Positions 1-64,000 of a DNA stretch of 64,000 nt are shown here, in pieces. Within the stretch, counting starts at the first letter, position 1, and every line of letters starts with the position of its first letter. A program made the position numbers and the translations under genes. The notes under the pieces were generated by a model. The model ran no database searches, was not told the DNA's origin, and saw only the letters and a list, made by a program, of their open reading frames with translations. This DNA comes from a virus (lineage: Duplodnaviria; Caudoviricetes). The stretch is from positions 4,488 through 68,487 of IMG/VR virus record IMGVR_UViG_2767802007_000002; one strand, given 5' to 3'.

Positions 1-525
1 CGCGCCAGCGGTGATGTCTGCGGCGGCGAAGTCGTCATAACGGACACCGTTGGTCGAGTCGGAGCGGATGCCGACGCTGGTGCCCGTCGTGACCGCGGTG
101 TTGACGACCGAGACGCGCTGGATGCCGTTGACATACGCCGTGATGGTCGAGCCGACCGCCTGGACTTTCGCGACGTCACCAGGCGCAGCGGCTGCGGCAT
201 AGGTGCCGATGACGGTGAAGGAGCCGCCGACGACGCTGAACAAGTCCCAGCTGCTTCCGTTGTTCCGCCACAGGTAGCCGCTGGAGATGTTGGAGTTGCC
301 GCGGATCCACACGCCCTGGCTCGCCGCGGTGGTGGCAGCGATCGTCACCTGAGCGAAGTGATCGCTGCTGTCCATCGCGGTGGCGGCGCGCAGGATGATC
401 GTGCCGCCCGCCGCGCCCGGGCTGAGCTGCTGAGAGATGATCGACCAGTCGCCGCTCACCTCAACCCACGAGCTGCCAAGGTCAGTCGAGTCGGCGCGGT
501 TGAAGCTATCGCTGAAGATCGCCAC
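1..525 (-). CDS. Putative virion/receptor-binding protein, beta-sandwich (lectin-like) domain; 3' end runs off the window
   Basis: Read by hand (not in ORF track): GTG at 525 after GGGGAG; MAIFSDSFNRADSTDLGSSWVEVSGDWSI...VNGIQRVSVVNTAVTTGTSVGIRS, open to position 1; beta-rich, S/T-rich. Confidence 0.6.
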   Translation of the reverse strand, partial: MAIFSDSFNRADSTDLGSSWVEVSGDWSIISQQLSPGAAGGTIILRAATAMDSSDHFAQVTIAATTAASQGVWIRGNSNISSGYLWRNNGSSWDLFSVVGGSFTVIGTYAAAAAPGDVAKVQAVGSTITAYVNGIQRVSVVNTAVTTGTSVGIRSDSTNGVRYDDFAAADITAGA

Positions 526-551
526 GGCATACTCCCCAGGGCCTCTCGCTC

Positions 552-998
552 CTAGGCGGAGGAGCTGGACCGGAAGAAGTCCGCAATGCCGAGCGTGAAC
601 GAATTGCCGTCAGGCGTCCAGGTCAGATCATGCTTGGTCAGCGGAATCAGGTCGGCGTCGGTGCCAGTGGTGGTGTCCGGGTCGTAGCAGATCACGACCG
701 CCCCGACCGGATTGCCGGTCGGCGATGTCCAGGTGACGTCGGCGGCGTCGATCGCAATGCGGTCGTTGGTGTCGTCAACGGTGACCGTGACCGACGTCAA
801 GGCCTTCCGCCCGACGGTGGTCTGCTCGTTGGTGGTACCGGCGACCACTGCGGCGAAGTCGTCCTTGTCGCGCAGGACCGAGTCCGCTTCCAGCCCGCTC
901 GCCTCCAGGGCGATCAAGACGAGGCCGTCGTTGGCGGCGGGCAGTGAGGCGTAATAACCGACCTTGCCGAGGGCGATGTTGAAGGTGATGGTGGCCAT
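552..998 (-). CDS. Putative virion structural (minor tail) protein, 148 aa
   Basis: ORF track; D/T/A-rich beta-type sequence typical of actinophage tail accessory proteins; co-oriented with late genes. Confidence 0.55.
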   Translation of the reverse strand: MATITFNIALGKVGYYASLPAANDGLVLIALEASGLEADSVLRDKDDFAAVVAGTTNEQTTVGRKALTSVTVTVDDTNDRIAIDAADVTWTSPTGNPVGAVVICYDPDTTTGTDADLIPLTKHDLTWTPDGNSFTLGIADFFRSSSSA

Positions 999-1025
999 GC
1001 TGTATCACTCCGTTCTCGCACGTCG

Positions 1026-1700
1026 TTACACGTACAGGCGGCGCTGGGGGTCGAGGGCTGCGGCGGCCTGCGGCGACGGTGAGTCGCTGCCGCCCGGGTC
1101 GGGGGCACCGTCGCGGCGGCACACCAGCGCGTCGGGGTCGTCGGGAGGGGGCTGCTGGGAGTAGCCGTCGGGGCAGGCGGGCCCGGCGGGCCCCGTCGGC
1201 CCGCGCTCTCCCTGCGGTCCCTGCTCGCCGCGCGGGCCGGCTGGCCCCGGATCGCCCTGCGGTCCTTGAGGCCCGGCCGGTCCCGCCGGTCCTGCCGCGC
1301 CGGCGGGCCCGGCCGCGCCGGGCCGCCCGCTCGGGCCCGGACTGCCCTGCACGCCCGGCGTGCCGTTCTTCCCGTTCCTGCCAGGAGAGCCGGACGGCCC
1401 TGGGTCTCCCGGTGCCCCGGCTGGCCCCGGCCGGCCATCTGCTCCCCGTGGACCGGTGACGCTCTTGCCCGGCTCACCGCGGGACCCGGGCGGCCCGGCG
1501 ACTGGCTGCTCGCCGAGCTGCTGGACCTGGCGGGCGAGGGCATCCCTGGCTTCGTTGGCTGTGTGCAGTTCGTCGGTGAGGGACTGGACGCTCAGCATGA
1601 TCCACGCGAGGGCTCCACCGAGCGCCAGCGCTACTGCCACGACCAGCACGTCGCCGCGGCGGCCACGGCGTTCCTCCGCTCGGATCTGCACCCGGCTCAC
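1026..1700 (-). CDS. Membrane-anchored collagen-like protein (TM, coiled coil, Gly-X-Y repeats, C-terminal Cys pair)
   Basis: GTG at 1700; [19 protein letters not shown] helix, long GPP/GPA/GEP triplet run, ending GPACPDGY...ALVCRR. Confidence 0.75.
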
Positions 1701-1702
1701 AG

Positions 1703-1993
1703 TCAGGTCCCCCTGGTGAGCAAGATGATGACGGGGAGGAGGATCCCAACGAGCGGCACGATCACCGCACCGATCAGCCACCTGCGGGTGGCGATCAGCT
1801 TCTCGGTGTCCTTCTCCCGCAGCGTCTCCAACGTCCCTACTCGCGCCGTGAGTGCTTCATGACGTAGGTCGTAGATCCGCTGGTCGACCTTCTCGTCCAT
1901 GCGGCGGCCGAGCTGCTGGATGTCGTCGCGGACATCGGTGAATCGCTCGTCGAAGCGCCTGACGACTTCACCCAGCGTCGGCTCATCCGGCAT
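1703..1993 (-). CDS. Lysis-cassette small membrane protein (coiled coil plus C-terminal TM)
   Basis: ORF track 96 aa; WLIGAVIVPLVGILLPVIILL; directly downstream of holin. Confidence 0.7.
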   Translation of the reverse strand: MPDEPTLGEVVRRFDERFTDVRDDIQQLGRRMDEKVDQRIYDLRHEALTARVGTLETLREKDTEKLIATRRWLIGAVIVPLVGILLPVIILLTRGT

Positions 1994-2005
1994 GCGGGTC
2001 TCCGA

Positions 2006-2377
2006 TCAGGCGGCCTTGATCAGGCTGGACTGTTCGATCCGAAGGGATGCGATCGGGGCGGTGACCTGCGGGCGGACGACGAACAGTGCGAGGGCGCCTT
2101 CGATGGCGAACATCCACAGGGACTGCTGCTCGGCGCTCATGTGGAGGCCGAAGCCCATGAAGAGTGCGAGCGCGGCCTGCGCCAGGTTCACGAGGGCGGC
2201 GAATGCCGCGCCGGTGTGGAGGATGAGCGCCTCGGCCACGGCGACGCAGCAGGACAAGAACGCCATGATGCAGGCCTGCTGCGCGGTGGATACGTCGAGC
2301 CCGTAGGCGGCGCTGAGCTTGAGGGCGACGGCGATGAACGCCAGGATCGTCGCCGGTTCACGTCCGAAGATTCTCAT
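2006..2377 (-). CDS. Holin
   Basis: ATG at 2377; MRIFGREPATILAFIAVALKL..., several TM segments, ends RPQVTAP; follows endolysin. Confidence 0.75.
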   Translation of the reverse strand: MRIFGREPATILAFIAVALKLSAAYGLDVSTAQQACIMAFLSCCVAVAEALILHTGAAFAALVNLAQAALALFMGFGLHMSAEQQSLWMFAIEGALALFVVRPQVTAPIASLRIEQSSLIKAA

Positions 2378-2574
2378 GATTCTGCTTCCTGTTCGGCGCG
2401 TGCGGCACCAGCGGCCGTCACGTGCTGGGCGATGAGTGCGTAGATGGACATGAAGGCGACCCAGAGGATGCTGTTCCGCCAGAGCAGGACGGTGGGCACG
2501 GTCAGGAGAGCCCACAGCGCAGCAAGGCTGTAGTGGATGACGACCTTGCGGTGCGCGGGTTGGGCGCCGCTCAT
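2374..2574 (-). CDS. Small two-TM membrane protein (lysis cassette)
   Basis: ATG overlaps endolysin stop; MSGAQPAHRKVVIHYSLAALWALLTVPTVLLWRNSILWVAFMSIYALIAQH; stop overlaps holin start. Confidence 0.65.
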   Translation of the reverse strand: MSGAQPAHRKVVIHYSLAALWALLTVPTVLLWRNSILWVAFMSIYALIAQHVTAAGAARAEQEAES

Positions 2575-3467
2575 GCCGTCACCGTGAAGCCATGACGGGC
2601 GGCGAGGCGGCGCAGGGATGCGGCGCCGGGAATACCGTCGGCGTCGGAGCCGACGTAGCCGCCGCCGGCCGGGGAGCGTTGCCAGCGGGCGTATGCGGCG
2701 ATGGTCTTCGTCCCGAAGCTGCCGTCGACCCACTGTGCGGCGAGCAGGCCTTCGGCCTTGAGGGCGCGTTCGACGATGAGGACTTCGTCCTTGTGGCTGG
2801 TGTGACCCTGGGCGGCGGCGGGGTCGTGCTTGGCGGCGTACACGATGTGCGCCAGCGACACCTTCGGCTTCGCAGGCGGCTTGGCCGGTGCGGCAGGGAA
2901 GGCGGGCCAGCTGAGCGGGTCGTCGTGCTTGTTCTCGGGGGTGCCCTTGTGGGGGTACCAGCCGCTCTGGGTCTCCCACGTGTGCTCGTCCCGGGTGCAG
3001 TTCTCCGGGCGACCGTTCGGCCACGCGTTCGCCACACCCCAGCTGTGCACCCAGGCGTGCAGTTCCTCCCAGCCCTTGCACGGGGTGTCGACCAGCCGCG
3101 GGTACACCTGCTTGCCCACCCGGCAGTAGGGGAAGAAGAGCGCCTCCACCTGGATGACCACCGAGCCTGCGCGGTTGGTGCGGGTGCCGCCGGCCTGGTC
3201 AACGAGCGACTTCGAGCGGGAGTTGGCCGGGACGAACTGGGTGAAGCGGCCGCCGAAGGGATCCCAGAGGATGTGCGGTGCGACGCCCTTGCCGCTGCCG
3301 GAGAAGTAGGAGCGCAGGTCCTCGTAGGGGACGAGGTCGGCGGGCTTGGCGGCGGTGGCGTTGCGGTCCCAGGTGATGTGGCTCACCGCCTTGGCGGGGC
3401 CGCCGTCGGTGGGGGCGTGGTCGCCTATGTCGAGCCGGGTGGCGCCCGGCATCCAGAGGTCGGGCAT
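2571..3467 (-). CDS. Endolysin: N-acetylmuramoyl-L-alanine amidase-like domain plus peptidoglycan-binding domain
   Basis: GGGAGG RBS, ATG at 3467; SHITW, PHILWDP, IQVE, HKGTPENKHDDP Zn-amidase motifs; C-terminal DGSFGTKT...ADGIPG. Confidence 0.85.
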   Translation of the reverse strand: MPDLWMPGATRLDIGDHAPTDGGPAKAVSHITWDRNATAAKPADLVPYEDLRSYFSGSGKGVAPHILWDPFGGRFTQFVPANSRSKSLVDQAGGTRTNRAGSVVIQVEALFFPYCRVGKQVYPRLVDTPCKGWEELHAWVHSWGVANAWPNGRPENCTRDEHTWETQSGWYPHKGTPENKHDDPLSWPAFPAAPAKPPAKPKVSLAHIVYAAKHDPAAAQGHTSHKDEVLIVERALKAEGLLAAQWVDGSFGTKTIAAYARWQRSPAGGGYVGSDADGIPGAASLRRLAARHGFTVTA

Positions 3468-3490
3468 GTGTCCTCCCAGAGGGTTGCTCT

Positions 3491-3537
3491 CCTTGGAATC
3501 GTAGCCCGCAACGCCTCTTCTACCTACGATTCGTAGG
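3491..3537. promoter_or_regulatory. Two copies of the late-gene palindrome upstream of the endolysin
   Basis: CCTTGGA-A-TCGTAGC (3491-3505) and CCTACGA-T-TCGTAGG (3523-3537); same motif at 31288 and 33556. Confidence 0.6.
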
Positions 3538-3660
3538 CTACAGTTCGGGATGGCTCTTCCGCTCAGAGGGCCTGCGGCAGGGATGTGTCCGTGCGGGTCG
3601 CGTCCCTGCCGCTGCAAATCCCGCACCCCACCCGCACGAACCCGCACTGGAGCAACGCCC

Positions 3661-4104
3661 ATGACTGACTCACAGGTCGCTCCCGCCGTCACGGCGCCCA
3701 CGAGCGAGGCCATCATCAGCGCCAACGTGCGCCGCCTCCGTAAGACGCTGAACCTCACGCAGACCGCCTTGGCTGAACGGGTCACCGCAGCGGGGATTCC
3801 CTTTGGGGACATGGCCGTCTGGGGCGTCGAGAATGGCAAGCGGCGCATCAACGTGGACGACCTCTACGCGCTCGCCCACGCACTCCAGACGACGCCGCGA
3901 GAACTGCTCAGCGCCGAACCCGAGGCGCTGAGCGAGTCTCTGGTCTACGAGGTTCGGTTCGACGGGGGATCCGTGGAACGCGTGAGCGCCGACCGCGTGG
4001 AGACCGACGAGCATGGCTGGCTGAACTTCTACGAGGGTGAGCACCGCGTGCTCTTCGCCTCCGTGGCGCGCGTCCTCTGCGTGCGAGTGCAGGGCACGGC
4101 ATGA
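3661..4104 (+). CDS. XRE-family HTH regulator with C-terminal beta domain; first gene of the antisense cassette
   Basis: GGAG RBS, ATG 3661; NVRRLRKTLNLTQTALAERV...VWGVENGKRRINVDDLYALAHALQTTPRELL. Confidence 0.85.
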   Translation: MTDSQVAPAVTAPTSEAIISANVRRLRKTLNLTQTALAERVTAAGIPFGDMAVWGVENGKRRINVDDLYALAHALQTTPRELLSAEPEALSESLVYEVRFDGGSVERVSADRVETDEHGWLNFYEGEHRVLFASVARVLCVRVQGTA

Positions 4105-4208
4105 GCGGCGTCTGCGCGGCGCTCGCGTTCCTGTTCGCGTTCGGCGTCCTCTATCCGCACCCCGCTCCGCCACCTGCGGACCGGCCTGTCGCGGGGATCA
4201 GCCGATGA
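4101..4208 (+). CDS. Small hydrophobic peptide (35 aa)
   Basis: Read by hand; ATGA overlaps at both ends; MSGVCAALAFLFAFGVLYPHP... Confidence 0.4.
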   Translation: MSGVCAALAFLFAFGVLYPHPAPPPADRPVAGISR

Positions 4209-4504
4209 GCGAGCCAATCACCCACGACTTCGGCCCAGGCCGCCGCTGCTGGGGCCACGACTACAGCATCAGTAACGTCCGCGACGGCGGGCATCGCGTG
4301 CGTGCCACCGGATGGGGGCACGACGGTCGTCTCATCCAGAAGGGCGACTACCTACTCCTCGAAGCCAAGGGTGGCAAGCGGGCCACCCGCTACCAGGTTG
4401 AGGAGATCAAGCGCGTCATGGACCCGCCCGATATGTGGTTCGCCGAGCTGGTCTTTGCGCCCCGCACCTATGCCACCCAGGCCGAGAAGGACGCGACCCG
4501 ATGA
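4205..4504 (+). CDS. Hypothetical phage protein (99 aa)
   Basis: ATGA overlaps both ends; MSEPITHDFGPGRRCWGHDYS... Confidence 0.65.
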   Translation: MSEPITHDFGPGRRCWGHDYSISNVRDGGHRVRATGWGHDGRLIQKGDYLLLEAKGGKRATRYQVEEIKRVMDPPDMWFAELVFAPRTYATQAEKDATR

Positions 4505-4839
4505 CCGGCCCCTGCGCGCGCCCGGAATGCGGCGGCACCACCCACACCGACGGCTGGGGCAACCCCATCCAGTGCCCGCGAGACGACTCCGTCCTGTACT
4601 TCGACGGGCCCGCGGAGGAGTTCACCCTCGCGCCGCCAGTCGCCCCGCGCATCGTCATCTACGGCGAGGACAACCGGACGCCGCTCGTCACGATCAACCC
4701 CAACGGCAAGCTGGAGTACGGGCCCGGCTATACGCCCGACGAAGCCGCACGCCGTTTTTGGGACGCCCTCCGCCACCACATGCCCGCCCGCTGCCCCAAC
4801 TGCGGGCACATCGACCTGGAGGCACACCATGAGGGCTGA
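4501..4839 (+). CDS. Hypothetical protein with Cys pairs (C-terminal CPNCGH)
   Basis: ATG 4501 overlapping previous stop; in frame with ORF-track 4435..4839. Confidence 0.6.
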   Translation: MTGPCARPECGGTTHTDGWGNPIQCPRDDSVLYFDGPAEEFTLAPPVAPRIVIYGEDNRTPLVTINPNGKLEYGPGYTPDEAARRFWDALRHHMPARCPNCGHIDLEAHHEG

Positions 4840-5017
4840 AGTGCGGGTGCTCGGGTTCCTGGCGGCGGCGAGCTGGCTTGTGGCGGCGGTCGCCTTCATC
4901 GACTGGCTGAACGGGAATCCAAGCGCGCCGACAGGGATCGCCACGTTCGTCGTCACGGGCGCCCTGTTCACAGGCCTCGCGATCTATCTTCACCGCTCAG
5001 ACCAGGAGAAGCCGTGA
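4829..5017 (+). CDS. Small two-TM membrane protein
   Basis: ORF track 62 aa; two hydrophobic segments. Confidence 0.6.
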   Translation: MRAEVRVLGFLAAASWLVAAVAFIDWLNGNPSAPTGIATFVVTGALFTGLAIYLHRSDQEKP

Positions 5018-5163
5018 ACACAGCCATCGCCATCACCGCGATCATCGCCGCCCTCATCCTCGGCCTCACGATCGTCACCGCCGCCCGCGACGTCGCCCAG
5101 ACCAAGCACAACCCCACCCGCTGCCCCAACTGCGGCCACACCAGCAAGGAGAACCAGCAATGA
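5014..5163 (+). CDS. Small membrane protein with CPNCGH motif (49 aa)
   Basis: Read by hand; GTGA and ATGA overlaps; MNTAIAITAIIAALILGLTIVTAA...RCPNCGH. Confidence 0.5.
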   Translation: MNTAIAITAIIAALILGLTIVTAARDVAQTKHNPTRCPNCGHTSKENQQ

Positions 5164-6233
5164 AGATCGGCGTCACCGGCGGACAGGGCTTCATCGGCAG
5201 CCACATCCGCACCGAACTCCTCGCACGCGGCCACCAGGTCGTCGTCTTCGACCGCCACCCCCACACACTCATGGCCGGCGGCGAGGAGTTCTTCCTCGGC
5301 GACATCCGCGACGAAACCGCCGTCGTCGAACTCGCCGCCCACGTCGACGGCATCATCCACCTCGCCGCCGTCCTCGGCACCCAGGAGACCATCGGCAACC
5401 CTCGGCCGTCCGCCGACACCAACATCCGCGGCAGCCTGAACGTGTTCGAGGCCGCCAGCCAGTACGGGCTCCCCGTCGTCTACGCCGGCGTCGGGAACTC
5501 ATGGATGCGCGACCACGGCACCGGCTCCTACACCATCAGCAAGACCGCGGCCGAGGACTACGCGCGCATGTTCAACGCCTACCGCGACGGGCGGATCACG
5601 ATCGTCCGCCCGGTCAACGCCTACGGCCCGGGCCAGTCCGTCGCGGCGCCCTACGGTACGAGCAAGGTGCGGAAGATCCTGCCCGCGTTCACCTGCCGGG
5701 CGCTCACCGGTGCGGACATCGAGGTGTACGGGGACGGCACGCAGGTGTCTGACTGCGTGTACGTCGGCGACGTCGCCCGCGCGTTCGTGACGGCGCTGGA
5801 GCACAACGTCGAGACGGGACGGCCCCCGCACGCGCCGGTCGAGGTCGGGCCGATGTCCTCGGTCACGGTGAACGACATCGCTCGGCTGGTGGCCGGCGAG
5901 GCGGCGCGGGTGACGGGCCGGGAGCCGGTCGGTGTGAAGCACCTGCCCATGCGGCCCGGGGAGGTGCCGAACGCGGTCGTGTGCGCGGACACGAGCACCC
6001 TGGCGCAGATCGGGATGACAGCCGCCGACTTCGTGCCGCTGGACGAGGGCATCGCGCGGACGGTCGACTACTACGCCACCGAGTGGCTGCCCGGCTACCT
6101 GGAGCAGGACGGGCCCGGCAGCGGCGGCGTAGTCCCGGGGAACGTGTCGATCACCCTCAAGCCGGGCGAGCGAGTCGTGAGCGCGGAGGAGATCATGCGC
6201 GCGGCACGGCGCACCCCCTTCGGCCGGGCGTAA
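5160..6233 (+). CDS. NAD-dependent epimerase/dehydratase (extended SDR) 1
   Basis: VTGGQGFIG Rossmann motif, IIHLAA, YTISK, RPVNAYGPGQ, YGDGTQVSDCVYVGDVA. Confidence 0.9.
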   Translation: MKIGVTGGQGFIGSHIRTELLARGHQVVVFDRHPHTLMAGGEEFFLGDIRDETAVVELAAHVDGIIHLAAVLGTQETIGNPRPSADTNIRGSLNVFEAASQYGLPVVYAGVGNSWMRDHGTGSYTISKTAAEDYARMFNAYRDGRITIVRPVNAYGPGQSVAAPYGTSKVRKILPAFTCRALTGADIEVYGDGTQVSDCVYVGDVARAFVTALEHNVETGRPPHAPVEVGPMSSVTVNDIARLVAGEAARVTGREPVGVKHLPMRPGEVPNAVVCADTSTLAQIGMTAADFVPLDEGIARTVDYYATEWLPGYLEQDGPGSGGVVPGNVSITLKPGERVVSAEEIMRAARRTPFGRA

Positions 6234-6242
6234 GGGAACGGC

Positions 6243-6449
6243 ATGCCGCGTCGCACGACTGCCTTGCTGATCCCATGCCCCTGGTCCGGTGACGAGAGCG
6301 ACCCCGTACCGCGCAGCTACCGCGCGTGGATCTGGCTCTACAGCCGAACGCGCCGTCTCCGCCACCTGCTGGGCCTGCACGACTACCAGTACATCTATGC
6401 GCTCCACGGGCGCCGCTGCACTTGGTGCGGCAAGACAGAGGGAGCCTGA
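6243..6449 (+). CDS. Hypothetical protein with C-terminal CxxC
   Basis: ORF track 68 aa; fills the operon gap; RRCTWCGK. Confidence 0.5.
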   Translation: MPRRTTALLIPCPWSGDESDPVPRSYRAWIWLYSRTRRLRHLLGLHDYQYIYALHGRRCTWCGKTEGA

Positions 6450-6450
6450 C

Positions 6451-7044
6451 GTGGCCCGCTTGCAGATCCTGCAACTCCCCGAAGGCGCCGGCGACGACCG
6501 GCCGCCGTTCATCCTCGTCATCGACCAGGTCACCCCGGAGATGGTGGAAGGTATCACCAGCGCCGAGCGGACCACGGCTGAGCTGATCGGCGCCCGCGCG
6601 ATCTTCTCCTTCGAGGAGACCGTGCACATCCCCGCCAACGACCTAACCCCGTACAGCGAGGCGACCGAACGCACGGAGCCTCTCTGCCTCAGTGAGCGCG
6701 CGATCCAGGCCGAGGAGAAGCTGAAGGCGTTCATGGACAAGCGCTACGAGGTGGAGGAGAAGCGCAAGGCCAGCCTCACCGACGCGCTCGGCATGGACCG
6801 GCTCCGAGACTGGGACGACATCCTCAACGCCGTCACCGGATGCCGGATGGACCGTGAGGCCCTTGCTGACGCCGTCGAACGTGTCCGCGGCCTGCCTGAG
6901 CACCCCGACATCATGGACGCCAAACTCTCGGAGCCGAATGGCTACCTGCACGGCTACAGGGTCGCCATCTTCGACGCCAAGCGTGCAGTGCAGCAGCGGG
7001 CAGCGGAGAGCACCAGCCCCGAGCCCAGCCCGAAGGACGGCTAA
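6451..7044 (+). CDS. Hypothetical Streptomyces-phage protein
   Basis: GGAG RBS, GTG 6451; ARLQILQLPEGAGDDRPPFILVIDQ...; coiled-coil middle. Confidence 0.65.
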   Translation: MARLQILQLPEGAGDDRPPFILVIDQVTPEMVEGITSAERTTAELIGARAIFSFEETVHIPANDLTPYSEATERTEPLCLSERAIQAEEKLKAFMDKRYEVEEKRKASLTDALGMDRLRDWDDILNAVTGCRMDREALADAVERVRGLPEHPDIMDAKLSEPNGYLHGYRVAIFDAKRAVQQRAAESTSPEPSPKDG

Positions 7045-7045
7045 C

Positions 7046-8056
7046 ATGCGCGTCCATTTCTGGTCCGCCGACATGGCTGGGTCGGCCTTCTACCGCGCCG
7101 TCATGCCCTCCATGGGCCTGTCCTGGCTCGGCCACACCGCCACCCACAGCGTCCGCCTCCCACCGAACTGGGCCAGCTACGACACGATCGTCGGCTGCCG
7201 CGTCGCCCAGGTCGACCCGTCCCGCATGTGGCTCCGCTTGAAAGACGAGGGGAAGCGACTCGTCCTCGACCTGGACGACGACTACTTCCACATCGACCCC
7301 ACCAACACGCACGCCCGCACGGTATGGGACGTCGGCATGCTCGGCCGGCTCGCCCACAACCTGGGCATCGCCGACCTCGTCACCTGCTGCAGCGAGCCCC
7401 TCGCGGCCGTACTGCGCGACTACGCGCCCCGGGTGGAGGTCATCCCGAACGGGCTCCCCGCCCAGTACCTCGGCCACCCGCGGGACTACCAGGCGGTGGG
7501 CCGGCCGCTGTACGTGGGCTGGGCGGGGACGAGCAGCACGGTGGCCGAACTCCCGGAGGCGGTCCGGGCGCTGAACCGGATCTCCCAGTACGGGCGGCCG
7601 GGCGGGGTGATGGTGCGGCTCGTCGGGATCGCGGCCGAGCAGGCGATGGGGCTCGGGCTGCGGGGCCGGCAGATCGGTGCGCTGGGTTGGGTGGAGCGGA
7701 TCGATCACTATCTGCACGCGGTCGCCGAGTTCGACGTGTGGCTGGCCCCGTACCGGGACACGGCGTTCAACCGGGCGAAGTTCCCCACGAAGTGGCTGGA
7801 ATCGTCGATCCTCGGTATCCCGTTGATCGCGTCGGATGTGGAGCCGTACCGGCGGGTGATCCGGCACGGGGAGACGGGGTTCTTGGTCCGGCGTGAGCAC
7901 GAGTGGGGGAAGTACCTGAAGCGACTTGTCGACGATCCCGAGCTGCGGCAGCGGGTGGGGATGGCCGCGCGCGGGGAGGCGTCGGGCAGCATCATGCAGG
8001 CGCTGCACCACCGGTGGGAGGCGGCCATGCGCGTGCCCGAGGGGGTGGCGGCGTGA
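7046..8056 (+). CDS. Glycosyltransferase, GT-B fold (GT4-like)
   Basis: ATG 7046; LDLDDDYF, VIPNGLP, VGWAGT, FNRAKFPTKWLESSILGIPLIASDVEPY, GETGFLV, LVDDPELRQRVG. Confidence 0.9.
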   Translation: MRVHFWSADMAGSAFYRAVMPSMGLSWLGHTATHSVRLPPNWASYDTIVGCRVAQVDPSRMWLRLKDEGKRLVLDLDDDYFHIDPTNTHARTVWDVGMLGRLAHNLGIADLVTCCSEPLAAVLRDYAPRVEVIPNGLPAQYLGHPRDYQAVGRPLYVGWAGTSSTVAELPEAVRALNRISQYGRPGGVMVRLVGIAAEQAMGLGLRGRQIGALGWVERIDHYLHAVAEFDVWLAPYRDTAFNRAKFPTKWLESSILGIPLIASDVEPYRRVIRHGETGFLVRREHEWGKYLKRLVDDPELRQRVGMAARGEASGSIMQALHHRWEAAMRVPEGVAA

Positions 8057-8454
8057 ACGACTTGGTGGAGTTCCTGCGGGCCCGGCTGGACGAGGACGAG
8101 GCACTGGCGCGGGAGGCGCCGCCCGGGCCGTGGCACATCGGTAACGCCGTCGACCCAACCCAGCCCTGCCACGTCCACACCTTCCCTGGCGCCCGCGTGG
8201 TGGCTGATGGGCTGAACTGGCTGGTTGCTGAGCACATTGCACACCAGCATCCGGCGCGCGTCCTCTCCGAAGTCATGGCCAAGCGCAAGATCCTCGAATC
8301 GGTCGTCCCATCTGTCGCCGATATGGCGGAGTCGATCGCTTTCGAGTACGGGGCGCGGCACAGCCCTCCCGGTCGAGTTGCAGTGGAGCTTCTGTGCCTG
8401 CTCGCGCTGCCGTACGCCAGCCACCCCGACTACCGCGAGGAGTGGAAGCCGTGA
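8053..8454 (+). CDS. DUF6221-like actinophage protein
   Basis: MNDLVEFLRARLDEDE...AKRKIL...LLALPYASHPDYREEWKP signature, recognised by eye. Confidence 0.75.
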   Translation: MNDLVEFLRARLDEDEALAREAPPGPWHIGNAVDPTQPCHVHTFPGARVVADGLNWLVAEHIAHQHPARVLSEVMAKRKILESVVPSVADMAESIAFEYGARHSPPGRVAVELLCLLALPYASHPDYREEWKP

Positions 8455-8666
8455 CCGGGCCCGAGCACTACCTCGAAGGCGAACGCCTCCTCGCAGGACA
8501 CGACATCCCAGCCGACCCCGAGCAGGCTTTGGAAGCCCACCACGTCGGCCCCAGCCAGATGGAAGTACTGGTGGCACAGACGCACTTCCTCGCCGCGCTC
8601 GTCGCCGTCCACGCCGAAGACACCTTCCCCGACAGCGTCTCGTGGCAGAAGGCGGTGGGCTGGTGA
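8451..8666 (+). CDS. Hypothetical protein (71 aa)
   Basis: GTGA overlaps both ends; MTGPEHYLEGERLL...AQTHFLAALVA. Confidence 0.65.
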   Translation: MTGPEHYLEGERLLAGHDIPADPEQALEAHHVGPSQMEVLVAQTHFLAALVAVHAEDTFPDSVSWQKAVGW

Positions 8667-9529
8667 ACATCCTCGTGACCGGGTCATCCGGGTTCATCGG
8701 CGGCCACCTCTACGACCAACTCGCTGCTCGCGGCCACGCCCCCATCCCCATGGACAGCCGGGCGGGAACACCCACCACCGACCTTGACTGCCTGGTCCGC
8801 ACCATCGAGTACCACGACGCCGAGCTGATAGCCCACCTCGGCGCTTCCTGCTCCACCCGCTTCAGCCTCAACGACCCCACCACCGACTTCCACGACAACG
8901 CCATCGGCACCTTCAACATCGCCGAAGCCGCCCGCCGAGTCGGGAACATCCCCGTCCTCTACACCAGCACCGTCAAGGTCTACCCCGGCGCCGACGGACT
9001 CGTCGCCCCCCTCGGCCTGTCCAAGAAGGTCGGCGAAGACTACCTCCGCCTGTACCGCGACCTGTACGGGCTGCCCTCCGTGATCCTCCGCCCGTCCACC
9101 GTGTACGGGCCCGGCCAGGACGGGGCACCGGAAGCAGGGTGGGTGACCTGGTTCCTTCGCGCGTTCCTCACCCGGCAGCCCATCACCATCCACGGCGACG
9201 GCACCCAGTCACGCGACATCCTCCACATCGACGACTTCACCCAGCTCCTCGTCGACATCGTCGAGCACTTCGCCGACTACGACCGCGCCGAGCCCTACGA
9301 CGTCGGCGGCGGCCCCTCCAACGAAGTCAGCCTCCTCGACCTCATCAATGCCCTCGAAGACGCCACCGGCACCCAGCACCCCATCACCCACGACGCGCGG
9401 CTTCCCGGCGACCTCCAGCGCGTCGTCACCGACAACACCGCCATCAGCAGCGTGCGCGGCTGGCAGCCCGCCACCGACTGGGCCGCCGGCGTCCGCGGCA
9501 CCCTCGACTGGCTGGGGGCACAGTGGTGA
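8663..9529 (+). CDS. NAD-dependent epimerase/dehydratase (extended SDR) 2, CDP-paratose/tyvelose epimerase-like; catalytic Tyr replaced by Leu
   Basis: GTG 8663; VTGSSGFIG, YTSTVKVY, PLGLSK, YGPGQDGAPEAGWVTWF, GDGTQSRDILHIDD, VGGGPSNEVSLLDL. Confidence 0.85.
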   Translation: MNILVTGSSGFIGGHLYDQLAARGHAPIPMDSRAGTPTTDLDCLVRTIEYHDAELIAHLGASCSTRFSLNDPTTDFHDNAIGTFNIAEAARRVGNIPVLYTSTVKVYPGADGLVAPLGLSKKVGEDYLRLYRDLYGLPSVILRPSTVYGPGQDGAPEAGWVTWFLRAFLTRQPITIHGDGTQSRDILHIDDFTQLLVDIVEHFADYDRAEPYDVGGGPSNEVSLLDLINALEDATGTQHPITHDARLPGDLQRVVTDNTAISSVRGWQPATDWAAGVRGTLDWLGAQW

Positions 9530-10290
9530 AGGTCGGCGTCATCATCCCCGCCCGCAACGCCCGGCCCTGGATCGGGGAGATGCTGGAGTCGGTGCGGGCC
9601 CAGACGCACCCGGCGCAGGCGTACCTCGCCGAGGACCGGTCCGACGACGGCACCTTCGAGTGGGTGCGCGAGCGACCGGAGTTGTACGCCGGGATGGCCC
9701 GGAACCGGGTCCGTAGGGGCTGGGCCGGCAGCCTGAACGCGGCGGCGAAGCTGGCCCTGGCCGACGGCTGCGACGCCCTGTTCACCGCGAGCGCAGACGA
9801 CCGGCTGCACCCCGACTGCATCGCGCGCTGTGCCGCGGTGCTGAGCGCGGATGGCGGCCGGGACTTCGTTGTGCCGTACGCGCAGCAGTTCGGTGAGGCG
9901 GACGTTGTGCAGGCCTCGTTGCCGGACGCGACGATTGAGGACTTCGTGCAGTGGCCGCCGCTGATCGACAAGGCGCTCATCCGTCGCGAGGTGTGGGAGC
10001 AGGTGGGCGGGTACAGCCCGAAGGCCACGTTGCCCGGCAGCTACGGCTCGGCGGAGGACTGGGAGTTCTGGATCCGCGTGTGGAAGGCCGGCCTGACCCG
10101 GTACGCGGTGGTGGAGCAGCCGCTGTACTTCGTGCGCGTCCACCCGGGCCAGCTGTCCCACGATCGTGGCGAGTGGCATGCGGCCACCGTCGGCCTGTTC
10201 CGCAAGCTCCACCCTGACCTGCCGTGGACGGCGGACTCGGGCGTCTGGCCGCCCCGGCACCGCACAACGAAGAGGAGCGGTCATGCATGA
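9526..10290 (+). CDS. Glycosyltransferase family 2 (GT-A fold)
   Basis: GTG 9526; VIIPARNA, EDRSDDGT, GWAGSLN, SADDRLHPD, AEDWEFWIR. Confidence 0.9.
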   Translation: MKVGVIIPARNARPWIGEMLESVRAQTHPAQAYLAEDRSDDGTFEWVRERPELYAGMARNRVRRGWAGSLNAAAKLALADGCDALFTASADDRLHPDCIARCAAVLSADGGRDFVVPYAQQFGEADVVQASLPDATIEDFVQWPPLIDKALIRREVWEQVGGYSPKATLPGSYGSAEDWEFWIRVWKAGLTRYAVVEQPLYFVRVHPGQLSHDRGEWHAATVGLFRKLHPDLPWTADSGVWPPRHRTTKRSGHA

Positions 10291-10903
10291 CCCACTGACC
10301 GTCGCATTCGAGATCCGCCGCCCCTGGCCGCAGACCGCCGACTGGCGCACCGAGCAAGCCGCCCGCGAAAACATCCGCTGGCGAATCAGCGGATCGTTCT
10401 GGGTGCTCGCCGGGCGCGGCCTGTACTTCCCAGGCCTCATCACCATCTGGCACCGCGACCCGTCCGGCTACGACGACACCACCTGCCGGAAGAAGCGATG
10501 GCGGTTCCACCTGCACCACTGGCGGCTGCAGGTCCACCCCGTACAGCAGTGGCGGCGGCGCCTCCTCACCCGATGCGCCTGGTGCGGTGAACGCTCGCGC
10601 AAGGGCGACCCGGTGAACCATTCCCACCAGTGGGACGGGCCGCGGGCGCGCTGGTGGCAGGGCGAGCGCGGGCTCTTTCATTCCGACTGCTCCGTCCTCG
10701 AGCGGGCTCATGGCACGTGCGTCTGTGACCGCCCTGTCCTGGACGGCCGCGACTATGGGCGCTGCGCGGTGTGTGACCGCTTTCGGCCCTTCGGCTTCAC
10801 AGAGGCCAACCTCGCCCGTGCTCGCACGCTGCAGGCGGTGCCGCGTGGTGCGCGCCGGAAGGACGTCGGCGAGACCCCCATCCGAGAGGAAGACACCCCA
10901 TGA
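10283..10903 (+). CDS. Cys/Trp-rich hypothetical protein (likely Zn-binding)
   Basis: GAGGAG RBS, ATG 10283; CAWC, CVC, CAVC motifs. Confidence 0.65.
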   Translation: MHDPLTVAFEIRRPWPQTADWRTEQAARENIRWRISGSFWVLAGRGLYFPGLITIWHRDPSGYDDTTCRKKRWRFHLHHWRLQVHPVQQWRRRLLTRCAWCGERSRKGDPVNHSHQWDGPRARWWQGERGLFHSDCSVLERAHGTCVCDRPVLDGRDYGRCAVCDRFRPFGFTEANLARARTLQAVPRGARRKDVGETPIREEDTP

Positions 10904-11766
10904 TCGACGGCAAGCGCGTCATCGCCTGGACCCCCTACGGCCGACGCCGCACCTACAGCATCCTCATCCGCCACCTCCAACGCGACGTCGAACGCGGCCT
11001 GATCGACGAGGTGTGGGCGTACATGAACACTGACCCGCAGGGCCAGGAAGACGACATCGCGTACGCCCACGAGCTCGCGGCCGAGCACCCGGGCTGGTTC
11101 CGGATCAAGCACCGGCCCGAAGGCGTCGACCTCGGCAACCTGCCCAAGCAGAGGTACACCGGGTTGGCCTACCGGGAGATGACCGACACCGACACCGTCT
11201 ACCTCCGCTTCGACGACGACGTCGTCTACATCCACGACGACGCCATCACCAACCTCGTCCGCGCACGCATCCAGATGCCCGCCCCGACCGCGGTGTTCCC
11301 GGTGATCTTCAACAACGCGATCGTCAGCCACTTCCTCCAGGCCTGCGGCAAGGTCCCGATGGAGTGGGGCGTCGTCAACGCCTACTGCATGGACCCCATG
11401 GGCTGGGCGAACGGGCCGTTCGCAGTCAAGCTCCACGAGCTGCTTCTCGACCACATCGAGCGCAACGCCGTCCCGGACCTCTTCCTGTACCAGGACTTCC
11501 CCATCCAGCCCGGCACTCAGTTCTCCGTCTCCTGCTTCGCCAGCCTCGGCAGCATGTACGCCGACCTCGACCAGCCAGGCGTCCTCGTCCCCGACGAGGA
11601 AGAGTCCTGGCACACCGTGCACCACCCGCTGGCCACCGGCGCCCCGAACATCCTCCGCGGCGACGCGATTGTCAGCCACTGGTCGTTCTTCCCGCAGCAC
11701 CCGTTCCTCAACAACACCGGCCTCCTGGACCGCTACCGGGAGATCGCGGATAAGGCGGTGGCCTGA
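10900..11766 (+). CDS. Putative GT-A fold glycosyltransferase
   Basis: VIAWTPYGRRR start, YLRFDDDVVYIH DxD-type motif, VIFNNA, late SHWSF; operon context. Confidence 0.7.
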   Translation: MIDGKRVIAWTPYGRRRTYSILIRHLQRDVERGLIDEVWAYMNTDPQGQEDDIAYAHELAAEHPGWFRIKHRPEGVDLGNLPKQRYTGLAYREMTDTDTVYLRFDDDVVYIHDDAITNLVRARIQMPAPTAVFPVIFNNAIVSHFLQACGKVPMEWGVVNAYCMDPMGWANGPFAVKLHELLLDHIERNAVPDLFLYQDFPIQPGTQFSVSCFASLGSMYADLDQPGVLVPDEEESWHTVHHPLATGAPNILRGDAIVSHWSFFPQHPFLNNTGLLDRYREIADKAVA

Positions 11767-11999
11767 TGGCCGGGCAGATCAGCGTCGAGGACGCCTTCCC
11801 CACCTTCCAGAAGAAGGTCCGCGAGCTTTTCGAGGCCAACCTGCTTCTGCAGGCCCAGGTCGACGTCCTTGAACGGCGCGTCACCGAGCTCACCGAGGAG
11901 AACACCAGGCTCCAGCAGGCCAGCCCGGGCCGGCCCGAGTCCGGGCCCGGCGCCGGCCTCGCAGTGCCGCCGAGGCCGGAGCCGGACGAGCGAAGCTAG
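11766..11999 (+). CDS. Small coiled-coil protein, last gene of the cassette
   Basis: ORF track 77 aa; heptads LLLQAQVDVLERRVTELTEENTRL. Confidence 0.65.
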   Translation: MAGQISVEDAFPTFQKKVRELFEANLLLQAQVDVLERRVTELTEENTRLQQASPGRPESGPGAGLAVPPRPEPDERS

Positions 12000-12217
12000 A
12001 GGTTCTGGTGGCTCTCGTCGTACTTCACCAACGGAGCTGAGTCCACGTCGTCCCGCACCAGCAGCCGCTGCTTGAAGTCGATCATGAGGGCGTCCATGTC
12101 CGCGTCGTTCATGAAGTCACCGGGCGGCGCGGAGATCATCAGCATCTTGTTTCCGAACGGCCCGGACAGGTTGAAGCTGTAGATCGGGTACTCGCCGGTG
12201 TGGAGGTTGATGGCCAT
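11996..12217 (-). CDS. Hypothetical protein (73 aa), end of tail operon
   Basis: ORF track; stop overlaps the opposite-strand stop at CTAG 11996-11999. Confidence 0.55.
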   Translation of the reverse strand: MAINLHTGEYPIYSFNLSGPFGNKMLMISAPPGDFMNDADMDALMIDFKQRLLVRDDVDSAPLVKYDESHQNL

Positions 12218-12241
12218 GCTGGGGTCCTGTCGATAGGCGGG

Positions 12242-13156
12242 TCAGGCGATCCGGGTCATCGTCATGTACGACCCGGCCTTGAGGGTGGTGCCGGACGCGT
12301 CGGACGCGTTCTGCGCCCACTGCAGCTGGAAGGTGCCGGCCGTTCCGCTTACGACGAGCCGGCCGTAGACCCGGGCCGCGGTGACGCTGGTGTTGCCGCA
12401 GCCGAAGCTGAGGTTGGCGCCGGCCGAGGTCGTGGCGAGCTTGCCGATCCACTCACCGTTGGCGCTGGTGCCTGCTGTGAGGTCGGTTGTGTGGGCTCCG
12501 GAGCCGTGCATGTCGAAGGTGGCGCCGGTGGGGCAGGTGAAGCTCATCTTGAAGTCGCCGACGAAGTCGGCTGCGTCGATCATGTACAGGTCCAGGGCGA
12601 AGGTGTACACCGCGTTCGCGACCACGGGCAGGACGAGGTGGTCGTCGTTCTGCAGGGTGGCGCTGCTGGTGACGGTCTCGTCGGCGGTCTTGACGACGTA
12701 CTGGGTCTGGCCGATGCCGCTGACGCTCAAGTTGCCGGCGACAGAGAGGCCGCTGCTGGCGGTGAGGGCCCCGTCGACGATGAGTGCGTCGTTGGTGCGG
12801 AGCACGTTGGCGGCGGAGCGGAACAGGTTGACGTCGACGCCGATGGTCAGCTGGGCGCTGGAGGCCAGCTTGAGGGTGGAGCCGAACGTGCCGGAGCTGT
12901 TGGGGATCTCCACCCATGAGCCGGACGCCGGGGCGGTGCCGTTGGAGAAGTACGTGCGGTAGCTGGTGTCGGTCTCCATGATGGCTTTGCCGGCGTACGG
13001 CGAGGACGGCCGCGTCGACGAGGTCGCTGGCGCGAACCCCACGGCCGCGTCGACGCGGTCCCAGTTCTGGCCGATGTCCTGGGTGTAGTTGACCAGCTCT
13101 GAGCCGTCGCTCTTGGACTTGTACAGGCCGAGCCGGGTGGTGGACGGATCAGGCAC
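12242..13156 (-). CDS. Minor tail / tail fibre protein
   Basis: GTG 13156; PDPSTTRLGLYKS...NWDRVDAAVG N-terminus; C-terminal beta-sandwich ending LQWAQNAS...GSYM. Confidence 0.75.
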   Translation of the reverse strand: MPDPSTTRLGLYKSKSDGSELVNYTQDIGQNWDRVDAAVGFAPATSSTRPSSPYAGKAIMETDTSYRTYFSNGTAPASGSWVEIPNSSGTFGSTLKLASSAQLTIGVDVNLFRSAANVLRTNDALIVDGALTASSGLSVAGNLSVSGIGQTQYVVKTADETVTSSATLQNDDHLVLPVVANAVYTFALDLYMIDAADFVGDFKMSFTCPTGATFDMHGSGAHTTDLTAGTSANGEWIGKLATTSAGANLSFGCGNTSVTAARVYGRLVVSGTAGTFQLQWAQNASDASGTTLKAGSYMTMTRIA

Positions 13157-13361
13157 CGGGCACCTCCACGATGTCGTCGTTCGCCGTCTGGCACTGGCCG
13201 CAGTGCGCGCGCAGGCGGCCGTCCGCGTTGCGGTACATCGTGATCCGGTAGGTGACGCCCTCGACCGGGCAGCCAGGCGTGCGGCAGGTGACGTCCGCCT
13301 CAACGGTCGGCCACTCCTCCAAGGTGGGCCAGTCACCGTTGACATCAGGGGCTATCTGCAT
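13149..13361 (-). CDS. Small Cys-motif tail-associated protein
   Basis: TAATG overlap with upstream gene; CRTPGC...CGQC. Confidence 0.55.
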   Translation of the reverse strand: MQIAPDVNGDWPTLEEWPTVEADVTCRTPGCPVEGVTYRITMYRNADGRLRAHCGQCQTANDDIVEVPGA

Positions 13362-16261
13362 TAAATCCACCCAATCAGGAAGTAATCGATCGTTGTGGTT
13401 GTCGTGTTCGTGCGGGTCAGCCAGATCGTCAGGCCACCGCTGCTGGGGCTGGCCGTACCGACGCCTGTGACCTGAGTGCCAGGCACGCTGGTCCGGGCCT
13501 GCGCGAAGGCGTAGAAAGTGTCGCCTGCGACGTTCAGTCCGGTGACCGAGACCGACGTCGGGGTGTTGGCGGCGGAGGGGATGATCTGGACGTTGCCGAC
13601 GGCCCAGGACTGAGCCTGGAGCTTTCCGTTGAACTTGATCCATCCGTCCTGGTTGAAGGTGACGGAGTTCCACTTGGTGGTGTCCGCGCCGAACCAGCCG
13701 ACCTCTGCCTGGTCGGACTTGGCCCAGAAGCTCCCGCCATAGTTCGCGATGGCGTTGGAGTACCAGGCAGCACGGATCCCCGTGTCGTCGGCAGCCGCGA
13801 AACCTCCCCGCGCGTGATAGATCGAGTCGCTGGGAGAGGTCGTCCACCGGCCGAACGTGGCCGTCGTCTCGTCCATCGCCATCGTGGAGAAGACCCCGCT
13901 CGCAGCCGGCGCGGTGGTGATCTGGATCCCGGACGTGGCACTGGGGGTGCCCGTATTGTCGAAGCCCTGGATGAACGCATAGTTCGAGCCGGTCGTTGCG
14001 TACAGGCGGATCTCGGGGAGCAGCGCGGCGGTCGGGTTGATGACCAGGCGCTTCCCCGCAGTGCCAGACATGAGCTGCCCGACGATCGCGACGGAGCCGT
14101 CCGCGCTGGCGATGTTCACCGTCTGGGTTCCGTCAGCGCTGTAGGACTGCACGCCGGCCGAGGAGAGTTCGACGCGGGGCCCGGTGTCGCTCGTCTTGAT
14201 GCGGGCACCGACGATCCAGTCCGCGGCGATGGTGCCGGCGGTGACCTTGGAGACGGTCAGGTCGGAGATGTGGGCGTCATCGATGAGGAGCGCGGTCGCG
14301 GTGGCAGCGTCCGACGGGCCGGACTTGTTGCCGGTCTTGTCGACGGCGACAACCCGGACGTACCGCGCGCTGGTCTCCTCGACCTGCACGGTGAACACGA
14401 CGGGGATCTGCGCCTGGATCATGCCCGCGTTCGCCGGTGCCTTGCCCTTGAGGGTGGTGGCGTCCGGGGTGAACATGGGCTCGTAGGAGACGTGAATCTC
14501 CAGGTGGTCGAGGTCGCTCTCCAGGTTGAAGGTGCCGCCGCTCGACTGGCCGAGGGTATGCGTGACCTGTACGGCGATCCGGGACCCGGCCACCGATGGT
14601 GCGGCCGGTGTGGACGGTGGGATGTTGTCCGTGGACGCCACGAACGTCGTCGTCCCCGACCAGGCCCCCACGTTGCCTGCCTTGTCCACGGCGCGGATCT
14701 GCACGTCGTAGCCGATCCCCGGCGACAGATCCTGCAGCTGCGCCGTGGTGGTGTCCCACGATGCGATCATGGTTTGCCACTTGGCGGTGGGGGCCGCGAA
14801 CGGCTGCTTCCACACCTGCATGTCCTGCCAGCGGATCTGAGCGACGGATGCCCATGACGCCGGGTAGATCATGTCGGTGTCGACGGCGTACCGGATCTCG
14901 TAGTGGTCGCCATCCCGGATCGTGCTGCCGTCCACGTTGTTCGGGGCGTTCCACGAGAGTACGACCCTAGCTCGGGTGAAGCCGCGGGAGTCGAGGTAGG
15001 CGGAGCCGGTGAACGGCGTGATGAGCGTGGGCACGCCGGGGATGCTGGTGTCGGCGTTCGGGCGGGACCCGACCGGCTCTGAGCTGGTGCTGGTGAGCTG
15101 CCGGGAGAAGTCTCCGACGGTCACAGTGGACGTGCCGTCGGTCTCGAACTCGACGTACTGGGTCAGGTCGGTCCACGTGCCGTCACCGGCCCGGTAGGCG
15201 ACCGTGTACCCCTTGGTGATGGACCAGTTGGTCTCGGTGACCTGCAGCTTGATCGGGTTGATCCGCAGGCCCCGGAACTGGATCTCTGTGGTCGTGTCGA
15301 CCAGACCGCTGTCGGGGTCGTACACCCACACCCGGTCGCCGACCTGGAAGGATCCGTGGACGTCGTAGTCGGCCGTGGACAGGGTGAGCGCGTTCCGGGT
15401 CGACGTGACCTGCGACAGGGCCAGCTGCGCGCGGGTGGCGGCGTTCGCAGTCGCCGTGTCCGACTCCGACACCAAGCGGGTGAGCTTGATCGGGTTGCCG
15501 TGGATGTCCTTGTACGGCGTGGCCGGCGAGATGTCCGCCGCCCCGGTGGCGATGCTGGTGCCCTCGCCCTCGGCGAGTAGGACCACGCGGGTGCTGTAGT
15601 CCTCCACGTCCCGGGTGACGTCGATGGAGCCGGGCAGAGCGCGGAGGAACATGTCCTCGCCGGCGGCCTTGCTGGTGATGACGCACGTCGGGTTCGTGAC
15701 GAACAGGCTGCTGTCCGGGCCGGCGTCGAGGGTGCCGTTGCCGTTGACCCGCCACGACACCGGCACGCTTGTGGTGGACATGGTGTCGCACACGTAGGTG
15801 ATCGCCTCGCGGGGCGTCTCGTACTGGTGCCGGCCGGTGTACTGCCCGGCCACCGGGTAGACCGTGCCGACGGTGACCGGGTACGCCCCGCTGGCGGGGA
15901 GCAGCATGTTGATCGTGTCGGCGAACGTCGCGGATGCTGGGGTGATCGCGTTCTCGTAGACGGCGCCCTTGTTGTCCTCGTCGCCGAGCCACATGGCCAT
16001 GCCGACGCCGCCCACGGACAGGTCGTCCTGGGGGGTGGTGGTGCGGCCGTCGTCGCCGATCGTGCGGGTGCGGAGCACACCGACGTAGCGGGCCGTGCCA
16101 GGGCTGAGGAGGTTGTCGCCGTACTGCAGCGGATCCAGTCGGCCGGGCACGATCGCGATGTGCCCGAAGTAGTCGAGCTGGTCCAGCACATCGCGGGGCG
16201 TGTTGGGCTTGAGCTTGACCTCCCACGAGCCGAGGGCCTTGAGGACTTCCTGGACGGCCAC
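13361..16261 (-). CDS. Large minor tail protein (hub/host specificity) with fibronectin type III-like domains
   Basis: 966 aa; VVLSWNAP, YEIRY, YDVQIRAVDKAGNVGAWS, VRVVAVDKTGNKSGPS. Confidence 0.8.
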   Translation of the reverse strand: MAVQEVLKALGSWEVKLKPNTPRDVLDQLDYFGHIAIVPGRLDPLQYGDNLLSPGTARYVGVLRTRTIGDDGRTTTPQDDLSVGGVGMAMWLGDEDNKGAVYENAITPASATFADTINMLLPASGAYPVTVGTVYPVAGQYTGRHQYETPREAITYVCDTMSTTSVPVSWRVNGNGTLDAGPDSSLFVTNPTCVITSKAAGEDMFLRALPGSIDVTRDVEDYSTRVVLLAEGEGTSIATGAADISPATPYKDIHGNPIKLTRLVSESDTATANAATRAQLALSQVTSTRNALTLSTADYDVHGSFQVGDRVWVYDPDSGLVDTTTEIQFRGLRINPIKLQVTETNWSITKGYTVAYRAGDGTWTDLTQYVEFETDGTSTVTVGDFSRQLTSTSSEPVGSRPNADTSIPGVPTLITPFTGSAYLDSRGFTRARVVLSWNAPNNVDGSTIRDGDHYEIRYAVDTDMIYPASWASVAQIRWQDMQVWKQPFAAPTAKWQTMIASWDTTTAQLQDLSPGIGYDVQIRAVDKAGNVGAWSGTTTFVASTDNIPPSTPAAPSVAGSRIAVQVTHTLGQSSGGTFNLESDLDHLEIHVSYEPMFTPDATTLKGKAPANAGMIQAQIPVVFTVQVEETSARYVRVVAVDKTGNKSGPSDAATATALLIDDAHISDLTVSKVTAGTIAADWIVGARIKTSDTGPRVELSSAGVQSYSADGTQTVNIASADGSVAIVGQLMSGTAGKRLVINPTAALLPEIRLYATTGSNYAFIQGFDNTGTPSATSGIQITTAPAASGVFSTMAMDETTATFGRWTTSPSDSIYHARGGFAAADDTGIRAAWYSNAIANYGGSFWAKSDQAEVGWFGADTTKWNSVTFNQDGWIKFNGKLQAQSWAVGNVQIIPSAANTPTSVSVTGLNVAGDTFYAFAQARTSVPGTQVTGVGTASPSSGGLTIWLTRTNTTTTTIDYFLIGWI

Positions 16262-16264
16262 CCG

Positions 16265-17482
16265 CTACCTCCGCACCCCGTAGACGGCTTCCGGCATGCA
16301 CGCGATGTACTGGTTGCGCAGGTCCGTCGCCGCGTCCCCGGACACCGCGCTGCCGCCGCCGACGACGGCGCCGAGCCAGAAGTCCAGTGTCGTGACGTTC
16401 GTGCGCACCACGCCGCCGTTCGCATGGCCGGTGAAGGTCCGCGCTGACCCGGCGACGAACCGGTTGCCGTCGGCGTCGTTGCTGGTGGCCGTGACGTAGC
16501 CGGCCGAGGCGAGGGCGGTCACGTTCGTCTCTGCGTTGACCAGGCGCACCTTCAGCTCGTCGGAGCTGGTGTTGCGCTGCATGTAGCCCTCGACGAACCG
16601 GCTGCCGCGGCGCAGCGTCAGGTCCACGGTCAGGCGGCCGGGGCTGAGCCCTTTGGTCAGGCGCAGGATGGCCGCCTCGAAATCGTTGCGCAGCAGGGTG
16701 GCCCCGTCCCAGGTGACGATCTGGGTGCCGGAGGTGGCGAAAACCGCCCAGGGCTTCGAGCGGTAGGCGCCGCCGGTGTAGGACTGGACGTCGAGGCTGC
16801 CACCGCCGGACGCGGACCAGGTGACGTTGACCAGCCCATTGGTCAAGGACCAGCCGGTCGCGGCCAGCGGCACGTCTGCGCCGTACACCTCCTGGCCGCC
16901 GGTCGTGGTGACGCGGACTCGGCCGGTCAGGTAGCTCGTCGGGGGGCAGCCCCAGCGGGGAGAGATGTTCGCCGGGACGCCGCGGTAGACGGTGATGGTG
17001 CCGTCGGCGCCGGTGCGGGTCATGGTGCTGGGGTTGGTGGCGCCGGTGACGTAGCCGTAGTGCCCGATGGGCGGGGCGTGCCAGCGTTCCCCGGCCAGAG
17101 CGAAGTCGTTGAGGCGGACGGCACCGGTGAGCCTGCTCTGGAGGTCGGTCTCGGCGTCGGAGCCGACCCGGTCCAGGGAGACCTTCCAGTCGGCGGTGAC
17201 CATCTCGTTGCGGTACTCGATGTACGTCGACGCTGCGGTCTTCACCGCGTAGTAGCCGTTGCGTTCCGGCTTGTCGGTGAAGGTGACCGCGATGACCTGG
17301 CCCGGGATGAGCGAGTTGATGCCGTCGTGGCGTGCGATGACCTGCGCGCGGGTGAGCGGCGGGGAGCTCTCCTGCCCTTCGAGGTCGAGGGCGCGGTCGT
17401 CACCGCCGGCCTCGGTCGCGGTAAAGGTCTCCCGCAGCGGGATCCGCCCGAGCTGGAGGTCGCCCCATCCGTACTGGGCCAT
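16265..17482 (-). CDS. Minor tail (distal tail-like) protein
   Basis: 405 aa directly downstream of the tape measure, overlapping its stop. Confidence 0.75.
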   Translation of the reverse strand: MAQYGWGDLQLGRIPLRETFTATEAGGDDRALDLEGQESSPPLTRAQVIARHDGINSLIPGQVIAVTFTDKPERNGYYAVKTAASTYIEYRNEMVTADWKVSLDRVGSDAETDLQSRLTGAVRLNDFALAGERWHAPPIGHYGYVTGATNPSTMTRTGADGTITVYRGVPANISPRWGCPPTSYLTGRVRVTTTGGQEVYGADVPLAATGWSLTNGLVNVTWSASGGGSLDVQSYTGGAYRSKPWAVFATSGTQIVTWDGATLLRNDFEAAILRLTKGLSPGRLTVDLTLRRGSRFVEGYMQRNTSSDELKVRLVNAETNVTALASAGYVTATSNDADGNRFVAGSARTFTGHANGGVVRTNVTTLDFWLGAVVGGGSAVSGDAATDLRNQYIACMPEAVYGVRR

Positions 17483-20400
17483 CAGCGCGCCCTCTCACGG
17501 TCGTAGTTGCGCAGCGCTTCCTTCATCTCCACGACCAGTTCCTGCGCGGCCTGTCGGCGCGCGGAGCGGCTGGAGAAGTCGAACGTGCCGGACACGGTGA
17601 TGTTCTCGATTGTCACGCTGCCCCCGGTCCGGCTGCTGGAGACGAGCTGCTCGAACATCTGCGTCTGCTGGGCGTCGAGGATCCGCTCCGGCCGGCGGGT
17701 AGCGTTCACGGCCATCGTGGCGCCGGGCTGGAGCAGCCCACCCGCGTCGTACTTCGTGGCCGGCGCGAAGCCCCATCGGCTGGTGAACATGGGGTCGCCA
17801 GCGCCGCGCGCCGTCCTGCCGTAGTGGACGCCGCGGCCGCCGGAGCTCTCGAAGTTGATCCCGGCCAGCGTGCCCGCCGTGTGGCCCACACCGGCGTTGG
17901 TGATCCCGATTTCGAAGGGGGACTTCAGGCCGCGGACCCAGCCGGACGGGCCGGAGTTCCCGACGAAGGCGCCGGTCGCCCAGCGGCGGTGCGGCTTCTC
18001 CCCGCGGATGACGCTCTCGATGGCGCTCATGAAACCCGAGCAGTCCCAGGACGGGTTGCCGTTGCCCGCCCACTGGTACGGGAGGCCACTCTGGGTCTTG
18101 GCCCAGGCGAGCGCGCGCTGCACCGCGGGTCCGCCCGTGGCCTTCTTGTCCTCGTCGCCGAGGAAGCCGAGCATGCTGTCGAGGGTGCGGTTCGTGAGGC
18201 CCTTCAGCAGGCCACCGAACCCGCCGCCGGGGATGGCGTTGACGAGCGGCCGGATCAGCGAGTTGATCGCCTTCTGCGCGGCCTTCTTCAGCCCGCCGAT
18301 GACCAGGTCCTTGGCCCAGTCGAGAGCCCCGCCGAACAGGCCCTTGGCGCCGCTGGTCACGGTGCCGACGATGCCGCCGGACGCGAAGTGCTGTCCGCCG
18401 GCCTGCTCCCGTCGGCGCTCCTGCTGCTGGGTGGGGTTGCCGCCGGTGCGGGTGGGGTGGTCCTGGCCGAGCATGGCGTCGATGCCACGGTGCCCGCCGA
18501 GTTGGGCGACCTGTCGTTTGGACAGGATGCGTTCGCCGGGGGTGAGCATGGCAGGGACGGTGTCGGTGTTGCCGCTCCCGGGGACGACACCACCCCGGTT
18601 GAAGTTGAGGCTGATCGGGGGCAGGGTGAGCTTGGAGGAGATCTTTCCGGCGATCGTGTTCCACATGCTGCGCATGCCGCCGTACACGTTCTTGATGACC
18701 CACTTCACGGGAGAAGCGATCTTCGACTTGATGCCGTCCCAGATCGTGCCGAGTGCGTTCCTCAGGTTGGAGAACGCGGTACGCATGCCCGACGCGAACG
18801 CGCTGATCTTTCCGCGGATGGTGGTGAGGATCCCGGAGATTTTGTCGCGGGCGCCATTCCACAGCGCCGACCACGTGTTGCTGATGGACGTCTTCAGGCC
18901 GGACACGCTGTTCTTCACCCACGACCAGGCGCCCGTCACCGAGCTGCGCAGTCCGCCGTAGAAGCTGTCCCACTTGGACCGGACGGCGGTCCAAAGTCCC
19001 TTCCAGGTGTCCACGACCCAGTTCTTCAGGGTCGTGAAAATTTCCTTCGTCTTGGCCCAGAGGCTGCCGAACCATTTGATGATCGCCTTGACGAGGTCGG
19101 GAATGATGCTGTGCCCAACCAGCACGTCGTAGAGCCACTTGAATTTGTCGACGATCCACTTCACGCCGTCGGTGATCGCCTTGGTGAACGTGGTGATCCA
19201 TCCGATGACCGTGGTGATCACAGGCACCAGGATCTGAATCGCGCCGGCGAGCACCGTGGTGAACAGCGTGGCCAGTTGCACGATCAGCGGCAGCAGCGGC
19301 TGAATGACCTGGAGCGCCAAGGTCAGCAGCGCGACCGTCAGCTGTGCGAGCGGCGGGATCAGCGGCAGCAGCGCCTGAATCAGGGGAGGGAACAAGGGCG
19401 CGAGCTGCCCCATGAACTTACCGAACGCTGCGACGATGGGCACCAGCGCGCTGATCACTGGCATAAGGCCCTGCACCAGCGCCGAAATCAGCGGGGCAAG
19501 CGCGTCACCGAACGCTGAGATAACCGGCGCGACCGCAGTGATGACGGCCGCGATCAGATCGCCCAGCGGCTGCAGCAGGGGCGTCAGCGACTGCACCAGG
19601 TCGAGCACCAGGGCGGCGATGTTCGACAGTACCGGCATGAGCGCGGTGATGATCGGGCCGAGCGCCTTGCCGAAGCCCTTCAGCAGCTGCACCAGGACCG
19701 GGCCAAGCTGGTTCGCGAGTTGGGACACGAATGGGGCCATCTGCGCCAGCAAGGGGAGGGCCGCCTGCAGGGCTGCGCCGAGGACGCCGGCGAGCATCTT
19801 CCCGATGTCGGCGAGCGCCTTGAAGATGGTGGTCAGTGCCTGCTGTACCTCGGGCATCGCCGTGATCCGGCGCAGCTCCTTGAAGACGCTGCCGAGCGAG
19901 CCGAGCGCGTCGCCGCCCGCTGCGCCTGCGGCCTTCATGACGTTGCCGAGGGTGCCGAAGATGTCGCCGATGAGGTGCCCGAACTGCACGGCGATGTCGA
20001 GCGCCTGATTGATGATCTTTTCGAGGTGGCCGTTCTTGGCTGACTGGTCGATCTGCTTGCTGATCCGGTCGAAGAACCCGCCGCTCGCGGTCGTGATCCG
20101 CTTGAAGGCCGGGGCCGCTGCCGTGCCGATCTGCGTCAGGCCGGTGATGAACTGTCCCGGAACCTTCGACAGGGGCTTGAGGGCGCCGTTGAGGCCCGCG
20201 AACAGCTTCTTCAGCTGTCCGGTCCGCCCCAGGTTGGTGACGGCGTCCATGGCGTTCTTCGCCATGCCGTTGAGGATGTTGGCCGTGCCGGTCAGGCCCG
20301 TGCGCAGCGACGGCAGGATGGCCGTGCTCATGGTCGAGAACTTCTGCCCGAGCCCGGCGAACAGGGAGTTCTGCACGCTCAGCTTCAGACCGCGCCACGC

Positions 20401-22431
20401 CTCCCGCTGGGCCACGACTGCGGAGACGAACGCCCTCGCGTTCGGGGCGAGCTTGGCCATGGCGTCGGCGGTCTTGCTGGTGGCCTGGGCGCTGGAGTTC
20501 TGGGCTTCGGCCATGCTGCGGGCCGCGTCGGTTACGGCCTGCTGGGCGTCCTTGATCTGCCGAGCACCGTCGGCAGCCGCCTTGCGCTGCGCCTCGCGTG
20601 CGTCCGCCAGGTCACGCTCGGCCTTGGCGGTCTTGTCCGCGCCGTCCTGCGCGGTGTGTGCCTCGTCGGTGTGGGCGTCCTTGAGTTCCTTGGTCTTGTC
20701 CTTGACCTCCTGAGTGGCGTCGCGGACCTTGTCCTTGGCGTCCTTCACGGTCTTGGAGCCCTCGACGCCCGCGGCGTTGGCATCGGCCGTCTGCTGCTGC
20801 AGCCGCGCGGTCTCAGTCTGCTGCTCCTCAAGGGCCTGCTTTGCTCGGTCGTACTGCAGCTGGGCCTTGTCGATCTCCTCTTGGGTGGCCTTGGCGCCCT
20901 TGGCCTTGACCGCGGCGAGTTCCTTCTCCGCGTCCTGGAGATCGAGGACCTTCTGCCGCTGGTCGAGCTGGGCATCGGCGAGCCGGGCGTTCAGGTCCTG
21001 CAAGTCCTCGGCGGCCTGCTTCCTCGCCGCCGTGAGGTCGAGCTGCGCCTGCTTCGCGGCGCGCTGGGCGTCCGCCAGGTCCCGCTCAGCTTGCTCGACC
21101 TGCTCGGCCGCACGTCGGTTGGCGTCCGCCACGTCCTGCACGGTCGACTTCAGGTTCCGCTGGGCGTCAGCAACCTGCCGGGCCGCCTGCACCCGGGCCT
21201 CGGCGGCCCGCTGCTCAGCGTCCTTCACGCCCTGTTGAGCCCGGGCCAGGCTGCGCTGTGCGTCCTCGACGCGGCGGGTGGCAGAGGCAGCGGCGTTGCC
21301 CGAGGACACGGCCGGCGCGAATGCCTGCTTGAAGGCGTCACCGACCCCGCTCGTGCCGATCTTGATGGCGGCGAACGCTGCGCCAAGTGACAGCACGGCG
21401 GGCACCGCGGTCAGCGCGGCCGGGGCCATCGCGGCCATCGCGGAACCCAGCGAAACCAGGGAGGGAAGGGCCTCCAGGGCAAGGGCGACGATGCTGGTGA
21501 GAGAACCCCTCAGCGCCCCCAGGGCACCCGACAGGCCGCCGCTGAACAGGCTGCTGATACGGGACGCCGCCGAGCGGTCCACATCCGCCCGGATGGTGAC
21601 CGAGCGCGTCCGGGTCAGGGCATCGAGGCTGGTACGCGCAGCGGTGGTGTTGAGGTTGACGCCGACGGTCATCTGCCTGCGCCGGGTGAGGTTGGCCAGG
21701 CTGTCGGCGGCCACGCGGGTGTCGACGTCGATGCCGATGTTCACCTTGCGGCGCTGGGTGAGGTTCCTGATCTCGTCGGCGGCGACGCGAGTGTCTGCGC
21801 TGGCCCGGATGATGACGAAGCGATCGGCGGTCAGCCGGTCCAGTTTCTTCTTCGCCGCGTTGTAGGCGGCCTCGTTGATCTTCGGAGTGACGTCGACAGT
21901 CTGCTTGCCGGTCAACGCGGCGAGCTTGGTCCTCGCAGCCGCGTCGTCTACCTGCGCGGCAAGCTGGATGACCTGTGCCCTGACCAGGTTCTCCAGCTGG
22001 GCGATGGCCGCCGCGTCATCCACCTGGACCGTGAGCCTGACAGTGATGGGGCGGGCCAGCTTCGTCAGCGCGGACGCGGCGGCCTTGCCGTCCAGCTTGG
22101 CCGTCAGCCCGATAATGCGGGGCTTGCTGAGGGCGGTCAGGCCGCTCTTCGCCGCATTGCTGTCGAGCCTCGCGGTGAGCTTGACGGCGCGGTCTTTGAC
22201 CAGGGTGCGCAGCGAGGCTGTGGCGGCTTTGTCGTCGAGCTTCCCTGCGATCTTGACAGTGCGGCTCTTGGCCAGTGCCGTCAGCTTGGTCCGGGCGTCC
22301 CTGTCGTCGAGCTTGGCCAGGATCGACGCGCTGACCTTCTTTGTCCTCAGCCGGTCGATCGCGCGGTCGTAGGCGGTCTCGTCGGCTGTGACCTCGACGT
22401 AGCCCTCGGCGATTCGGAAGCTACCCGCCAC
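17482..22431 (-). CDS. Tape measure protein with C-terminal NlpC/P60-like domain
   Basis: GGAGG RBS, GTG 22431; about 1650 codons; Ala/Leu helical and W/F-spaced repeats; PYQWAG...WDCSGF...GHTAG. Confidence 0.92.
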   Translation of the reverse strand: MAGSFRIAEGYVEVTADETAYDRAIDRLRTKKVSASILAKLDDRDARTKLTALAKSRTVKIAGKLDDKAATASLRTLVKDRAVKLTARLDSNAAKSGLTALSKPRIIGLTAKLDGKAAASALTKLARPITVRLTVQVDDAAAIAQLENLVRAQVIQLAAQVDDAAARTKLAALTGKQTVDVTPKINEAAYNAAKKKLDRLTADRFVIIRASADTRVAADEIRNLTQRRKVNIGIDVDTRVAADSLANLTRRRQMTVGVNLNTTAARTSLDALTRTRSVTIRADVDRSAASRISSLFSGGLSGALGALRGSLTSIVALALEALPSLVSLGSAMAAMAPAALTAVPAVLSLGAAFAAIKIGTSGVGDAFKQAFAPAVSSGNAAASATRRVEDAQRSLARAQQGVKDAEQRAAEARVQAARQVADAQRNLKSTVQDVADANRRAAEQVEQAERDLADAQRAAKQAQLDLTAARKQAAEDLQDLNARLADAQLDQRQKVLDLQDAEKELAAVKAKGAKATQEEIDKAQLQYDRAKQALEEQQTETARLQQQTADANAAGVEGSKTVKDAKDKVRDATQEVKDKTKELKDAHTDEAHTAQDGADKTAKAERDLADAREAQRKAAADGARQIKDAQQAVTDAARSMAEAQNSSAQATSKTADAMAKLAPNARAFVSAVVAQREAWRGLKLSVQNSLFAGLGQKFSTMSTAILPSLRTGLTGTANILNGMAKNAMDAVTNLGRTGQLKKLFAGLNGALKPLSKVPGQFITGLTQIGTAAAPAFKRITTASGGFFDRISKQIDQSAKNGHLEKIINQALDIAVQFGHLIGDIFGTLGNVMKAAGAAGGDALGSLGSVFKELRRITAMPEVQQALTTIFKALADIGKMLAGVLGAALQAALPLLAQMAPFVSQLANQLGPVLVQLLKGFGKALGPIITALMPVLSNIAALVLDLVQSLTPLLQPLGDLIAAVITAVAPVISAFGDALAPLISALVQGLMPVISALVPIVAAFGKFMGQLAPLFPPLIQALLPLIPPLAQLTVALLTLALQVIQPLLPLIVQLATLFTTVLAGAIQILVPVITTVIGWITTFTKAITDGVKWIVDKFKWLYDVLVGHSIIPDLVKAIIKWFGSLWAKTKEIFTTLKNWVVDTWKGLWTAVRSKWDSFYGGLRSSVTGAWSWVKNSVSGLKTSISNTWSALWNGARDKISGILTTIRGKISAFASGMRTAFSNLRNALGTIWDGIKSKIASPVKWVIKNVYGGMRSMWNTIAGKISSKLTLPPISLNFNRGGVVPGSGNTDTVPAMLTPGERILSKRQVAQLGGHRGIDAMLGQDHPTRTGGNPTQQQERRREQAGGQHFASGGIVGTVTSGAKGLFGGALDWAKDLVIGGLKKAAQKAINSLIRPLVNAIPGGGFGGLLKGLTNRTLDSMLGFLGDEDKKATGGPAVQRALAWAKTQSGLPYQWAGNGNPSWDCSGFMSAIESVIRGEKPHRRWATGAFVGNSGPSGWVRGLKSPFEIGITNAGVGHTAGTLAGINFESSGGRGVHYGRTARGAGDPMFTSRWGFAPATKYDAGGLLQPGATMAVNATRRPERILDAQQTQMFEQLVSSSRTGGSVTIENITVSGTFDFSSRSARRQAAQELVVEMKEALRNYDRERAR

Positions 22432-22855
22432 CCTCTGTTCCTCCAACGCTCACGAGCCCCGGGAAGCGAGCCCGGAACTGGGTCAGCGAGACCTCACTGA
22501 CCTCGCTGTCGCCGCGCCCGGCCGGGGCGGCGGTGCTCGTGCGGGTTGGGGTGGTGTTGCGGGCCGGCTGCTGGCGGTCGCGCTCGGCATCAGCGCGGGC
22601 CGCCATCACTCCGGTGTAGGCGGTCAGTCGGTGTGCCAGCGCGAAGTAGCGGCGGGCGTTGACGGTGGTGGCGTCGGCTTGCTCAAGGTCGATGCCGTAG
22701 ATGGCCAGGAAGTCGGCGTCCAGGTCGTCCAGGTGGTCCAGGACCCAGGCGACTTCGGCGATGCGGTCCCAGACGGGCTCCGAGAGGTCCGGCCGGCCGA
22801 AGCCGTCGCGCAGGAGCCGCAGCCACGCCGGGCCTACCGGGCCGTCGCTTTTCCC
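22421..22855 (-). CDS. Tail assembly chaperone, -1 frameshift extension (GT-like product)
   Basis: The -1 frame is open from the slippery site to stop 22421: GKSDGPVGPAWLRLLRDG...WVLDHLDDLDADFLAIYGIDL...RYFALAHRL. Confidence 0.75.
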   Translation of the reverse strand, partial: GKSDGPVGPAWLRLLRDGFGRPDLSEPVWDRIAEVAWVLDHLDDLDADFLAIYGIDLEQADATTVNARRYFALAHRLTAYTGVMAARADAERDRQQPARNTTPTRTSTAAPAGRGDSEVSEVSLTQFRARFPGLVSVGGTEGGG

Positions 22856-23244
22856 TCCTCCTTCTCCCCGCGGCCGAGGGACAGGTCGACAACGATCTGG
22901 ATGATCCGCTGCAGCTGCTCGTCCGTCAGAGCGCGCGAGGACTCCAGCGCCTCGTACGCTTCCTCGCCCAGCACCCGGGTCAGCAGGACCGGGGCGGCGA
23001 ACTGCTCGCCCATCTCGCCGGCGGTGCGCAGGTACTGCAGGGCCACTCCGGGCGGGATGTCCTTGGGGATCGTGTACTCGGTGTCGCCTATGTAGAAGAG
23101 CGGCACGCGCTCTTCCTCGATGTCGTCGTCGGCGGCGATCCGGATCGGTTCGAAGTCGAGGGGCGTTGCGGCGCCGGTGGGCTTGGCCGCGGCGCGCTTT
23201 CGGGCCGCGGTGGTCTGCCGGGTGCGTGCGGGGGTGGATGCCAT
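22834..23244 (-). CDS. Tail assembly chaperone (G-like)
   Basis: AGGAG RBS, ATG 23244; lies between major tail and tape measure. Confidence 0.8.
   Translation of the reverse strand: MASTPARTRQTTAARKRAAAKPTGAATPLDFEPIRIAADDDIEEERVPLFYIGDTEYTIPKDIPPGVALQYLRTAGEMGEQFAAPVLLTRVLGEEAYEALESSRALTDEQLQRIIQIVVDLSLGRGEKEEGKATAR
22849..22855 (-). other. Programmed -1 frameshift slippery site G GGA AAA
   Basis: GGGAAAA in the 0 frame five codons before the chaperone stop (TAG 22834); -1 frame open. Confidence 0.8.
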
Positions 23245-23288
23245 GGGTGGTGCTCCTCGGGATGGGCAGGGGCTGGGGGCGGCCGGGC

Positions 23289-23849
23289 CTAGGAGGTCTG
23301 GTCGACGATGTGGAAGGGGGCGATGCTGGCGCTGACGTAGTGGCCGCTCAGCTTGATCGGGATGAGGGTCTGCTTGTCCTTGGTGTAGGCCAGCTCGGTG
23401 GAGTCGGTGTTGAGCATCCGCCGGCCGATGACGCGGCGCCGGAACTGGTTCGGCGCGTACCCGTCCATGATCACGGCGAAGTAGTTCGGCTGCGTCGCCG
23501 AGCTGGACACGTTGGGGTCGTAGGACTTCCAGCCCGCCCCGGACGCGGCGGTGCCACCGTTGAGGCTCATGGACAGGTTCTCCAGGGTGGCCTCGGCCAG
23601 CGACGTCTCGATGGTGAAGTCGACCTTCGTCAGGCGGGAGCCGACGCGGACGGTGATCTGGTCGACCTCCAGCTCCGAGTAGGTCTGGTCGACGCTGAGC
23701 TTGACGCCGTCCTGGGTGCCGCCCAGGTCCGTCCAGCTCGACGCCGGAGGCACGGCGTTGACCGCGGTGTCGGCCGGCTCGGTCGCGCCGAACGCCCCGC
23801 TGTACAGCGACGCCGGGCCCTGGATGAGGTTGGTGGTGGTGACGGCCAT
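23289..23849 (-). CDS. Major tail tube protein
   Basis: 186 aa; LGGTQDGVKL...ELEVDQ...FTIETSLAEATLENL; position in the operon. Confidence 0.85.
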   Translation of the reverse strand: MAVTTTNLIQGPASLYSGAFGATEPADTAVNAVPPASSWTDLGGTQDGVKLSVDQTYSELEVDQITVRVGSRLTKVDFTIETSLAEATLENLSMSLNGGTAASGAGWKSYDPNVSSSATQPNYFAVIMDGYAPNQFRRRVIGRRMLNTDSTELAYTKDKQTLIPIKLSGHYVSASIAPFHIVDQTS

Positions 23850-23852
23850 GGG

Positions 23853-24062
23853 TCAGCTCTCCTTGCTGAGGGCGGTCTTCTTCGGCGCGACGGCCGCGGG
23901 CTGCGGAGCGGGTTCGGGTGCGGCCGGGGCCGCGGTCGCCGGCGGTACCTCCTCGGTGGCGTCCTCCTCGACGAGGAGGCCCTGCCGCTGCAGGTCGACA
24001 TACTCGGAGTTGTCGACCTCGATCTCCTGGTCGGGGCGCATGGTGGTGCGGACGGTCGGCAT
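23853..24062 (-). CDS. Small hypothetical virion-module protein
   Basis: ATG 24062 overlapping upstream stop; MPTVRTTMRPDQEIEVD... Confidence 0.6.
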   Translation of the reverse strand: MPTVRTTMRPDQEIEVDNSEYVDLQRQGLLVEEDATEEVPPATAAPAAPEPAPQPAAVAPKKTALSKES

Positions 24063-24286
24063 CAGCGGTAGTCCTCTCGGCGGAGCGGGAAGGTGTGGTG
24101 GGCGAACTGCGGGTGGAACCGGAGCTCGATGGTCTGCTCGGGCGGGATGCTCGGCGGGCACGGCACGATCCGGATCGGGCCGGCGAGCAGGAACTCAAGC
24201 TCCGGCCGGCTGTCGTGGACGATCGTCCGGCCGTTCCAGCTGAGGAGCTGCCCGTGCGGGGTGTCCTCCTGAATGGCCCACTTCAC
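24062..24286 (-). CDS. Small hypothetical protein
   Basis: GTGA overlap; MKWAIQEDTPHGQLLSWNGR... Confidence 0.55.
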   Translation of the reverse strand: MKWAIQEDTPHGQLLSWNGRTIVHDSRPELEFLLAGPIRIVPCPPSIPPEQTIELRFHPQFAHHTFPLRREDYR

Positions 24287-24747
24287 GAGGGCACCTCCGT
24301 CCAGGCGATGACCAGGCCCGGGATGCTGTAACGGGCGTACGACGAGGGGTCGTCGGGCACACGCCGGGGCTCGCCGGTGGTGTATGCGGACAGCACCCGC
24401 GCGGCCGGGTAGCCGGTCGGCAGGGCGACCGTCTGGGGGATGGCCGGGTGGTCGTAGCAGGCGGCCTGGATCGCCTCGGCCAGGACGGCGGCCTTGTTCC
24501 ATGGCGGCTTCTGGCTCTGGGGGTTGACCGCCCAGCAGTCGACGCCGATCGCGGGTTCGCGTAGCGGCACGTACAGGTTGGGGGTGCCGCCGGCCACGGT
24601 GAGGGTGACGAACCCGCCATCCGCCCAGCCGAGGCTGCCGTCCGTGCCCGGCTTGGGCAGGGTGGTGGCGACCCGGTCGCCGACCACGGTCTTCAGCCAG
24701 GCGGTGGCCACCAGCTCGTGGGTGGCGCGCAGCGGGGGTGTGCTCAT
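24283..24747 (-). CDS. Tail terminator-like protein
   Basis: 154 aa; position upstream of major tail; GFVTL...IGVDCWA. Confidence 0.65.
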   Translation of the reverse strand: MSTPPLRATHELVATAWLKTVVGDRVATTLPKPGTDGSLGWADGGFVTLTVAGGTPNLYVPLREPAIGVDCWAVNPQSQKPPWNKAAVLAEAIQAACYDHPAIPQTVALPTGYPAARVLSAYTTGEPRRVPDDPSSYARYSIPGLVIAWTEVPS

Positions 24748-25115
24748 GCGGTCCTCCGCTGGAACAGGGCCGGCCGGAGGTACGGCTGAGCGTGGGTGCC
24801 GGGGTGGTTCACGCGGGCAACCGGGTGGTCGGCGCCCGGCCAGTGCAGCGCCTTCTTGTTACGCGGCAAGATGACGTGCGGGGCCGTGCCCATCTCGACG
24901 TCGGTGGCGTAGTTGCAGTCCAGCGAGCCGACCCGGAGGACCTTGTCGTGGACCTCGGCGCGGAGAGAGTCCGCGAGCCGGCCGGACCGCTTCGGCACGA
25001 AGTTCCGGGCGTCACCGAGGATGGCGGGGCCGATGGCGTGCTCCAGCCAATCGTTGATGGCTGCGTCGACGTGCGCGCGCGCTGACGGGTCGATCCGCAT
25101 GCCGGATCGCGCCAT
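24744..25115 (-). CDS. HK97 gp10-like tail completion protein
   Basis: VPKRSGRLADSL, YATDVEMGT, HPGTHAQPYLRPAL. Confidence 0.8.
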   Translation of the reverse strand: MARSGMRIDPSARAHVDAAINDWLEHAIGPAILGDARNFVPKRSGRLADSLRAEVHDKVLRVGSLDCNYATDVEMGTAPHVILPRNKKALHWPGADHPVARVNHPGTHAQPYLRPALFQRRTA

Positions 25116-25186
25116 GGCCGCCTCCTCTCCGAAGGTGGTGTCGTGCTGGCCGGCCCGGTCTCCCCGGGCGTGGTGGCCGTGTGCTG

Positions 25187-25519
25187 TTAGGTGGTGCGCC
25201 GCAGGTCCAGCCGGAGATCGGCTGTGGCCGCGGGGTTCGCCATCGAGGAGACGGCGTCGACGATGTAGAGGGCGCCGGTGCGCTCGTCACGCACTCGGTC
25301 CTGGTCCTGGATGTCCGTGCCGGCCGCGACGCGGGCGATGGCGTAGCGGACGATGCGGGGGGTGGGGTCGTCGCGGGTGGTGACGCGGCGGGACTGCTCG
25401 GTCAGGGCGGCCGGGACCCCGGACGCGACCGGGGTGTCGGTGTCCACCTCATCGCCGTAGCCGTCGGTCGTCGTGCCCCGCAGCACGGCGATGGTGGTGG
25501 TGGCCAGAGCGATCGGCAT
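25187..25519 (-). CDS. Head-tail stopper/closure protein
   Basis: ATG 25519; TDGYGDEV, IQDQDRV motifs; synteny. Confidence 0.65.
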   Translation of the reverse strand: MPIALATTTIAVLRGTTTDGYGDEVDTDTPVASGVPAALTEQSRRVTTRDDPTPRIVRYAIARVAAGTDIQDQDRVRDERTGALYIVDAVSSMANPAATADLRLDLRRTT

Positions 25520-25965
25520 CACGGGCCTCCGGTGTAAGGGGCCCAAACGAGCGAGTCGTCGGTGCCGTCGGACAGCGGGTCACCGAGCAGCGGGCCGGCG
25601 CCCTCGATGGCCGAGCGGATGTGCACGGTCCGCGACCGCATCCACGACACCCGCTGCAGCGCCCGCTTGGCCATGGGAGCGAGGACCAGGCCGTCGCCGG
25701 TCAGCGTGGTGGAGACCTGGTCCTGCTGGATCTGCGTGGCATCCAGCCGCGTCTCCAGCCCGAACTGCCCTGCCAGCCACGCTGCCTGATAGGCGACGGC
25801 CCGGCCCAGCCAGTAGAGGTCGCGGCTCCGCATCCGCTCCGTGTCGGGGTAGACCCGGTTGGAGAAGACCTCGATCGCGGCCTGCGCCTGGGCAAGCTGC
25901 TGGTCCGTCACCGAGACGCCCGTGGCGTCGATGACGTCCTGCGCAGCGCACCAGGCCTGAACCAT
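25519..25965 (-). CDS. Head-to-tail adaptor
   Basis: 148 aa; helical; LGRAVAYQAAW; synteny after capsid. Confidence 0.6.
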   Translation of the reverse strand: MVQAWCAAQDVIDATGVSVTDQQLAQAQAAIEVFSNRVYPDTERMRSRDLYWLGRAVAYQAAWLAGQFGLETRLDATQIQQDQVSTTLTGDGLVLAPMAKRALQRVSWMRSRTVHIRSAIEGAGPLLGDPLSDGTDDSLVWAPYTGGP

Positions 25966-25968
25966 GGG

Positions 25969-26427
25969 TCAGCCCTCGGCCTTGCTGCTGCTGGTGTCCT
26001 TGTCGTCGGCCTCGATGACGTCGCGCGGCGTGGTGGTGTCCTCGGGCTGGTGGTCGACGGAGGACGGCACGGTCTCCACCGAGTAGGTGAGGACGACCGA
26101 GACGCCGTCCGGGTGGTCCTCGGCGCCGTCGAACGAGGCCTCGCCGCGCGGGTGCAGTCCGCGCTGGATCGCCTCGTTGTGCACGGCGGCCTTGTTCGCC
26201 TCGTGCTGGTACTCCTCGCCCGTCCAGTTCCGGTCGTGGACGACGAACTCCTTGATGTGCCGCGTGCCCTCGGCGCCGTCGGCGGACCGTTCGTCGACCT
26301 CGACCTCGGGCGCGCCGGCCTTGGCGGGGAACTGCCGCTGCCGGACCTGCTCCGTGTCCTCGGCCTTGGCGGCCTGTTCCTGCTCGGTGCTGGCCGCCTT
26401 GCTGCTGGTGGTCTTCCTCGCTGCCAT
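25969..26427 (-). CDS. Hypothetical head-associated protein
   Basis: 152 aa, GGAGGTG RBS, directly after capsid. Confidence 0.6.
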   Translation of the reverse strand: MAARKTTSSKAASTEQEQAAKAEDTEQVRQRQFPAKAGAPEVEVDERSADGAEGTRHIKEFVVHDRNWTGEEYQHEANKAAVHNEAIQRGLHPRGEASFDGAEDHPDGVSVVLTYSVETVPSSVDHQPEDTTTPRDVIEADDKDTSSSKAEG

Positions 26428-26449
26428 GGCTCACCTCCCTGCTGTGTGG

Positions 26450-26480
26450 CCGTACCGCCCGGAGCCGGCGGGCGGTACGG
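26450..26480 (-). terminator. Stem-loop after the major capsid gene (attenuator or mRNA-stabilising)
   Basis: CCGTACCGCCCG / CGGGCGGTACGG 12-bp stem. Confidence 0.55.
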
Positions 26481-26495
26481 CGTACTGGGGGTGGG

Positions 26496-27410
26496 TCAGC
26501 CGACGAGGATGCTGGCGCCGTTGGGGTGGCCGTAGGCCCAGCCGCGGCGGGCGCGCATCTTGAGGATTGACTCGTCGGTCAAAGCGCTGAGTCCATCCCT
26601 GCCGTCGATGAACACGGACTCCGGGCCGCTCCTCACGCCGAGGAGCATGAGCTCGGGGTTGACGAACGCCATGATCGGCCGACCGGTGGGGCTGGGCGTG
26701 GCGGTCGCGGAGATCTTCGCGCCGAGGCTCCAGCGGACGGGCACGCTGAAGATGGTGTCGGGGGTACCGGCGCCGTTCTCGTTGAAGATCGGACGGTTCT
26801 GGGAGTCGAGGACGCCACGCAGCGACTTGCGGAAGGCCGGGTGGGCGATGGCGTACATCGACCCGGGGTCGAAGTAGTCGCCGGATTCCACGGCGCCGAT
26901 CGCGGTGGAGAACTCGCTGTAGGTCGGCGCGCCCGAGCTGGAGGCAGTGACGATGTTCGTGCCGCCCGTGTAGCCGAGGGTGCCGTCGGTCGTGTTCAGC
27001 AGCTGGTACAGGCTGGTGAACGGGACGGTGGTGCCGTTGCTGGCCGCGGACACGGCGAGCGTCGCGTTGTCGATCATCTTGGCGTAGGACTTCGACCAGC
27101 CCAGCATCTTGGCCTCGATGACGTTGGCCACCGAGTCGTCGATGTCCTCTTCCGCCAGCCTGGCCGCCTTGCCGAACTTCACCGCCGACAGCAGGACTTC
27201 GTCGTTGAGGCTGGTGTCCTCACCGTAGGCGCCGCCCTTGGCGACCACGTCGACGCCCATCCCGGCGGTGCGGGGGACGTGCTTGGTGTCGGAGCCCATG
27301 GGGATGCGGGAGGCGAGGGCTTCGACGGCGGAGATTTGGTTGATGCTCTGGATGACCCGGCTGGTCTCGTACTCTTCCGGGATCCAGGCCTCAAGCGTAT
27401 TGCGTGCCAC
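26496..27410 (-). CDS. Major capsid protein (HK97 fold)
   Basis: 304 aa; WIPEEY, VAKGGAY, LAEEDIDDS, LRGVLDSQNRPIF, KMRARRG. Confidence 0.88.
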   Translation of the reverse strand: MARNTLEAWIPEEYETSRVIQSINQISAVEALASRIPMGSDTKHVPRTAGMGVDVVAKGGAYGEDTSLNDEVLLSAVKFGKAARLAEEDIDDSVANVIEAKMLGWSKSYAKMIDNATLAVSAASNGTTVPFTSLYQLLNTTDGTLGYTGGTNIVTASSSGAPTYSEFSTAIGAVESGDYFDPGSMYAIAHPAFRKSLRGVLDSQNRPIFNENGAGTPDTIFSVPVRWSLGAKISATATPSPTGRPIMAFVNPELMLLGVRSGPESVFIDGRDGLSALTDESILKMRARRGWAYGHPNGASILVG

Positions 27411-27543
27411 GGGGGCCCTCCTGCGGGCGCGTGATGGGGAAGCTGGTCGGCTCGGGCCCCATCACGGGCGCCTTCGCAAGCAAGGTCGTCAGCGCGATTC
27501 GATCACCGAATCAAAGCTCACAGGCTCAATGTACCTTCGAACA

Positions 27544-28329
27544 TCAAGCTTTGCCCAGCAGCTTGGCTGCGTGGATCTCCGCCGTCGACCGCGGCTTGTT
27601 CGGCGCCGCCGGCCGGGGCGCCCCCGTGGGCCGCGGCTTCGGCTTCCGCTCCGGCACCGCAAACAGCTCCGGGTAATCCCGGGTCAGCTCGGCGATCGCC
27701 GCGTCCAGCCCGGACACGGCGCCGTCCTCGTCGACGTCCAAGCCGTCGAGGTCCACCAGCTTGAGTAGCCGCTTCAGCCGCGACTCGCCCTTGTCCCGCG
27801 CGGTCTCCGCGTTCGGGTCCTTCTCGTCCTGTAGGAACGCCAACGCCCCCGCCTCGACGAGTGCGCCCCGTACCGCGGTCCGCACCAGGGGAGTGCGGTA
27901 CCGCTTCTCGCCCTCCTCGCGGGCCTCGCGCAGCGCCTTCTCGTGCTCGGTCTCGTCGCCGCGCGCCTTCTCCTCCAGCTCCTTGTTCCGCAGCCGGTGC
28001 CGCTTGGCGTCCTCGTTGGCCTTCTTCAGCGCGGCCTGCGTTCGCGCCCACTCGTCCTTGGAGGGCGGCTTGAACTCCTCGTCCGGCTCGGTCTTCTTCG
28101 CCGGCGGTTTCGGCTTCGGTGTCTCCTCCGGCTCCTCGTCCGGGGCTTCGTCCGGGTCCGTCTCCGCCTCAGGCTCCTCGTCGGGGACCTCGATGTCCGG
28201 CCCGCCGTCGTCGGTCTCGGCGCCGCCAGCGATGATGTGGATCGGCCGGCCGTCGGTGCGGTAGCCGAGGATCGTGCCCGGCGGCAGGCTGATGCTGTCG
28301 GCTTGGTCGTCGGTGGGGTGGATGCCCAT
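27544..28329 (-). CDS. Scaffolding protein
   Basis: Acidic/Pro-rich N-terminus, coiled coil ALKKANEDAKRHRL, IAELTRDYPELF. Confidence 0.8.
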   Translation of the reverse strand: MGIHPTDDQADSISLPPGTILGYRTDGRPIHIIAGGAETDDGGPDIEVPDEEPEAETDPDEAPDEEPEETPKPKPPAKKTEPDEEFKPPSKDEWARTQAALKKANEDAKRHRLRNKELEEKARGDETEHEKALREAREEGEKRYRTPLVRTAVRGALVEAGALAFLQDEKDPNAETARDKGESRLKRLLKLVDLDGLDVDEDGAVSGLDAAIAELTRDYPELFAVPERKPKPRPTGAPRPAAPNKPRSTAEIHAAKLLGKA

Positions 28330-28393
28330 GGTGTTCTCCCATCACGGGGTCGGCGGCGGCCCATCGGCGGGCGCCGGGGTCTGCGCTGGAGCC

Positions 28394-28705
28394 CTACCGC
28401 ACGGGCTCGTAGGTGGCCTCGAAGATGTCCGGCTTGCAGGGGTAGTGCTCGCCTTGCACGCCAGTGATGATCCAGTCGCCGGGGCAGACGGTGTGCCCAC
28501 CTTCGAGGGTGTCGATCCACCCATGCTCGTGCCAGGTTCGGCCGCACAGCTCGTGGGTCTTGGTTCCCTCGTACTCCGCCTCAGGGCGGCGGAAATATCG
28601 GACGACTGCGCCTTCTCGATCGGCTGGCCCATCGTCGGGGTGGTCGCCGTTCCGGTGCCACTGGTGGGCTTCGATCTCGACGGGCTTTTTGCGGAACTTC
28701 GGCAT
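28394..28705 (-). CDS. Widespread phage hypothetical protein (RKKPV..EA..TLEG..GDWII.GV.GE.YPCKPDIF motif)
   Basis: Motif recognised by eye; AGGAG RBS. Confidence 0.75.
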   Translation of the reverse strand: MPKFRKKPVEIEAHQWHRNGDHPDDGPADREGAVVRYFRRPEAEYEGTKTHELCGRTWHEHGWIDTLEGGHTVCPGDWIITGVQGEHYPCKPDIFEATYEPVR

Positions 28706-28725
28706 GGGGTTCGGCTCCTTGAGTG

Positions 28726-29742
28726 TCAGGCGGCGGCCGGGAAGCGGCCGGTTCGGAGTGCGGCGCGGGCGCGGGCCTCGACCGCAGGCAGAAGGTCATC
28801 AACGGCCCGCAGCAGCTCCCGCGCGGCACGCAGCCGGACAGCACGAGACTCCGACGGCCGGCCGACGCCGTAGCCGATGGACCGCTCGGCCTCGCGACGC
28901 AGCGCCTCCGGGAACGGTGTCCCGGACGTCTTCCACGCGTCACTCCAGGGAACGGCGCGGCAGCGGCAGTGCGCGTGCAGCGGCGGCCCGTCCACCCCGG
29001 CCGCCCGGGCGCGGCGCTGGCGCGGGTCCCAGGACAGGCCGCCCGGGAACGGCTCGCCCGGCGGGGCGGTCCGGCCGGTGTAGGCCAGGCAGCGCACGCA
29101 CGCATCGGCCTCCGACACCCACACCCGCAGCGGCGCGGTCGCGCGGACGACGACGTCCAGCCCTTGGTGGACCGCGGTATTGATGACCCACGCGATGTGC
29201 GCACGCACGGCCGGCAGGACGGCCCGGGCGGCGCCGAGCCCGGCCAGCATGTGCGACCACCGCGACACCCGGTCCGGGTGCAGCAGGAACAGGGCGCGGT
29301 CGCGGCGTTCGGCCACCATGTCCCGGACGCGGCGCGCCTCAGCCAGCAGGACGCGACTCACCGACGGCACGCGCGGCTCCCTGCGCCCCCGGCCGGACGC
29401 GGCACGCACGAACTCGGAGCCCTGCCGCACCCCCATGACCAGCGCGGGCCCCAGCCCATCGGCCAGCACCGCGGGCGCCCGACGCGCGAGGTCATCCAGC
29501 AGCCGGACGGCGGCGGCCCGGGTCGCTGCAACGATGCGGCGCAGTACGTCCCCGGGCGCGGCCGGCTGGTTCGGGCCGCCGTACGCGCGGGTCCACGCGG
29601 TGAGCGTGCGGCGAACGAGCTCCTCGAACGCGCGGTCCATCCCGAGCAGGGCCCGCCCGGCGAGCCGGTTCTCCAGGTCGACGACCTCGCCCGTGTGGTC
29701 GTCCTGCACCAGGCGGGTGAGGTGCTCGCTGGAGTACGGCAT
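28726..29742 (-). CDS. Minor head morphogenesis protein (SPP1 gp7 / Mu F-like)
   Basis: WVSEADACVRC...PPLHAHCRC; follows portal. Confidence 0.8.
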   Translation of the reverse strand: MPYSSEHLTRLVQDDHTGEVVDLENRLAGRALLGMDRAFEELVRRTLTAWTRAYGGPNQPAAPGDVLRRIVAATRAAAVRLLDDLARRAPAVLADGLGPALVMGVRQGSEFVRAASGRGRREPRVPSVSRVLLAEARRVRDMVAERRDRALFLLHPDRVSRWSHMLAGLGAARAVLPAVRAHIAWVINTAVHQGLDVVVRATAPLRVWVSEADACVRCLAYTGRTAPPGEPFPGGLSWDPRQRRARAAGVDGPPLHAHCRCRAVPWSDAWKTSGTPFPEALRREAERSIGYGVGRPSESRAVRLRAARELLRAVDDLLPAVEARARAALRTGRFPAAA

Positions 29743-31268
29743 CAGCTCTCCTCCTGTGCCTGCGCGAGCGCTTCAAGGTCGTCGATGGCGCCGGTCATGA
29801 GCGCGGTGACCTGCTCGGAGGTGATGACGCCGAGCGCGGCCGCGGAGCCGAGCTTCTGCGCGGAGTCGGCGAGCGATGCGAGGACGTCGACGCGGCGCTG
29901 CAGCTCGGCGTCGTCCGTACCCGAGAGCCACGCATCAACCTGCTCAGCGCGGTAGCCGGCCTCCATCAGCGCCTGGCGCCGAGGTACGCCGGCCTCGATC
30001 TTCGCCTTGACGGTCTGCCAGCCCTCGGCCGTCGACACGGACCGGGCCGGTACCCAGTCGACGTTGACGACCGGGTCCTCGATGCCGAGGCGGCGCAACG
30101 CGAAAACGAACGCCTCATGCAGGGCGGCGCCGTAGCTGGTCTGCCGGTTCTCCACCTTCGAGATGAACGGTCCGTCCTCCTCGCGGTAGGACTCGCCTGA
30201 GCGCTGGCTCGACTGGGGGTCGAACAGGCGCAGCGGTGTCTCGGTGATCTGGGCCATGGCCCGCACGTTGAACATGATCGGGTCGAGGAACACCTGCGGG
30301 TTCGCGGCGTCGAACTGACCGACGGCCTTGTAGCCGCGCAGCAGCCACATCTCGCCCGGCCCGGCCTTCAAGCTGCTGTCCTCCCCCGAGTCGCTCGGCC
30401 CGAGGCCCTTCTCGTTGAGGGGCCAGTCGCCGTCATCCCAGTCACCGGGCTCAAGGTCGCTGGTGTCGGTAGTGGAGGTCTCGGTCAAGGCGTAGCGCTG
30501 CGGTGCGCCCTGGTAGTCGACCGTCCCCATGTGCGTGGCCTGCAATTTGGTGATCGCGTTCTGCGGGCCGTACGCGCCATAGTGCTCGGGCACGCCGTAG
30601 GGGCGATCGTTGCGGAAGTGGAAGACCGGCTGTTCGTTCCAGTCGTGCTCGATCGACCAGGACTCGGGGTCCTCTGGGTCGGCCGGCCAGGGGTGCCAGT
30701 CGCCGGCCTGGTCACCGCGCGAGTTCTCCCCGGTGGTCCAGCGTTCGGTGCGGTCGTCGTACAGCAGCTCGACACGCTCGTACCGGCCTTCGCACCACTT
30801 CTTGATGGTGAAATTCTTCTTGCGCGGGTTGTCCTCGCTGTAGAAGACGCGCACCGTCTGCGGAGAGTTGTAGAACATCTCGACCCGGACGACGTTGCCT
30901 TGGGCGTCCTCGACGGGCAGCACCATGAGGTAGGCGTCGCCGTACTCGCCGGCCCGGCGGAACAGATCCGGCAACTCGATGTTGAGCTGGTTGTCCTGCC
31001 AGATCTTCGAGATGAGGGTGTTGGTGTCCTCGTCGGGGCTGGTGATCGAGGCGACCTTCAGCCGGTTGGTGATGGCGTTCACCGGCGTTTTGGCGAAGTT
31101 GAGGTCGAAGTCGATGCGGTGAGCGGCGAGGGCACGGCGCAGGCGGACGCTGGTGAAAACCTCGGGGACCTTGCCGTCGTAGTACAGGGCGGCCTGGTCG
31201 TAGCCGGGACGGGAGCCTTCCAGCTCTTCGATTCCGAGCATGAGGTCGGCGAGCGACTCGTCATCCAA
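29742..31268 (-). CDS. Portal protein (SPP1 gp6-like)
   Basis: 508 aa after terminase; YYDGK, NFAKTPVN, AGEYGDAY, AMAQITETP, VNVDW. Confidence 0.9.
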   Translation of the reverse strand: MDDESLADLMLGIEELEGSRPGYDQAALYYDGKVPEVFTSVRLRRALAAHRIDFDLNFAKTPVNAITNRLKVASITSPDEDTNTLISKIWQDNQLNIELPDLFRRAGEYGDAYLMVLPVEDAQGNVVRVEMFYNSPQTVRVFYSEDNPRKKNFTIKKWCEGRYERVELLYDDRTERWTTGENSRGDQAGDWHPWPADPEDPESWSIEHDWNEQPVFHFRNDRPYGVPEHYGAYGPQNAITKLQATHMGTVDYQGAPQRYALTETSTTDTSDLEPGDWDDGDWPLNEKGLGPSDSGEDSSLKAGPGEMWLLRGYKAVGQFDAANPQVFLDPIMFNVRAMAQITETPLRLFDPQSSQRSGESYREEDGPFISKVENRQTSYGAALHEAFVFALRRLGIEDPVVNVDWVPARSVSTAEGWQTVKAKIEAGVPRRQALMEAGYRAEQVDAWLSGTDDAELQRRVDVLASLADSAQKLGSAAALGVITSEQVTALMTGAIDDLEALAQAQEES

Positions 31269-31287
31269 TGCGTCCTCCCACCCGTGA

Positions 31288-31302
31288 CCTTTGATTCGAA
31301 GG
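31288..31302. promoter_or_regulatory. Late-gene palindrome upstream of portal
   Basis: CCTTTGA-T-TCGAAGG, about 20 nt from the portal start. Confidence 0.6.
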
Positions 31303-31367
31303 ATAGACGGTCATTCGAGTGGCGTCATGCGTCACGACATGCGCCTCGTGCCTTCGAAATGAAGCCG

Positions 31368-32975
31368 CTACGCGTACGCCGCCGTACGAGCAGACGGCGC
31401 CGCCCGCTTCATTGGCGGCATGAACCGGCGCACCGCCGACCCCACCGCGTCGACCATGTCGTCGTTCGGGCCCTTCGGGAACGTGCACATCTGCTGCTCC
31501 AGCTCCGGCAGTCTGCGCGCGTGCAGCACCCGGCCCCGCTGATACAGGCCGAGCAGCCCCTCCGCCCGCGCGAACTTCGGCTCGTTCTGGTGGACCGTCT
31601 TCACCTTCACCGGCATGTCGTGCAGGATCGCCTGCCAGGCGTCGCCGCCCTGGTTGACCTCGATCAGGATCAGCCCGATCCGCGGGAACTCATCCAGCAG
31701 CGCGAGGACACGGTCGCGGAGCTCCGGGCCCGGCCGCACCTTCAGCGCCATCGCCGCGTGCACGGTGCATCGTTGGCGCTGGGCCGACCAGGACACGACG
31801 GCCAGTCCGGTGAAGTCGGACGCCCGCTTCGCAGTGGTGGCCGGGTCGATGCTCAGCATCATGTGGGTGATCGGGTCTGCGCCGGTAATCGGGTCAACCC
31901 GGTCGGCGATGTTCAGGGTGCCGTCGAGGCGGTCCAGCACGGCCGGCGGCTCCGGGTAGCGGAAGTCGTCCGGCGTCCACAACGCCCCGTCCGCGGCCAA
32001 GGGGTCGTTCGCCATGTTCTTCGCATAGCTGCGGGTGTGCCGGATCTCCAGCAGGTAGCCGATCGGCCACTTCGCCGGCCACATCGACCGCTCCGTGCCG
32101 TCCGGGCGCTGCACGATCGGCAGGCTGTGGTGCGCGCGGATGCCCTCGTCCCGGATCCAGTCCTCGACGTGGACGCCCTTCGCTGCCTTCACCAGCTGGT
32201 GGATGATGCTGCCCGGCATGGTGACAGTCCCGCAGATCGCGACGCGGGCGTAGATGTTCAGCGGCAGGATCGCGTCCAGCAGGGTGGTGAGCCGCTTCGC
32301 CGCGAGCTGCGCGGAGTACGACGCCTCGTCCGGCTCGATGTCGTCGCACAGCAGCAGGTCGGGGCGTTTCTCCTCGACCTTCATGCCGAGCGCGCTGGAG
32401 TCGATGCCGTGCGCGGCGAAGATGAACCCGGACTTGGCGATGTACATGCTCTGGGTGTCGGCGACGTTCTGCCCGGACGGGCGCTTGGCCGCGGTGCAAA
32501 GGTCGGGGAAGTCGCGGCGGAGCAGGGCGTTGCCGTCCAGCTCGCGTTTGAACGTGGACAGGTGCCGCTCAGCCTGCGTGGCCGCTGAGGCGAACGCGGC
32601 GGCGAAGCGGACGTGGCCGTGCGCGGCGGCCCACATCGGCAGGATGAGGAACCACCAGGTCGTTTTGCCCGTGTTGCGGGGGGCGATCCAGGCGTCGCGT
32701 TCCTCGGCTGGGCCGGCGGGCGGCCGTATCCAGCGGCGGGCGGCGCGGCACCAGGCGAGGTGGGCATCCCCGAAGCTGATCCGGCCTTCCTCGTCTTTGA
32801 GGTGGTGGCGGAGGTAGACGAGGGCGAACAGCAGTGGGTCGAGGCGGGTGAGGACGCGCCGGCCTTCGGGGTCGGCGAGGAGCCGAGGGTCGAACTGGGC
32901 GAGGTAGGCGTCCAGGTCGAAGGTCTCGGCGTCCAGGCCGCGGAGGTAGCCGGGTGTGCGGGTTGCGGTCGTCAC
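31368..32975 (-). CDS. Terminase large subunit
   Basis: Walker A APRNTGKTT, Walker B LLLCDDIE, nuclease LSIDPA...DFTG...NDDMVDA. Confidence 0.92.
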   Translation of the reverse strand: MTTATRTPGYLRGLDAETFDLDAYLAQFDPRLLADPEGRRVLTRLDPLLFALVYLRHHLKDEEGRISFGDAHLAWCRAARRWIRPPAGPAEERDAWIAPRNTGKTTWWFLILPMWAAAHGHVRFAAAFASAATQAERHLSTFKRELDGNALLRRDFPDLCTAAKRPSGQNVADTQSMYIAKSGFIFAAHGIDSSALGMKVEEKRPDLLLCDDIEPDEASYSAQLAAKRLTTLLDAILPLNIYARVAICGTVTMPGSIIHQLVKAAKGVHVEDWIRDEGIRAHHSLPIVQRPDGTERSMWPAKWPIGYLLEIRHTRSYAKNMANDPLAADGALWTPDDFRYPEPPAVLDRLDGTLNIADRVDPITGADPITHMMLSIDPATTAKRASDFTGLAVVSWSAQRQRCTVHAAMALKVRPGPELRDRVLALLDEFPRIGLILIEVNQGGDAWQAILHDMPVKVKTVHQNEPKFARAEGLLGLYQRGRVLHARRLPELEQQMCTFPKGPNDDMVDAVGSAVRRFMPPMKRAAPSARTAAYA

Positions 32976-32979
32976 CGGG

Positions 32980-33531
32980 TCAGGCCTCGGTCGGGCCGTC
33001 GAGGATCTGCTGCTCTTCCAACTCGGTGCGGGCCTTGGCCTCGCGGAGCATCTCCTGCAGTTCGAGGTCCTGCTGCGTCACCTCGTGCACCGTGGCGTCG
33101 ACCTTCGTCGGCTGGTCGAGGCCGAACAGCTTCCGGAAGCTTTCGCGCGCGCGGAGCGCCCGGTCGACCGCGCGGAGCTTGATGTCGTAGTCCGGGAGCG
33201 GGTTGCCTTCGGCGTCGTAGACGATCCGGCCGTGGGAGACCATGACGTGGTCGGCCTGGAGGATGTCGAGCACCTCGTCGTACATCGCTTCGAGGCGGGA
33301 GGCTTCCATCTCGACGAGCTCTTTGGCCGGGCCGAGGCAGGCGTCGCGGAGGGCGTTGCGGACGGCTCGGATGGCGCCGGCTTTGTCGATGCCGAGTTCG
33401 TCGGCGATCTGCTGGTAGGTCCAGTGCTGGGCGCGGAGTTTGGCCGCGTGGGCGTCGCGTTTGGCTCCTTGGAGGGTGCGGGTGTATCGGCCGCGGCCGT
33501 CGCGGTCGTCCTGGTGCGGGTTGCCTGCCAT
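32980..33531 (-). CDS. Terminase small subunit (N-terminal HTH)
   Basis: GAGGAG RBS, ATG 33531; WTYQQIADELG; RKLFGLDQP; directly upstream of terL. Confidence 0.8.
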   Translation of the reverse strand: MAGNPHQDDRDGRGRYTRTLQGAKRDAHAAKLRAQHWTYQQIADELGIDKAGAIRAVRNALRDACLGPAKELVEMEASRLEAMYDEVLDILQADHVMVSHGRIVYDAEGNPLPDYDIKLRAVDRALRARESFRKLFGLDQPTKVDATVHEVTQQDLELQEMLREAKARTELEEQQILDGPTEA

Positions 33532-33555
33532 GGTGCGCCCCTCCTCATCTGGGTA

Positions 33556-33570
33556 CCTTTGAATCGTAGG
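33556..33570. promoter_or_regulatory. Late-gene palindrome upstream of terS
   Basis: CCTTTGA-A-TCGTAGG; on the minus strand contains TACGAT (-10-like). Confidence 0.6.
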
Positions 33571-33621
33571 CGAACAACTTGTGTGATCTTTGTTTCTGCG
33601 GCGAGGAGTGGGGTGCTGGCT

Positions 33622-33819
33622 ATGGTGTCCGACCGAGGCGGCCGCTACGGGTTCGTGTACCGATCCAGGCAGAAGGTCTACCGGGCGCTGCGCCGCAAGG
33701 GCATGTCGAAGTCCAGGGCGGCACGCATCTCCAATGAAGGCTTCACGAGGGCTGGACGTAGCCTGATGGCGCGCAAGGCCGCGAAGACGCGGCAGATGCG
33801 CGGGCGGAAGCGGCGCTGA
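33622..33819 (+). CDS. Small highly basic protein (YRALRRKGMSKSRAARISN motif)
   Basis: GAGGAG RBS, ATG 33622; followed by a strong hairpin. Confidence 0.6.
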   Translation: MVSDRGGRYGFVYRSRQKVYRALRRKGMSKSRAARISNEGFTRAGRSLMARKAAKTRQMRGRKRR

Positions 33820-33839
33820 CGCCAGGGTGGTGGGTGGCG

Positions 33840-33874
33840 GAGGCCCCGGAGCCGGGCGGTGGCTCCGGGGCCTC
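33840..33874 (+). terminator. Stem-loop terminator
   Basis: GAGGCCCCGGAGCC / GGCTCCGGGGCCTC 14-bp stem. Confidence 0.65.
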
Positions 33875-33979
33875 ACGTATCCGAGGGCTGATCTGTGGGA
33901 ACCGGTGTCTGCTGTCGGTGGCCGGCGGTAGCATCCCGGCACCGCGCGCGCTGGGGAGCGTGCGCTCTGTTGGGGGGTT

Positions 33980-34186
33980 GTGATGGGTGGAGGCTGTAGG
34001 GACTGTCGGACGTGCACGATGCCGGGGTTCGCTCGGCTCGGGCAGGACTGGGCGGTCGGGTTCATGCATCTGATGACGGCGGGGATCTCGTGGGTGGTGA
34101 AGCGGGGTGGGCTGCGGCATTGTCCGCAGTGCAGGCATCTGTATTCGCGTCATCAGCGGCGGTCGGATGGGTCGTTCATCGACTGA
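33980..34186 (+). CDS. Small Cys-motif protein
   Basis: ORF track 68 aa; CRDCRTC...CPQCRH; ends at a terminator. Confidence 0.5.
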   Translation: MMGGGCRDCRTCTMPGFARLGQDWAVGFMHLMTAGISWVVKRGGLRHCPQCRHLYSRHQRRSDGSFID

Positions 34187-34199
34187 TTGCGCGCAGGAC

Positions 34200-34233
34200 G
34201 AAGGCCCCGCACTCGGGCGTGTGCGGGGCCTTC
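34200..34233. terminator. Bidirectional terminator between convergent genes
   Basis: GAAGGCCCCGCAC / GTGCGGGGCCTTC 13-bp stem. Confidence 0.7.
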
Positions 34234-34246
34234 AGTTCGCTCGGGG

Positions 34247-34459
34247 TCAGGCGTTGGGGATCTCATCGGCGGTGACGGTCTCGAAGTGCCGCCACCGGCC
34301 GCCCTCCCACTGCTCGACGCGCGCGGTGTCGGCGGGGCTGGCGCCTCCGAGAGCGGCGCGGATCAGGGTGTAGGCCTTGGCTTCGCTGGTGTGGGCGGAC
34401 TCGGCGCGAACGTCGGGTCCGGTGAGGATCACGCGCCACGGCTTGCGGGGCTTGGTCAT
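34247..34459 (-). CDS. Hypothetical protein (70 aa)
   Basis: ORF track; AGGA RBS; WRVILTG...WEGGRWRHFE. Confidence 0.65.
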   Translation of the reverse strand: MTKPRKPWRVILTGPDVRAESAHTSEAKAYTLIRAALGGASPADTARVEQWEGGRWRHFETVTADEIPNA

Positions 34460-34485
34460 GGGGTTCGTCCTGTGGTGTCGGGCGG

Positions 34486-34650
34486 TCAGGCGGCGGCGCG
34501 TTCGGCGCGGCGCCGGTGGATGCGGTTGGACAGGATGATGGGCCGCGCCTTGGAGTCTCGGTAGCCGAACGGCACCATCGCGCGCGTCTCAGCCTGCCGG
34601 TCGGCTGCTGCCTCGCTTTTGCGCTCCAGGATGGTCTGCAGGTTCGTCAC
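34486..34650 (-). CDS. Small hypothetical protein (54 aa)
   Basis: Read by hand; GAAAGGA RBS, GTG 34650; MTNLQTILERK...RRAERAAA. Confidence 0.55.
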   Translation of the reverse strand: MTNLQTILERKSEAAADRQAETRAMVPFGYRDSKARPIILSNRIHRRRAERAAA

Positions 34651-34738
34651 GGCAGCGGTCCTTTCGGTGGCGGTGGGTTGAGCGTATGGCGGGGGTCAAG
34701 CGGCGAGGGCCCGCTCCCTGTGAGCGGGCCCGGGCCGG

Positions 34739-34981
34739 TCAGGCGCGGGTGAGGCGGGCGAAACTCTCGGTGAACTCCGCGATCAGGGCGAGGGCCCCGT
34801 CCGGGTCGTCGGCCGTCCAGCAGCAGACGGGCTGGCTGTACGGGGTCTCGGAGTCGTCCGGGTCCGTGTTCAGCCACCACGACTCGACGGTGATCCGGCC
34901 GTCGGGGAGGGTCTGGGCGGTGATGAACCCGCCGGGCAGCGGGGTGAACGGGGGGACGGTCGTGGTGGCGACAGTGGCCAT
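34739..34981 (-). CDS. Hypothetical protein (80 aa)
   Basis: ORF track; GAGGAG RBS; followed by hairpin 34707-34731. Confidence 0.6.
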   Translation of the reverse strand: MATVATTTVPPFTPLPGGFITAQTLPDGRITVESWWLNTDPDDSETPYSQPVCCWTADDPDGALALIAEFTESFARLTRA

Positions 34982-34994
34982 GGGGGTTCTCCTC

Positions 34995-35150
34995 TCACGC
35001 CGCGAGGGCGAGGCGGGCGGCGCGCTTCCACTGCTGCCGCTCGCCGCGCTTCACGCGCCGGCGGGCGGTCCTGCGGTCGCGGCCGGGGGCCTGTCCGCAG
35101 CAGTGGCAGTCGCGTCCGCCGGGGCCGTCGGGGCAGTTGCGGCCGATCAT
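34995..35150 (-). CDS. Small Cys-rich basic protein ending RLALAA
   Basis: Read by hand; MIGRNCPDGPGGRDCHCCGQ...KRAARLALAA. Confidence 0.55.
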   Translation of the reverse strand: MIGRNCPDGPGGRDCHCCGQAPGRDRRTARRRVKRGERQQWKRAARLALAA

Positions 35151-35175
35151 GCGAGGCATTCGCGTCTCCGTTCGA

Positions 35176-35520
35176 TCAGGCGGCGGGCCGGTACGGGCCC
35201 CAGCTGCCGGTCATCACAGGGTTGTGCGGCCGGTCCTCGACCTCCAGGGGCAGGTCGGACCAGACGAGGTGGGTGATGCCGAGGTCGATGGCGGCGGCCA
35301 CGCGGTGGTGCCCGTCGACCAGCCAGGGCTGCCCGTTGTGGGTGCGGATCATGATGGGGAGTGCGATGCCGTCCTGGCGGATCTCGTCCAGCAGCTCGGC
35401 ATAGTGCTCGGAGCGCCGCTTGTGGTCGAGGACGTCCTGGACGGTGATGCAGTCGGGGGTGTCGTCGTCGTCCGGGGTGAGCATGTCCAGGACGGTCACG
35501 GTGGGGATGATGCCGAGCAT
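35176..35520 (-). CDS. Stand-alone ParB/sulfiredoxin-like domain protein
   Basis: LLDEIRQDGIALPIMI...LVDGHHRVAAAIDLG. Confidence 0.8.
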   Translation of the reverse strand: MLGIIPTVTVLDMLTPDDDDTPDCITVQDVLDHKRRSEHYAELLDEIRQDGIALPIMIRTHNGQPWLVDGHHRVAAAIDLGITHLVWSDLPLEVEDRPHNPVMTGSWGPYRPAA

Positions 35521-35538
35521 TTCGGAGTCTCCGTTCGG

Positions 35539-35847
35539 TCAGGTGGTGATGGTCCAGCGGGTGAGGCTGCCGTCGCCGTGGCGGATGGTCCGGGTGGTTC
35601 CGTCGGCGGTGACGTCCCAGCCCCGGAGGAGCGCACTGGCGGCTTCCGCCTGGACGTGGCCGCCGCACACGGTGGGCTGGCCGGCGGGCTGCCAGGTGCG
35701 GCCGTTGTCGTGGCTGATGTGGTCGATGTAGCGGGCGTCCTCGTCCAGGTCGGTGACACGGGGGTCGGCGTGGACGGTGCGGTGGTGGTCGGCGTAGTCG
35801 CGGGAGGACTGGGTGGGAACCAGGCGGCGGGTGGTGGACGGGTTCAC
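35539..35847 (-). CDS. Hypothetical protein (102 aa)
   Basis: ORF track; TAGGAG RBS. Confidence 0.55.
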   Translation of the reverse strand: MNPSTTRRLVPTQSSRDYADHHRTVHADPRVTDLDEDARYIDHISHDNGRTWQPAGQPTVCGGHVQAEAASALLRGWDVTADGTTRTIRHGDGSLTRWTITT

Positions 35848-35856
35848 GGCGGGCTC

Positions 35857-36195
35857 CTAGGCGGCGAGGGCGAGGCGCGCGGCGGCGGTGCGGTACGCGG
35901 GCTTGCGGGGCCGGTAGATGACGGCGATCGCGGCGACCTCGGCCGGGGTGTAGCGGGTGCAGGCGCGGGCGCGGCCGTGGGTGTAGGAGACGGAGGGGGT
36001 GCCGGTGACGCCGGCCTTGGTCGCGTTCTTCCGGAGGGAGCCGGCGACCGAGCGGGCCTCGCGCGGGGCGAGGCCGGCGGCGATGCAGTGGGTGGCGAGG
36101 GTGCCGGTGCCGGTGCGGCGGATGCGGCCCTGGGCGGAGGTCTGGGTGCGGCGGGCGCGGAGGGTGGCGCGGCGGGTGCGGTTGGCGGCGATCAT
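35857..36195 (-). CDS. Basic hypothetical protein ending RLALAA
   Basis: GAGGGGG RBS, ATG 36195. Confidence 0.65.
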   Translation of the reverse strand: MIAANRTRRATLRARRTQTSAQGRIRRTGTGTLATHCIAAGLAPREARSVAGSLRKNATKAGVTGTPSVSYTHGRARACTRYTPAEVAAIAVIYRPRKPAYRTAAARLALAA

Positions 36196-36213
36196 TTGGT
36201 CCCCCTCGTTCTT

Positions 36214-36285
36214 GGTGTACGTACACCGTAGCGCGAGGTGTACGTACACCGCAAGGGGTTCGGGCTATCCAGCTGTACGTACACC
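36214..36285. promoter_or_regulatory. Three palindromic operators G(G/C)TGTACGTACACC in a divergent promoter region
   Basis: Perfect GGTGTACGTACACC at 36214-36227 and 36237-36250; GCTGTACGTACACC at 36272-36285. Confidence 0.75.
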
Positions 36286-36301
36286 CGGTACCGTGGGAGA
36301 C

Positions 36302-36526
36302 ATGCCAAGCAGCCCGAAGACCCAGCACCGCTCAGTCCGCATCAGCGACGACGACTGGGCCGACCTGCTCGCCGCCGCGAAAACCCAAGGCAGCGACCGG
36401 GGCACAGTCATCAAGGACCTCGTCGCCTGGTATCTACGCCGGCCCGGCGCGACCATGCCGAAGCGGCCCGAGTCGGGCTCCTGGAAGCCGGAGCGCCCGG
36501 CGAGCAGCGAGGAGAAGACCGCATGA
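36302..36526 (+). CDS. Ribbon-helix-helix (Arc/CopG-like) DNA-binding protein
   Basis: GGGAGA RBS; QHRSVRISDDDWADLLAAAKTQGSDRGTVIKDLVAWYL. Confidence 0.75.
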   Translation: MPSSPKTQHRSVRISDDDWADLLAAAKTQGSDRGTVIKDLVAWYLRRPGATMPKRPESGSWKPERPASSEEKTA

Positions 36527-36759
36527 ACGAGAGCGTCGACCCCTATGAGCTGCGCGCCCGACTGCACCGCATTGCGGCCGGTCAACTGCGCGCGGCCGCC
36601 GCCGTGCTGGCCACGAAGTCGATGAGGCAGTTCACCGACGCCTTCAACGCGGGCGTGACGCGAGACGTGGCCCAGCATCCCGACTTGGCCGAGCTGAACG
36701 CGCAGATGGACGGCTTCTACGGCGCGGGCCCGGTGCGCCCGGACGAGGAGCCCACGTGA
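36523..36759 (+). CDS. Hypothetical protein (78 aa)
   Basis: ATGA overlap with the RHH gene. Confidence 0.55.
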   Translation: MNESVDPYELRARLHRIAAGQLRAAAAVLATKSMRQFTDAFNAGVTRDVAQHPDLAELNAQMDGFYGAGPVRPDEEPT

Positions 36760-36947
36760 ACCTGAAGGCATTCCTGCGCACGATGCTCCGTCGGCCCCGC
36801 GGCGGTGCCGTCACGCACCGGCCAGACGATAGCCCCCTGATCGCCCTCAGTCCCGGCCGCCCGATCACGGACCCTGATGAAGCCGAAGCACTGGGGCTGA
36901 CCGCCAACGCCAGAACGATGCGCGCAAACGAGGAGCCAACGCAATGA
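36756..36947 (+). CDS. Hypothetical protein (63 aa)
   Basis: ORF track; overlaps on both sides. Confidence 0.5.
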   Translation: MNLKAFLRTMLRRPRGGAVTHRPDDSPLIALSPGRPITDPDEAEALGLTANARTMRANEEPTQ

Positions 36948-37162
36948 TCGTTCCTCTGCTGCTCAGTCTCACCGTCCTCTACGGCGCAGCGTGCGGCCTG
37001 TACGGCACCACACCGCACGCGCCGCTGATCCTCCGCTGGCCGCTGCCGATCTGGAACCGGATCGCGCACGACTGGCGGCGCCCCCGTCCGCGGCCCGACT
37101 ACGCGCGGATCGCCCGACTCGAACGCGAACTCGGCATCGGGGACGACATTCCCACCGCATGA
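36944..37162 (+). CDS. Small membrane protein
   Basis: N-terminal TM; RPRPDYARIARLERELGI. Confidence 0.6.
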   Translation: MIVPLLLSLTVLYGAACGLYGTTPHAPLILRWPLPIWNRIAHDWRRPRPRPDYARIARLERELGIGDDIPTA

Positions 37163-37207
37163 CGACGGCCCCGCCCGGACACCCGGTGCGGGGCCGCTGC
37201 AGTGGTG

Positions 37208-37687
37208 TTACTCCCCGTCCAACTGTGCAGCGAGCGCGTTGAACGCGGTCACGTACTGGTTCGCTGCCCGGAGCGTGCTCGACTCCGGCGTCACCTTGTA
37301 CGTCTGTGCCGCACCGTTCCCGAACACCACATTGATCACCGCGGCGCCCTTGTTCTTCCGACCCGTCATCGCAGCCGAGGCTCCCAACGTCGCCGCGCCG
37401 GCAATCAGCCGCGTGGCCGTCCATGCCTTGTGCGCGCCTGCGTCGATGAACTCAGCCTGCCCTCCGCGGATCGGGCCCAGGCTGGTCTGCCCCATCTTGG
37501 AGGCCGGCCAAGGACGCATGAGGGCTGCCTGGTTCATGGTCACCTCGGCGGGGTGGTCTTCTCGCCAGATCTTCAGTTCGAGGCGTTCCTCCGCGCGCTG
37601 GTCGGCTGCTGCCTGTCGCTGCTTGCGGCGTTCCTCGCGGGCGGCGGCGCGCTCGGCTGCCTTCTCTGGGTCTCGGTTGAACAGCAT
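37208..37687 (-). CDS. Hypothetical protein, coiled coil plus hydrophobic hairpin
   Basis: 159 aa; WTATRLIAGAATLGASAAMTGRKNK. Confidence 0.65.
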   Translation of the reverse strand: MLFNRDPEKAAERAAAREERRKQRQAAADQRAEERLELKIWREDHPAEVTMNQAALMRPWPASKMGQTSLGPIRGGQAEFIDAGAHKAWTATRLIAGAATLGASAAMTGRKNKGAAVINVVFGNGAAQTYKVTPESSTLRAANQYVTAFNALAAQLDGE

Positions 37688-37786
37688 GGTGCCCCCCTTG
37701 CGTTGTTGATCGGAGCATCATCTGGGTTTCGGGAGGCGCGTGATGGCGTCGTCACAGGACTGTGACCCTGCGGCGGCGCAGCAGTA

Positions 37787-37818
37787 GACCCCGCCACGAC
37801 GGGGGGCGTGGCGGGGTC
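37787..37818 (-). terminator. Stem-loop ending the tra operon
   Basis: GACCCCGCCACG / CGTGGCGGGGTC 12-bp stem just past stop 37836. Confidence 0.65.
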
Positions 37819-37835
37819 AGGGTTCAGTGTGGCAG

Positions 37836-38288
37836 TCAGCCGTGGTGCGTGATGTCAGTACGGCCGAACCACTTCTGCGTCACGTGCGTCTCGTGGCGGA
37901 CGTTCACCACGCTCCGCCCGCGCACACTGCCGGCAGCGAGGAGCAGCGCGGCCAGCATTGCCAGCCCGCTCGTCCCCATAAGGGCCACCCCGGCGGCCAG
38001 CTCGTGCAGCCCGAAGCCGACCCCCGCGCCCGCTGCGCCGACACCGACGCCGCCAGCGAGCATGCGCTGTGCGAGCGGATCGAAAAGCGGCTGCGGGGTC
38101 AAGTCCCGCGGTGCCGGCATGGGCATCGGCTGAACGTACTCCCTCAGCACCGGCACCATCACGTTCGGGTCGGCCCCGGACGGCACCCAGGCAACCGCGG
38201 GCCGTTCGGCGCGCAGCTCGACGCCAGCGGGGTGGACGGGACGCTGCTCGACGGCTGGGGCGTAGCGCTGGTAGGGCTCGGACAGCAT
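37836..38288 (-). CDS. Spread (Spd)-type membrane protein downstream of traB
   Basis: ATG overlaps traB stop; Gly/Ala TM segments GGVGVGAAGAGVGFG...; VRHETHVTQKWFG tail. Confidence 0.6.
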   Translation of the reverse strand: MLSEPYQRYAPAVEQRPVHPAGVELRAERPAVAWVPSGADPNVMVPVLREYVQPMPMPAPRDLTPQPLFDPLAQRMLAGGVGVGAAGAGVGFGLHELAAGVALMGTSGLAMLAALLLAAGSVRGRSVVNVRHETHVTQKWFGRTDITHHG

Positions 38289-40384
38289 CACGACTCCTGA
38301 GAGCGGTCGGGGCGGACGGCGTAACGGCCGAAGCGGGGCTTGTGGACGCGCGAGTCCGCGGCGAGCCACCGGCCGATCGTGGCCGCGTGCGGGACTTCCT
38401 GGGCGGGATGCTGGCGGGCGAAGCAGTCACGGATCGCCTCAGGACCGATGCCGTCTGGGCCAGCCTTCTCGACGATGCGGTAGACCATCTCGCGGCGCGG
38501 GTCACCGTCTTCCCCGCCCGGCGCGGGCTGCTGGGGATCGACAGTGGGCGGCTTCCAAGTCAGGCCGCCGCCGCTGAGGATCTCCTGGAACCGAGCGTCA
38601 AGGTCGCCGTCGCGGCTGCTGGTCTCGCTCATCGCCTCGTGCAGGCGGCGGCGGGCGGCCTCGGCCTGGTCGATCGTGGCCTGCGCGTCGCCGCCGGCCG
38701 GGGTGATGCCCCAGTCCGCGGTGATGCCTCGGCCGCGCGGCGTGGGAGGCTCCGGGGTGGACTCGACGACCGGCGTGGGCTCGGGGGCGGGCCCGCCGAA
38801 GAGGTGGTCGGTTCCGATCCATCGCTTCTCGTACGCTTCGCCGGCCGCGCGGCGGGACAGCTCGTCGAGCTCGGGGTGTCGCTCGGCGGTCGCGCGGACG
38901 ATGTCGAGGATCTGCGACGGGCGCATCCGGTACACCTTCATCGGGTGGACCTGGCCGTCGCCGTCCCGGACGAGTGCGCACCCCGGGTAGGGGGCGTCTT
39001 CCGCGCTGGCGTTGTGGTTGTAGCCGAAGAAGTAGTTCAGCTCGGAGTCGTCGGCGACCTTCATCCCGGCCTTGAACGTGGACTGCTTCAGGATCTGCGG
39101 GTCGGACAGGACGTCCTGGGTGGCGCGTAGACCGCTGGTGGTCTCGTTGACCGCGGCGGCGCGGGCGATCTCCAGGGTCTGGATCAAGTTGTCGGCGATC
39201 GCGCGCAGCGTGTCGTTGCGCCGGGACCGGGTGGAGAAGATCTCCGCGCCCTCGTCGTTGAAGACACGGATCTCCGGGACCTCGGCGTCCACCGGGAGTT
39301 TGTCGTCGTTGGCGGCGATCTCCCGATCCTGATAGCCGACCTTCCTCGCCTTCGCGACCCGCACTAGCGCGGTCGCCATGCCGAGCGCCTGCTCCGGGGT
39401 ATCGGCCACCCAGTCGATCGGCGGCCGGCCCGGCTTGCCCGCGGCGGCCCACGCGCGCATCCACTTCAGGGCGAGGCCCCCGCCGTTGAGGTCGATGACC
39501 CAGGTGATCGAGTCGACCATCCTGCACTGGTTGGCGATCATCACGTTGAGCAGGTTCGTCTTACCCGACCCGCGCTGCCCGACGACCAGCATGGACGCCT
39601 GCCGGTTGACCGGCCCCTCCGGCATGCCGTCGCGGAGGATGCCTAGCGGGGCGGGCGCGTTGACGGTGAGCGGCGAGTAGTCCTCCGGGTAGTACACGTC
39701 CTCGACGAGCCTGTTGACGGTCGAGACGTGGATGAGGACTGCGCCGCGGTGCGCGCCGGGCCCGACGTCGACGCCGCACCCTTCGGGGAGGCGGGCGTCC
39801 GCGGCGAGCTGCTCCTTGTAGACGGCGACGTCCTTCCAGCGGGTGCCGCCGGCGCCGCACTCGCCGTCGAGGCTGAACCCGCCGCCGCCGTCCCACACCT
39901 CGACGCCGACGATCTGCACGACCGCCCCGGCGCAGACGCGGACGATGCGGTCTTCCCACTCGTCCGCGATGGCTTTGCGCTTGCCGTCCAGGGTGGCGCG
40001 CCGGGCGGCGGCTTCCTTCTCCGCGCGTTGTTCCTCGGCTTTCTCCTCGACGTGGTGTGCACCGGCCATCGCTGCGCCGAGGCCGAGGATGCCGGCGAGG
40101 AGGCTGCCCATGCCCCACTGCGACCACGGCCCGGAGACGATGGCCCACGAGCACCAGCCGCCGGCACCCAGCCAGCCCGCGGCGCGCAGCGCGAGCGTGG
40201 CCGTGGTGACGTTGTGGCGGCGGCCGGCGATGTGGCTGCCGGCCAGGCCGGCGCCCGCGGTGAGGGCGGCCCATTCCCACGGCATGCCGAGGGTGTGGCC
40301 GGCGTAGCCGACGGCGAGCGCGGCGGCACCGGTGTTGATGGGACCGGTGATGGCGCCGTGCTTGGCGTCCCAGTCGAGGTTCAC
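38288..40384 (-). CDS. traB: TraB conjugative DNA translocase (FtsK/SpoIIIE family, Streptomyces plasmid type)
   Basis: N-terminal TM helices, Walker A GQRGSGKT, WVIDLNGG, Walker B VFNDEGAE, C-terminal winged-helix-like domain (REMVYRIV...TIGRWL). Confidence 0.85.
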   Translation of the reverse strand: MNLDWDAKHGAITGPINTGAAALAVGYAGHTLGMPWEWAALTAGAGLAGSHIAGRRHNVTTATLALRAAGWLGAGGWCSWAIVSGPWSQWGMGSLLAGILGLGAAMAGAHHVEEKAEEQRAEKEAAARRATLDGKRKAIADEWEDRIVRVCAGAVVQIVGVEVWDGGGGFSLDGECGAGGTRWKDVAVYKEQLAADARLPEGCGVDVGPGAHRGAVLIHVSTVNRLVEDVYYPEDYSPLTVNAPAPLGILRDGMPEGPVNRQASMLVVGQRGSGKTNLLNVMIANQCRMVDSITWVIDLNGGGLALKWMRAWAAAGKPGRPPIDWVADTPEQALGMATALVRVAKARKVGYQDREIAANDDKLPVDAEVPEIRVFNDEGAEIFSTRSRRNDTLRAIADNLIQTLEIARAAAVNETTSGLRATQDVLSDPQILKQSTFKAGMKVADDSELNYFFGYNHNASAEDAPYPGCALVRDGDGQVHPMKVYRMRPSQILDIVRATAERHPELDELSRRAAGEAYEKRWIGTDHLFGGPAPEPTPVVESTPEPPTPRGRGITADWGITPAGGDAQATIDQAEAARRRLHEAMSETSSRDGDLDARFQEILSGGGLTWKPPTVDPQQPAPGGEDGDPRREMVYRIVEKAGPDGIGPEAIRDCFARQHPAQEVPHAATIGRWLAADSRVHKPRFGRYAVRPDRSQES

Positions 40385-40404
40385 AGCGTGCTCCAGTCGG
40401 CGAG

Positions 40405-41877
40405 TCAGAGGTTGGCGGAGACGTCCCACATGCGCTCGCCGGTGCGGGGGTTCTCCAGGCGGGCAATGTCGACGTCGTGGAGCTGGCGGAAGGCGGGCGT
40501 GAGTTCGGTGGCGAGTTCGGCCGCCTTGAGTTGCAGACCGTGGATCTGCCGCATGATCTCCACGATGTTCGGGTGGAGCGGCCAGCTCGCGTCCGCGTTC
40601 TCGACGGTCGTGGCCAGCGCCTCGGCGTGGATACGCAGGGCCTCCTCCAGGCCGGCGAAGTCCTGGCCGACCTGCAGCATCCCTTGCGGCTGGTAGGCGG
40701 CGGCGGCGCGGGCCATCTCGGTGGCGGCGGCGACGAAGTGGTGCCCTCCGGACATGGCGGTTCCTCCTGTGAACGTGACGGGGGTGGTAGGGCGCCGCAC
40801 AGTGGCGGCGATGGACGGCTCGGGTGCGGTGTCCTGCTCGGCGCGGTTCTTACGGCGTCGCTTCCACACCGCCTTGAGTCGGTCGAGTGCGGCGGCGCGC
40901 CCGCGGCCCAGGAGGGTCCAGGCGCTGGCACCGAGCGCGCAGATGCCGTCCCACAGTGCGCCGCTGGCGCGGCGGGCCTGCTTCGCGGCGGCCTTGCTTG
41001 CGCGGGTGACGAGGGGGCGGCCGGCGCGGTAGGCGGCGCGGGCCGCCCGGTTGGCGGCGGCCTTCAGTGCGTGGCCGGTGCTGGAGGTGCGGGTCTTGGG
41101 TGTGGTGGTCTTGCCGGTGTTCTTCCCGGCGAGGTCTTTCGCGGCCTGCTTCAGCGCCTTCTTCGCGGTCTTCTGAGCCGCCTTCTGCGCGGCGGCTTCC
41201 GCCTTCTTCTGCTGCCGCTTCGTCGCGCCCGGGGTGTGGCTGCCGGAGCGGTGGCGGCCAGGTCCGCTGTGGTGGCTCGGACCGCTCTTGCGGAAGAGTC
41301 CGCCACCGGCGCGCTGACTCCCGCCACCCGCCACGCCACGGGAGCCGCCGCGCGAGCCGAGCCCGGACGAGCCGCCACCGCTACGCGACAGCGGACCGCT
41401 CGCACCGCTACCGGAGCGCGTAGCGCCACCGCTACGACCGCCACGCCAGCCGCTACCCGACCCGCTACCGCCGCGTCCGCCGCCCGTCCCGGACCCGCTA
41501 CGCAGGCCGCTACCAGCGCCGCTACGCAGGCTGGAGGCAGTAGCGCGCCCGGCTTTCACCGTGGCGCGGCGGCGGAGCGTCGCGGCCGTAGCGCCCGCCA
41601 CGATCACCGCTCCGGTAGCGGCCGCGGCGACCGGCCCGCCGACGTTGTACGCGGCGGTCGCGGCCAGGCTGGTGGCGTTGCCGGCGCCGGCGAGGACGGG
41701 GGCCATGGGCAGGCCGCGGGTGCGGCGCCGGCGGGTCTGCTGCTCGGGGAGCTCGGGGACGGGCCATTCGGAGGGCCAGGCCAGGACGGGGGACGGCCGG
41801 GCGGTGCCCTGTGTGGGGGGATCGGGTGGGGTGTCGCTGGTGGGCGTGGTCTCGGGGGCGGTCTTGGTGCGGGCCAC
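40405..41877 (-). CDS. TraA-like plasmid transfer protein (TM, Gly/Ser/Arg linker, conserved C-terminal domain)
   Basis: C-terminus GMLQVGQDFAGLEEALR...IMRQIHGLQLKAAELA...ERMWDV recalled from Streptomyces tra loci; directly upstream of traB. Confidence 0.55.
   Translation of the reverse strand: MARTKTAPETTPTSDTPPDPPTQGTARPSPVLAWPSEWPVPELPEQQTRRRRTRGLPMAPVLAGAGNATSLAATAAYNVGGPVAAAATGAVIVAGATAATLRRRATVKAGRATASSLRSGAGSGLRSGSGTGGGRGGSGSGSGWRGGRSGGATRSGSGASGPLSRSGGGSSGLGSRGGSRGVAGGGSQRAGGGLFRKSGPSHHSGPGRHRSGSHTPGATKRQQKKAEAAAQKAAQKTAKKALKQAAKDLAGKNTGKTTTPKTRTSSTGHALKAAANRAARAAYRAGRPLVTRASKAAAKQARRASGALWDGICALGASAWTLLGRGRAAALDRLKAVWKRRRKNRAEQDTAPEPSIAATVRRPTTPVTFTGGTAMSGGHHFVAAATEMARAAAAYQPQGMLQVGQDFAGLEEALRIHAEALATTVENADASWPLHPNIVEIMRQIHGLQLKAAELATELTPAFRQLHDVDIARLENPRTGERMWDVSANL
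41378..41525. repeat. Eight direct copies of CCGCTAC (candidate clt / TraB recognition repeats)
   Basis: Starts at 41378, 41405, 41429, 41450, 41462, 41495, 41507, 41519. Confidence 0.55.
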
Positions 41878-41949
41878 GACGGTGCTCCGTTCACTGCGAC
41901 TGTGACTCTGACTGCAGTCGGACTCTGATCGGGTGGGGGTTTCCGCTGC

Positions 41950-42087
41950 TCAGGGGGCGGACGGGGGGCGGGTTTGACTGCGGCTGCGGTCACGGTCACG
42001 GTCACGGCGCGCCTTGTCGTCGGCGTGAGCCATCACAAGGAAGACGATCGTGATCAAGGTCAAGGCGATGGCGGCGGCGAGAAGCAT
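41950..42087 (-). CDS. Small single-TM protein (45 aa)
   Basis: Read by hand; AAGGA RBS; MLLAAAIALTLITIVFLVMAHADDKARRDRDRDR... Confidence 0.5.
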   Translation of the reverse strand: MLLAAAIALTLITIVFLVMAHADDKARRDRDRDRSRSQTRPPSAP

Positions 42088-42102
42088 GAGGTTCCTTCGG
42101 GG

Positions 42103-43098
42103 TCAGGCGGCGCGGGGGCCGGGCAGGGCGGGGTTCTCGGCTTCGACCTGGCGGCGGATCTTCCCGGCCTGCGCCCGGCTGTTCGCCAGCCCGGCCTCGC
42201 CTAGGGCGTCGACGATCGCGCCCTCGGTGGGCCGGTGGCCGAGGTTCAGCCACAGGCCGCGGACGACGTACTGCGGGGTGCCAGGCTCGTAAGCCGGCAC
42301 CGTCTGATCGGTAGTGGCATCGGGCATGGTGGCGGGCTCGGCGGGTGGCGTAGCGGTCTTCTCTGGCGTGGTGGCACGCGACGGCTTCGGGGTGGCGGTG
42401 GCGGGCGTGGCCGGTCGTGGCGTGGCGGCGGGCGTAGTGGGCGCCGCTACAGGCGGTAGAGCGGGGGCGCTACTGAACATGGCGGCGAGCGCCGTGTTGG
42501 CGCCGTCAACGATGCGGGTGTTCTGCACGTCGGTGAGCGCGCTACCGAGGGTGGCGTCGCTATCGCCGAGGCGCCCCATGAGCCGCCACGCCGCGAGCGC
42601 CGACGCTTTTCGCACCCACTTCCAGGGGTGGCGTTCGGCGCGTGCCCGGTGGTAGGCGATCCTGCGCAGCACGGCGGCATTGCGCCGCTGCGCCTCGATG
42701 TCGACGCCGGTGCGGTGCACGACGATCCGGCGGGCGAGGAAGCTGATGCCCTCCGCCGAGGCGGTCATCGCGAGCGGGGTGAGGGCGAACACGATGGCCT
42801 CGGTTGGGGTCGGGGCGATCGCCAGGCCCATGACGGACGCGGCGGCCGGCAGGAGCCACAGTGCAGCGCGGATCGCGAGGGGCGCGGCCTGACCGAGCAT
42901 GGTGACGCCGATCATGACGAGAGCGGCGACGAGGGTTGCGCCTTCGCCAGCGGCGACGACGCCGAGGGCGGTCTCCTTGCGGTGGAGGACGGAGCCGGCG
43001 TTGGCGTAGGTGCCGATGGCGCCGCCGATACCGACGGCGATCATCGGGATGGTGGCGATGGCGAGGACGGTGATCTGTCCCTTGGTCAGCTTCTTCAC
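42103..43098 (-). CDS. spdB: SpdB-like plasmid spread membrane protein
   Basis: KLTKGQITVLAIATIPMIAVG, ALGVVAAGEGATLV, SAEGISFLARRIVVHRTGVDIEAQRRNAA, AYHRARA; four TM segments plus Pro/Thr linker. Confidence 0.7.
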   Translation of the reverse strand: MKKLTKGQITVLAIATIPMIAVGIGGAIGTYANAGSVLHRKETALGVVAAGEGATLVAALVMIGVTMLGQAAPLAIRAALWLLPAAASVMGLAIAPTPTEAIVFALTPLAMTASAEGISFLARRIVVHRTGVDIEAQRRNAAVLRRIAYHRARAERHPWKWVRKASALAAWRLMGRLGDSDATLGSALTDVQNTRIVDGANTALAAMFSSAPALPPVAAPTTPAATPRPATPATATPKPSRATTPEKTATPPAEPATMPDATTDQTVPAYEPGTPQYVVRGLWLNLGHRPTEGAIVDALGEAGLANSRAQAGKIRRQVEAENPALPGPRAA

Positions 43099-43120
43099 GG
43101 TGACGGCTCCGTGGAACGGG

Positions 43121-43330
43121 TCAGCGGTAGCGCCAGGCGAGGGCGGCCAGACCGGCGGCAATCAGGGTGGGGGCGGTGAGTTGTGCGTAGAGGCCCGCGA
43201 TGGTGCAGAGGGTGAAGCCGTAGCGGGCGACGGGCGAGCACAGGGTGTTGACGAGGGGTGAGTGGGCGCGGATGCGGTGGCGGCGGCGTCTGCATTGGGG
43301 GCAGGGCGCGCGGCGCGCGGTACGGGTCAT
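43121..43330 (-). CDS. Small membrane protein with CPQC motif
   Basis: ORF track 69 aa; GGAGGAAG RBS. Confidence 0.55.
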   Translation of the reverse strand: MTRTARRAPCPQCRRRRHRIRAHSPLVNTLCSPVARYGFTLCTIAGLYAQLTAPTLIAAGLAALAWRYR

Positions 43331-43482
43331 GGCGGGCTTCCTCGCGGGAGTGGGTGCCGGGCTGGCGGGACGAGGGGTTGGGTACCGCCAGCCCGGCGGT
43401 CGGTGGGGTGGGGGTCAGCCTTGCGGGTGGGGGCGGGGCGGGCGGATGGGGAGCGGTTCTTTGGCTCGCTCGTGCTCGGCGC

Positions 43483-43605
43483 TCATCGGCCGGCAGGGCG
43501 GGGCGTGAGCTTCCGCTCCAGGCGGGCCAGGGCCTGCTGCGCGGCGGGCGGCAGCGGCTCGGTGCGCGGGGTGGGCGGTTGGGGTTGGGGCTGGGTACGC
43601 TGCAT
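43483..43605 (-). CDS. Small leader protein (40 aa) of the tra/spd operon
   Basis: AGGAG RBS; MQRTQPQPQPP...QQALARLERKL. Confidence 0.45.
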   Translation of the reverse strand: MQRTQPQPQPPTPRTEPLPPAAQQALARLERKLTPRPAGR

Positions 43606-43714
43606 GCGGTCACTCCTGGTCACGTCAGGCGGTGGCTGGCCCGGACGGGAGTTGCACCTCCCGTCCGGGCATTTCTTGTTGAGCGAGCAGTGGTGGCTGC
43701 TGCCCAGTACCGAC

Positions 43715-43734
43715 TGTACGGGATACCCCGTACA
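43715..43734. promoter_or_regulatory. Inverted-repeat operator TGTACGGG-N4-CCCGTACA between the tra operon and a divergent HTH gene
   Basis: Seen directly. Confidence 0.6.
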
Positions 43735-43769
43735 CTGGCAATGCGGCCTGCCCACGGAAGGGACAGGGC

Positions 43770-44057
43770 ATGGAAGAGGAGGTGCAGCGCGTGCTGGACG
43801 CTCTCGCAGGTCTCTCAGAGATCGACGATCCGAAGACGCGCGCGCTCGCTGTGGCGAGGGTGCTGAAGGAGTGGCCCGAGCACAGTAAGGCGCTACGGGA
43901 GGTACGGCGGCAGGCCGTGCTGGAGCTGCTGGCGCCCGACGATGCCTCCGTCCGGAAGGTCGCGAAGGAGCTAGGCGTGTCGCCGACGACGGTCCAGGAC
44001 ATCGCGGCGGGCTACTCGCGGTCCGGGAAGGATCGCGCGAAGAAGACCGAGGAGTAG
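43770..44057 (+). CDS. HTH DNA-binding protein, putative tra-operon repressor
   Basis: C-terminal SVRKVAKELGVSPTTVQDIAAG; divergent from spd/tra. Confidence 0.75.
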   Translation: MEEEVQRVLDALAGLSEIDDPKTRALAVARVLKEWPEHSKALREVRRQAVLELLAPDDASVRKVAKELGVSPTTVQDIAAGYSRSGKDRAKKTEE

Positions 44058-44059
44058 GC

Positions 44060-44275
44060 GTGGCGAGGAACGAGTACCACTATGTGATCACCCTCCAATT
44101 CCAGAAGGAGGGCGTGCCTGGCGTCAATGCGAACACCGTCACGGGCACGGTCGCGGCCCGGCGCGGCGAGGACCGTCAGGCCCTGTATCAGCGCCTCCTG
44201 AAGCACGCCATGGCCGCTCTGGAAGCGGACAACGCGGTGACCTTGTTCTTCGACCTCGCACCCAACGGCCTGTAG
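44060..44275 (+). CDS. Hypothetical protein (71 aa)
   Basis: ORF track; GAGGAG RBS; followed by hairpin 44294-44324. Confidence 0.6.
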   Translation: MARNEYHYVITLQFQKEGVPGVNANTVTGTVAARRGEDRQALYQRLLKHAMAALEADNAVTLFFDLAPNGL

Positions 44276-44483
44276 CCGCGCCGGACAGACGAGAGCCCCT
44301 GCCGTTCCCAGGCCGGCAGGGGCTTCGTCATGCTCAGGCGGGTTCCATGCGCCGGTAGCAGCGCTGCCGGTGCGCGAGCAGCGTGTCCGCCCGGCAGCAC
44401 TCCCAGGATCACACCGGTGTCAAGCCGCCCCGGTCGGCCGTACCCGGCGCGCCGCTGCCAGCGTGGTGCGGGAGGCTGGCCGT

Positions 44484-44690
44484 ATGCCTGTGGTGATCGT
44501 GTACCCGCCCGATGAGCAGGGCGGCCGGCGCGTCCGGATCGACGGCGAGATCGCGGGCAGAGCGTTCGACCTCGGCGACGTGGTCGAGTTCCTACGCCGG
44601 GCCGGCCTGGAAGGCGTGGACGATACGGACGTGGTGCGCGCGGACTGGATCGAATGGCGGGATGGTGGGCCACTCGTGTGGGAGCACTGA
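44484..44690 (+). CDS. Conserved Streptomyces hypothetical protein
   Basis: GGGAGG RBS; GGRRVRIDGE...VEFLRRAGL...IEWRDGGP. Confidence 0.7.
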   Translation: MPVVIVYPPDEQGGRRVRIDGEIAGRAFDLGDVVEFLRRAGLEGVDDTDVVRADWIEWRDGGPLVWEH

Positions 44691-44699
44691 CCGGCAGGC

Positions 44700-44957
44700 T
44701 CAGCCGTGGTACCAGGGGCAGGCCTCGCAGCGGCTGTTCGTGCAGACGACCTTTTCGTCGTCCGGGTGGGCCGGGTTGGCGCCGCGGCGGAGGCCGTAGC
44801 AGCCGCACTCGGGGCACGGCCCTTTCGGACCGGGCTTGGTCGCTGAGAGCCATTCGTTGAACGGCTGGGGCATGGGCCACCGCTCGCGGTCGGGGTGGTG
44901 GTCGGCTTTCCACTGTTCGAAGTTGGTGACGGCGGGCTGTTCGCTGTTTTCGGTCAT
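44700..44957 (-). CDS. Small Zn-finger-like protein
   Basis: CPECGC...CTNSRC..C; ATG 44957. Confidence 0.55.
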   Translation of the reverse strand: MTENSEQPAVTNFEQWKADHHPDRERWPMPQPFNEWLSATKPGPKGPCPECGCYGLRRGANPAHPDDEKVVCTNSRCEACPWYHG

Positions 44958-45200
44958 GGCTGGTTTCCCTCCCCTTGGGTGAGGGATCATGCTGCGCCCG
45001 TGTGCCGTGTAGTTCAAGGGTGCATACAGCTACCGTTCCGGCCACGGCGGGCGTAGCTTCATGGTCCCGCGAAGGGGCGCACCTTGGGGGTGCACCACCA
45101 TGGCCCGCTGGCTGGATCCCGGCCGGCGGGCCGCTGTTGTGGCGGGCGTCTCCGCTCGCGTGCACTCGGAGTGCACACGGCGTCGCGGGGCTCCGCGAGT

Positions 45201-45563
45201 ATGCAGGTCATGGAGACGACGACCGACCGAGCCTGTACCGCGCTTCTCGCCCTGCGCCGCAGCATCGTCGCGGGCGAGTGCTTCCCTGACTGGACGGTGG
45301 CTAGCCCGAGCGGGCACCTGATCGGCCTCATCATCGAGACGCCTTACGGCGGGCCGCGCCACCGGCTGAAGACTGCCGTCCGCGATCAGACGGTGGCGGC
45401 ATGGGTGACGGCGGGCTGGATCACGCTCGGCGCCGAGGAGCCGCTGCCGGAGTACGAGGGGAGCCGGCCTGGGCTGCGGTGGGAGCCGGGGCGTGTGGGC
45501 CGCCGGCTGGTGTTGACGGAGGCGGGGCGTGAGCTCGCGGGGTGGCGGCCGGTTGAGTGGTGA
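45201..45563 (+). CDS. Hypothetical protein, winged-helix-like C-terminus
   Basis: VAAWVTAGWIT...LVLTEAGRELA. Confidence 0.55.
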   Translation: MQVMETTTDRACTALLALRRSIVAGECFPDWTVASPSGHLIGLIIETPYGGPRHRLKTAVRDQTVAAWVTAGWITLGAEEPLPEYEGSRPGLRWEPGRVGRRLVLTEAGRELAGWRPVEW

Positions 45564-45864
45564 CGCACGACCGCCCCGTCTCGGTGGAGGCGGGGCGGAA
45601 GGCGGTGCGCTGGGTAGCCACTCCGGCGCGAGGCCCGGTGCCGCGCGGACATGACCTCCCTGAGGCCACCCACACCGGGCGGAGCAGGCCTACCCCCGGC
45701 AGGGGCCGGGATCAGCTTGCGCATCCCAGGATGCCACGGCCGTCAAGCCGGGCGCTCAGGGTTCCAGCGGGCGGGCTTCAAGCTGAGCCGTCCGTCCGGG
45801 AGTCGGTCCCACCAGTAGGGCCGGTGGAACAGCCAGACGACGCGCAGCGCATCAGGGCCCCAGA

Positions 45865-46254
45865 TCACTTCGGCAGGTGGAGGTCGGGCTGGTCGCAGCA
45901 GTGTCGGGTGTGGTCCTCGACGGTGGCGGTGGTCGGGCAGTAGTACAGGCGGCCGGTCGGTTGGGTCGCTGCCGGCGTGGGCTGGTCGAGGGCTTGGATG
46001 GTGGGGCAGGGCCAGGGCACGCCGTGGCTGCCGGTGCATTCGTCGCAGAGGCCGTAGCTGTTGACGTGCAGGGCTCGAACGCGGGCGATCGCGCCCTGGA
46101 GTTCTTCGACGCGTCCGGCGTAGCTGCCGGCGGCGATGTCGGCGGATTCTGCTTCGGCCCAGGCGCGGCATTCGGCGCGGAGGGCGTCGAGGTCGCGGTA
46201 CAGCTGGTCGAGTTCGGCGTCGTTGATCGTGGATGCGGTCTTGCGGTCGGTCAC
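45865..46254 (-). CDS. Hypothetical phage protein with Cys motifs
   Basis: INDAELDQLY...RVRALH...CDEC...WPCPTIQAL. Confidence 0.7.
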   Translation of the reverse strand: MTDRKTASTINDAELDQLYRDLDALRAECRAWAEAESADIAAGSYAGRVEELQGAIARVRALHVNSYGLCDECTGSHGVPWPCPTIQALDQPTPAATQPTGRLYYCPTTATVEDHTRHCCDQPDLHLPK

Positions 46255-46445
46255 TGCTGCGGCTCCTTGCTGGCGCAGGTCTTGCAGACGTCTTCAACGC
46301 CGCCGTCGACGGGGTTGAGTTGATCGCGGGTGCAGTACTCGAAGCAGAGGCAGCACATGATCCGACCGTCCGTGAGACGGTCGAGGCGGGTGTAGCTGCC
46401 CCCGTTGGCAAGGGGCACGGTGAGGAAGTCAACGCGCTGGGTCAT
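46251..46445 (-). CDS. Small Zn-binding protein
   Basis: CCLC...CKTC; overlaps next gene. Confidence 0.55.
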   Translation of the reverse strand: MTQRVDFLTVPLANGGSYTRLDRLTDGRIMCCLCFEYCTRDQLNPVDGGVEDVCKTCASKEPQQ

Positions 46446-46500
46446 GCTGTTCCGTTCGTCGGGCGCCTGTGCGGGCGCTGGAGGGGCTGTCGTGGGCGGG

Positions 46501-46692
46501 CTACCAGCCCTCGGTGAAGTGCGGGGCGTCGACGCTGATGTAGCGGTTGTCGCCGAGCGGTCGGGCGCGGACCCAGTCACGGCGCGGGTGGAGGGCGCGG
46601 GGTCCGTAGCAGTGGCGGCAGATCCAGTAGCGCCATCCCTGGGGCTCCCACGGGTGTGGGCCAACGCTGGTTGTGGGCTCGGTGTCGTTCAC
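46501..46692 (-). CDS. Small hypothetical protein
   Basis: ORF track 63 aa; CRHC. Confidence 0.5.
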   Translation of the reverse strand: MNDTEPTTSVGPHPWEPQGWRYWICRHCYGPRALHPRRDWVRARPLGDNRYISVDAPHFTEGW

Positions 46693-46846
46693 GGGCTTCT
46701 CCTCGGATCAGCTGTACGGCCTCTGTGAGGCTCTGCGGGTGGGTCTGGCGTTGCGAGACCCGCGCGGGCGCCTGTTCGGCGCTCCTGGGGACCGCGTAGC
46801 CCCGTCCCGGGCCCCGGCCGCCCACACGACAGCCGGGGCAAGTGGG

Positions 46847-47137
46847 TCAGGGGCGGGCGCGGCGCTTGGCGGCCCAGTCCGGGTCGTACTGCGGCGCCGG
46901 GCTACGGGGCGGTGGCGGGTCGTTGCGGTGCTGCCAGGCGTGCCAGCCCTGCACCGGGTGGGCGACCAGCCAGCCCAGGTTCTCGGCGGACAGCACGGTG
47001 AACATCACGGCGTAGCGCCAGCCGGTGGGCTTGCCGTACTTCTGCCAGTTCGCCCAGTCGGAGAGGCGGTGGCCGAGCCGGGCCCGGCCGAGGAGGTAGC
47101 CAACGGCCAGGGTGGCGAGGGCGTACAGCCAGGCCAT
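46847..47137 (-). CDS. Membrane protein (96 aa)
   Basis: Two hydrophobic segments. Confidence 0.6.
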   Translation of the reverse strand: MAWLYALATLAVGYLLGRARLGHRLSDWANWQKYGKPTGWRYAVMFTVLSAENLGWLVAHPVQGWHAWQHRNDPPPPRSPAPQYDPDWAAKRRARP

Positions 47138-47138
47138 G

Positions 47139-47306
47139 TCAGCCCTCCCCGCAGGCGTGCTCGTCGGGGTCGAAGCGCTGCCCGTTCTCGTCGTGCAGGA
47201 CGAGTCCGTCGTCCACGTCGTACCAGCCGTCTCCGCTGGCGCCGCAGTTGCCGCACTCCCAGCGGCCGGCGAGGCTGATCCCGGTGAATCCTCCGCTGCT
47301 GCTCAC
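47139..47306 (-). CDS. Small CxxC protein
   Basis: GTGA overlap; RWECGNCG. Confidence 0.5.
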   Translation of the reverse strand: MSSSGGFTGISLAGRWECGNCGASGDGWYDVDDGLVLHDENGQRFDPDEHACGEG

Positions 47307-47830
47307 GACTGCGTCTCCTCCTCGCTGTCGGCCGCGGGCTGGGGCGCCACAGGAGCGGGCGGGTCGGCGTCGATGCCGAGGATGTGCACCGGGTCCATCG
47401 GCGGTCGCTTGGGCTTCCGCTGGTCCTCGCCCACCAGGCGGGCCTTGCGGCGCAGCTCCTGCTCGGTGATCACGCCGCCCCACTCGGCTGCTTCGTCGGC
47501 CAGCGCGCGGTACAGGTCGGCGAGCGCGTCCGTCGGCGCCACAGGGGCGGTCTGCTGCTGCGCCCCGGCGGCCATACGGCGCAGCTCGTCGGCGGCATCC
47601 TTGCGGCCGAGCGCGTAGGGCGAGTTGCGGGGTTCGTCCGGCCATTGCGCGAAGAACCGTTCCATGTCCGCGTCCAGCGCGTCGGCTGCCTGCCCGAGGA
47701 TTGCGGCCCGCTGGTCGGCGGCGGGCGCCATACCAGCAGCGGGTGAGCAGCGCGGGCACTCCCAGTCCGGGCCGGGAGCGGTCTTCTGGCCGCGGCACGT
47801 GTGCCGGGTCGGGGTGGTCTGTTCGGTCAC
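47303..47830 (-). CDS. Hypothetical phage protein (175 aa)
   Basis: ORF track; GGAG RBS. Confidence 0.6.
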   Translation of the reverse strand: MTEQTTPTRHTCRGQKTAPGPDWECPRCSPAAGMAPAADQRAAILGQAADALDADMERFFAQWPDEPRNSPYALGRKDAADELRRMAAGAQQQTAPVAPTDALADLYRALADEAAEWGGVITEQELRRKARLVGEDQRKPKRPPMDPVHILGIDADPPAPVAPQPAADSEEETQS

Positions 47831-47876
47831 GGTGGTCTCCGTTCAGGGGGCCGGGTGGCCCCCACGGGCGGGAAGG

Positions 47877-48047
47877 TCAGGCGTCGTCTCGGGCGGCCTT
47901 GGGCCGGCGCTTCCGGCAGGCGGTCTTGTTGGCGCAGACGGTGATCCGGATGCCGTGCTCCTTGTTGGCGAGGGTCCGGAAGCCGCGGGTTCCGGACCGG
48001 CCGCACTGCTCGCAGCGGCGGCTGCTCTGTGTGGTGTCGGCGCTCAC
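47877..48047 (-). CDS. Small Zn-finger protein
   Basis: CEQCG...VCANKTAC; GTGA overlap. Confidence 0.5.
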   Translation of the reverse strand: MSADTTQSSRRCEQCGRSGTRGFRTLANKEHGIRITVCANKTACRKRRPKAARDDA

Positions 48048-48280
48048 CGCGACCCCCCAGCGGGCAGCCGGTCGAGGGCCTCGGCGATCGCCGCGCGCTC
48101 CACCTCGTCGTCGTGCATCGGCCGGTTCCAGCGGCAGTTCGCGCACCAGAACTCGGCGGGCTCCGGCTGCGGCTGGAAGTCCCGGCACAGCGGGTTCGGG
48201 TTCTGCGGGACGTTGCGGGCGGCGCGCGCGGCCGGGCTGTTGTCCCACCGTGCGGGCGAGGTGGCGGGCTGCTCGGTCAT
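48044..48280 (-). CDS. Small hypothetical protein
   Basis: GGAGG RBS; LCRDF...WCANC. Confidence 0.55.
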   Translation of the reverse strand: MTEQPATSPARWDNSPAARAARNVPQNPNPLCRDFQPQPEPAEFWCANCRWNRPMHDDEVERAAIAEALDRLPAGGSR

Positions 48281-48360
48281 GGTGTTCCTCCGGGTGGTCG
48301 TGATGGACTGGGTCCGGCCGGCCCGCGTGATTGGTGCACGCGGGCCGGCCTTCGTGCGGG

Positions 48361-49317
48361 TCACGCGGCGAGCGGGAGCCTGGTGCGCGCGGCGGCCCGC
48401 AGCACCGTGTACGCGGTGACGCCCTGAAGCGCGACGACACCGTTCCCGCCGAGCTTGATCCGCTGCGAGCGCGGGATACCGGGCCGGTCGGTGAGGCCGG
48501 CGGGGTATCCCATCAGCCAGTCGGTGAAGTCGGGGGAGATCCGCCTGTCGCCGCGCGCAGTGAGGGACGCCGGGGCGGGGGCGGGCCGGCCGACGATCCT
48601 CCCCCACCGGTGGATGGCCTCCGCGTAGTCGTGTTCGGGTCCGAGTTCCGGGGCGCGCCAGTCCTCGTCGAGGCGCCAGGCGATCGCCGGCAGGTACCAG
48701 CCGCCCTTGCCGTCGCGCTGGTTGGGGCCGCCGTTGGGTCCGTCGGAGGCTTTCGGGGTGGGGAGCAGGCGGGCCGGCGAGTACAGGGCGGGCGGGGCGG
48801 GGACTTCGACGGTGACCCCGTGGCCGGGGATGGCGTAGCCGAGGAAGCGGGGTCGGGTGTGGGCGGCGCCCACGTCGCCGGCGCGGGTGATCGTCCAGTA
48901 CAGGTCGTAGCCGAGCCGGTTGAGGTGGTCGGAGACGACGTCGAGGCCGCGGCGGCGCAGTGCGGCGACGTTTTCCAGGTACACCTCGTCGGGTTCGAGT
49001 TCGCGGACGGCGGCGGCCACGTTCCGCCACAGGCCGGAGCGGGGGTCGTCGAGACCGAGGCGGTGGCCGTTGTTGCTGATCCCCTGGCAGGGCCAGCCGG
49101 CGATCAGCGTGCGCGGCCGGTGTGCGTCCTGGACCTGTCGCCAGTCGATCGTGGTGATGTCGCCGAGGTTCGGGATGCCTGGCATGCGGTGGGCGAGGAC
49201 GGTGGAGGCGTGTGGGTCGGCCTCGGCGTACACGACGGTCTGGGTGCCGGCCAGCTTGTGGACGGCGTGGTCGAGTTCACCGACGCCGGTGCAGAGGCTG
49301 ATCGCGGGGTGGGTCAC
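48361..49317 (-). CDS. C5 DNA cytosine methyltransferase
   Basis: GTG 49317; motif I SLCTGVGE (atypical), GDIT, IV GWPCQ, VI LENV, VIII HTRPR, X LGGNGV. Confidence 0.88.
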   Translation of the reverse strand: MTHPAISLCTGVGELDHAVHKLAGTQTVVYAEADPHASTVLAHRMPGIPNLGDITTIDWRQVQDAHRPRTLIAGWPCQGISNNGHRLGLDDPRSGLWRNVAAAVRELEPDEVYLENVAALRRRGLDVVSDHLNRLGYDLYWTITRAGDVGAAHTRPRFLGYAIPGHGVTVEVPAPPALYSPARLLPTPKASDGPNGGPNQRDGKGGWYLPAIAWRLDEDWRAPELGPEHDYAEAIHRWGRIVGRPAPAPASLTARGDRRISPDFTDWLMGYPAGLTDRPGIPRSQRIKLGGNGVVALQGVTAYTVLRAAARTRLPLAA

Positions 49318-49349
49318 GTGCTGTCTCCGGTGTGGTGGTGGGTGGCTGC

Positions 49350-49676
49350 TCACGCGGCCGGGGCAGGCCGGGCGGCGTCCTCGGCGAGGCGGCGGAGGCG
49401 GATGGCGCAGCACTCGGAGGTGTGGGCGGCGGCCTCGCGGAGCGTCTCGCTGCGGACGGCGGCCAGCTGGGCGCGGAGGCGGTGGATTTCGGCGACGAGC
49501 GTGGCCTGACCGGCTTCGATGCGGTACAGCCGGTCCATCTCGTCGGAGAGGCACTCGTACAGGTGCTCGGCGAGGAGCTCGCGGTCGATGCCATCGGCGC
49601 CGTCGAGGTACAGGTCGACGGCGGTGCGGATCGCGGTGCGGGTCTCGGCGAGCTGCTGGGTGGCCGGGTCGGTCAC
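49350..49676 (-). CDS. Hypothetical helical protein (108 aa)
   Basis: ORF track; AGGAG RBS. Confidence 0.6.
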   Translation of the reverse strand: MTDPATQQLAETRTAIRTAVDLYLDGADGIDRELLAEHLYECLSDEMDRLYRIEAGQATLVAEIHRLRAQLAAVRSETLREAAAHTSECCAIRLRRLAEDAARPAPAA

Positions 49677-49688
49677 GGTGGGGCTCCT

Positions 49689-49844
49689 TCAGGCGGTGTC
49701 GTACTCGCGGGTGGTGGCGGTGATGGTCGGCTTGTAGTGGCCGATGGCGGCCTCGATGAGGTAGCGGATCTCGTCGGCCTCCTCCTCGGTGGCGAGGTCA
49801 CAGATGTCGACGGTCAGGTCGACGGCGTAACGGCGGTCGGTCAT
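49689..49844 (-). CDS. Small hypothetical protein (51 aa)
   Basis: GAGGAG RBS; MTDRRYAVDLTVD... Confidence 0.5.
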   Translation of the reverse strand: MTDRRYAVDLTVDICDLATEEEADEIRYLIEAAIGHYKPTITATTREYDTA

Positions 49845-49855
49845 GGCGGGGCTCC

Positions 49856-50086
49856 TCAGGCGATGTGGCGGTAGCCGGTGCTGGTGGGCTTGAAGCGGTC
49901 GAGACGGATCCGGGTACGGCGGCCGGGCTTGGTGCCGTTGTGGCCGGCACCGCGGGGGACGACGAGTTCGACGGTGGCGTGGGTGTCGTCGATGCCGACG
50001 ATCCGCACGCGCCGGCCGTAGCCGCGGGGGTCGTTGTCCTGCCAGATCTGGCCGACAGCGGGAGTCGGGGTCGGCGGGGTGGTCAT
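49856..50086 (-). CDS. Hypothetical SH3-like protein (76 aa)
   Basis: VGQIWQDND...RRVRIV...RRTRIRLDRF. Confidence 0.6.
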   Translation of the reverse strand: MTTPPTPTPAVGQIWQDNDPRGYGRRVRIVGIDDTHATVELVVPRGAGHNGTKPGRRTRIRLDRFKPTSTGYRHIA

Positions 50087-50170
50087 GGTGGGCCTTTCCG
50101 GGTGTGTAGGCGGGCGTGTGGCGGCCTGGCGGGTGGCGGGTGGGGGTGTGACGGGTATGTGGTGCGGCGG

Positions 50171-51406
50171 TCAGGTGATCTGGTGGTTCGTGGGGTGCTC
50201 GCTGCTGCGGGGGAACTCGTCCCAGGTGCGGCCGTCGAGCTCGCGGCCGGCGTGCTTTTTGCCCCAGCGGCGGATGGTGGCGGTGCCGTTGGGGAGGCCG
50301 ACTCGTTCGAGGGACCAGGGCTTGTGGCCGATCTCGTGGATCCAGTAGCGGCGCTCGCCGTCTTCGTCGATCCAGTTGCCGGTGTGGACGTGGGTGGCGC
50401 CGCGGGCTTCGCTGTCGGCCTTGGCGGTGGCGAGTTGTTCGTCGGTGCCTTGCCAGCCGGTGTTGGGGTCGCAGATCCGGACTTGGAAGGGGGCGGGGCC
50501 CCATTCGCCCCACTGTTTGAAGAAGAACGGCACTTCGGCCTGCTGGCATTGGTCTCGGATGGTGCGCACCCAGTCCGGGTGCACTGCTCGCGCCTTCGGG
50601 CCGGACTCGCCGCCGACGATGACCCAGTCGATCCGCGGGCCGGTCGACAACGGGGTCATGGTGAGGCCGGTGTTGGTGGTCGTGGCTTTCGATTCGTCCC
50701 AGTAGGGGCGCCCGGTCAGCCAGTACGTGAGCTTCGGCCGGCCACGCCCGGGGACGATCGGGCCGTCGAGGTCGATGGGGCCGAGGAGCGGTTCGCAGGA
50801 CAGGAAGCGGACGGCAGCCGGGGTGTCGAGGAGGGCGGGGATGCGGAGGTCGGCGTACTTCTGGTTCTCGACGCTGGTGCCGATCCACACGTTCGGGAGC
50901 GGCCAGCCGGCGCGGTGGTAGATGCCGTGTTCCAGGCCGGGGACGTAGGTCTCGCTGTGGGAGGTGGCGGCCCACTCCATGGCGGCGCGGAAGTGCTCGC
51001 CGTCTGGGTGGCCGTGCGTGCAGCGTTCGCCCAGGATTCGGGCTGCGCGGTCGGGGCGCTTGGTCAAGATCTGGTAGGTGTGCTGGGGCGTGGCGGCCAT
51101 GACGGCGAACACCTGGGCGAGGAACTCGCGGGGGACGCGGGCGTGGAACAGGTCGCTCATGCTGTTGACGAAGATCTTGCGGGGCTTCTTCCAGCGCAGC
51201 GGCTGGGTCAGGGCGTCGACGTGTGTGGCGATCCCGAAGCCGGGTCCGGAGGTGCGGGGGTCGCCGTCGGTCTGGTACTTGGCCTGTCCCATGCCCTTGA
51301 GGCGCTTGGCCATGGTGAGGGCGTAGCAGTTGTCGCATCCGGGGCTGATGCGGTTGCAGCCGGTGGTGGGGTTCCAGACTTCGTCGGTCCATTCGATGGC
51401 GGTCAT
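50171..51406 (-). CDS. Phage Gp37/Gp68 family (DUF5131) radical-SAM-like protein
   Basis: [64 protein letters not shown]. Confidence 0.9.
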
Positions 51407-51438
51407 GGGGTTCCTCCGTTGTGCGGGTTGGGTGGTGG

Positions 51439-53244
51439 TCAGGCGGCGTCGTGGGGTGCGTCATTCGTGGGGTGTGTGGGCCTGTCGGGGTGGCTGCCGG
51501 TGGCGGGGTCGCAGCCGATGTGGGTGTCGTATCCGCGGGCTGCCCAGTCGGGGTTGATGGGGTGGTCGCAGATGGTGCACAGGGGGGTGTCTTCGACCTG
51601 TGTTGCGGGGGTGGCCTTCCCCGGGCCCTTCCCCCCTTCCCCCCTCTTAGGGGGGGAAGGGGTGGGGGAACCTGGGTTCCCCGGGGGTTCCCCGGGGGTT
51701 CCCCGGGAATGTTTGACCTGGGGTTTTGCGATTCCCCCTTGATCATCGGGGGATTCCCCCGGGGAACCTGTTCCGGGGATGGTCGGGGGAACATTCGGGG
51801 GAACCTGGTTTGTCCGGTTTTTCCGCGCGCGGACAGCGGCCTCGATCCGCTCCTTCCGCACCGAGATCCCCGCGTCCGCGAGCGCCGCCCGGGTCCGCGG
51901 ATTGCCCGCATCGTCCGGCAGCCCGAGACGGTCGAGCTGCTGGATCAGCCACTCCACCGAGCCCTCCGCCGGCGCTACGTCGTCGTACTCCGCGAGGACG
52001 TGCCGGGTCTGCCCGGGCAGGTACCGGTTGCCGTCCGTGCGCGCGTACCGCATGACGGTGAAGCTGTCCGGGCCGATACCGGTGCGGGTGTGGGTGCGCT
52101 TGAGGACGAGGGTGCCGCCGCCCTGGGCGCGCAACTCCCACACGTGGTCGACGTCCTGGGTCTTCGCCGAGGAGCCGCGGGCACCGCGCTCGCCGTCCTT
52201 GCCCATGTGGTCCAGGCGGATCGAGGCGATCCCGGCTCGCTTGAGGGGCAGGAGGGTGTGCCGGTACAGGGCGAGCCAGGTGTCCGCGTCGTTCTCGGGC
52301 CCGCTGATGAACCGGGAGACGGTGTCGAGGCAGACGACTTGAGCCTCCACCTCGGCGACCATCGCGAGGAGGTCGGCGCCGCCGCCCGCGGTGTCCAGAG
52401 GGCGGATCGGGGGGAAGCTGGCGTAGGTGAGCAGGCCCATGCGGCCCGGGCCGGCGCCGTAGGAGATGAACCGTTCCTGGATGTCCTGGTGGCCGTTCTC
52501 GGCGTCGACGTACAGCACGCTGATCGGGGCCTGCGGGCGGTCTCCGAGGAAGGACTGGCCGGTGGCCATCCGCCACAGCCACTCCTGCACGAACAGGGAC
52601 TTGCCGGCCTTGCCGTCGCCGACGACGGTGATCTGCTGCCCGGGGCCCATGAGCTTCCCGGGCAGGAGTTCGACCTGGCCGAAGTCGGTGGCGAAGAACG
52701 GATCCCACTCCAGGAAGGCGCCGGTCAGGTGCGACGGGCCGTGCCCGAGGACGGTGCGGCGCTCCTCACGCTGGCGGAAGTCGTCAGCGAGCTTGGCCAG
52801 TTCCTCCGCAGTGGCGCCGGCGGCGATGGCCGCCTTGGTCGCGTTGGCCTGCTCGTCGTGGCGGCGGACGACGGCGATCTCGGCGATCCGCTCGGCGAAG
52901 GCCTGCGCCATGCTGCCAGGGATGGTCTGTGCGCCGAGGCGTTCGAGGAGGCGCCCGTTCTCGACCTCGCGGAGCCGTTTGAGTTTCTCGATCTCGGCGC
53001 GGACGGTGACCGGGTGGAGCTGCTTGTTCTCGGCGACCATGCCGCCGACGACGTCCCAGATGAGCCGGATGGCCGGCTGGTAGATGTCGTCGCGGTCGAG
53101 GACTTGTGCGCACTCCAGGTAGGCGGTGCGGTCGTGCATGATGACGCCGCCGACGTAGTTCTCGGCCTCAGCATCATGGGGGCTGGTCCGGTTGAGGCCG
53201 TCCTGGTCCGCCGTGTCGCGGGTCATGTGGCGGACGTTGTCCAC
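51439..53244 (-). CDS. Replicative helicase/initiator: DnaB N-terminal domain plus RepA-type AAA domain
   Basis: [12 protein letters not shown] (DnaB-N), Walker [38 protein letters not shown]. Confidence 0.85.
51633..51804. repeat. Iteron-like cluster (putative replication origin) inside the helicase gene
   Basis: 12-bp hairpin 51633-51662; three tandem GGGTTCCCCGG 51674-51706; inverted GGGGAAC near 51665, 51761, 51786, 51798. Confidence 0.65.
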
Positions 53245-53259
53245 TGGGCGGTCCTCCGG

Positions 53260-53562
53260 TTAGAAGAGCGTGCTGGGTGCGGTGGTGCAGCGGTGCGTGA
53301 GGAGGTGCTGGTGCGGGCAGTCCGGCGGGTGCCGGCCGGTGGTCCAGTGCAGCCGGAGCGGGCCGTGGCGGGGGCGGGGCAGGCACCACACGAGGTCGTC
53401 GGGTGTGCTCGCCTCGGCGGCCGGCCCGTAGGGGCGCTGCTCGTCCGGTGGGAGGAGGTCGACCCGGGCTTGGAGGGCCGCGGTGTGACCGACCCACTGG
53501 ACGAGCAGCGGTCGGCCGCAGGAGGGACAGCGGTCGGTGCCGTCCCGCCTGCGGCCGGCCAT
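53260..53562 (-). CDS. Zn-finger hypothetical protein
   Basis: CPSCG...LVWCL...HRC; overlaps the DUF2303 stop. Confidence 0.6.
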   Translation of the reverse strand: MAGRRRDGTDRCPSCGRPLLVQWVGHTAALQARVDLLPPDEQRPYGPAAEASTPDDLVWCLPRPRHGPLRLHWTTGRHPPDCPHQHLLTHRCTTAPSTLF

Positions 53563-54377
53563 CAGGCCGGGATCCCGTTCAGGACCTGCGTGTCGATGCC
53601 CTCGGCGATCTGCTTGAGTACGTCGGCGAACGCGGCCTTCGCGCGCTCCTCCGGCTGCTCCAGCTTGAAGCCGAGGGCGAGCTGGCCGCGGTCGATGCGG
53701 TACCGGAACCGGCAGCGGATCTTGTACGCGGCGGCGCCCTCGAACGGCGGGACGGCGATCTCGAAGACCTCGGGGATCGTCAGGTCGCCCTTCGCACCCG
53801 CGGTGGCCTTGGTGTCCTCGGTGAAGACGAACTTCCGCTCACCGGACTGCAGGCGGGTCCCGGACTGGAACTCGGCCTTGGTGGTGGCCTTGATGGACTG
53901 GGCGATCTCCAGCATGGTCGCGGCGTCCGGGGTGACCAGCTCGGGCAGGTGGTCCTCCAGGAAGTTCGCGAACTCGTCCTGGCCGACGAGGCGTCCGTCG
54001 AGGGTGAGCCACTGCTGCCAGGCCTTGGTGCGGCGCAGGCCGAGGACGAGGCGGTGGTCGCCGAAGTCGGGCTCGTTGGTGGAGTGGGCGTTGAGGACGG
54101 CGGTGACGGTGAGCTGCTCGACGTCGGAGTAGACCTCGCTGGCGTCGTCGTGGTGCTTGGCCCAGTAGGTGAGGAAGCTGGTGGCGTCGCGGACAGTGGT
54201 GGTGCCGGTCTTGCGGTCGATACGGCCGGTGTAGCGGGAGCCGGTGAGGTCGACGGTCTGGACCTGGCCGTCGGCGGTGGCGACGAGGTAGATGCTGCCG
54301 GGTTCGACCGGCTTGGGGGCGAGGGCCTGCTGGGCGAGGCCGGTGATCGCCTGCACGTTGTCGGTGGTGTTGGTCAC
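53562..54377 (-). CDS. DUF2303 (YfdQ-like) protein
   Basis: SFLTYW, AVLNAH, WQQWL, QDEFANFLED, IAVPPFEG, FRYRI. Confidence 0.85.
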   Translation of the reverse strand: MTNTTDNVQAITGLAQQALAPKPVEPGSIYLVATADGQVQTVDLTGSRYTGRIDRKTGTTTVRDATSFLTYWAKHHDDASEVYSDVEQLTVTAVLNAHSTNEPDFGDHRLVLGLRRTKAWQQWLTLDGRLVGQDEFANFLEDHLPELVTPDAATMLEIAQSIKATTKAEFQSGTRLQSGERKFVFTEDTKATAGAKGDLTIPEVFEIAVPPFEGAAAYKIRCRFRYRIDRGQLALGFKLEQPEERAKAAFADVLKQIAEGIDTQVLNGIPA

Positions 54378-54380
54378 GGG

Positions 54381-54755
54381 TCAGATGTCCTTGATCTCGC
54401 CGGTGGTGGTGTTGATGTCGCGCACGTCGAACGCCTGCATCTGGCGGGGGTCGTTGCGGGTGGGCCGGCCGTCGTCGTCGACGAAGTACATGGACGGCGG
54501 GGCGATCGCCTTGGGGGCCTTGACCTCGGAGTCGATGCCGACGAGGAGGGGGGCGCCGTCGACGTGGCCCTTGGGGGGTTCGACGGAGACCTTGATGGTC
54601 AAGGAGCCCTTGCGGCCGTGCTCCTGGACGGCGGCGAGCAGCTGGTGGAACTCGTCGCTGATCTGCTCGTGGGCTTCGCCGCGGCTGTGCTGGATGAGGA
54701 AGACGGCGAACTCGCCGTCGTGGTCCTTGGCGGTTTCGTGGTGCTGGATGGTCAT
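54381..54755 (-). CDS. DUF2303 partner protein (YfdP-like)
   Basis: LAAVQEHGRKGSLTIKV...YFVDDDGRPTRNDPRQ; conserved pairing. Confidence 0.75.
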   Translation of the reverse strand: MTIQHHETAKDHDGEFAVFLIQHSRGEAHEQISDEFHQLLAAVQEHGRKGSLTIKVSVEPPKGHVDGAPLLVGIDSEVKAPKAIAPPSMYFVDDDGRPTRNDPRQMQAFDVRDINTTTGEIKDI

Positions 54756-54874
54756 GTGTTGGGGGTACCTTTCTGGTAAATGGCGCGGATGGCGGTGGCC
54801 CGGACTGGGCATGGCGAGGAACTTGCAGGTCGCGGCCGGAAGTTGGGCGTCTCTGCTGCTTGTGATTCTACCCC

Positions 54875-54931
54875 GGGGTGTATAGTCACCCGCAATACGT
54901 ACGGCATACACGCAGGTTGCGAGGGGTGTAT
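54875..54931. promoter_or_regulatory. Repeated GTGTAT sites in a divergent promoter
   Basis: GGGGTGTAT at 54875 and 54923; inverted ATACAC at 54906. Confidence 0.45.
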
Positions 54932-54961
54932 GTCTCCTGCACAGTCAGCTACTCTGTCGAC

Positions 54962-55174
54962 ATGACGACGAAGGGAACCCCGGGCCGCATGGTCCGCATC
55001 GACGACGAGGTGTGGGGGGCGTACGGGGAGCTGTGCGAGGCGGAGGGGACTTCCCGCGCCGATGACATCCGTCGTCACGTCCACTCGCGCGTAGCCGCCT
55101 GGCGCAAGAGGCAGGCCCTGGAGCGCCGGCTCAAGCACCTCAGCGATGAACCCGCTGACGGCGACATCCTCTGA
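54962..55174 (+). CDS. Second ribbon-helix-helix protein
   Basis: GTPGRMVRIDDEVWGAYGELCEAEGTSRADDIRRHV; followed by hairpin 55200-55226. Confidence 0.75.
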   Translation: MTTKGTPGRMVRIDDEVWGAYGELCEAEGTSRADDIRRHVHSRVAAWRKRQALERRLKHLSDEPADGDIL

Positions 55175-55242
55175 TCGCATATCCCCTCCCCTCTCTCCGA
55201 GCCCCGCACCGTGCTGGTGCGGGGCTTCGTCGTCCGTGGTGG

Positions 55243-55704
55243 TCAGCGGGAGCTCTCGCCGGACGCCTGGTTGTCGGTGACGGTCAGTTCCCAGATGTCA
55301 CCGGGCTCGTCGCCCTGGGCGTGGATCACCCCGTTGGCGACGTGGTCGAAGGTGAATTCCTCGAACCCGGGCAATCCCTTGGCCGCAGCGCCCGGCCTCA
55401 GGAAGTGGTCGATCAGGTACTGCATCCATGCGGTGGCCTCGTAGAACTTCTCGCTGCCGTTCCAGCGAATGGCGGTGCCGTCTTCGGTCGGCTCCCAGTC
55501 ACACCACAGGCCGGGCTGGCCCTGGGGCGGGAGGTTGTAGTCGCCGCGCTCGACCTCGTTGTAGGCGTAGTCGCGCGCGGAGTACGGGCCCTCGGGCCGC
55601 CGGTGGCGGCGGCTGTCGGCGAAGCCGCGGAGGAACGCGATCTCGTGCGGGTTGAGGGGCGTGGCGATGGTGACGTGGCCCTCGAAGGTGGTGGAGTAGC
55701 CCAT
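55243..55704 (-). CDS. Widespread phage hypothetical protein
   Basis: MGYSTTFEG...QPGLWCDW...IRWNGSEKFY..WMQYLIDHFL. Confidence 0.7.
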   Translation of the reverse strand: MGYSTTFEGHVTIATPLNPHEIAFLRGFADSRRHRRPEGPYSARDYAYNEVERGDYNLPPQGQPGLWCDWEPTEDGTAIRWNGSEKFYEATAWMQYLIDHFLRPGAAAKGLPGFEEFTFDHVANGVIHAQGDEPGDIWELTVTDNQASGESSR

Positions 55705-55762
55705 CGTGGTGTTCTCCTTGGTGGTGGTGGCCCCGCCGAATTGGCCTCGGCGGGGCGCCCGT

Positions 55763-56002
55763 TCATGCGGCCAGCGGTTGCTGAGCGCCCGGGCAGGTGT
55801 GGGTGGTGCGGATGGTGGCTGCGAACCGCTTCACCGCGGCCGCCCCGGACACCGGGCCCTCGACCGTCTGGCAGCGCAGGCACTCGTAGCGGGCGCGCGG
55901 GGCACGCCGGTAGGTGATCTGGCCGACGCGGTCGCCGTTCTTGTTCTCGAAGCCGTCGCCGCAGTCCACGAACAGGCCGCCGACCACAACGCGGGCCGTC
56001 AC
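55763..56002 (-). CDS. Small CxxC protein ending QPLAA
   Basis: GTGA overlap; PRARYECLRC...HTC. Confidence 0.55.
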   Translation of the reverse strand: MTARVVVGGLFVDCGDGFENKNGDRVGQITYRRAPRARYECLRCQTVEGPVSGAAAVKRFAATIRTTHTCPGAQQPLAA

Positions 56003-56580
56003 GCGGCATCCCGCCTTGCTTGCGACCGGGCGTCCCGGGTCCGCTTGCATGCCTGGCAGTAGGCCCGTCCGTCCGCCGCGACCCGGCCGTGCTCGGCCTG
56101 GTCGTGGTCGTTCTGGCACCGCTCTCGCAGCGCACGGCCGCCCTGCAGATAGCGCAGCTGCTCCCGGTTGCGGCGCCGGCCCGGCGCGTCCTCGACGTGC
56201 TCGGGCGCGACGCAGTGCTGCATGCCGCAGTCGGCGCGGACCTGTCCGACCGGGTCGCGGCCGGTGCGGATCCGGAAGGCGATCGCGGCGGCGGAGTGGT
56301 GTCGGTAGCCGTGGGAGAGCAGCGGCCTGCTGCTGGTGGGGCTGCGTTCGCCGGTCCACTCCACGTGCCCGCCGGGGAGTGGCTTGGTGTACTCGCGCCA
56401 GCGGTCTTCGATCGTGGCGGTCGCGATCGCTCGGACGTGTGCGGGCAAGCCGAGGTCGTTGCGGATGCCGCGGACGCGGGCTCGGTCGACGTGGAGGTCG
56501 GCGGCTATCTGGTTGACCGGGCGGCCGGCGCGGAGGGCGGCGATGATCTGCTCGCGGCTGGCGTTGGCGTGGTTGGCCAT
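55999..56580 (-). CDS. HTH fused to a degenerate HNH-like/Zn-finger protein
   Basis: VNQIAADLHVDRARV HTH; EWTG, CGMQHCVAPEH, CQNDH...YCQAC. Confidence 0.6.
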   Translation of the reverse strand: MANHANASREQIIAALRAGRPVNQIAADLHVDRARVRGIRNDLGLPAHVRAIATATIEDRWREYTKPLPGGHVEWTGERSPTSSRPLLSHGYRHHSAAAIAFRIRTGRDPVGQVRADCGMQHCVAPEHVEDAPGRRRNREQLRYLQGGRALRERCQNDHDQAEHGRVAADGRAYCQACKRTRDARSQARRDAA

Positions 56581-57041
56581 CAGGCAGCCACCTCCGTTGC
56601 CTTCTGGCGGTTCTTGCGCCTGCGCTGAGCGGCGTTGTTACACGCCCTGCAACGGCGGTAGCCGGATCCGGTGTAGGTGTTCTGCGGCGTGTACTCGTGG
56701 CCGTTCGGGCAGTGAGTGCGGGCATCGACTCCACTGGCTCGCGACCGTGCCCGTGCGGAGTTCTCAGCCGCCGTGACCGGTTCCAGGTGGGCCGGTTCGA
56801 CACAGAGACGGTTTCCGCAGAGATGATCGAGCTGCAGCCCAACGGGTATCGGGCCCACCTGAGCCTCGTAGGAGACACGGTGGACAAGCGCTGGCCGCCT
56901 GCGAATCGTGTCGTAGATCTGTCCGTAGCCTGATCCGCAGACCTTGCCAGTCCAGACCAGGCAGGCACCCTCGCGGCGCGTCTTCTGGGTGAGGCGTTGA
57001 AAGATGGGGATGCGCTGCCGTGCCATTAGCGACCTCCCCAC
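56580..57041 (-). CDS. HNH endonuclease with C-terminal Zn finger
   Basis: CLVWTG, GYG, HRVSY, LDHLCGNRLCVEPAHLEPVTAAEN, HCPNGH...CRAC. Confidence 0.85.
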   Translation of the reverse strand: MGRSLMARQRIPIFQRLTQKTRREGACLVWTGKVCGSGYGQIYDTIRRRPALVHRVSYEAQVGPIPVGLQLDHLCGNRLCVEPAHLEPVTAAENSARARSRASGVDARTHCPNGHEYTPQNTYTGSGYRRCRACNNAAQRRRKNRQKATEVAA

Positions 57042-57634
57042 TGAGAGATCTGCTCACGCTCGGGCCACTGGCAGCCGGCCAGCGCCGCCCGGTGACCATC
57101 CGGTACCTCGGCCAACGGCACGCCGAGCCAGTCCAGCCCCATGGCACGCAGGATCAGCGCGTCCGCCTCGTCGTCGGTCGGGAGGATTGCTCCGTACCGG
57201 TGCTGCGCCGCCGCGAGCACGGCGGCCTTGCGGCTACCGCCGTTGCCAGTGGCGTACTTGGCGCGGGACATCGGCGGGATGACGGCGACGGGGATGCCGC
57301 GGGCGCAGAGGCCGTCGATGATGAGCCACCACAGGCCACCTCGGTCCCAGACGGATCCGCCCACACTGTGGTGGGAGGGTCCTTCGACGCAGGCGAGGTC
57401 GACGGTGCCGACTTCGGTGAGGACGGTGTCGAGGATGTGTCGCATGCGGGTGCGACGCTGGAGGATGGTGTCGCGGCGGCGTCCGGTGGTGGGGACGCGA
57501 GTGGTGCCGCCGAGGGTGGAGATGCCGGTGCCGGTGAGGCTGATGTCGAGTCCGGCGACGCGGTATGAGGGCCGGGGCTCGGCCGCCGCGGGGGCGGCCG
57601 GCGCCTCGGAGGTGACGTCAAACAGCGTGCTCAC
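57026..57634 (-). CDS. RuvC-like Holliday junction resolvase
   Basis: AGLDISLTGTG, CVEGP, YATGNG, DDEADAL. Confidence 0.8.
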   Translation of the reverse strand: MSTLFDVTSEAPAAPAAAEPRPSYRVAGLDISLTGTGISTLGGTTRVPTTGRRRDTILQRRTRMRHILDTVLTEVGTVDLACVEGPSHHSVGGSVWDRGGLWWLIIDGLCARGIPVAVIPPMSRAKYATGNGGSRKAAVLAAAQHRYGAILPTDDEADALILRAMGLDWLGVPLAEVPDGHRAALAGCQWPEREQISQWGGR

Positions 57635-57837
57635 GCCTGCTCTCCTTCCTGCTGGTTGTCACGAACGGCCTGCAACAACCGCTCCAGGCCTGCGTCGTGT
57701 ACGGGCACCGGCGGCAGCTGGGCCAGCGCGGCGTCGACCTTCGCCGACGCGGCCACCCAGGCCCGCCGCACCCGGCGGACCACAACGACCAGACAGACCA
57801 CGCCGGCCAACGCGGCGACGATGACGGCGGGGCTCAC
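57631..57837 (-). CDS. Small membrane protein
   Basis: GTGA overlap; N-terminal TM. Confidence 0.5.
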   Translation of the reverse strand: MSPAVIVAALAGVVCLVVVVRRVRRAWVAASAKVDAALAQLPPVPVHDAGLERLLQAVRDNQQEGEQA

Positions 57838-58118
57838 GCGACGGCCCCCTTCCGGCTGGTGCGCTGCCGCGCGCGGCGGCCGGCATTGGCCGCCCGGCAC
57901 CGCTTACAGCGGCAACCGCGCCGGTAGCCGAGCAGCCCGTGCTCCGCCGGCGGGTGCGCGTCCGGGTGGCTGGACGGGAGGAGCCCGAGCATGGCCAGGA
58001 GCCGGGTGCAGTCGGCCTTGTCCGTGGCCTCGGCGGCGACGTACAGCTGGGCCTTGCGCTGCTCCGCGCTGGGGATGTCGACGGGCCCGAGCTGGCTGGC
58101 GGTGAAGTCCTTGGACAT
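57834..58118 (-). CDS. Small protein with HG...YRRGCRCKRC motif
   Basis: ATG overlaps upstream stop. Confidence 0.55.
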   Translation of the reverse strand: MSKDFTASQLGPVDIPSAEQRKAQLYVAAEATDKADCTRLLAMLGLLPSSHPDAHPPAEHGLLGYRRGCRCKRCRAANAGRRARQRTSRKGAVA

Positions 58119-58333
58119 CAGGCACCGCCCTGCTGGTGGCCCTCGGCGCAGCGGACGATGGTGCCGTGGCGGGTGGCCGCGGTCTCGACGCCGCCGCACG
58201 CGACGCAGGTCACGAACTCCTGGGGGGTGATCGCGCCGTGCGGGCGAGCGCGGTGCTGGCCGGTCGGGGCGACGATCTGCGCGCAGATCCGCAGCAGGGC
58301 GGGGAGTCGGAGGATGGTCTCGCGGGTCGTCAT
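58118..58333 (-). CDS. Small CxxC protein
   Basis: ORF track 71 aa; CVACG...CAEGH. Confidence 0.55.
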   Translation of the reverse strand: MTTRETILRLPALLRICAQIVAPTGQHRARPHGAITPQEFVTCVACGGVETAATRHGTIVRCAEGHQQGGA

Positions 58334-58728
58334 GCTGGGTCCTCCTTCGGGGCCTTGTAGCCGGGCTGCCAGCGGCTGCTGTCCTGGATGGCTTGGGGCT
58401 TGAGGCCGACGGCGTCGTCGAGGCGGCGCTGCAGGCCGTCGGCACGCTTCCTCTCGGCCTCGTAGAGCGATCGCCAGTCCTTGCGTGAGCCCTTCTCATG
58501 AGCGGCGAGCTGCTCGCGGGCCACGGTGAGGTCGTGGGTGAGGCACTCGTTGACGATCGCGGTGTCCGTGTACCGCTCGTTCAGGGCGGCGTACTGGTCG
58601 GTGGCTTTGCGGGCGACGGCCCGCTGGGTGTCGCGGTCCTTCGCGAACTGGTCGCGCTCGCTGCGAATGCGTTCTCGGTCGGCGAGGACGGCCTCGTGTT
58701 CCGTGCGGGAGACGAACGGCAACTTCAT
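58330..58728 (-). CDS. Coiled-coil protein (132 aa)
   Basis: ORF track; GGAG RBS. Confidence 0.65.
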   Translation of the reverse strand: MKLPFVSRTEHEAVLADRERIRSERDQFAKDRDTQRAVARKATDQYAALNERYTDTAIVNECLTHDLTVAREQLAAHEKGSRKDWRSLYEAERKRADGLQRRLDDAVGLKPQAIQDSSRWQPGYKAPKEDPA

Positions 58729-58770
58729 CGGTGGCTCTCCGTTCGGGGCTTCGTGTGGTGTGCTGGGCGC

Positions 58771-58803
58771 CGGCCGCCCCGCGATTCGGGCGCGGGGCGG
58801 CCG
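58771..58803 (-). terminator. Stem-loop after recT
   Basis: CGGCCGCCCCGCG / CGCGGGGCGGCCG 13-bp stem. Confidence 0.6.
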
Positions 58804-58815
58804 TATAGGAGCGGG

Positions 58816-59700
58816 CTACGCGGGGGGCTGGGCGACGGTCGGCCAGGTCTGGTCCGGCTCGTCGTCGACGAACTCGCCCTCGATCGGACCCTCGTCGTCC
58901 AAGCCGTCCGTACCGTCAGCGGGGATGTCCGCGTGCGGCTGCGGCAGCGTCGGCGCGAACCCGGACGGGAGTTCCTTCGCGACCTCGGCTTGGGCGCGGA
59001 GCTGCTCGCGCATGTACTCGGCGCTGGTCGGCACCCACTTGGCGAGGCGGCGGGCGGCCGTCTTCAGCCACATCGCTTCCTCATTGGTGTTCCACGGCGA
59101 GTAGTCGGCGCCCTTGCCGGACGCGCTGTCTGACTTGGCCTTGGCATCCATGACTTGCTGCCGGTTGAGGATGACCACCTTCGAGGTGGCGCCGTCCTTC
59201 ATGACCGCGTAGGCGTACACGCCGACCAGGTCGCCGCGGTCGCCGCCGAACCAGTCGACGTCGTGGACCGGGCGCTCGTCGCGGCCGATGACGTACCGGA
59301 AGGTGTCGTTCGCGCGGACCGTCTCCACCACGACCGACGACACGGCGCCAGCCCGGTAGATGAGTTCGACGATGCCTTGGTAGCCGACGATCCCTTGGAT
59401 GATGAACTTGTAGCCGTGGGCCTTGGACTTCCGCGGGGTCAGGTAGAACTGCTCGGTGCCGGGCTCCAGGCCGAGGCGGGCGGCGGTCTTCAGCTCCCGC
59501 AGGAAGACGCCGACGTCGGTCTTCGCGGCCTGCTCCAGCATCGGGTTGCCGCGGATGGCGCCGACAGCGAGGCGAATCCACTGGTCGGCGTTGACGTGGG
59601 AGGGGACGAGGGCGGCGTATTCCTCACGGTACTGCTCGACCATGGCGCCGGGCCCGGTGTCGCGGACGGCGACGGCGTTGGAGACGGTGTTCTCGGTCAT
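58816..59700 (-). CDS. recT: RecT-family ssDNA annealing protein
   Basis: AARLGLEPG..QFYLTP, GYQGIVELIYRAG, VRANDTF, GVYAYA, EAMWLKTAARRLAKWVP. Confidence 0.92.
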   Translation of the reverse strand: MTENTVSNAVAVRDTGPGAMVEQYREEYAALVPSHVNADQWIRLAVGAIRGNPMLEQAAKTDVGVFLRELKTAARLGLEPGTEQFYLTPRKSKAHGYKFIIQGIVGYQGIVELIYRAGAVSSVVVETVRANDTFRYVIGRDERPVHDVDWFGGDRGDLVGVYAYAVMKDGATSKVVILNRQQVMDAKAKSDSASGKGADYSPWNTNEEAMWLKTAARRLAKWVPTSAEYMREQLRAQAEVAKELPSGFAPTLPQPHADIPADGTDGLDDEGPIEGEFVDDEPDQTWPTVAQPPA

Positions 59701-59939
59701 CGGTTCTCTCCGAGGTGGACGCGGGCGATGTCGTGGGCGTGTTCGATGAGGCCCTCGTTCGGGCCGGTCGCGCGGATGCCGCCTGCTCGGGCGACGAGGC
59801 GGCCGCACGTTTCGAGGAAGTAGGCGACGGTGGCGACGAGTTCGGGAGAGAGCGGTACTTCGCGCTTCGCTTTCGCGCAGCCATCGGCTCGTCTCGTCAG
59901 GTCGGCGGCGGCGATGAGGAGCTGTTCTGCCTCGGTCAT
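59697..59939 (-). CDS. Hypothetical protein (80 aa)
   Basis: ORF track; overlaps on both sides. Confidence 0.55.
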   Translation of the reverse strand: MTEAEQLLIAAADLTRRADGCAKAKREVPLSPELVATVAYFLETCGRLVARAGGIRATGPNEGLIEHAHDIARVHLGENR

Positions 59940-60217
59940 CGGGCGTTCTCCTCGTCGAGGACGGTGCGGTAGGTGGCTCGGACGAACCGGGTGCCGAGGA
60001 CGCGGTTGACGGTTTCGCTGATGGCCTTGCGGAGCTCCTCGATGAGCTCCTCACGGGCGGCGTCGGTCAGCTTGTCGCCGGTGGCGACGTGGACCGCGGC
60101 GTCGAACTCGCCGGTGACCGCCTGGAACGCGAAGGACGGGCCGACCAGCAGGTCGGCGGCGTCGATCGCGGACTCCCACTCGCGGGTCGTCATAGGGCGT
60201 AGGGGATGCTCGGTCAT
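59936..60217 (-). CDS. Hypothetical protein (93 aa)
   Basis: GAGGA RBS, ATG 60217. Confidence 0.55.
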   Translation of the reverse strand: MTEHPLRPMTTREWESAIDAADLLVGPSFAFQAVTGEFDAAVHVATGDKLTDAAREELIEELRKAISETVNRVLGTRFVRATYRTVLDEENAR

Positions 60218-60227
60218 CGGGCGTTCC

Positions 60228-60578
60228 TCAGTGGGTGTAGTCGGCGTCGGGCGCGGGGTTCTCGTCGCGGTGGTCTCCGCCGAACCGGAGAGCAACGACC
60301 TCGTCGTGCGTTGAGCCGTCGTCGTAGCGGTGGTTGAAGAGGGCGGCGAACTGGTCGCGGTAGGTGTCGCCTTCGTCGGAGGCGCCCCAGCCCTCCTTGC
60401 TGCCGTCGGGCAGGAAGGCGTAGGACACGTAGCCGTTGAGCGGCGCGGGGATCGGCCCGACGACGAGCGGTCGCAGGCTCTCGGGCAGCGACGCGCGGAA
60501 GGCGTCGATGTCTGGCAGGCCGCCTGGGCGGATGTCGGAGGTGGTGACGACGATGGCGTCGTGGACGATGCGTCCCAT
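60228..60578 (-). CDS. Hypothetical protein (116 aa)
   Basis: ORF track; HDAIVVT...NGYVSYAFLPDGSKEGW. Confidence 0.65.
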   Translation of the reverse strand: MGRIVHDAIVVTTSDIRPGGLPDIDAFRASLPESLRPLVVGPIPAPLNGYVSYAFLPDGSKEGWGASDEGDTYRDQFAALFNHRYDDGSTHDEVVALRFGGDHRDENPAPDADYTH

Positions 60579-61501
60579 CAGCGGTTCCTTCGGGTGCGTG
60601 CAGGCATGAGGGAGTAGGTGGCGCCGTCGCGGACGGTGCGGGTGGCGATCCGCTGGCGCTCGCAGACGGCGCGCTGGCCGGTGCCGATGGCGTCCAGCAG
60701 CAGGCCCTTGCAGGTGGTCAGCTCGTCCTCCGCCGACCAGGCCGCGTCCTGCGCGGCGTGGAAGCGGTCGCGCAGCAGGGTGGGGATCTCGACGTCGACC
60801 GGGTCCAGGCCCTCGGGGATCTCACGGATCGCCTGGTAGGTGGCGGAGTGGCCGTCGATGTCTGGGCGGACACCGTGCGCGAGGTCGTCCATGAACTGGG
60901 CGCCGGCATTCCGCAGCAGCGTCGCTTCCGCCTCGTCGTAGGTGACGACGTACTCGCGGTAGTCCGAGAGCCCGATCAGCACTGCGACGTAGCAGGTGGT
61001 CAGGCGGAGGACGTCGAGGTACCAGAGGCATTGGGCCCGGTACCAGACGGGGATCTGGTCGGTGCCTTCCTCGCCCCAGCCTTCGTCGTCGTAGGCGGTC
61101 TTCGCCTCCAGCAGCGCGGCGGGTTCGGCGGTGCCGGGCTTGTACAGCAGCCGGTCCGGGTTGCCGATCTGCCAGGTCCGCCCGGTCACCGCGTAAGTGG
61201 CGGAGTCGTGGACGATCCACTCGGGGTGGAGCTCAGTGAACTCGGAGCAGATGGTGGGCTCGTGCTTCTTCCCCCACCGCATCTGCGGGGACTCCTCGAC
61301 CGGGCCGATCAGTCCCTTCTTCCTGTGCCACAGGGAGAACCGGGACTCGTGAGGGGAGAGCCCGAGGACGGCGGCGATCTCGCTGCCGCCGATCCCCTGC
61401 GCGCGGGCGGCGTGCCACTCGGGGCTGCCAGGCTCGAACCAGCCGAGGACGACCGGGCCGGCGGCCGGGGCCTGAGCCCCAGCCCGCGCGGTCGCCGTCA
61501 T
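60578..61501 (-). CDS. YqaJ / lambda-exonuclease-like recombination nuclease
   Basis: WHAARAQGIGGSEIAAVLG, WGKKHEP, NPDRL, LEAKT, YRAQCLWYL. Confidence 0.92.
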   Translation of the reverse strand: MTATARAGAQAPAAGPVVLGWFEPGSPEWHAARAQGIGGSEIAAVLGLSPHESRFSLWHRKKGLIGPVEESPQMRWGKKHEPTICSEFTELHPEWIVHDSATYAVTGRTWQIGNPDRLLYKPGTAEPAALLEAKTAYDDEGWGEEGTDQIPVWYRAQCLWYLDVLRLTTCYVAVLIGLSDYREYVVTYDEAEATLLRNAGAQFMDDLAHGVRPDIDGHSATYQAIREIPEGLDPVDVEIPTLLRDRFHAAQDAAWSAEDELTTCKGLLLDAIGTGQRAVCERQRIATRTVRDGATYSLMPARTRRNR

Positions 61502-61701
61502 CAGGCGGGACCGCCCTTCGAGGTGGTGGGGAGGCTGGCGACGGCGTCGGCCCGCGTCCCGTCGGCGCTCGGAGCCGGGCCCCAGACTGCGTTGCCGTAC
61601 GCCTCCTGGTGGCGGGCGGCGATGGCACGGGCCGCGTCACGACCGCAGCGGATCTCACCGCGCTCGATCTGGCCGAGAACGCGTTGCGTGTCGGACGTCA
61701 T
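61501..61701 (-). CDS. Small hypothetical protein
   Basis: AGGA RBS; ATGA overlap. Confidence 0.5.
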   Translation of the reverse strand: MTSDTQRVLGQIERGEIRCGRDAARAIAARHQEAYGNAVWGPAPSADGTRADAVASLPTTSKGGPA

Positions 61702-61943
61702 GAGCGGCCGTCCTTCCTGGTGTTGAGCGTGTAGAACCGGCCGTCGGCCGGGCCGTTCGCGGTCAGGTGGCCGCGCCGGGCCAGCTCGGCCAGGTCCCGG
61801 CGGGCGGTGCCGCGCTGCGTCGGACCGCCGGTCCGACGGCGCAGCTTCTGCAGGCGCCCGGCGGACCACAGCTGGTCGGGGTGGGCTCGGATGAGGTCGA
61901 GGAGTTCGGCGAGCCGGGTCTCGTGGTTGGAAGGCGTGCTCAT
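61698..61943 (-). CDS. Small winged-helix protein
   Basis: TARRDLAELARRGHL...GRFYTL. Confidence 0.65.
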   Translation of the reverse strand: MSTPSNHETRLAELLDLIRAHPDQLWSAGRLQKLRRRTGGPTQRGTARRDLAELARRGHLTANGPADGRFYTLNTRKDGRS

Positions 61944-62131
61944 CGGCGTGCACCTCCCGGGTGCGGGGCGCACGCGATCCCGATCAGGCAGACCGCGGCG
62001 GCGGCGAGGACACCCACGGCCTGGGCGGCCGGCCCGGTGAACGGGACCGCGGCGGCCATGGACGCCAGCACGGCGGCCGTGGTGATGACGGCCCAGTGCA
62101 GGGCCCAGCGGGCGGTACGGCGCGCGCTCAT
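61940..62131 (-). CDS. Small two-TM membrane protein
   Basis: ORF track 63 aa. Confidence 0.55.
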   Translation of the reverse strand: MSARRTARWALHWAVITTAAVLASMAAAVPFTGPAAQAVGVLAAAAVCLIGIACAPHPGGARR

Positions 62132-62511
62132 GCCGCCGCCCCGCCCTGGCGGCGCTGCGCGGGGACCGCCGCCACAGGAGCCGGAGCCGCCGCGTGCAGC
62201 CGGTCGGCCAGCTGCCGCAGCGCCTTGCCCCGGACCGGGACCTCGTAGCCGACGGCCGTGGCCAGCTTCTCGACGAGCAACTGCTCCGGCTTCCAGCCGT
62301 CGTGCTCGCGGGAGGTGGCCCGGTCCTCGACCATCTCCATGAACTGGTCGAGGAGGTTGGGGTCGTCCGCGATGGTCGTGACGACGTAGGTGAAGTAGTC
62401 CTCGAAGTCCAGGAGGAGGCCGTCGGGGATGCGGCGGGTGTAGATGCGCATCGGCTCGGTGATGGCCGGCTTGCGGAGGATGCGGTGCCAGTACAGGCGG
62501 ATGCGGTTCAT
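62128..62511 (-). CDS. Hypothetical protein (127 aa)
   Basis: ORF track; GGAGGTGA-type RBS. Confidence 0.65.
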   Translation of the reverse strand: MNRIRLYWHRILRKPAITEPMRIYTRRIPDGLLLDFEDYFTYVVTTIADDPNLLDQFMEMVEDRATSREHDGWKPEQLLVEKLATAVGYEVPVRGKALRQLADRLHAAAPAPVAAVPAQRRQGGAAA

Positions 62512-62768
62512 CGGGTCACCTCGGCGGTGGGAGTGGAGAGAAGGAGGAGCAGCGCGGCGACCGACACGGCGGCGGCGCGGCGGGCGTCCTGCGCGGCGTG
62601 ACGGGCGTTCGCCGCCTCGACGAGCACGCGGTCACCCACGGCCTGCCAGTCCTTGATGAGCAGGTAGTCCGCGTCGGCCCACAGCAGGACCGGCAGGGAC
62701 ACGGCGGCGCTCGCGCTGACACCGAGCGACAGGAACGCGGCCCAGTCCGCGACGGCTGCGGCCATCAC
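62508..62768 (-). CDS. Membrane protein (86 aa)
   Basis: Two hydrophobic segments. Confidence 0.55.
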   Translation of the reverse strand: MMAAAVADWAAFLSLGVSASAAVSLPVLLWADADYLLIKDWQAVGDRVLVEAANARHAAQDARRAAAVSVAALLLLLSTPTAEVTR

Positions 62769-63388
62769 GCACCGCCCGTCTGCGGCAGGTCCCGCCCGGT
62801 CCGGTAGTCGTGATGCACCGACGCGTAGTGCTCGCCCTCACCGGCCGGCGCGAGCATCCTCGACAGCCGACCCCCCGACGCTTCCGCCTTCGCGGTCAGC
62901 GCGTAAGCGATCGGGTCCTCGTCCACCGGCCGGTCCCGGCCGGCGAGCTGCCGCTCCAGACCGGCGATCCGGTCCCGCTGGACGCGCAGTGTCTCGGCCG
63001 CCTCGGACAGCGACTCGTTCGTCGAGTGCCGCTCCGCCTCCAGCTCGGCCACACGGTCCAGCAGCCACTCGACCGCCGGCGCCACCCGCTCGTGAATCAC
63101 GATGTCGGCCGGGACCCGGCGCGGCCCGTCGGCCGGGGCCAGCAGCCCCCGCACCGCGAGAAGGTCCGCCTCGGCGGCGATCAGCCGAACGCGGCGCCGT
63201 TCACGCTGCGCCTCCAGCTCCTCGACCTGCTTCCGCAAGCGCACCAACTCGGCGGCTTCGCCCGGCGAGACCAGCATGCCCAGCCCGTACAGCGTGTCGG
63301 CGGCCTGCGATCCCATCTCCTCCGCCGACAGCGCCCACGCCGTCCACATGTGGCGTCGGGCCGCAGCCAGCAACTCCTCGCGCTTCAT
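62765..63388 (-). CDS. Coiled-coil hypothetical protein
   Basis: ATGA overlap at 63388; heptad repeats. Confidence 0.65.
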   Translation of the reverse strand: MKREELLAAARRHMWTAWALSAEEMGSQAADTLYGLGMLVSPGEAAELVRLRKQVEELEAQRERRRVRLIAAEADLLAVRGLLAPADGPRRVPADIVIHERVAPAVEWLLDRVAELEAERHSTNESLSEAAETLRVQRDRIAGLERQLAGRDRPVDEDPIAYALTAKAEASGGRLSRMLAPAGEGEHYASVHHDYRTGRDLPQTGGA

Positions 63389-63735
63389 GCCGCAGCCGCC
63401 ACGGTGCCCTCGGTGGTGAGCGTCCACGCCCGGAACGGAACGCCGTCCAGCACCCCGTCCGCGAACGTGAAGAGGTTGTACGGCCCCGGGTGCGGGCGAT
63501 TCGCCACAGAGATCTCAGCGGTCTGGGCGAAGCTCTGCACGTTCTCGATCGACTCGTGGAAGTACAACTCCACACCGATCGGCCTGTCGTAGGTCCCCGG
63601 CACGTAGTCGAAGCCGTTGGCGGTGATCTGGATACCGCGGGGTGTGACGGGCGAGATGGACGTGAGCTTCTCCGCGACGGACAGCGCGGCCATCAGGCCG
63701 GCGGCGCCGGGGCGGAAGGTAACCTGTGTGGTCAC
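63385..63735 (-). CDS. Hypothetical protein (116 aa)
   Basis: AGAGAGG RBS, GTG 63735. Confidence 0.6.
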   Translation of the reverse strand: MTTQVTFRPGAAGLMAALSVAEKLTSISPVTPRGIQITANGFDYVPGTYDRPIGVELYFHESIENVQSFAQTAEISVANRPHPGPYNLFTFADGVLDGVPFRAWTLTTEGTVAAAA

Positions 63736-63823
63736 GGGGACCTCTCTTCTCTGGTTGATGGGGTCGCCGAGTCGTGGGGTCGCCAGGCCGGTCAAAGCGG
63801 GCGGCCCTTCGGCGTTGATGGGG

Positions 63824-64000
63824 TCAGGCGGCGCGGGCCGCCGACGGCGGCGGGCTGATCGCGCGGTGGCCGGGGCGGGCCATGATCCGCCGCAGCTTCT
63901 CCACCACCTCGGCGCTGGGCTCCGGGGCCTCGGCGACGCGCTCGTGGATGTGGGCGATGACGTCGTCACCAAGGAGCGCGCGACGCTCTTCGCGGGTCAC
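63824..64000 (-). CDS. Small early-region protein (may extend beyond the window)
   Basis: Read by hand: MTREERRALLGDDVIAHIHERVAEAPEPSAEVVEKLRRIM...AARAA. Confidence 0.55.
   Translation of the reverse strand: MTREERRALLGDDVIAHIHERVAEAPEPSAEVVEKLRRIMARPGHRAISPPPSAARAA

Follow-up and report, generated by a model that had tools for sequence, protein, structure and literature searches.

The Streptomyces plasmid-phage pZL12/phiZL12 (record NC_013420) was reportedly described by Zhong et al. (2010, J Bacteriol 192:3747). Transfer of pZL12 is reported to require a main tra gene together with two genes next to it (PMC3583192). According to the literature, TraB alone is sufficient for transfer and Spd proteins direct spreading within the mycelium; clt or TRS loci, where known, consist of clustered repeats of 8-9 bp (PMC3583192, PMC4447253). 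The SpdB2 homologues of the temperate phages phiC31 and VWB have been proposed to aid the spreading of phage DNA (PMC4447253). Papers on actinophages also list FtsK-like genes, with no function assigned to them. Plasmid-phage pZL12, the SpdB2 homologues of phiC31 and VWB and the annotated FtsK-like actinophage genes are known precedents for the locus described here; movement of DNA between or along hyphae in the absence of virions has been demonstrated by experiment only for pZL12.

The window, that is, the whole stretch of 64,000 nucleotides that was analysed, consists of prophage DNA throughout. Comparison with relatives having an empty site defined attL and attR of a prophage of about 71.6 kb, inserted in a protein-coding host ORF by a recombinase of the serine type. 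Terminase, SPP1-type portal, capsid, tape measure and endolysin were all identified, bearing out the view of the sequence-only reading that the DNA belongs to a tailed phage; the element is a temperate tailed siphophage, integrated in the chromosome by its serine integrase. The same reading had noted the absence of an integrase, which holds for the window and not for the element, since the serine integrase lies 1.4 kb past the window end (window-equivalent 65424-67064) and att sites can be recognised. At 5-9.5 kb, epimerase and glycosyltransferase genes were considered as host DNA, with a left border at about 10-12 kb, and this was ruled out by the empty-site comparison.

An AICE is defined by Int, a RepSA, RepAM or Prim-Pol replication gene and Tra within 9-24 kb, usually at a tRNA gene. 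The present element measures 71.6 kb and has a full virion module, and no tRNA gene or tRNA attB was found in it. It is chromosomal, and of the ParAB/RepA-type functions that maintain plasmids we found a lone short protein with a ParB-N-like domain (35176-35520). Elsewhere, the host genome has classical AICE-like loci, with one FtsK-domain gene close to an integrase on C3 and a second on C8.

The tra/spd genes and the divergent HTH regulator that had been claimed for positions 37836-44057 are present there. Apart from the regulator, the operon lies on the minus strand throughout, in the order two small ORFs (both additions to the earlier description), SpdB-like gene, 45-aa membrane peptide, 490-aa partner, 698-aa TraB-like protein and small membrane protein. 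The features are as follows.

43770..44057, plus strand: divergent HTH regulator, 95 aa (Pfam HTH_23, E=2.9e-8).
43713..43741, minus strand: promoter-like site TTGCCA-17-TACAGT, overlapping the palindrome of the next line.
43716-43733: 18-bp palindrome GTACGGGATACCCCGTAC, candidate operator, occurring once in the window.
43639..43670, no strand assigned: perfect inverted repeat (stem of 13 bp) within the leader of the operon, T-rich tail on the plus strand only.
43483..43605, minus strand: first operon gene, 40 aa, read from the sequence, its ATG preceded by AGGAG; one relative (L005) has a partial homologue.
43121..43330, minus strand: small membrane protein of 69 aa, just 5' of the SpdB-like gene; C-terminal half hydrophobic, ribosome-binding site GAGGAAG.
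42103..43161, minus strand: SpdB-like integral membrane protein, likely true start a GTG near 43095, giving about 330 aa.
41950..42087, minus strand: single-TM peptide of 45 aa (hydropathy 2.81), with 78-89% identity in two relatives (L004 and L005).
40405..41877, minus strand: TraB-partner protein, 490 aa, always directly 5' of TraB.
41378..41531, minus strand: candidate clt, eight (C/G)GTAGCGG copies in the same orientation in 148 bp, within the linker-coding part of the partner gene.
38288..40384, minus strand: TraB-like, predicted membrane-anchored dsDNA translocase of the FtsK/SpoIIIE family, 698 aa, with a C-terminal winged helix.
37836..38288, minus strand: membrane protein of 150 aa in the Spd position, TM at residues 128-146 (long-ORF numbering).
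37208..37687, minus strand: downstream protein of 159 aa; codon-position GC supports a real gene.

The regulator is followed by a co-oriented ORF of 71 aa (44060-44275), and homologues with 33-41% identity occupy the same divergent position in eight of the related loci. Because the palindrome is single in the window and its sequence is not conserved in relatives, we only infer that GTACGGGATACCCCGTAC acts as an operator. The sequence of the hairpin at 43639..43670 is likewise not conserved in relatives; possible roles are a second operator or a hairpin of the leader. It had been taken for a terminator, which we do not uphold: with its T tail on the plus strand only and its place in the leader, it is not an evident terminator of the operon. 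At the other end, the ATG of the 150-aa protein and the TraB stop share one base (TGATG), and proteins with 36-79% identity stand at the same position in nine related loci. The 159-aa protein is possibly the last gene of the unit. Neither it nor the 69-aa protein matched any family.

The TraB-like protein matches phrog_31069, 'FtsK/SpoIIIE-like' (E=7e-81). Pfam FtsK_SpoIIIE (PF01580) scores it at only 17.7-19 bits, below the cut-off of 24, against 220 bits for the FtsK of its own genome; the Walker A and Walker B motifs of an FtsK/SpoIIIE motor domain are nevertheless present. They are VVGQRGSGKT (GxxGxGKT, residues 269-276) and D377 E378, joined by an ATQ motif at 422-424, and all three are invariant in 12 homologues. 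Identity is 34% over 531 aa to a plasmid protein annotated by PGAP as 'DNA translocase FtsK', 35-41% to Tra proteins of AICEs and 26% to pZL12-71 (E=3e-33). Sequence and profile searches of the PDB with this query found no FtsK. In the AlphaFold2 model, built from a 12-sequence alignment, the motor domain is poor (mean pLDDT 52), which is why the best Foldseek matches, the TcpA and FtsK motors, are only marginal (E-values 2e-3 to 7e-3). Four N-terminal helices (13-32, 37-56, 61-84 and 89-150; pLDDT 50-60) are modelled in Gly/Ala-rich, hydrophobic segments that stay below the Kyte-Doolittle threshold of 1.6. The model is better at residues 630-690, where helix-helix-helix-strand with pLDDT 83-90 forms a winged helix that Foldseek matches to the winged-helix proteins Fur, Zur and forkhead. 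Some members of the TraB clade carry Pfam FtsK_gamma (PF09397) instead.

The SpdB-like protein has at least three TM segments and matches phrog_16651 (E=1e-61). Over its N-terminal 230 aa it shares 50-74% identity with proteins encoded on Streptomyces plasmids, among them pSLE1 and 15-kb plasmids on which the homologue is annotated 'conjugal transfer protein' and adjoins GntR and kilB genes. It is, then, a polytopic membrane protein in a tra operon with homology to the SpdB-type proteins of plasmids. It did not match Pfam DUF2637; in other phage relatives, a DUF2637 membrane protein takes its position.

One may ask whether these genes move DNA at all. An FtsK-like protein and its neighbours could manipulate septation, sporulation or segregation of the host, or exclude superinfecting phages or conjugation, while phage DNA stays where it is. 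Homologues of ftsK, parB and whiB have been named as candidate modulators of host development in actinophages (PMC10117723, PMC13587820), and the cassette proteins are membrane-located. Against this, the TraB-like protein groups with the Tra proteins of AICEs and plasmids and not with chromosomal FtsK (19 versus 220 bits for PF01580), it retains a sequence-reading winged helix with a clt-like repeat cluster adjoining, and its gene is accompanied by genes peculiar to transfer modules, those of the SpdB type and of the partner. We consider such a role very unlikely.

The partner gene directly precedes TraB in all loci of the phage and AICE clades that were examined, and also in a linear plasmid. 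Its product combines a single TM segment with a linker rich in Gly, Ser and Arg, a stretch rich in Lys and Ala, and a C-terminal domain of roughly 110 aa that is conserved; this domain is 44% identical to Hiyaa gp101 and weakly matches pZL12-72. No Pfam or NCBIfam family matched the protein, and for the C-terminal domain no family name came from the protein atlas. The gene that the sequence-only reading called 'traA-like' is real and constant in its place before TraB; no homology to any named TraA emerged.

The linker-coding part of this gene holds the repeats. The GTAGCGG cluster is the only one with at least four copies per 160 bp in the 8.9-Mb genome, where the background is 0.10 per kb per strand, and its spacing is irregular (12, 12, 33, 12, 21, 24, 27). 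The repeats are encoded by rare codons: in orthologues, 49 of 63 [G/R]-S-G tripeptides are written xGT-AGC-GG, as against 1 of 40 in other ORFs. GTAGCGG is the top 7-mer in relatives too, and other TraB lineages have other repeated 7-8-mers at the same place; one locus (L003) has the same recognition helix and a different top repeat. It is plausible that the eight-copy cluster is the clt of this element. Since the repeats lie in a low-complexity coding linker, they could also stem from slippage, and their conservation is partly explained by shared ancestry, as dS to the relatives is only 0.35-0.7.

A single-protein scan of genome contigs gave only four loci, and searches of IMG/VR and genomes gave a wider set. 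In this set, the cassette lies upstream of the terminase in 26 IMG/VR contigs, several other prophages and a 51.8-kb circular 'plasmid'. The last (NZ_CP108596.1) is a complete phage assembled as a circular replicon; it encodes a serine recombinase and conserves the cassette order. The order is also kept in six related loci, followed by terL and portal, and in gp98-gp103 of phage Hiyaa. Further IMG/VR loci with the cassette have terminases from at least five PHROG families. Many phages whose head modules are unrelated thus carry the cassette at one common position. Outside phages, the same trio of genes is found in a linear plasmid, and the partner-TraB pair in AICEs with RepAM, Prim-Pol and Int-Tyr. 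In the TraB tree, the phage clade, spanning 47-87% identity, is separate from the AICE clade, with SH-aLRT of 100 for each. Decayed tra genes were not seen in the relatives: the motifs are invariant, no homologue has internal stops, and dN/dS of TraB is 0.17-0.26. The cassette is a genuine, selected and integral part of the phage genome, and its homologues are the units for dsDNA transfer found in Streptomyces AICEs, in plasmids and in pZL12.

These data bear on whether the cassette is a recently nested fragment of an AICE or plasmid, carried passively or as a remnant. Its gene content is like that of an AICE transfer module, and the AICE-like loci on C3 and C8 of the same genome would fit such an origin. 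A nested AICE is unlikely because there is no second integrase or Rep gene: the 72-kb element has no Int, Rep, Prim-Pol or RepAM gene besides the terminal serine integrase, and Pfam detected no Rep, Int or Xis among the ORFs that surround the module from 34.2 to 47.8 kb. Flanking direct repeats were looked for around the cassette and none were found, and its GC content and strand match those of the phage genes. The position common to phages with different head modules, the purifying selection and a phage TraB clade old enough for its range of identities likewise speak against recent insertion. This origin is largely refuted and, in our judgement, extremely improbable, in agreement with the sequence-only reading, which had argued against an inserted AICE or plasmid.

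Our preferred reading, to which we give a probability of roughly 0.6, is that the cassette is a TraB dsDNA pump that would provide virion-independent spread of the phage genome. The HTH regulator would control the promoter at about 43.7 kb and with it the small membrane proteins, the SpdB-like protein as pore or anchor, the 490-aa partner and TraB. TraB would hexamerise in the membrane, recognise the (C/G)GTAGCGG cluster as clt through its C-terminal winged helix, and pump phage DNA as unprocessed double-stranded circles, either excised or in replication, through the membranes of hyphae and the septal cross-walls. In contacted recipient hyphae, lysogeny would be restored by the integrase, or a lytic cycle would begin. 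If functional, the cassette is certain to spread the genome through the compartmentalised mycelium; spread into contacting recipient hyphae is plausible. The sequence-only reading had also proposed that defences could be bypassed and host DNA mobilised; as to the latter, the genome contains no second GTAGCGG cluster. It is tempting to go further and to regard this widespread clade of integrating temperate Streptomyces phages as conjugative prophages, in which an excised dsDNA circle would be pumped by TraB, partner and Spd proteins from the clt in the partner gene, enter neighbouring and foreign hyphae and be re-integrated by the phage integrase. We offer this fuller proposal only tentatively, with the odds somewhat against it.

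Alternatively, the cassette might serve the lytic or infection cycle only, with replicating phage DNA crossing the septa of the same mycelium for a bigger burst and no conjugation between mycelia. Hiyaa, which gave no match to a Tyr or Ser integrase, has related TraB, partner and membrane genes, as does L016, an IMG/VR genome that has direct terminal repeats and in which no integrase was matched. SpdB-like genes stand alone in other isolated Streptomyces phages, such as the group of phiSAJS1, TP1604 and YDN12, and Thoma et al. proposed a septum-crossing role for the SpdB2 homologues of phages (PMC4447253). In the loci surveyed, moreover, the cassette is always just upstream of the packaging genes, Hiyaa having its gene in the right arm instead. 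Since the cassette is also in Hiyaa, where an integrase was not found, intramycelial spread of phage DNA is an equally good reading, and transfer of lysogeny is not a universal role of the cassette. On the other hand, the nearest non-phage relatives are AICE and plasmid transfer genes with demonstrated intermycelial transfer (PMC4447253), pZL12 reportedly transfers conjugally with equivalent genes (PMC3583192), and the cassette's own divergent regulator suggests control separate from the late operon. A purely lytic role seems to us rather unlikely; it overlaps with our main explanation, and the two do not exclude each other.

Should the cassette function like its relatives in AICEs and plasmids, hyphal dsDNA transfer would be, next to virions, a second route of transmission for a sizeable group of Streptomyces phages. 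Host range, receptor-based resistance and prophage spread in soil mycelia would then have to be viewed differently, the boundary between temperate phage and AICE would blur, and 'FtsK-like' genes so far only listed for actinophages would gain a function. Were the elements conjugative prophages, the second route would be independent of both receptor and virion, with pock-like zygotic induction. Surveys of conjugative elements based on PF01580 miss the phage TraB clade because its members score below threshold and are mostly annotated 'hypothetical protein'.

How does this locus compare with the systems described? Plasmid-phage pZL12, named as a precedent by the sequence-only reading, holds up as one: a tailed phage genome whose tra locus, genes 73-72-71-70, has the same order of membrane protein (73), large protein (72), FtsK/SpoIIIE-like protein (71) and small gene, followed by terminase and portal. 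As a circular plasmid-prophage of 90 kb, pZL12 is autonomous, carries ParAB and RepA and has GntR as its regulator; the present element sits in the chromosome, where a serine integrase inserted it, its regulator is a small HTH_23 protein, and its TraB falls in another clade. Phages phiC31 and VWB are cited for SpdB2 homologues only (PMC4447253), and here there is a complete TraB/partner/Spd/regulator unit with a candidate clt. The FtsK-like proteins (phrog_31069) of phages Hiyaa, Keanu, Galactica and Spocter and of Thermobifida phage P1312 are 35-36% identical over 78% of the length. Hiyaa shares the partner C-terminal domain (gp101), a membrane protein upstream and repeated 7-mers upstream (GGTCCGG and CCGGGTC); phages of its type are 82-83 kb, with the gene among small genes of the right arm and not beside the terminase.

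AICE modules of the pMEA300/pSE211 type have a partner gene followed, as here, by an FtsK-like Tra with a putative membrane anchor, with 35-41% full-length identity, and AICEs and the pSVH1 TraB system share the small, translationally coupled membrane proteins and the divergent regulator. The candidate clt, a cluster of 7-8-bp direct repeats, resembles the known clt and TRS loci, and the element would excise and integrate in the manner of an AICE. Unlike AICEs of 9-24 kb with a tyrosine integrase, however, the present element is a 72-kb phage with a virion module and a serine integrase; it has no RepSA, RepAM or Prim-Pol, and its TraB stands in a separate clade, below the PF01580 threshold of the AICE surveys.

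The region at window positions 37836-44057 is a minus-strand operon of seven genes, faced by a divergent HTH_23 gene, in a Streptomyces-type draft genome of 8.9 Mb and roughly 70% GC, where the window corresponds to G000:C14:171819-235818. By gene calling on codon-position GC, nearly all genes of the window lie on the minus strand.

Genes of the transfer cassette (window coordinates)
43770-44057, divergent, facing the operon: HTH_23 gene
43483-43605, minus: gene 1, 40-aa ORF
43121-43330, minus: gene 2, 69-aa membrane ORF
42103 to about 43095, minus: gene 3, SpdB-like polytopic membrane protein
41950-42087, minus: gene 4, 45-aa TM peptide
40405-41877, minus: gene 5, 490-aa protein
38288-40384, minus: gene 6, 698-aa TraB-like protein
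37836-38288, minus: gene 7, 150-aa membrane protein, its ATG overlapping the TraB stop

The stretch from the HTH_23 gene to the operon holds a promoter-like site and a hairpin whose stem is 13 bp long; an 18-bp palindrome overlaps the promoter-like site. Over 230 aa, the SpdB-like protein shares 50-74% identity with Streptomyces plasmid proteins, among them those of the pZL12-like plasmid pSLE1 and of 15-kb plasmids that carry the gene next to GntR and kilB genes under the annotation "conjugal transfer protein". The TraB and SpdB-like matches therefore confirm what the sequence-only reading had seen here, namely a tra/spd operon with membrane proteins, TraB and a divergent HTH gene, with two reservations: homology support is absent for its label "traA-like" on the 490-aa gene, and the hairpin that it took for a terminator sits in the leader and is not an operon terminator.

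Two small loci separate the cassette from the packaging genes. Three copies of the 15-bp palindrome GGTGTACGTACACCG (36214-36286) adjoin an Arc-like repressor gene (35999-36526, plus strand, phrog_6506) and form with it a separate small regulatory switch. A lone 114-aa protein with a ParB-N-like domain (35176-35520; weak Pfam and PHROG matches) is encoded between the cassette and the terminase, and is 80-84% identical in L004 and L006, two loci of relatives.

The TraB-like protein matches phrog_31069, "FtsK/SpoIIIE-like protein" (E=7e-81), and a 12-member alignment shows no variation in its Walker A, Walker B and ATQ motifs. The Pfam FtsK_SpoIIIE match, at 17.7 bits, is under threshold. In the AlphaFold2 model, the C-terminal winged helix is confident and the motor domain is poorly modelled; the best Foldseek matches are the TcpA coupling protein and FtsK motors, with marginal E-values that reflect a search with this poor motor model. 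Streptomyces genomes and soil metagenomes contain hundreds of full-length homologues, 60-87% identical, most of which carry the annotation "hypothetical protein". Against close relatives, the dN/dS of TraB is 0.17-0.26, a sign of purifying selection. Decayed tra genes in relatives, which would have spoken against the sequence-only reading, were looked for, and no TraB homologue contained an internal stop.

The phage hallmark genes of the window are clear, and the limits of the element that carries them can be placed on contig C14 of the host genome.

Phage genes and attachment sites (window coordinates unless stated)
31368-32975: terminase large subunit
29742-31268: SPP1-type portal
26496-27410: capsid
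1654 aa: tape measure
2571-3851: endolysin
Other phage genes: DnaB-like helicase, RecT and YqaJ recombination genes, C5 methylase, DUF5131
C14:167286-167365, window-equivalent about -4493: attL (L002, left-end locus)
C14:238881-238960, window-equivalent about 67103: attR (L001, right-end locus)

A Pfam Recombinase match identifies a large serine recombinase of 546 aa (L001:1424-3064), 1.4 kb past the right end of the window and adjoined by a repressor-like HTH gene. Empty sites in relatives, found by searching the right flank in 30 of them, join C14:167325 straight to C14:238921; the element is therefore about 71.6 kb long (window-equivalent -4493 to about 67102) and spans the entire window, the sugar/glycosyltransferase operon included. 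Its insertion splits a host ORF, which is 627 aa long in four relatives whose site is empty. The reconstructed attP, with the palindrome ACTTTGTGG-GG-CCACAAAGT, adjoins the serine integrase gene. The sugar-modification moron (5160-9529, plus strand) consists of two NAD-dependent epimerase/dehydratase genes and a GT1 glycosyltransferase gene, and lies inside the prophage with tail genes on one side and lysis genes on the other; in L006, too, epimerase and GT genes are present, on the downstream side of the TraB cassette.

Could the cassette be an AICE nested in the prophage? Contig C14 has no tyrosine integrase anywhere, the ~71.6-kb element yielded neither a second serine recombinase nor RepAM nor any other Rep gene, and the direct repeats that a recent nested insertion might have left were sought beside the cassette and not found. 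The nested AICE was rejected on these grounds. Elsewhere in the same genome, FtsK-domain genes lie near tyrosine integrases on two other contigs (G000:C3:160116-165469 and G000:C8:225254-242276); these are probably classical AICEs coexisting with the TraB-bearing prophage.

TraB relatives with 28-85% identity are encoded by 26 IMG/VR viral contigs of 16-175 kb (23 of the 26 at 47% or more). Many loci share one order: divergent HTH, SpdB-like or DUF2637 membrane protein, 490-aa homologue, TraB and small TM protein, with terminase and portal 3-7 kb downstream. The packaging genes behind the cassette fall into five or more PHROG and Pfam types. NZ_CP108596.1 (Streptomyces sp. NBC_01177; 51,758 bp, circular), deposited as a "plasmid", is a complete tailed-phage genome with terS, terL, portal, HK97 protease, capsid, tape measure and serine recombinase genes. 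It carries the same TraB/DUF2637 cassette, with a TraB of 48% identity across 99% of the query, and represents either a prophage that has excised or is replicating, or a phage-plasmid. A DUF2637 - 690 aa - "DNA translocase FtsK" unit also occurs on a linear plasmid that is not a phage. TraB homologues at 35-41% identity occur in about 10% of the 300 Streptomyces species sampled; these homologues are assigned to classical AICEs because their flanks contain RepAM (DUF3631; 11 of 82 flank ORFs scanned), Prim-Pol (9/82) and tyrosine integrases (11/82). In a maximum-likelihood tree, phage-context TraBs form a single clade (31 rows, SH-aLRT 100) and AICE TraBs another (17 rows, SH-aLRT 100), the labels partly reflecting the collection from which the sequences came: IMG/VR for the phage TraBs, the genome sample for the AICE TraBs.

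The linker of the 490-aa gene, rich in Gly, Ser and Arg, contains eight irregularly spaced copies of (C/G)GTAGCGG in the same orientation (41378-41531), the only cluster genome-wide with at least four copies per 160 bp, the background being 0.10 per kb per strand. In six loci, 49 of 63 [G/R]-S-G tripeptides of the 490-aa gene are encoded xGT-AGC-GG, versus 1 of 40 in other ORFs; the genome seldom uses GGT and CGT, the codons found in the repeats. Among relatives with PHAATIGRWL as their TraB recognition helix, the motif ranks first of the 7-mers, and other TraB lineages have different repeated 7-8-mers in the equivalent place. Upstream of gp102, the FtsK-like gene of phage Hiyaa (NC_048139.1), GGTCCGG occurs eight times and CCGGGTC five times; both resemble the reverse complement of the pSVH1 TraB recognition sequence (TRS), GACCCGGA, CCGGGTC being that of its core. 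The (C/G)GTAGCGG cluster is a plausible, though unproven, clt. Several points caution against too firm a reading: the repeats lie in low-complexity coding sequence prone to slippage, dS to relatives is just 0.35-0.7, and NZ_CP108596.1 shares the recognition helix yet has a different top repeat.

Other repeats occur in the window. At about 51650-52050, GGGGAACC is present six times in one 400-bp scan window, which runs over the 3' (C-terminal) end of the gene for the DnaB-like helicase (51439-53244, minus); these copies are candidate origin iterons. The second-densest 7-mer cluster in the scanned 10-64 kb is CGTCGAC, with eight copies within 400 bp of a 367-aa gene (12242-13345), at about 12750-13150.

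Judged from sequence, the best-supported reading is that the cassette would be a working phage-borne apparatus for dsDNA translocation of the Streptomyces conjugation type. It may serve either the inter-mycelial transfer of excised prophage or the spread of phage DNA across cross-walls during infection. The former was the idea of the sequence-only reading, with pZL12 as precedent; for this clade, conjugation is favoured by the autonomous regulator and by a life style of integration and excision like that of AICEs. Thoma et al. (PMC4447253) put forward the latter for the SpdB2 homologues of phiC31 and VWB. The cassette is also present in Hiyaa, whose record gave no hit to a Tyr or Ser integrase domain; this favours a role independent of lysogeny. 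A manipulation of host development, speculated upon in actinophage papers (PMC10117723), is less likely, because TraB has affinity to conjugative Tra proteins and clt-like repeats are adjacent. That the translocation apparatus bypasses defences and mobilises host DNA, as had also been proposed, is unsupported speculation; no clt-like cluster was found elsewhere in the chromosome.

The interest of these observations lies chiefly in a concrete, directly testable hypothesis. In the literature searched, we found no description of a TraB clade that is coherent, specific to phages and sister to that of the AICEs, nor of a conserved cassette of four to five genes with a candidate clt beside the terminase of integrating temperate phages. 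Its components do have precedents: many actinophages have annotated FtsK-like genes, phiC31 and VWB carry SpdB2 homologues (PMC4447253), and pZL12 is reported to be a plasmid-phage with functional tra genes (PMC3583192, PMC4487206). The cassette order is kept in pZL12, as genes 73, 72, 71 and 70 followed by the terminase, and in Hiyaa gp101 corresponds to the C-terminal domain of the TraB partner (44% identity) and gp102 to TraB, with a membrane protein upstream.
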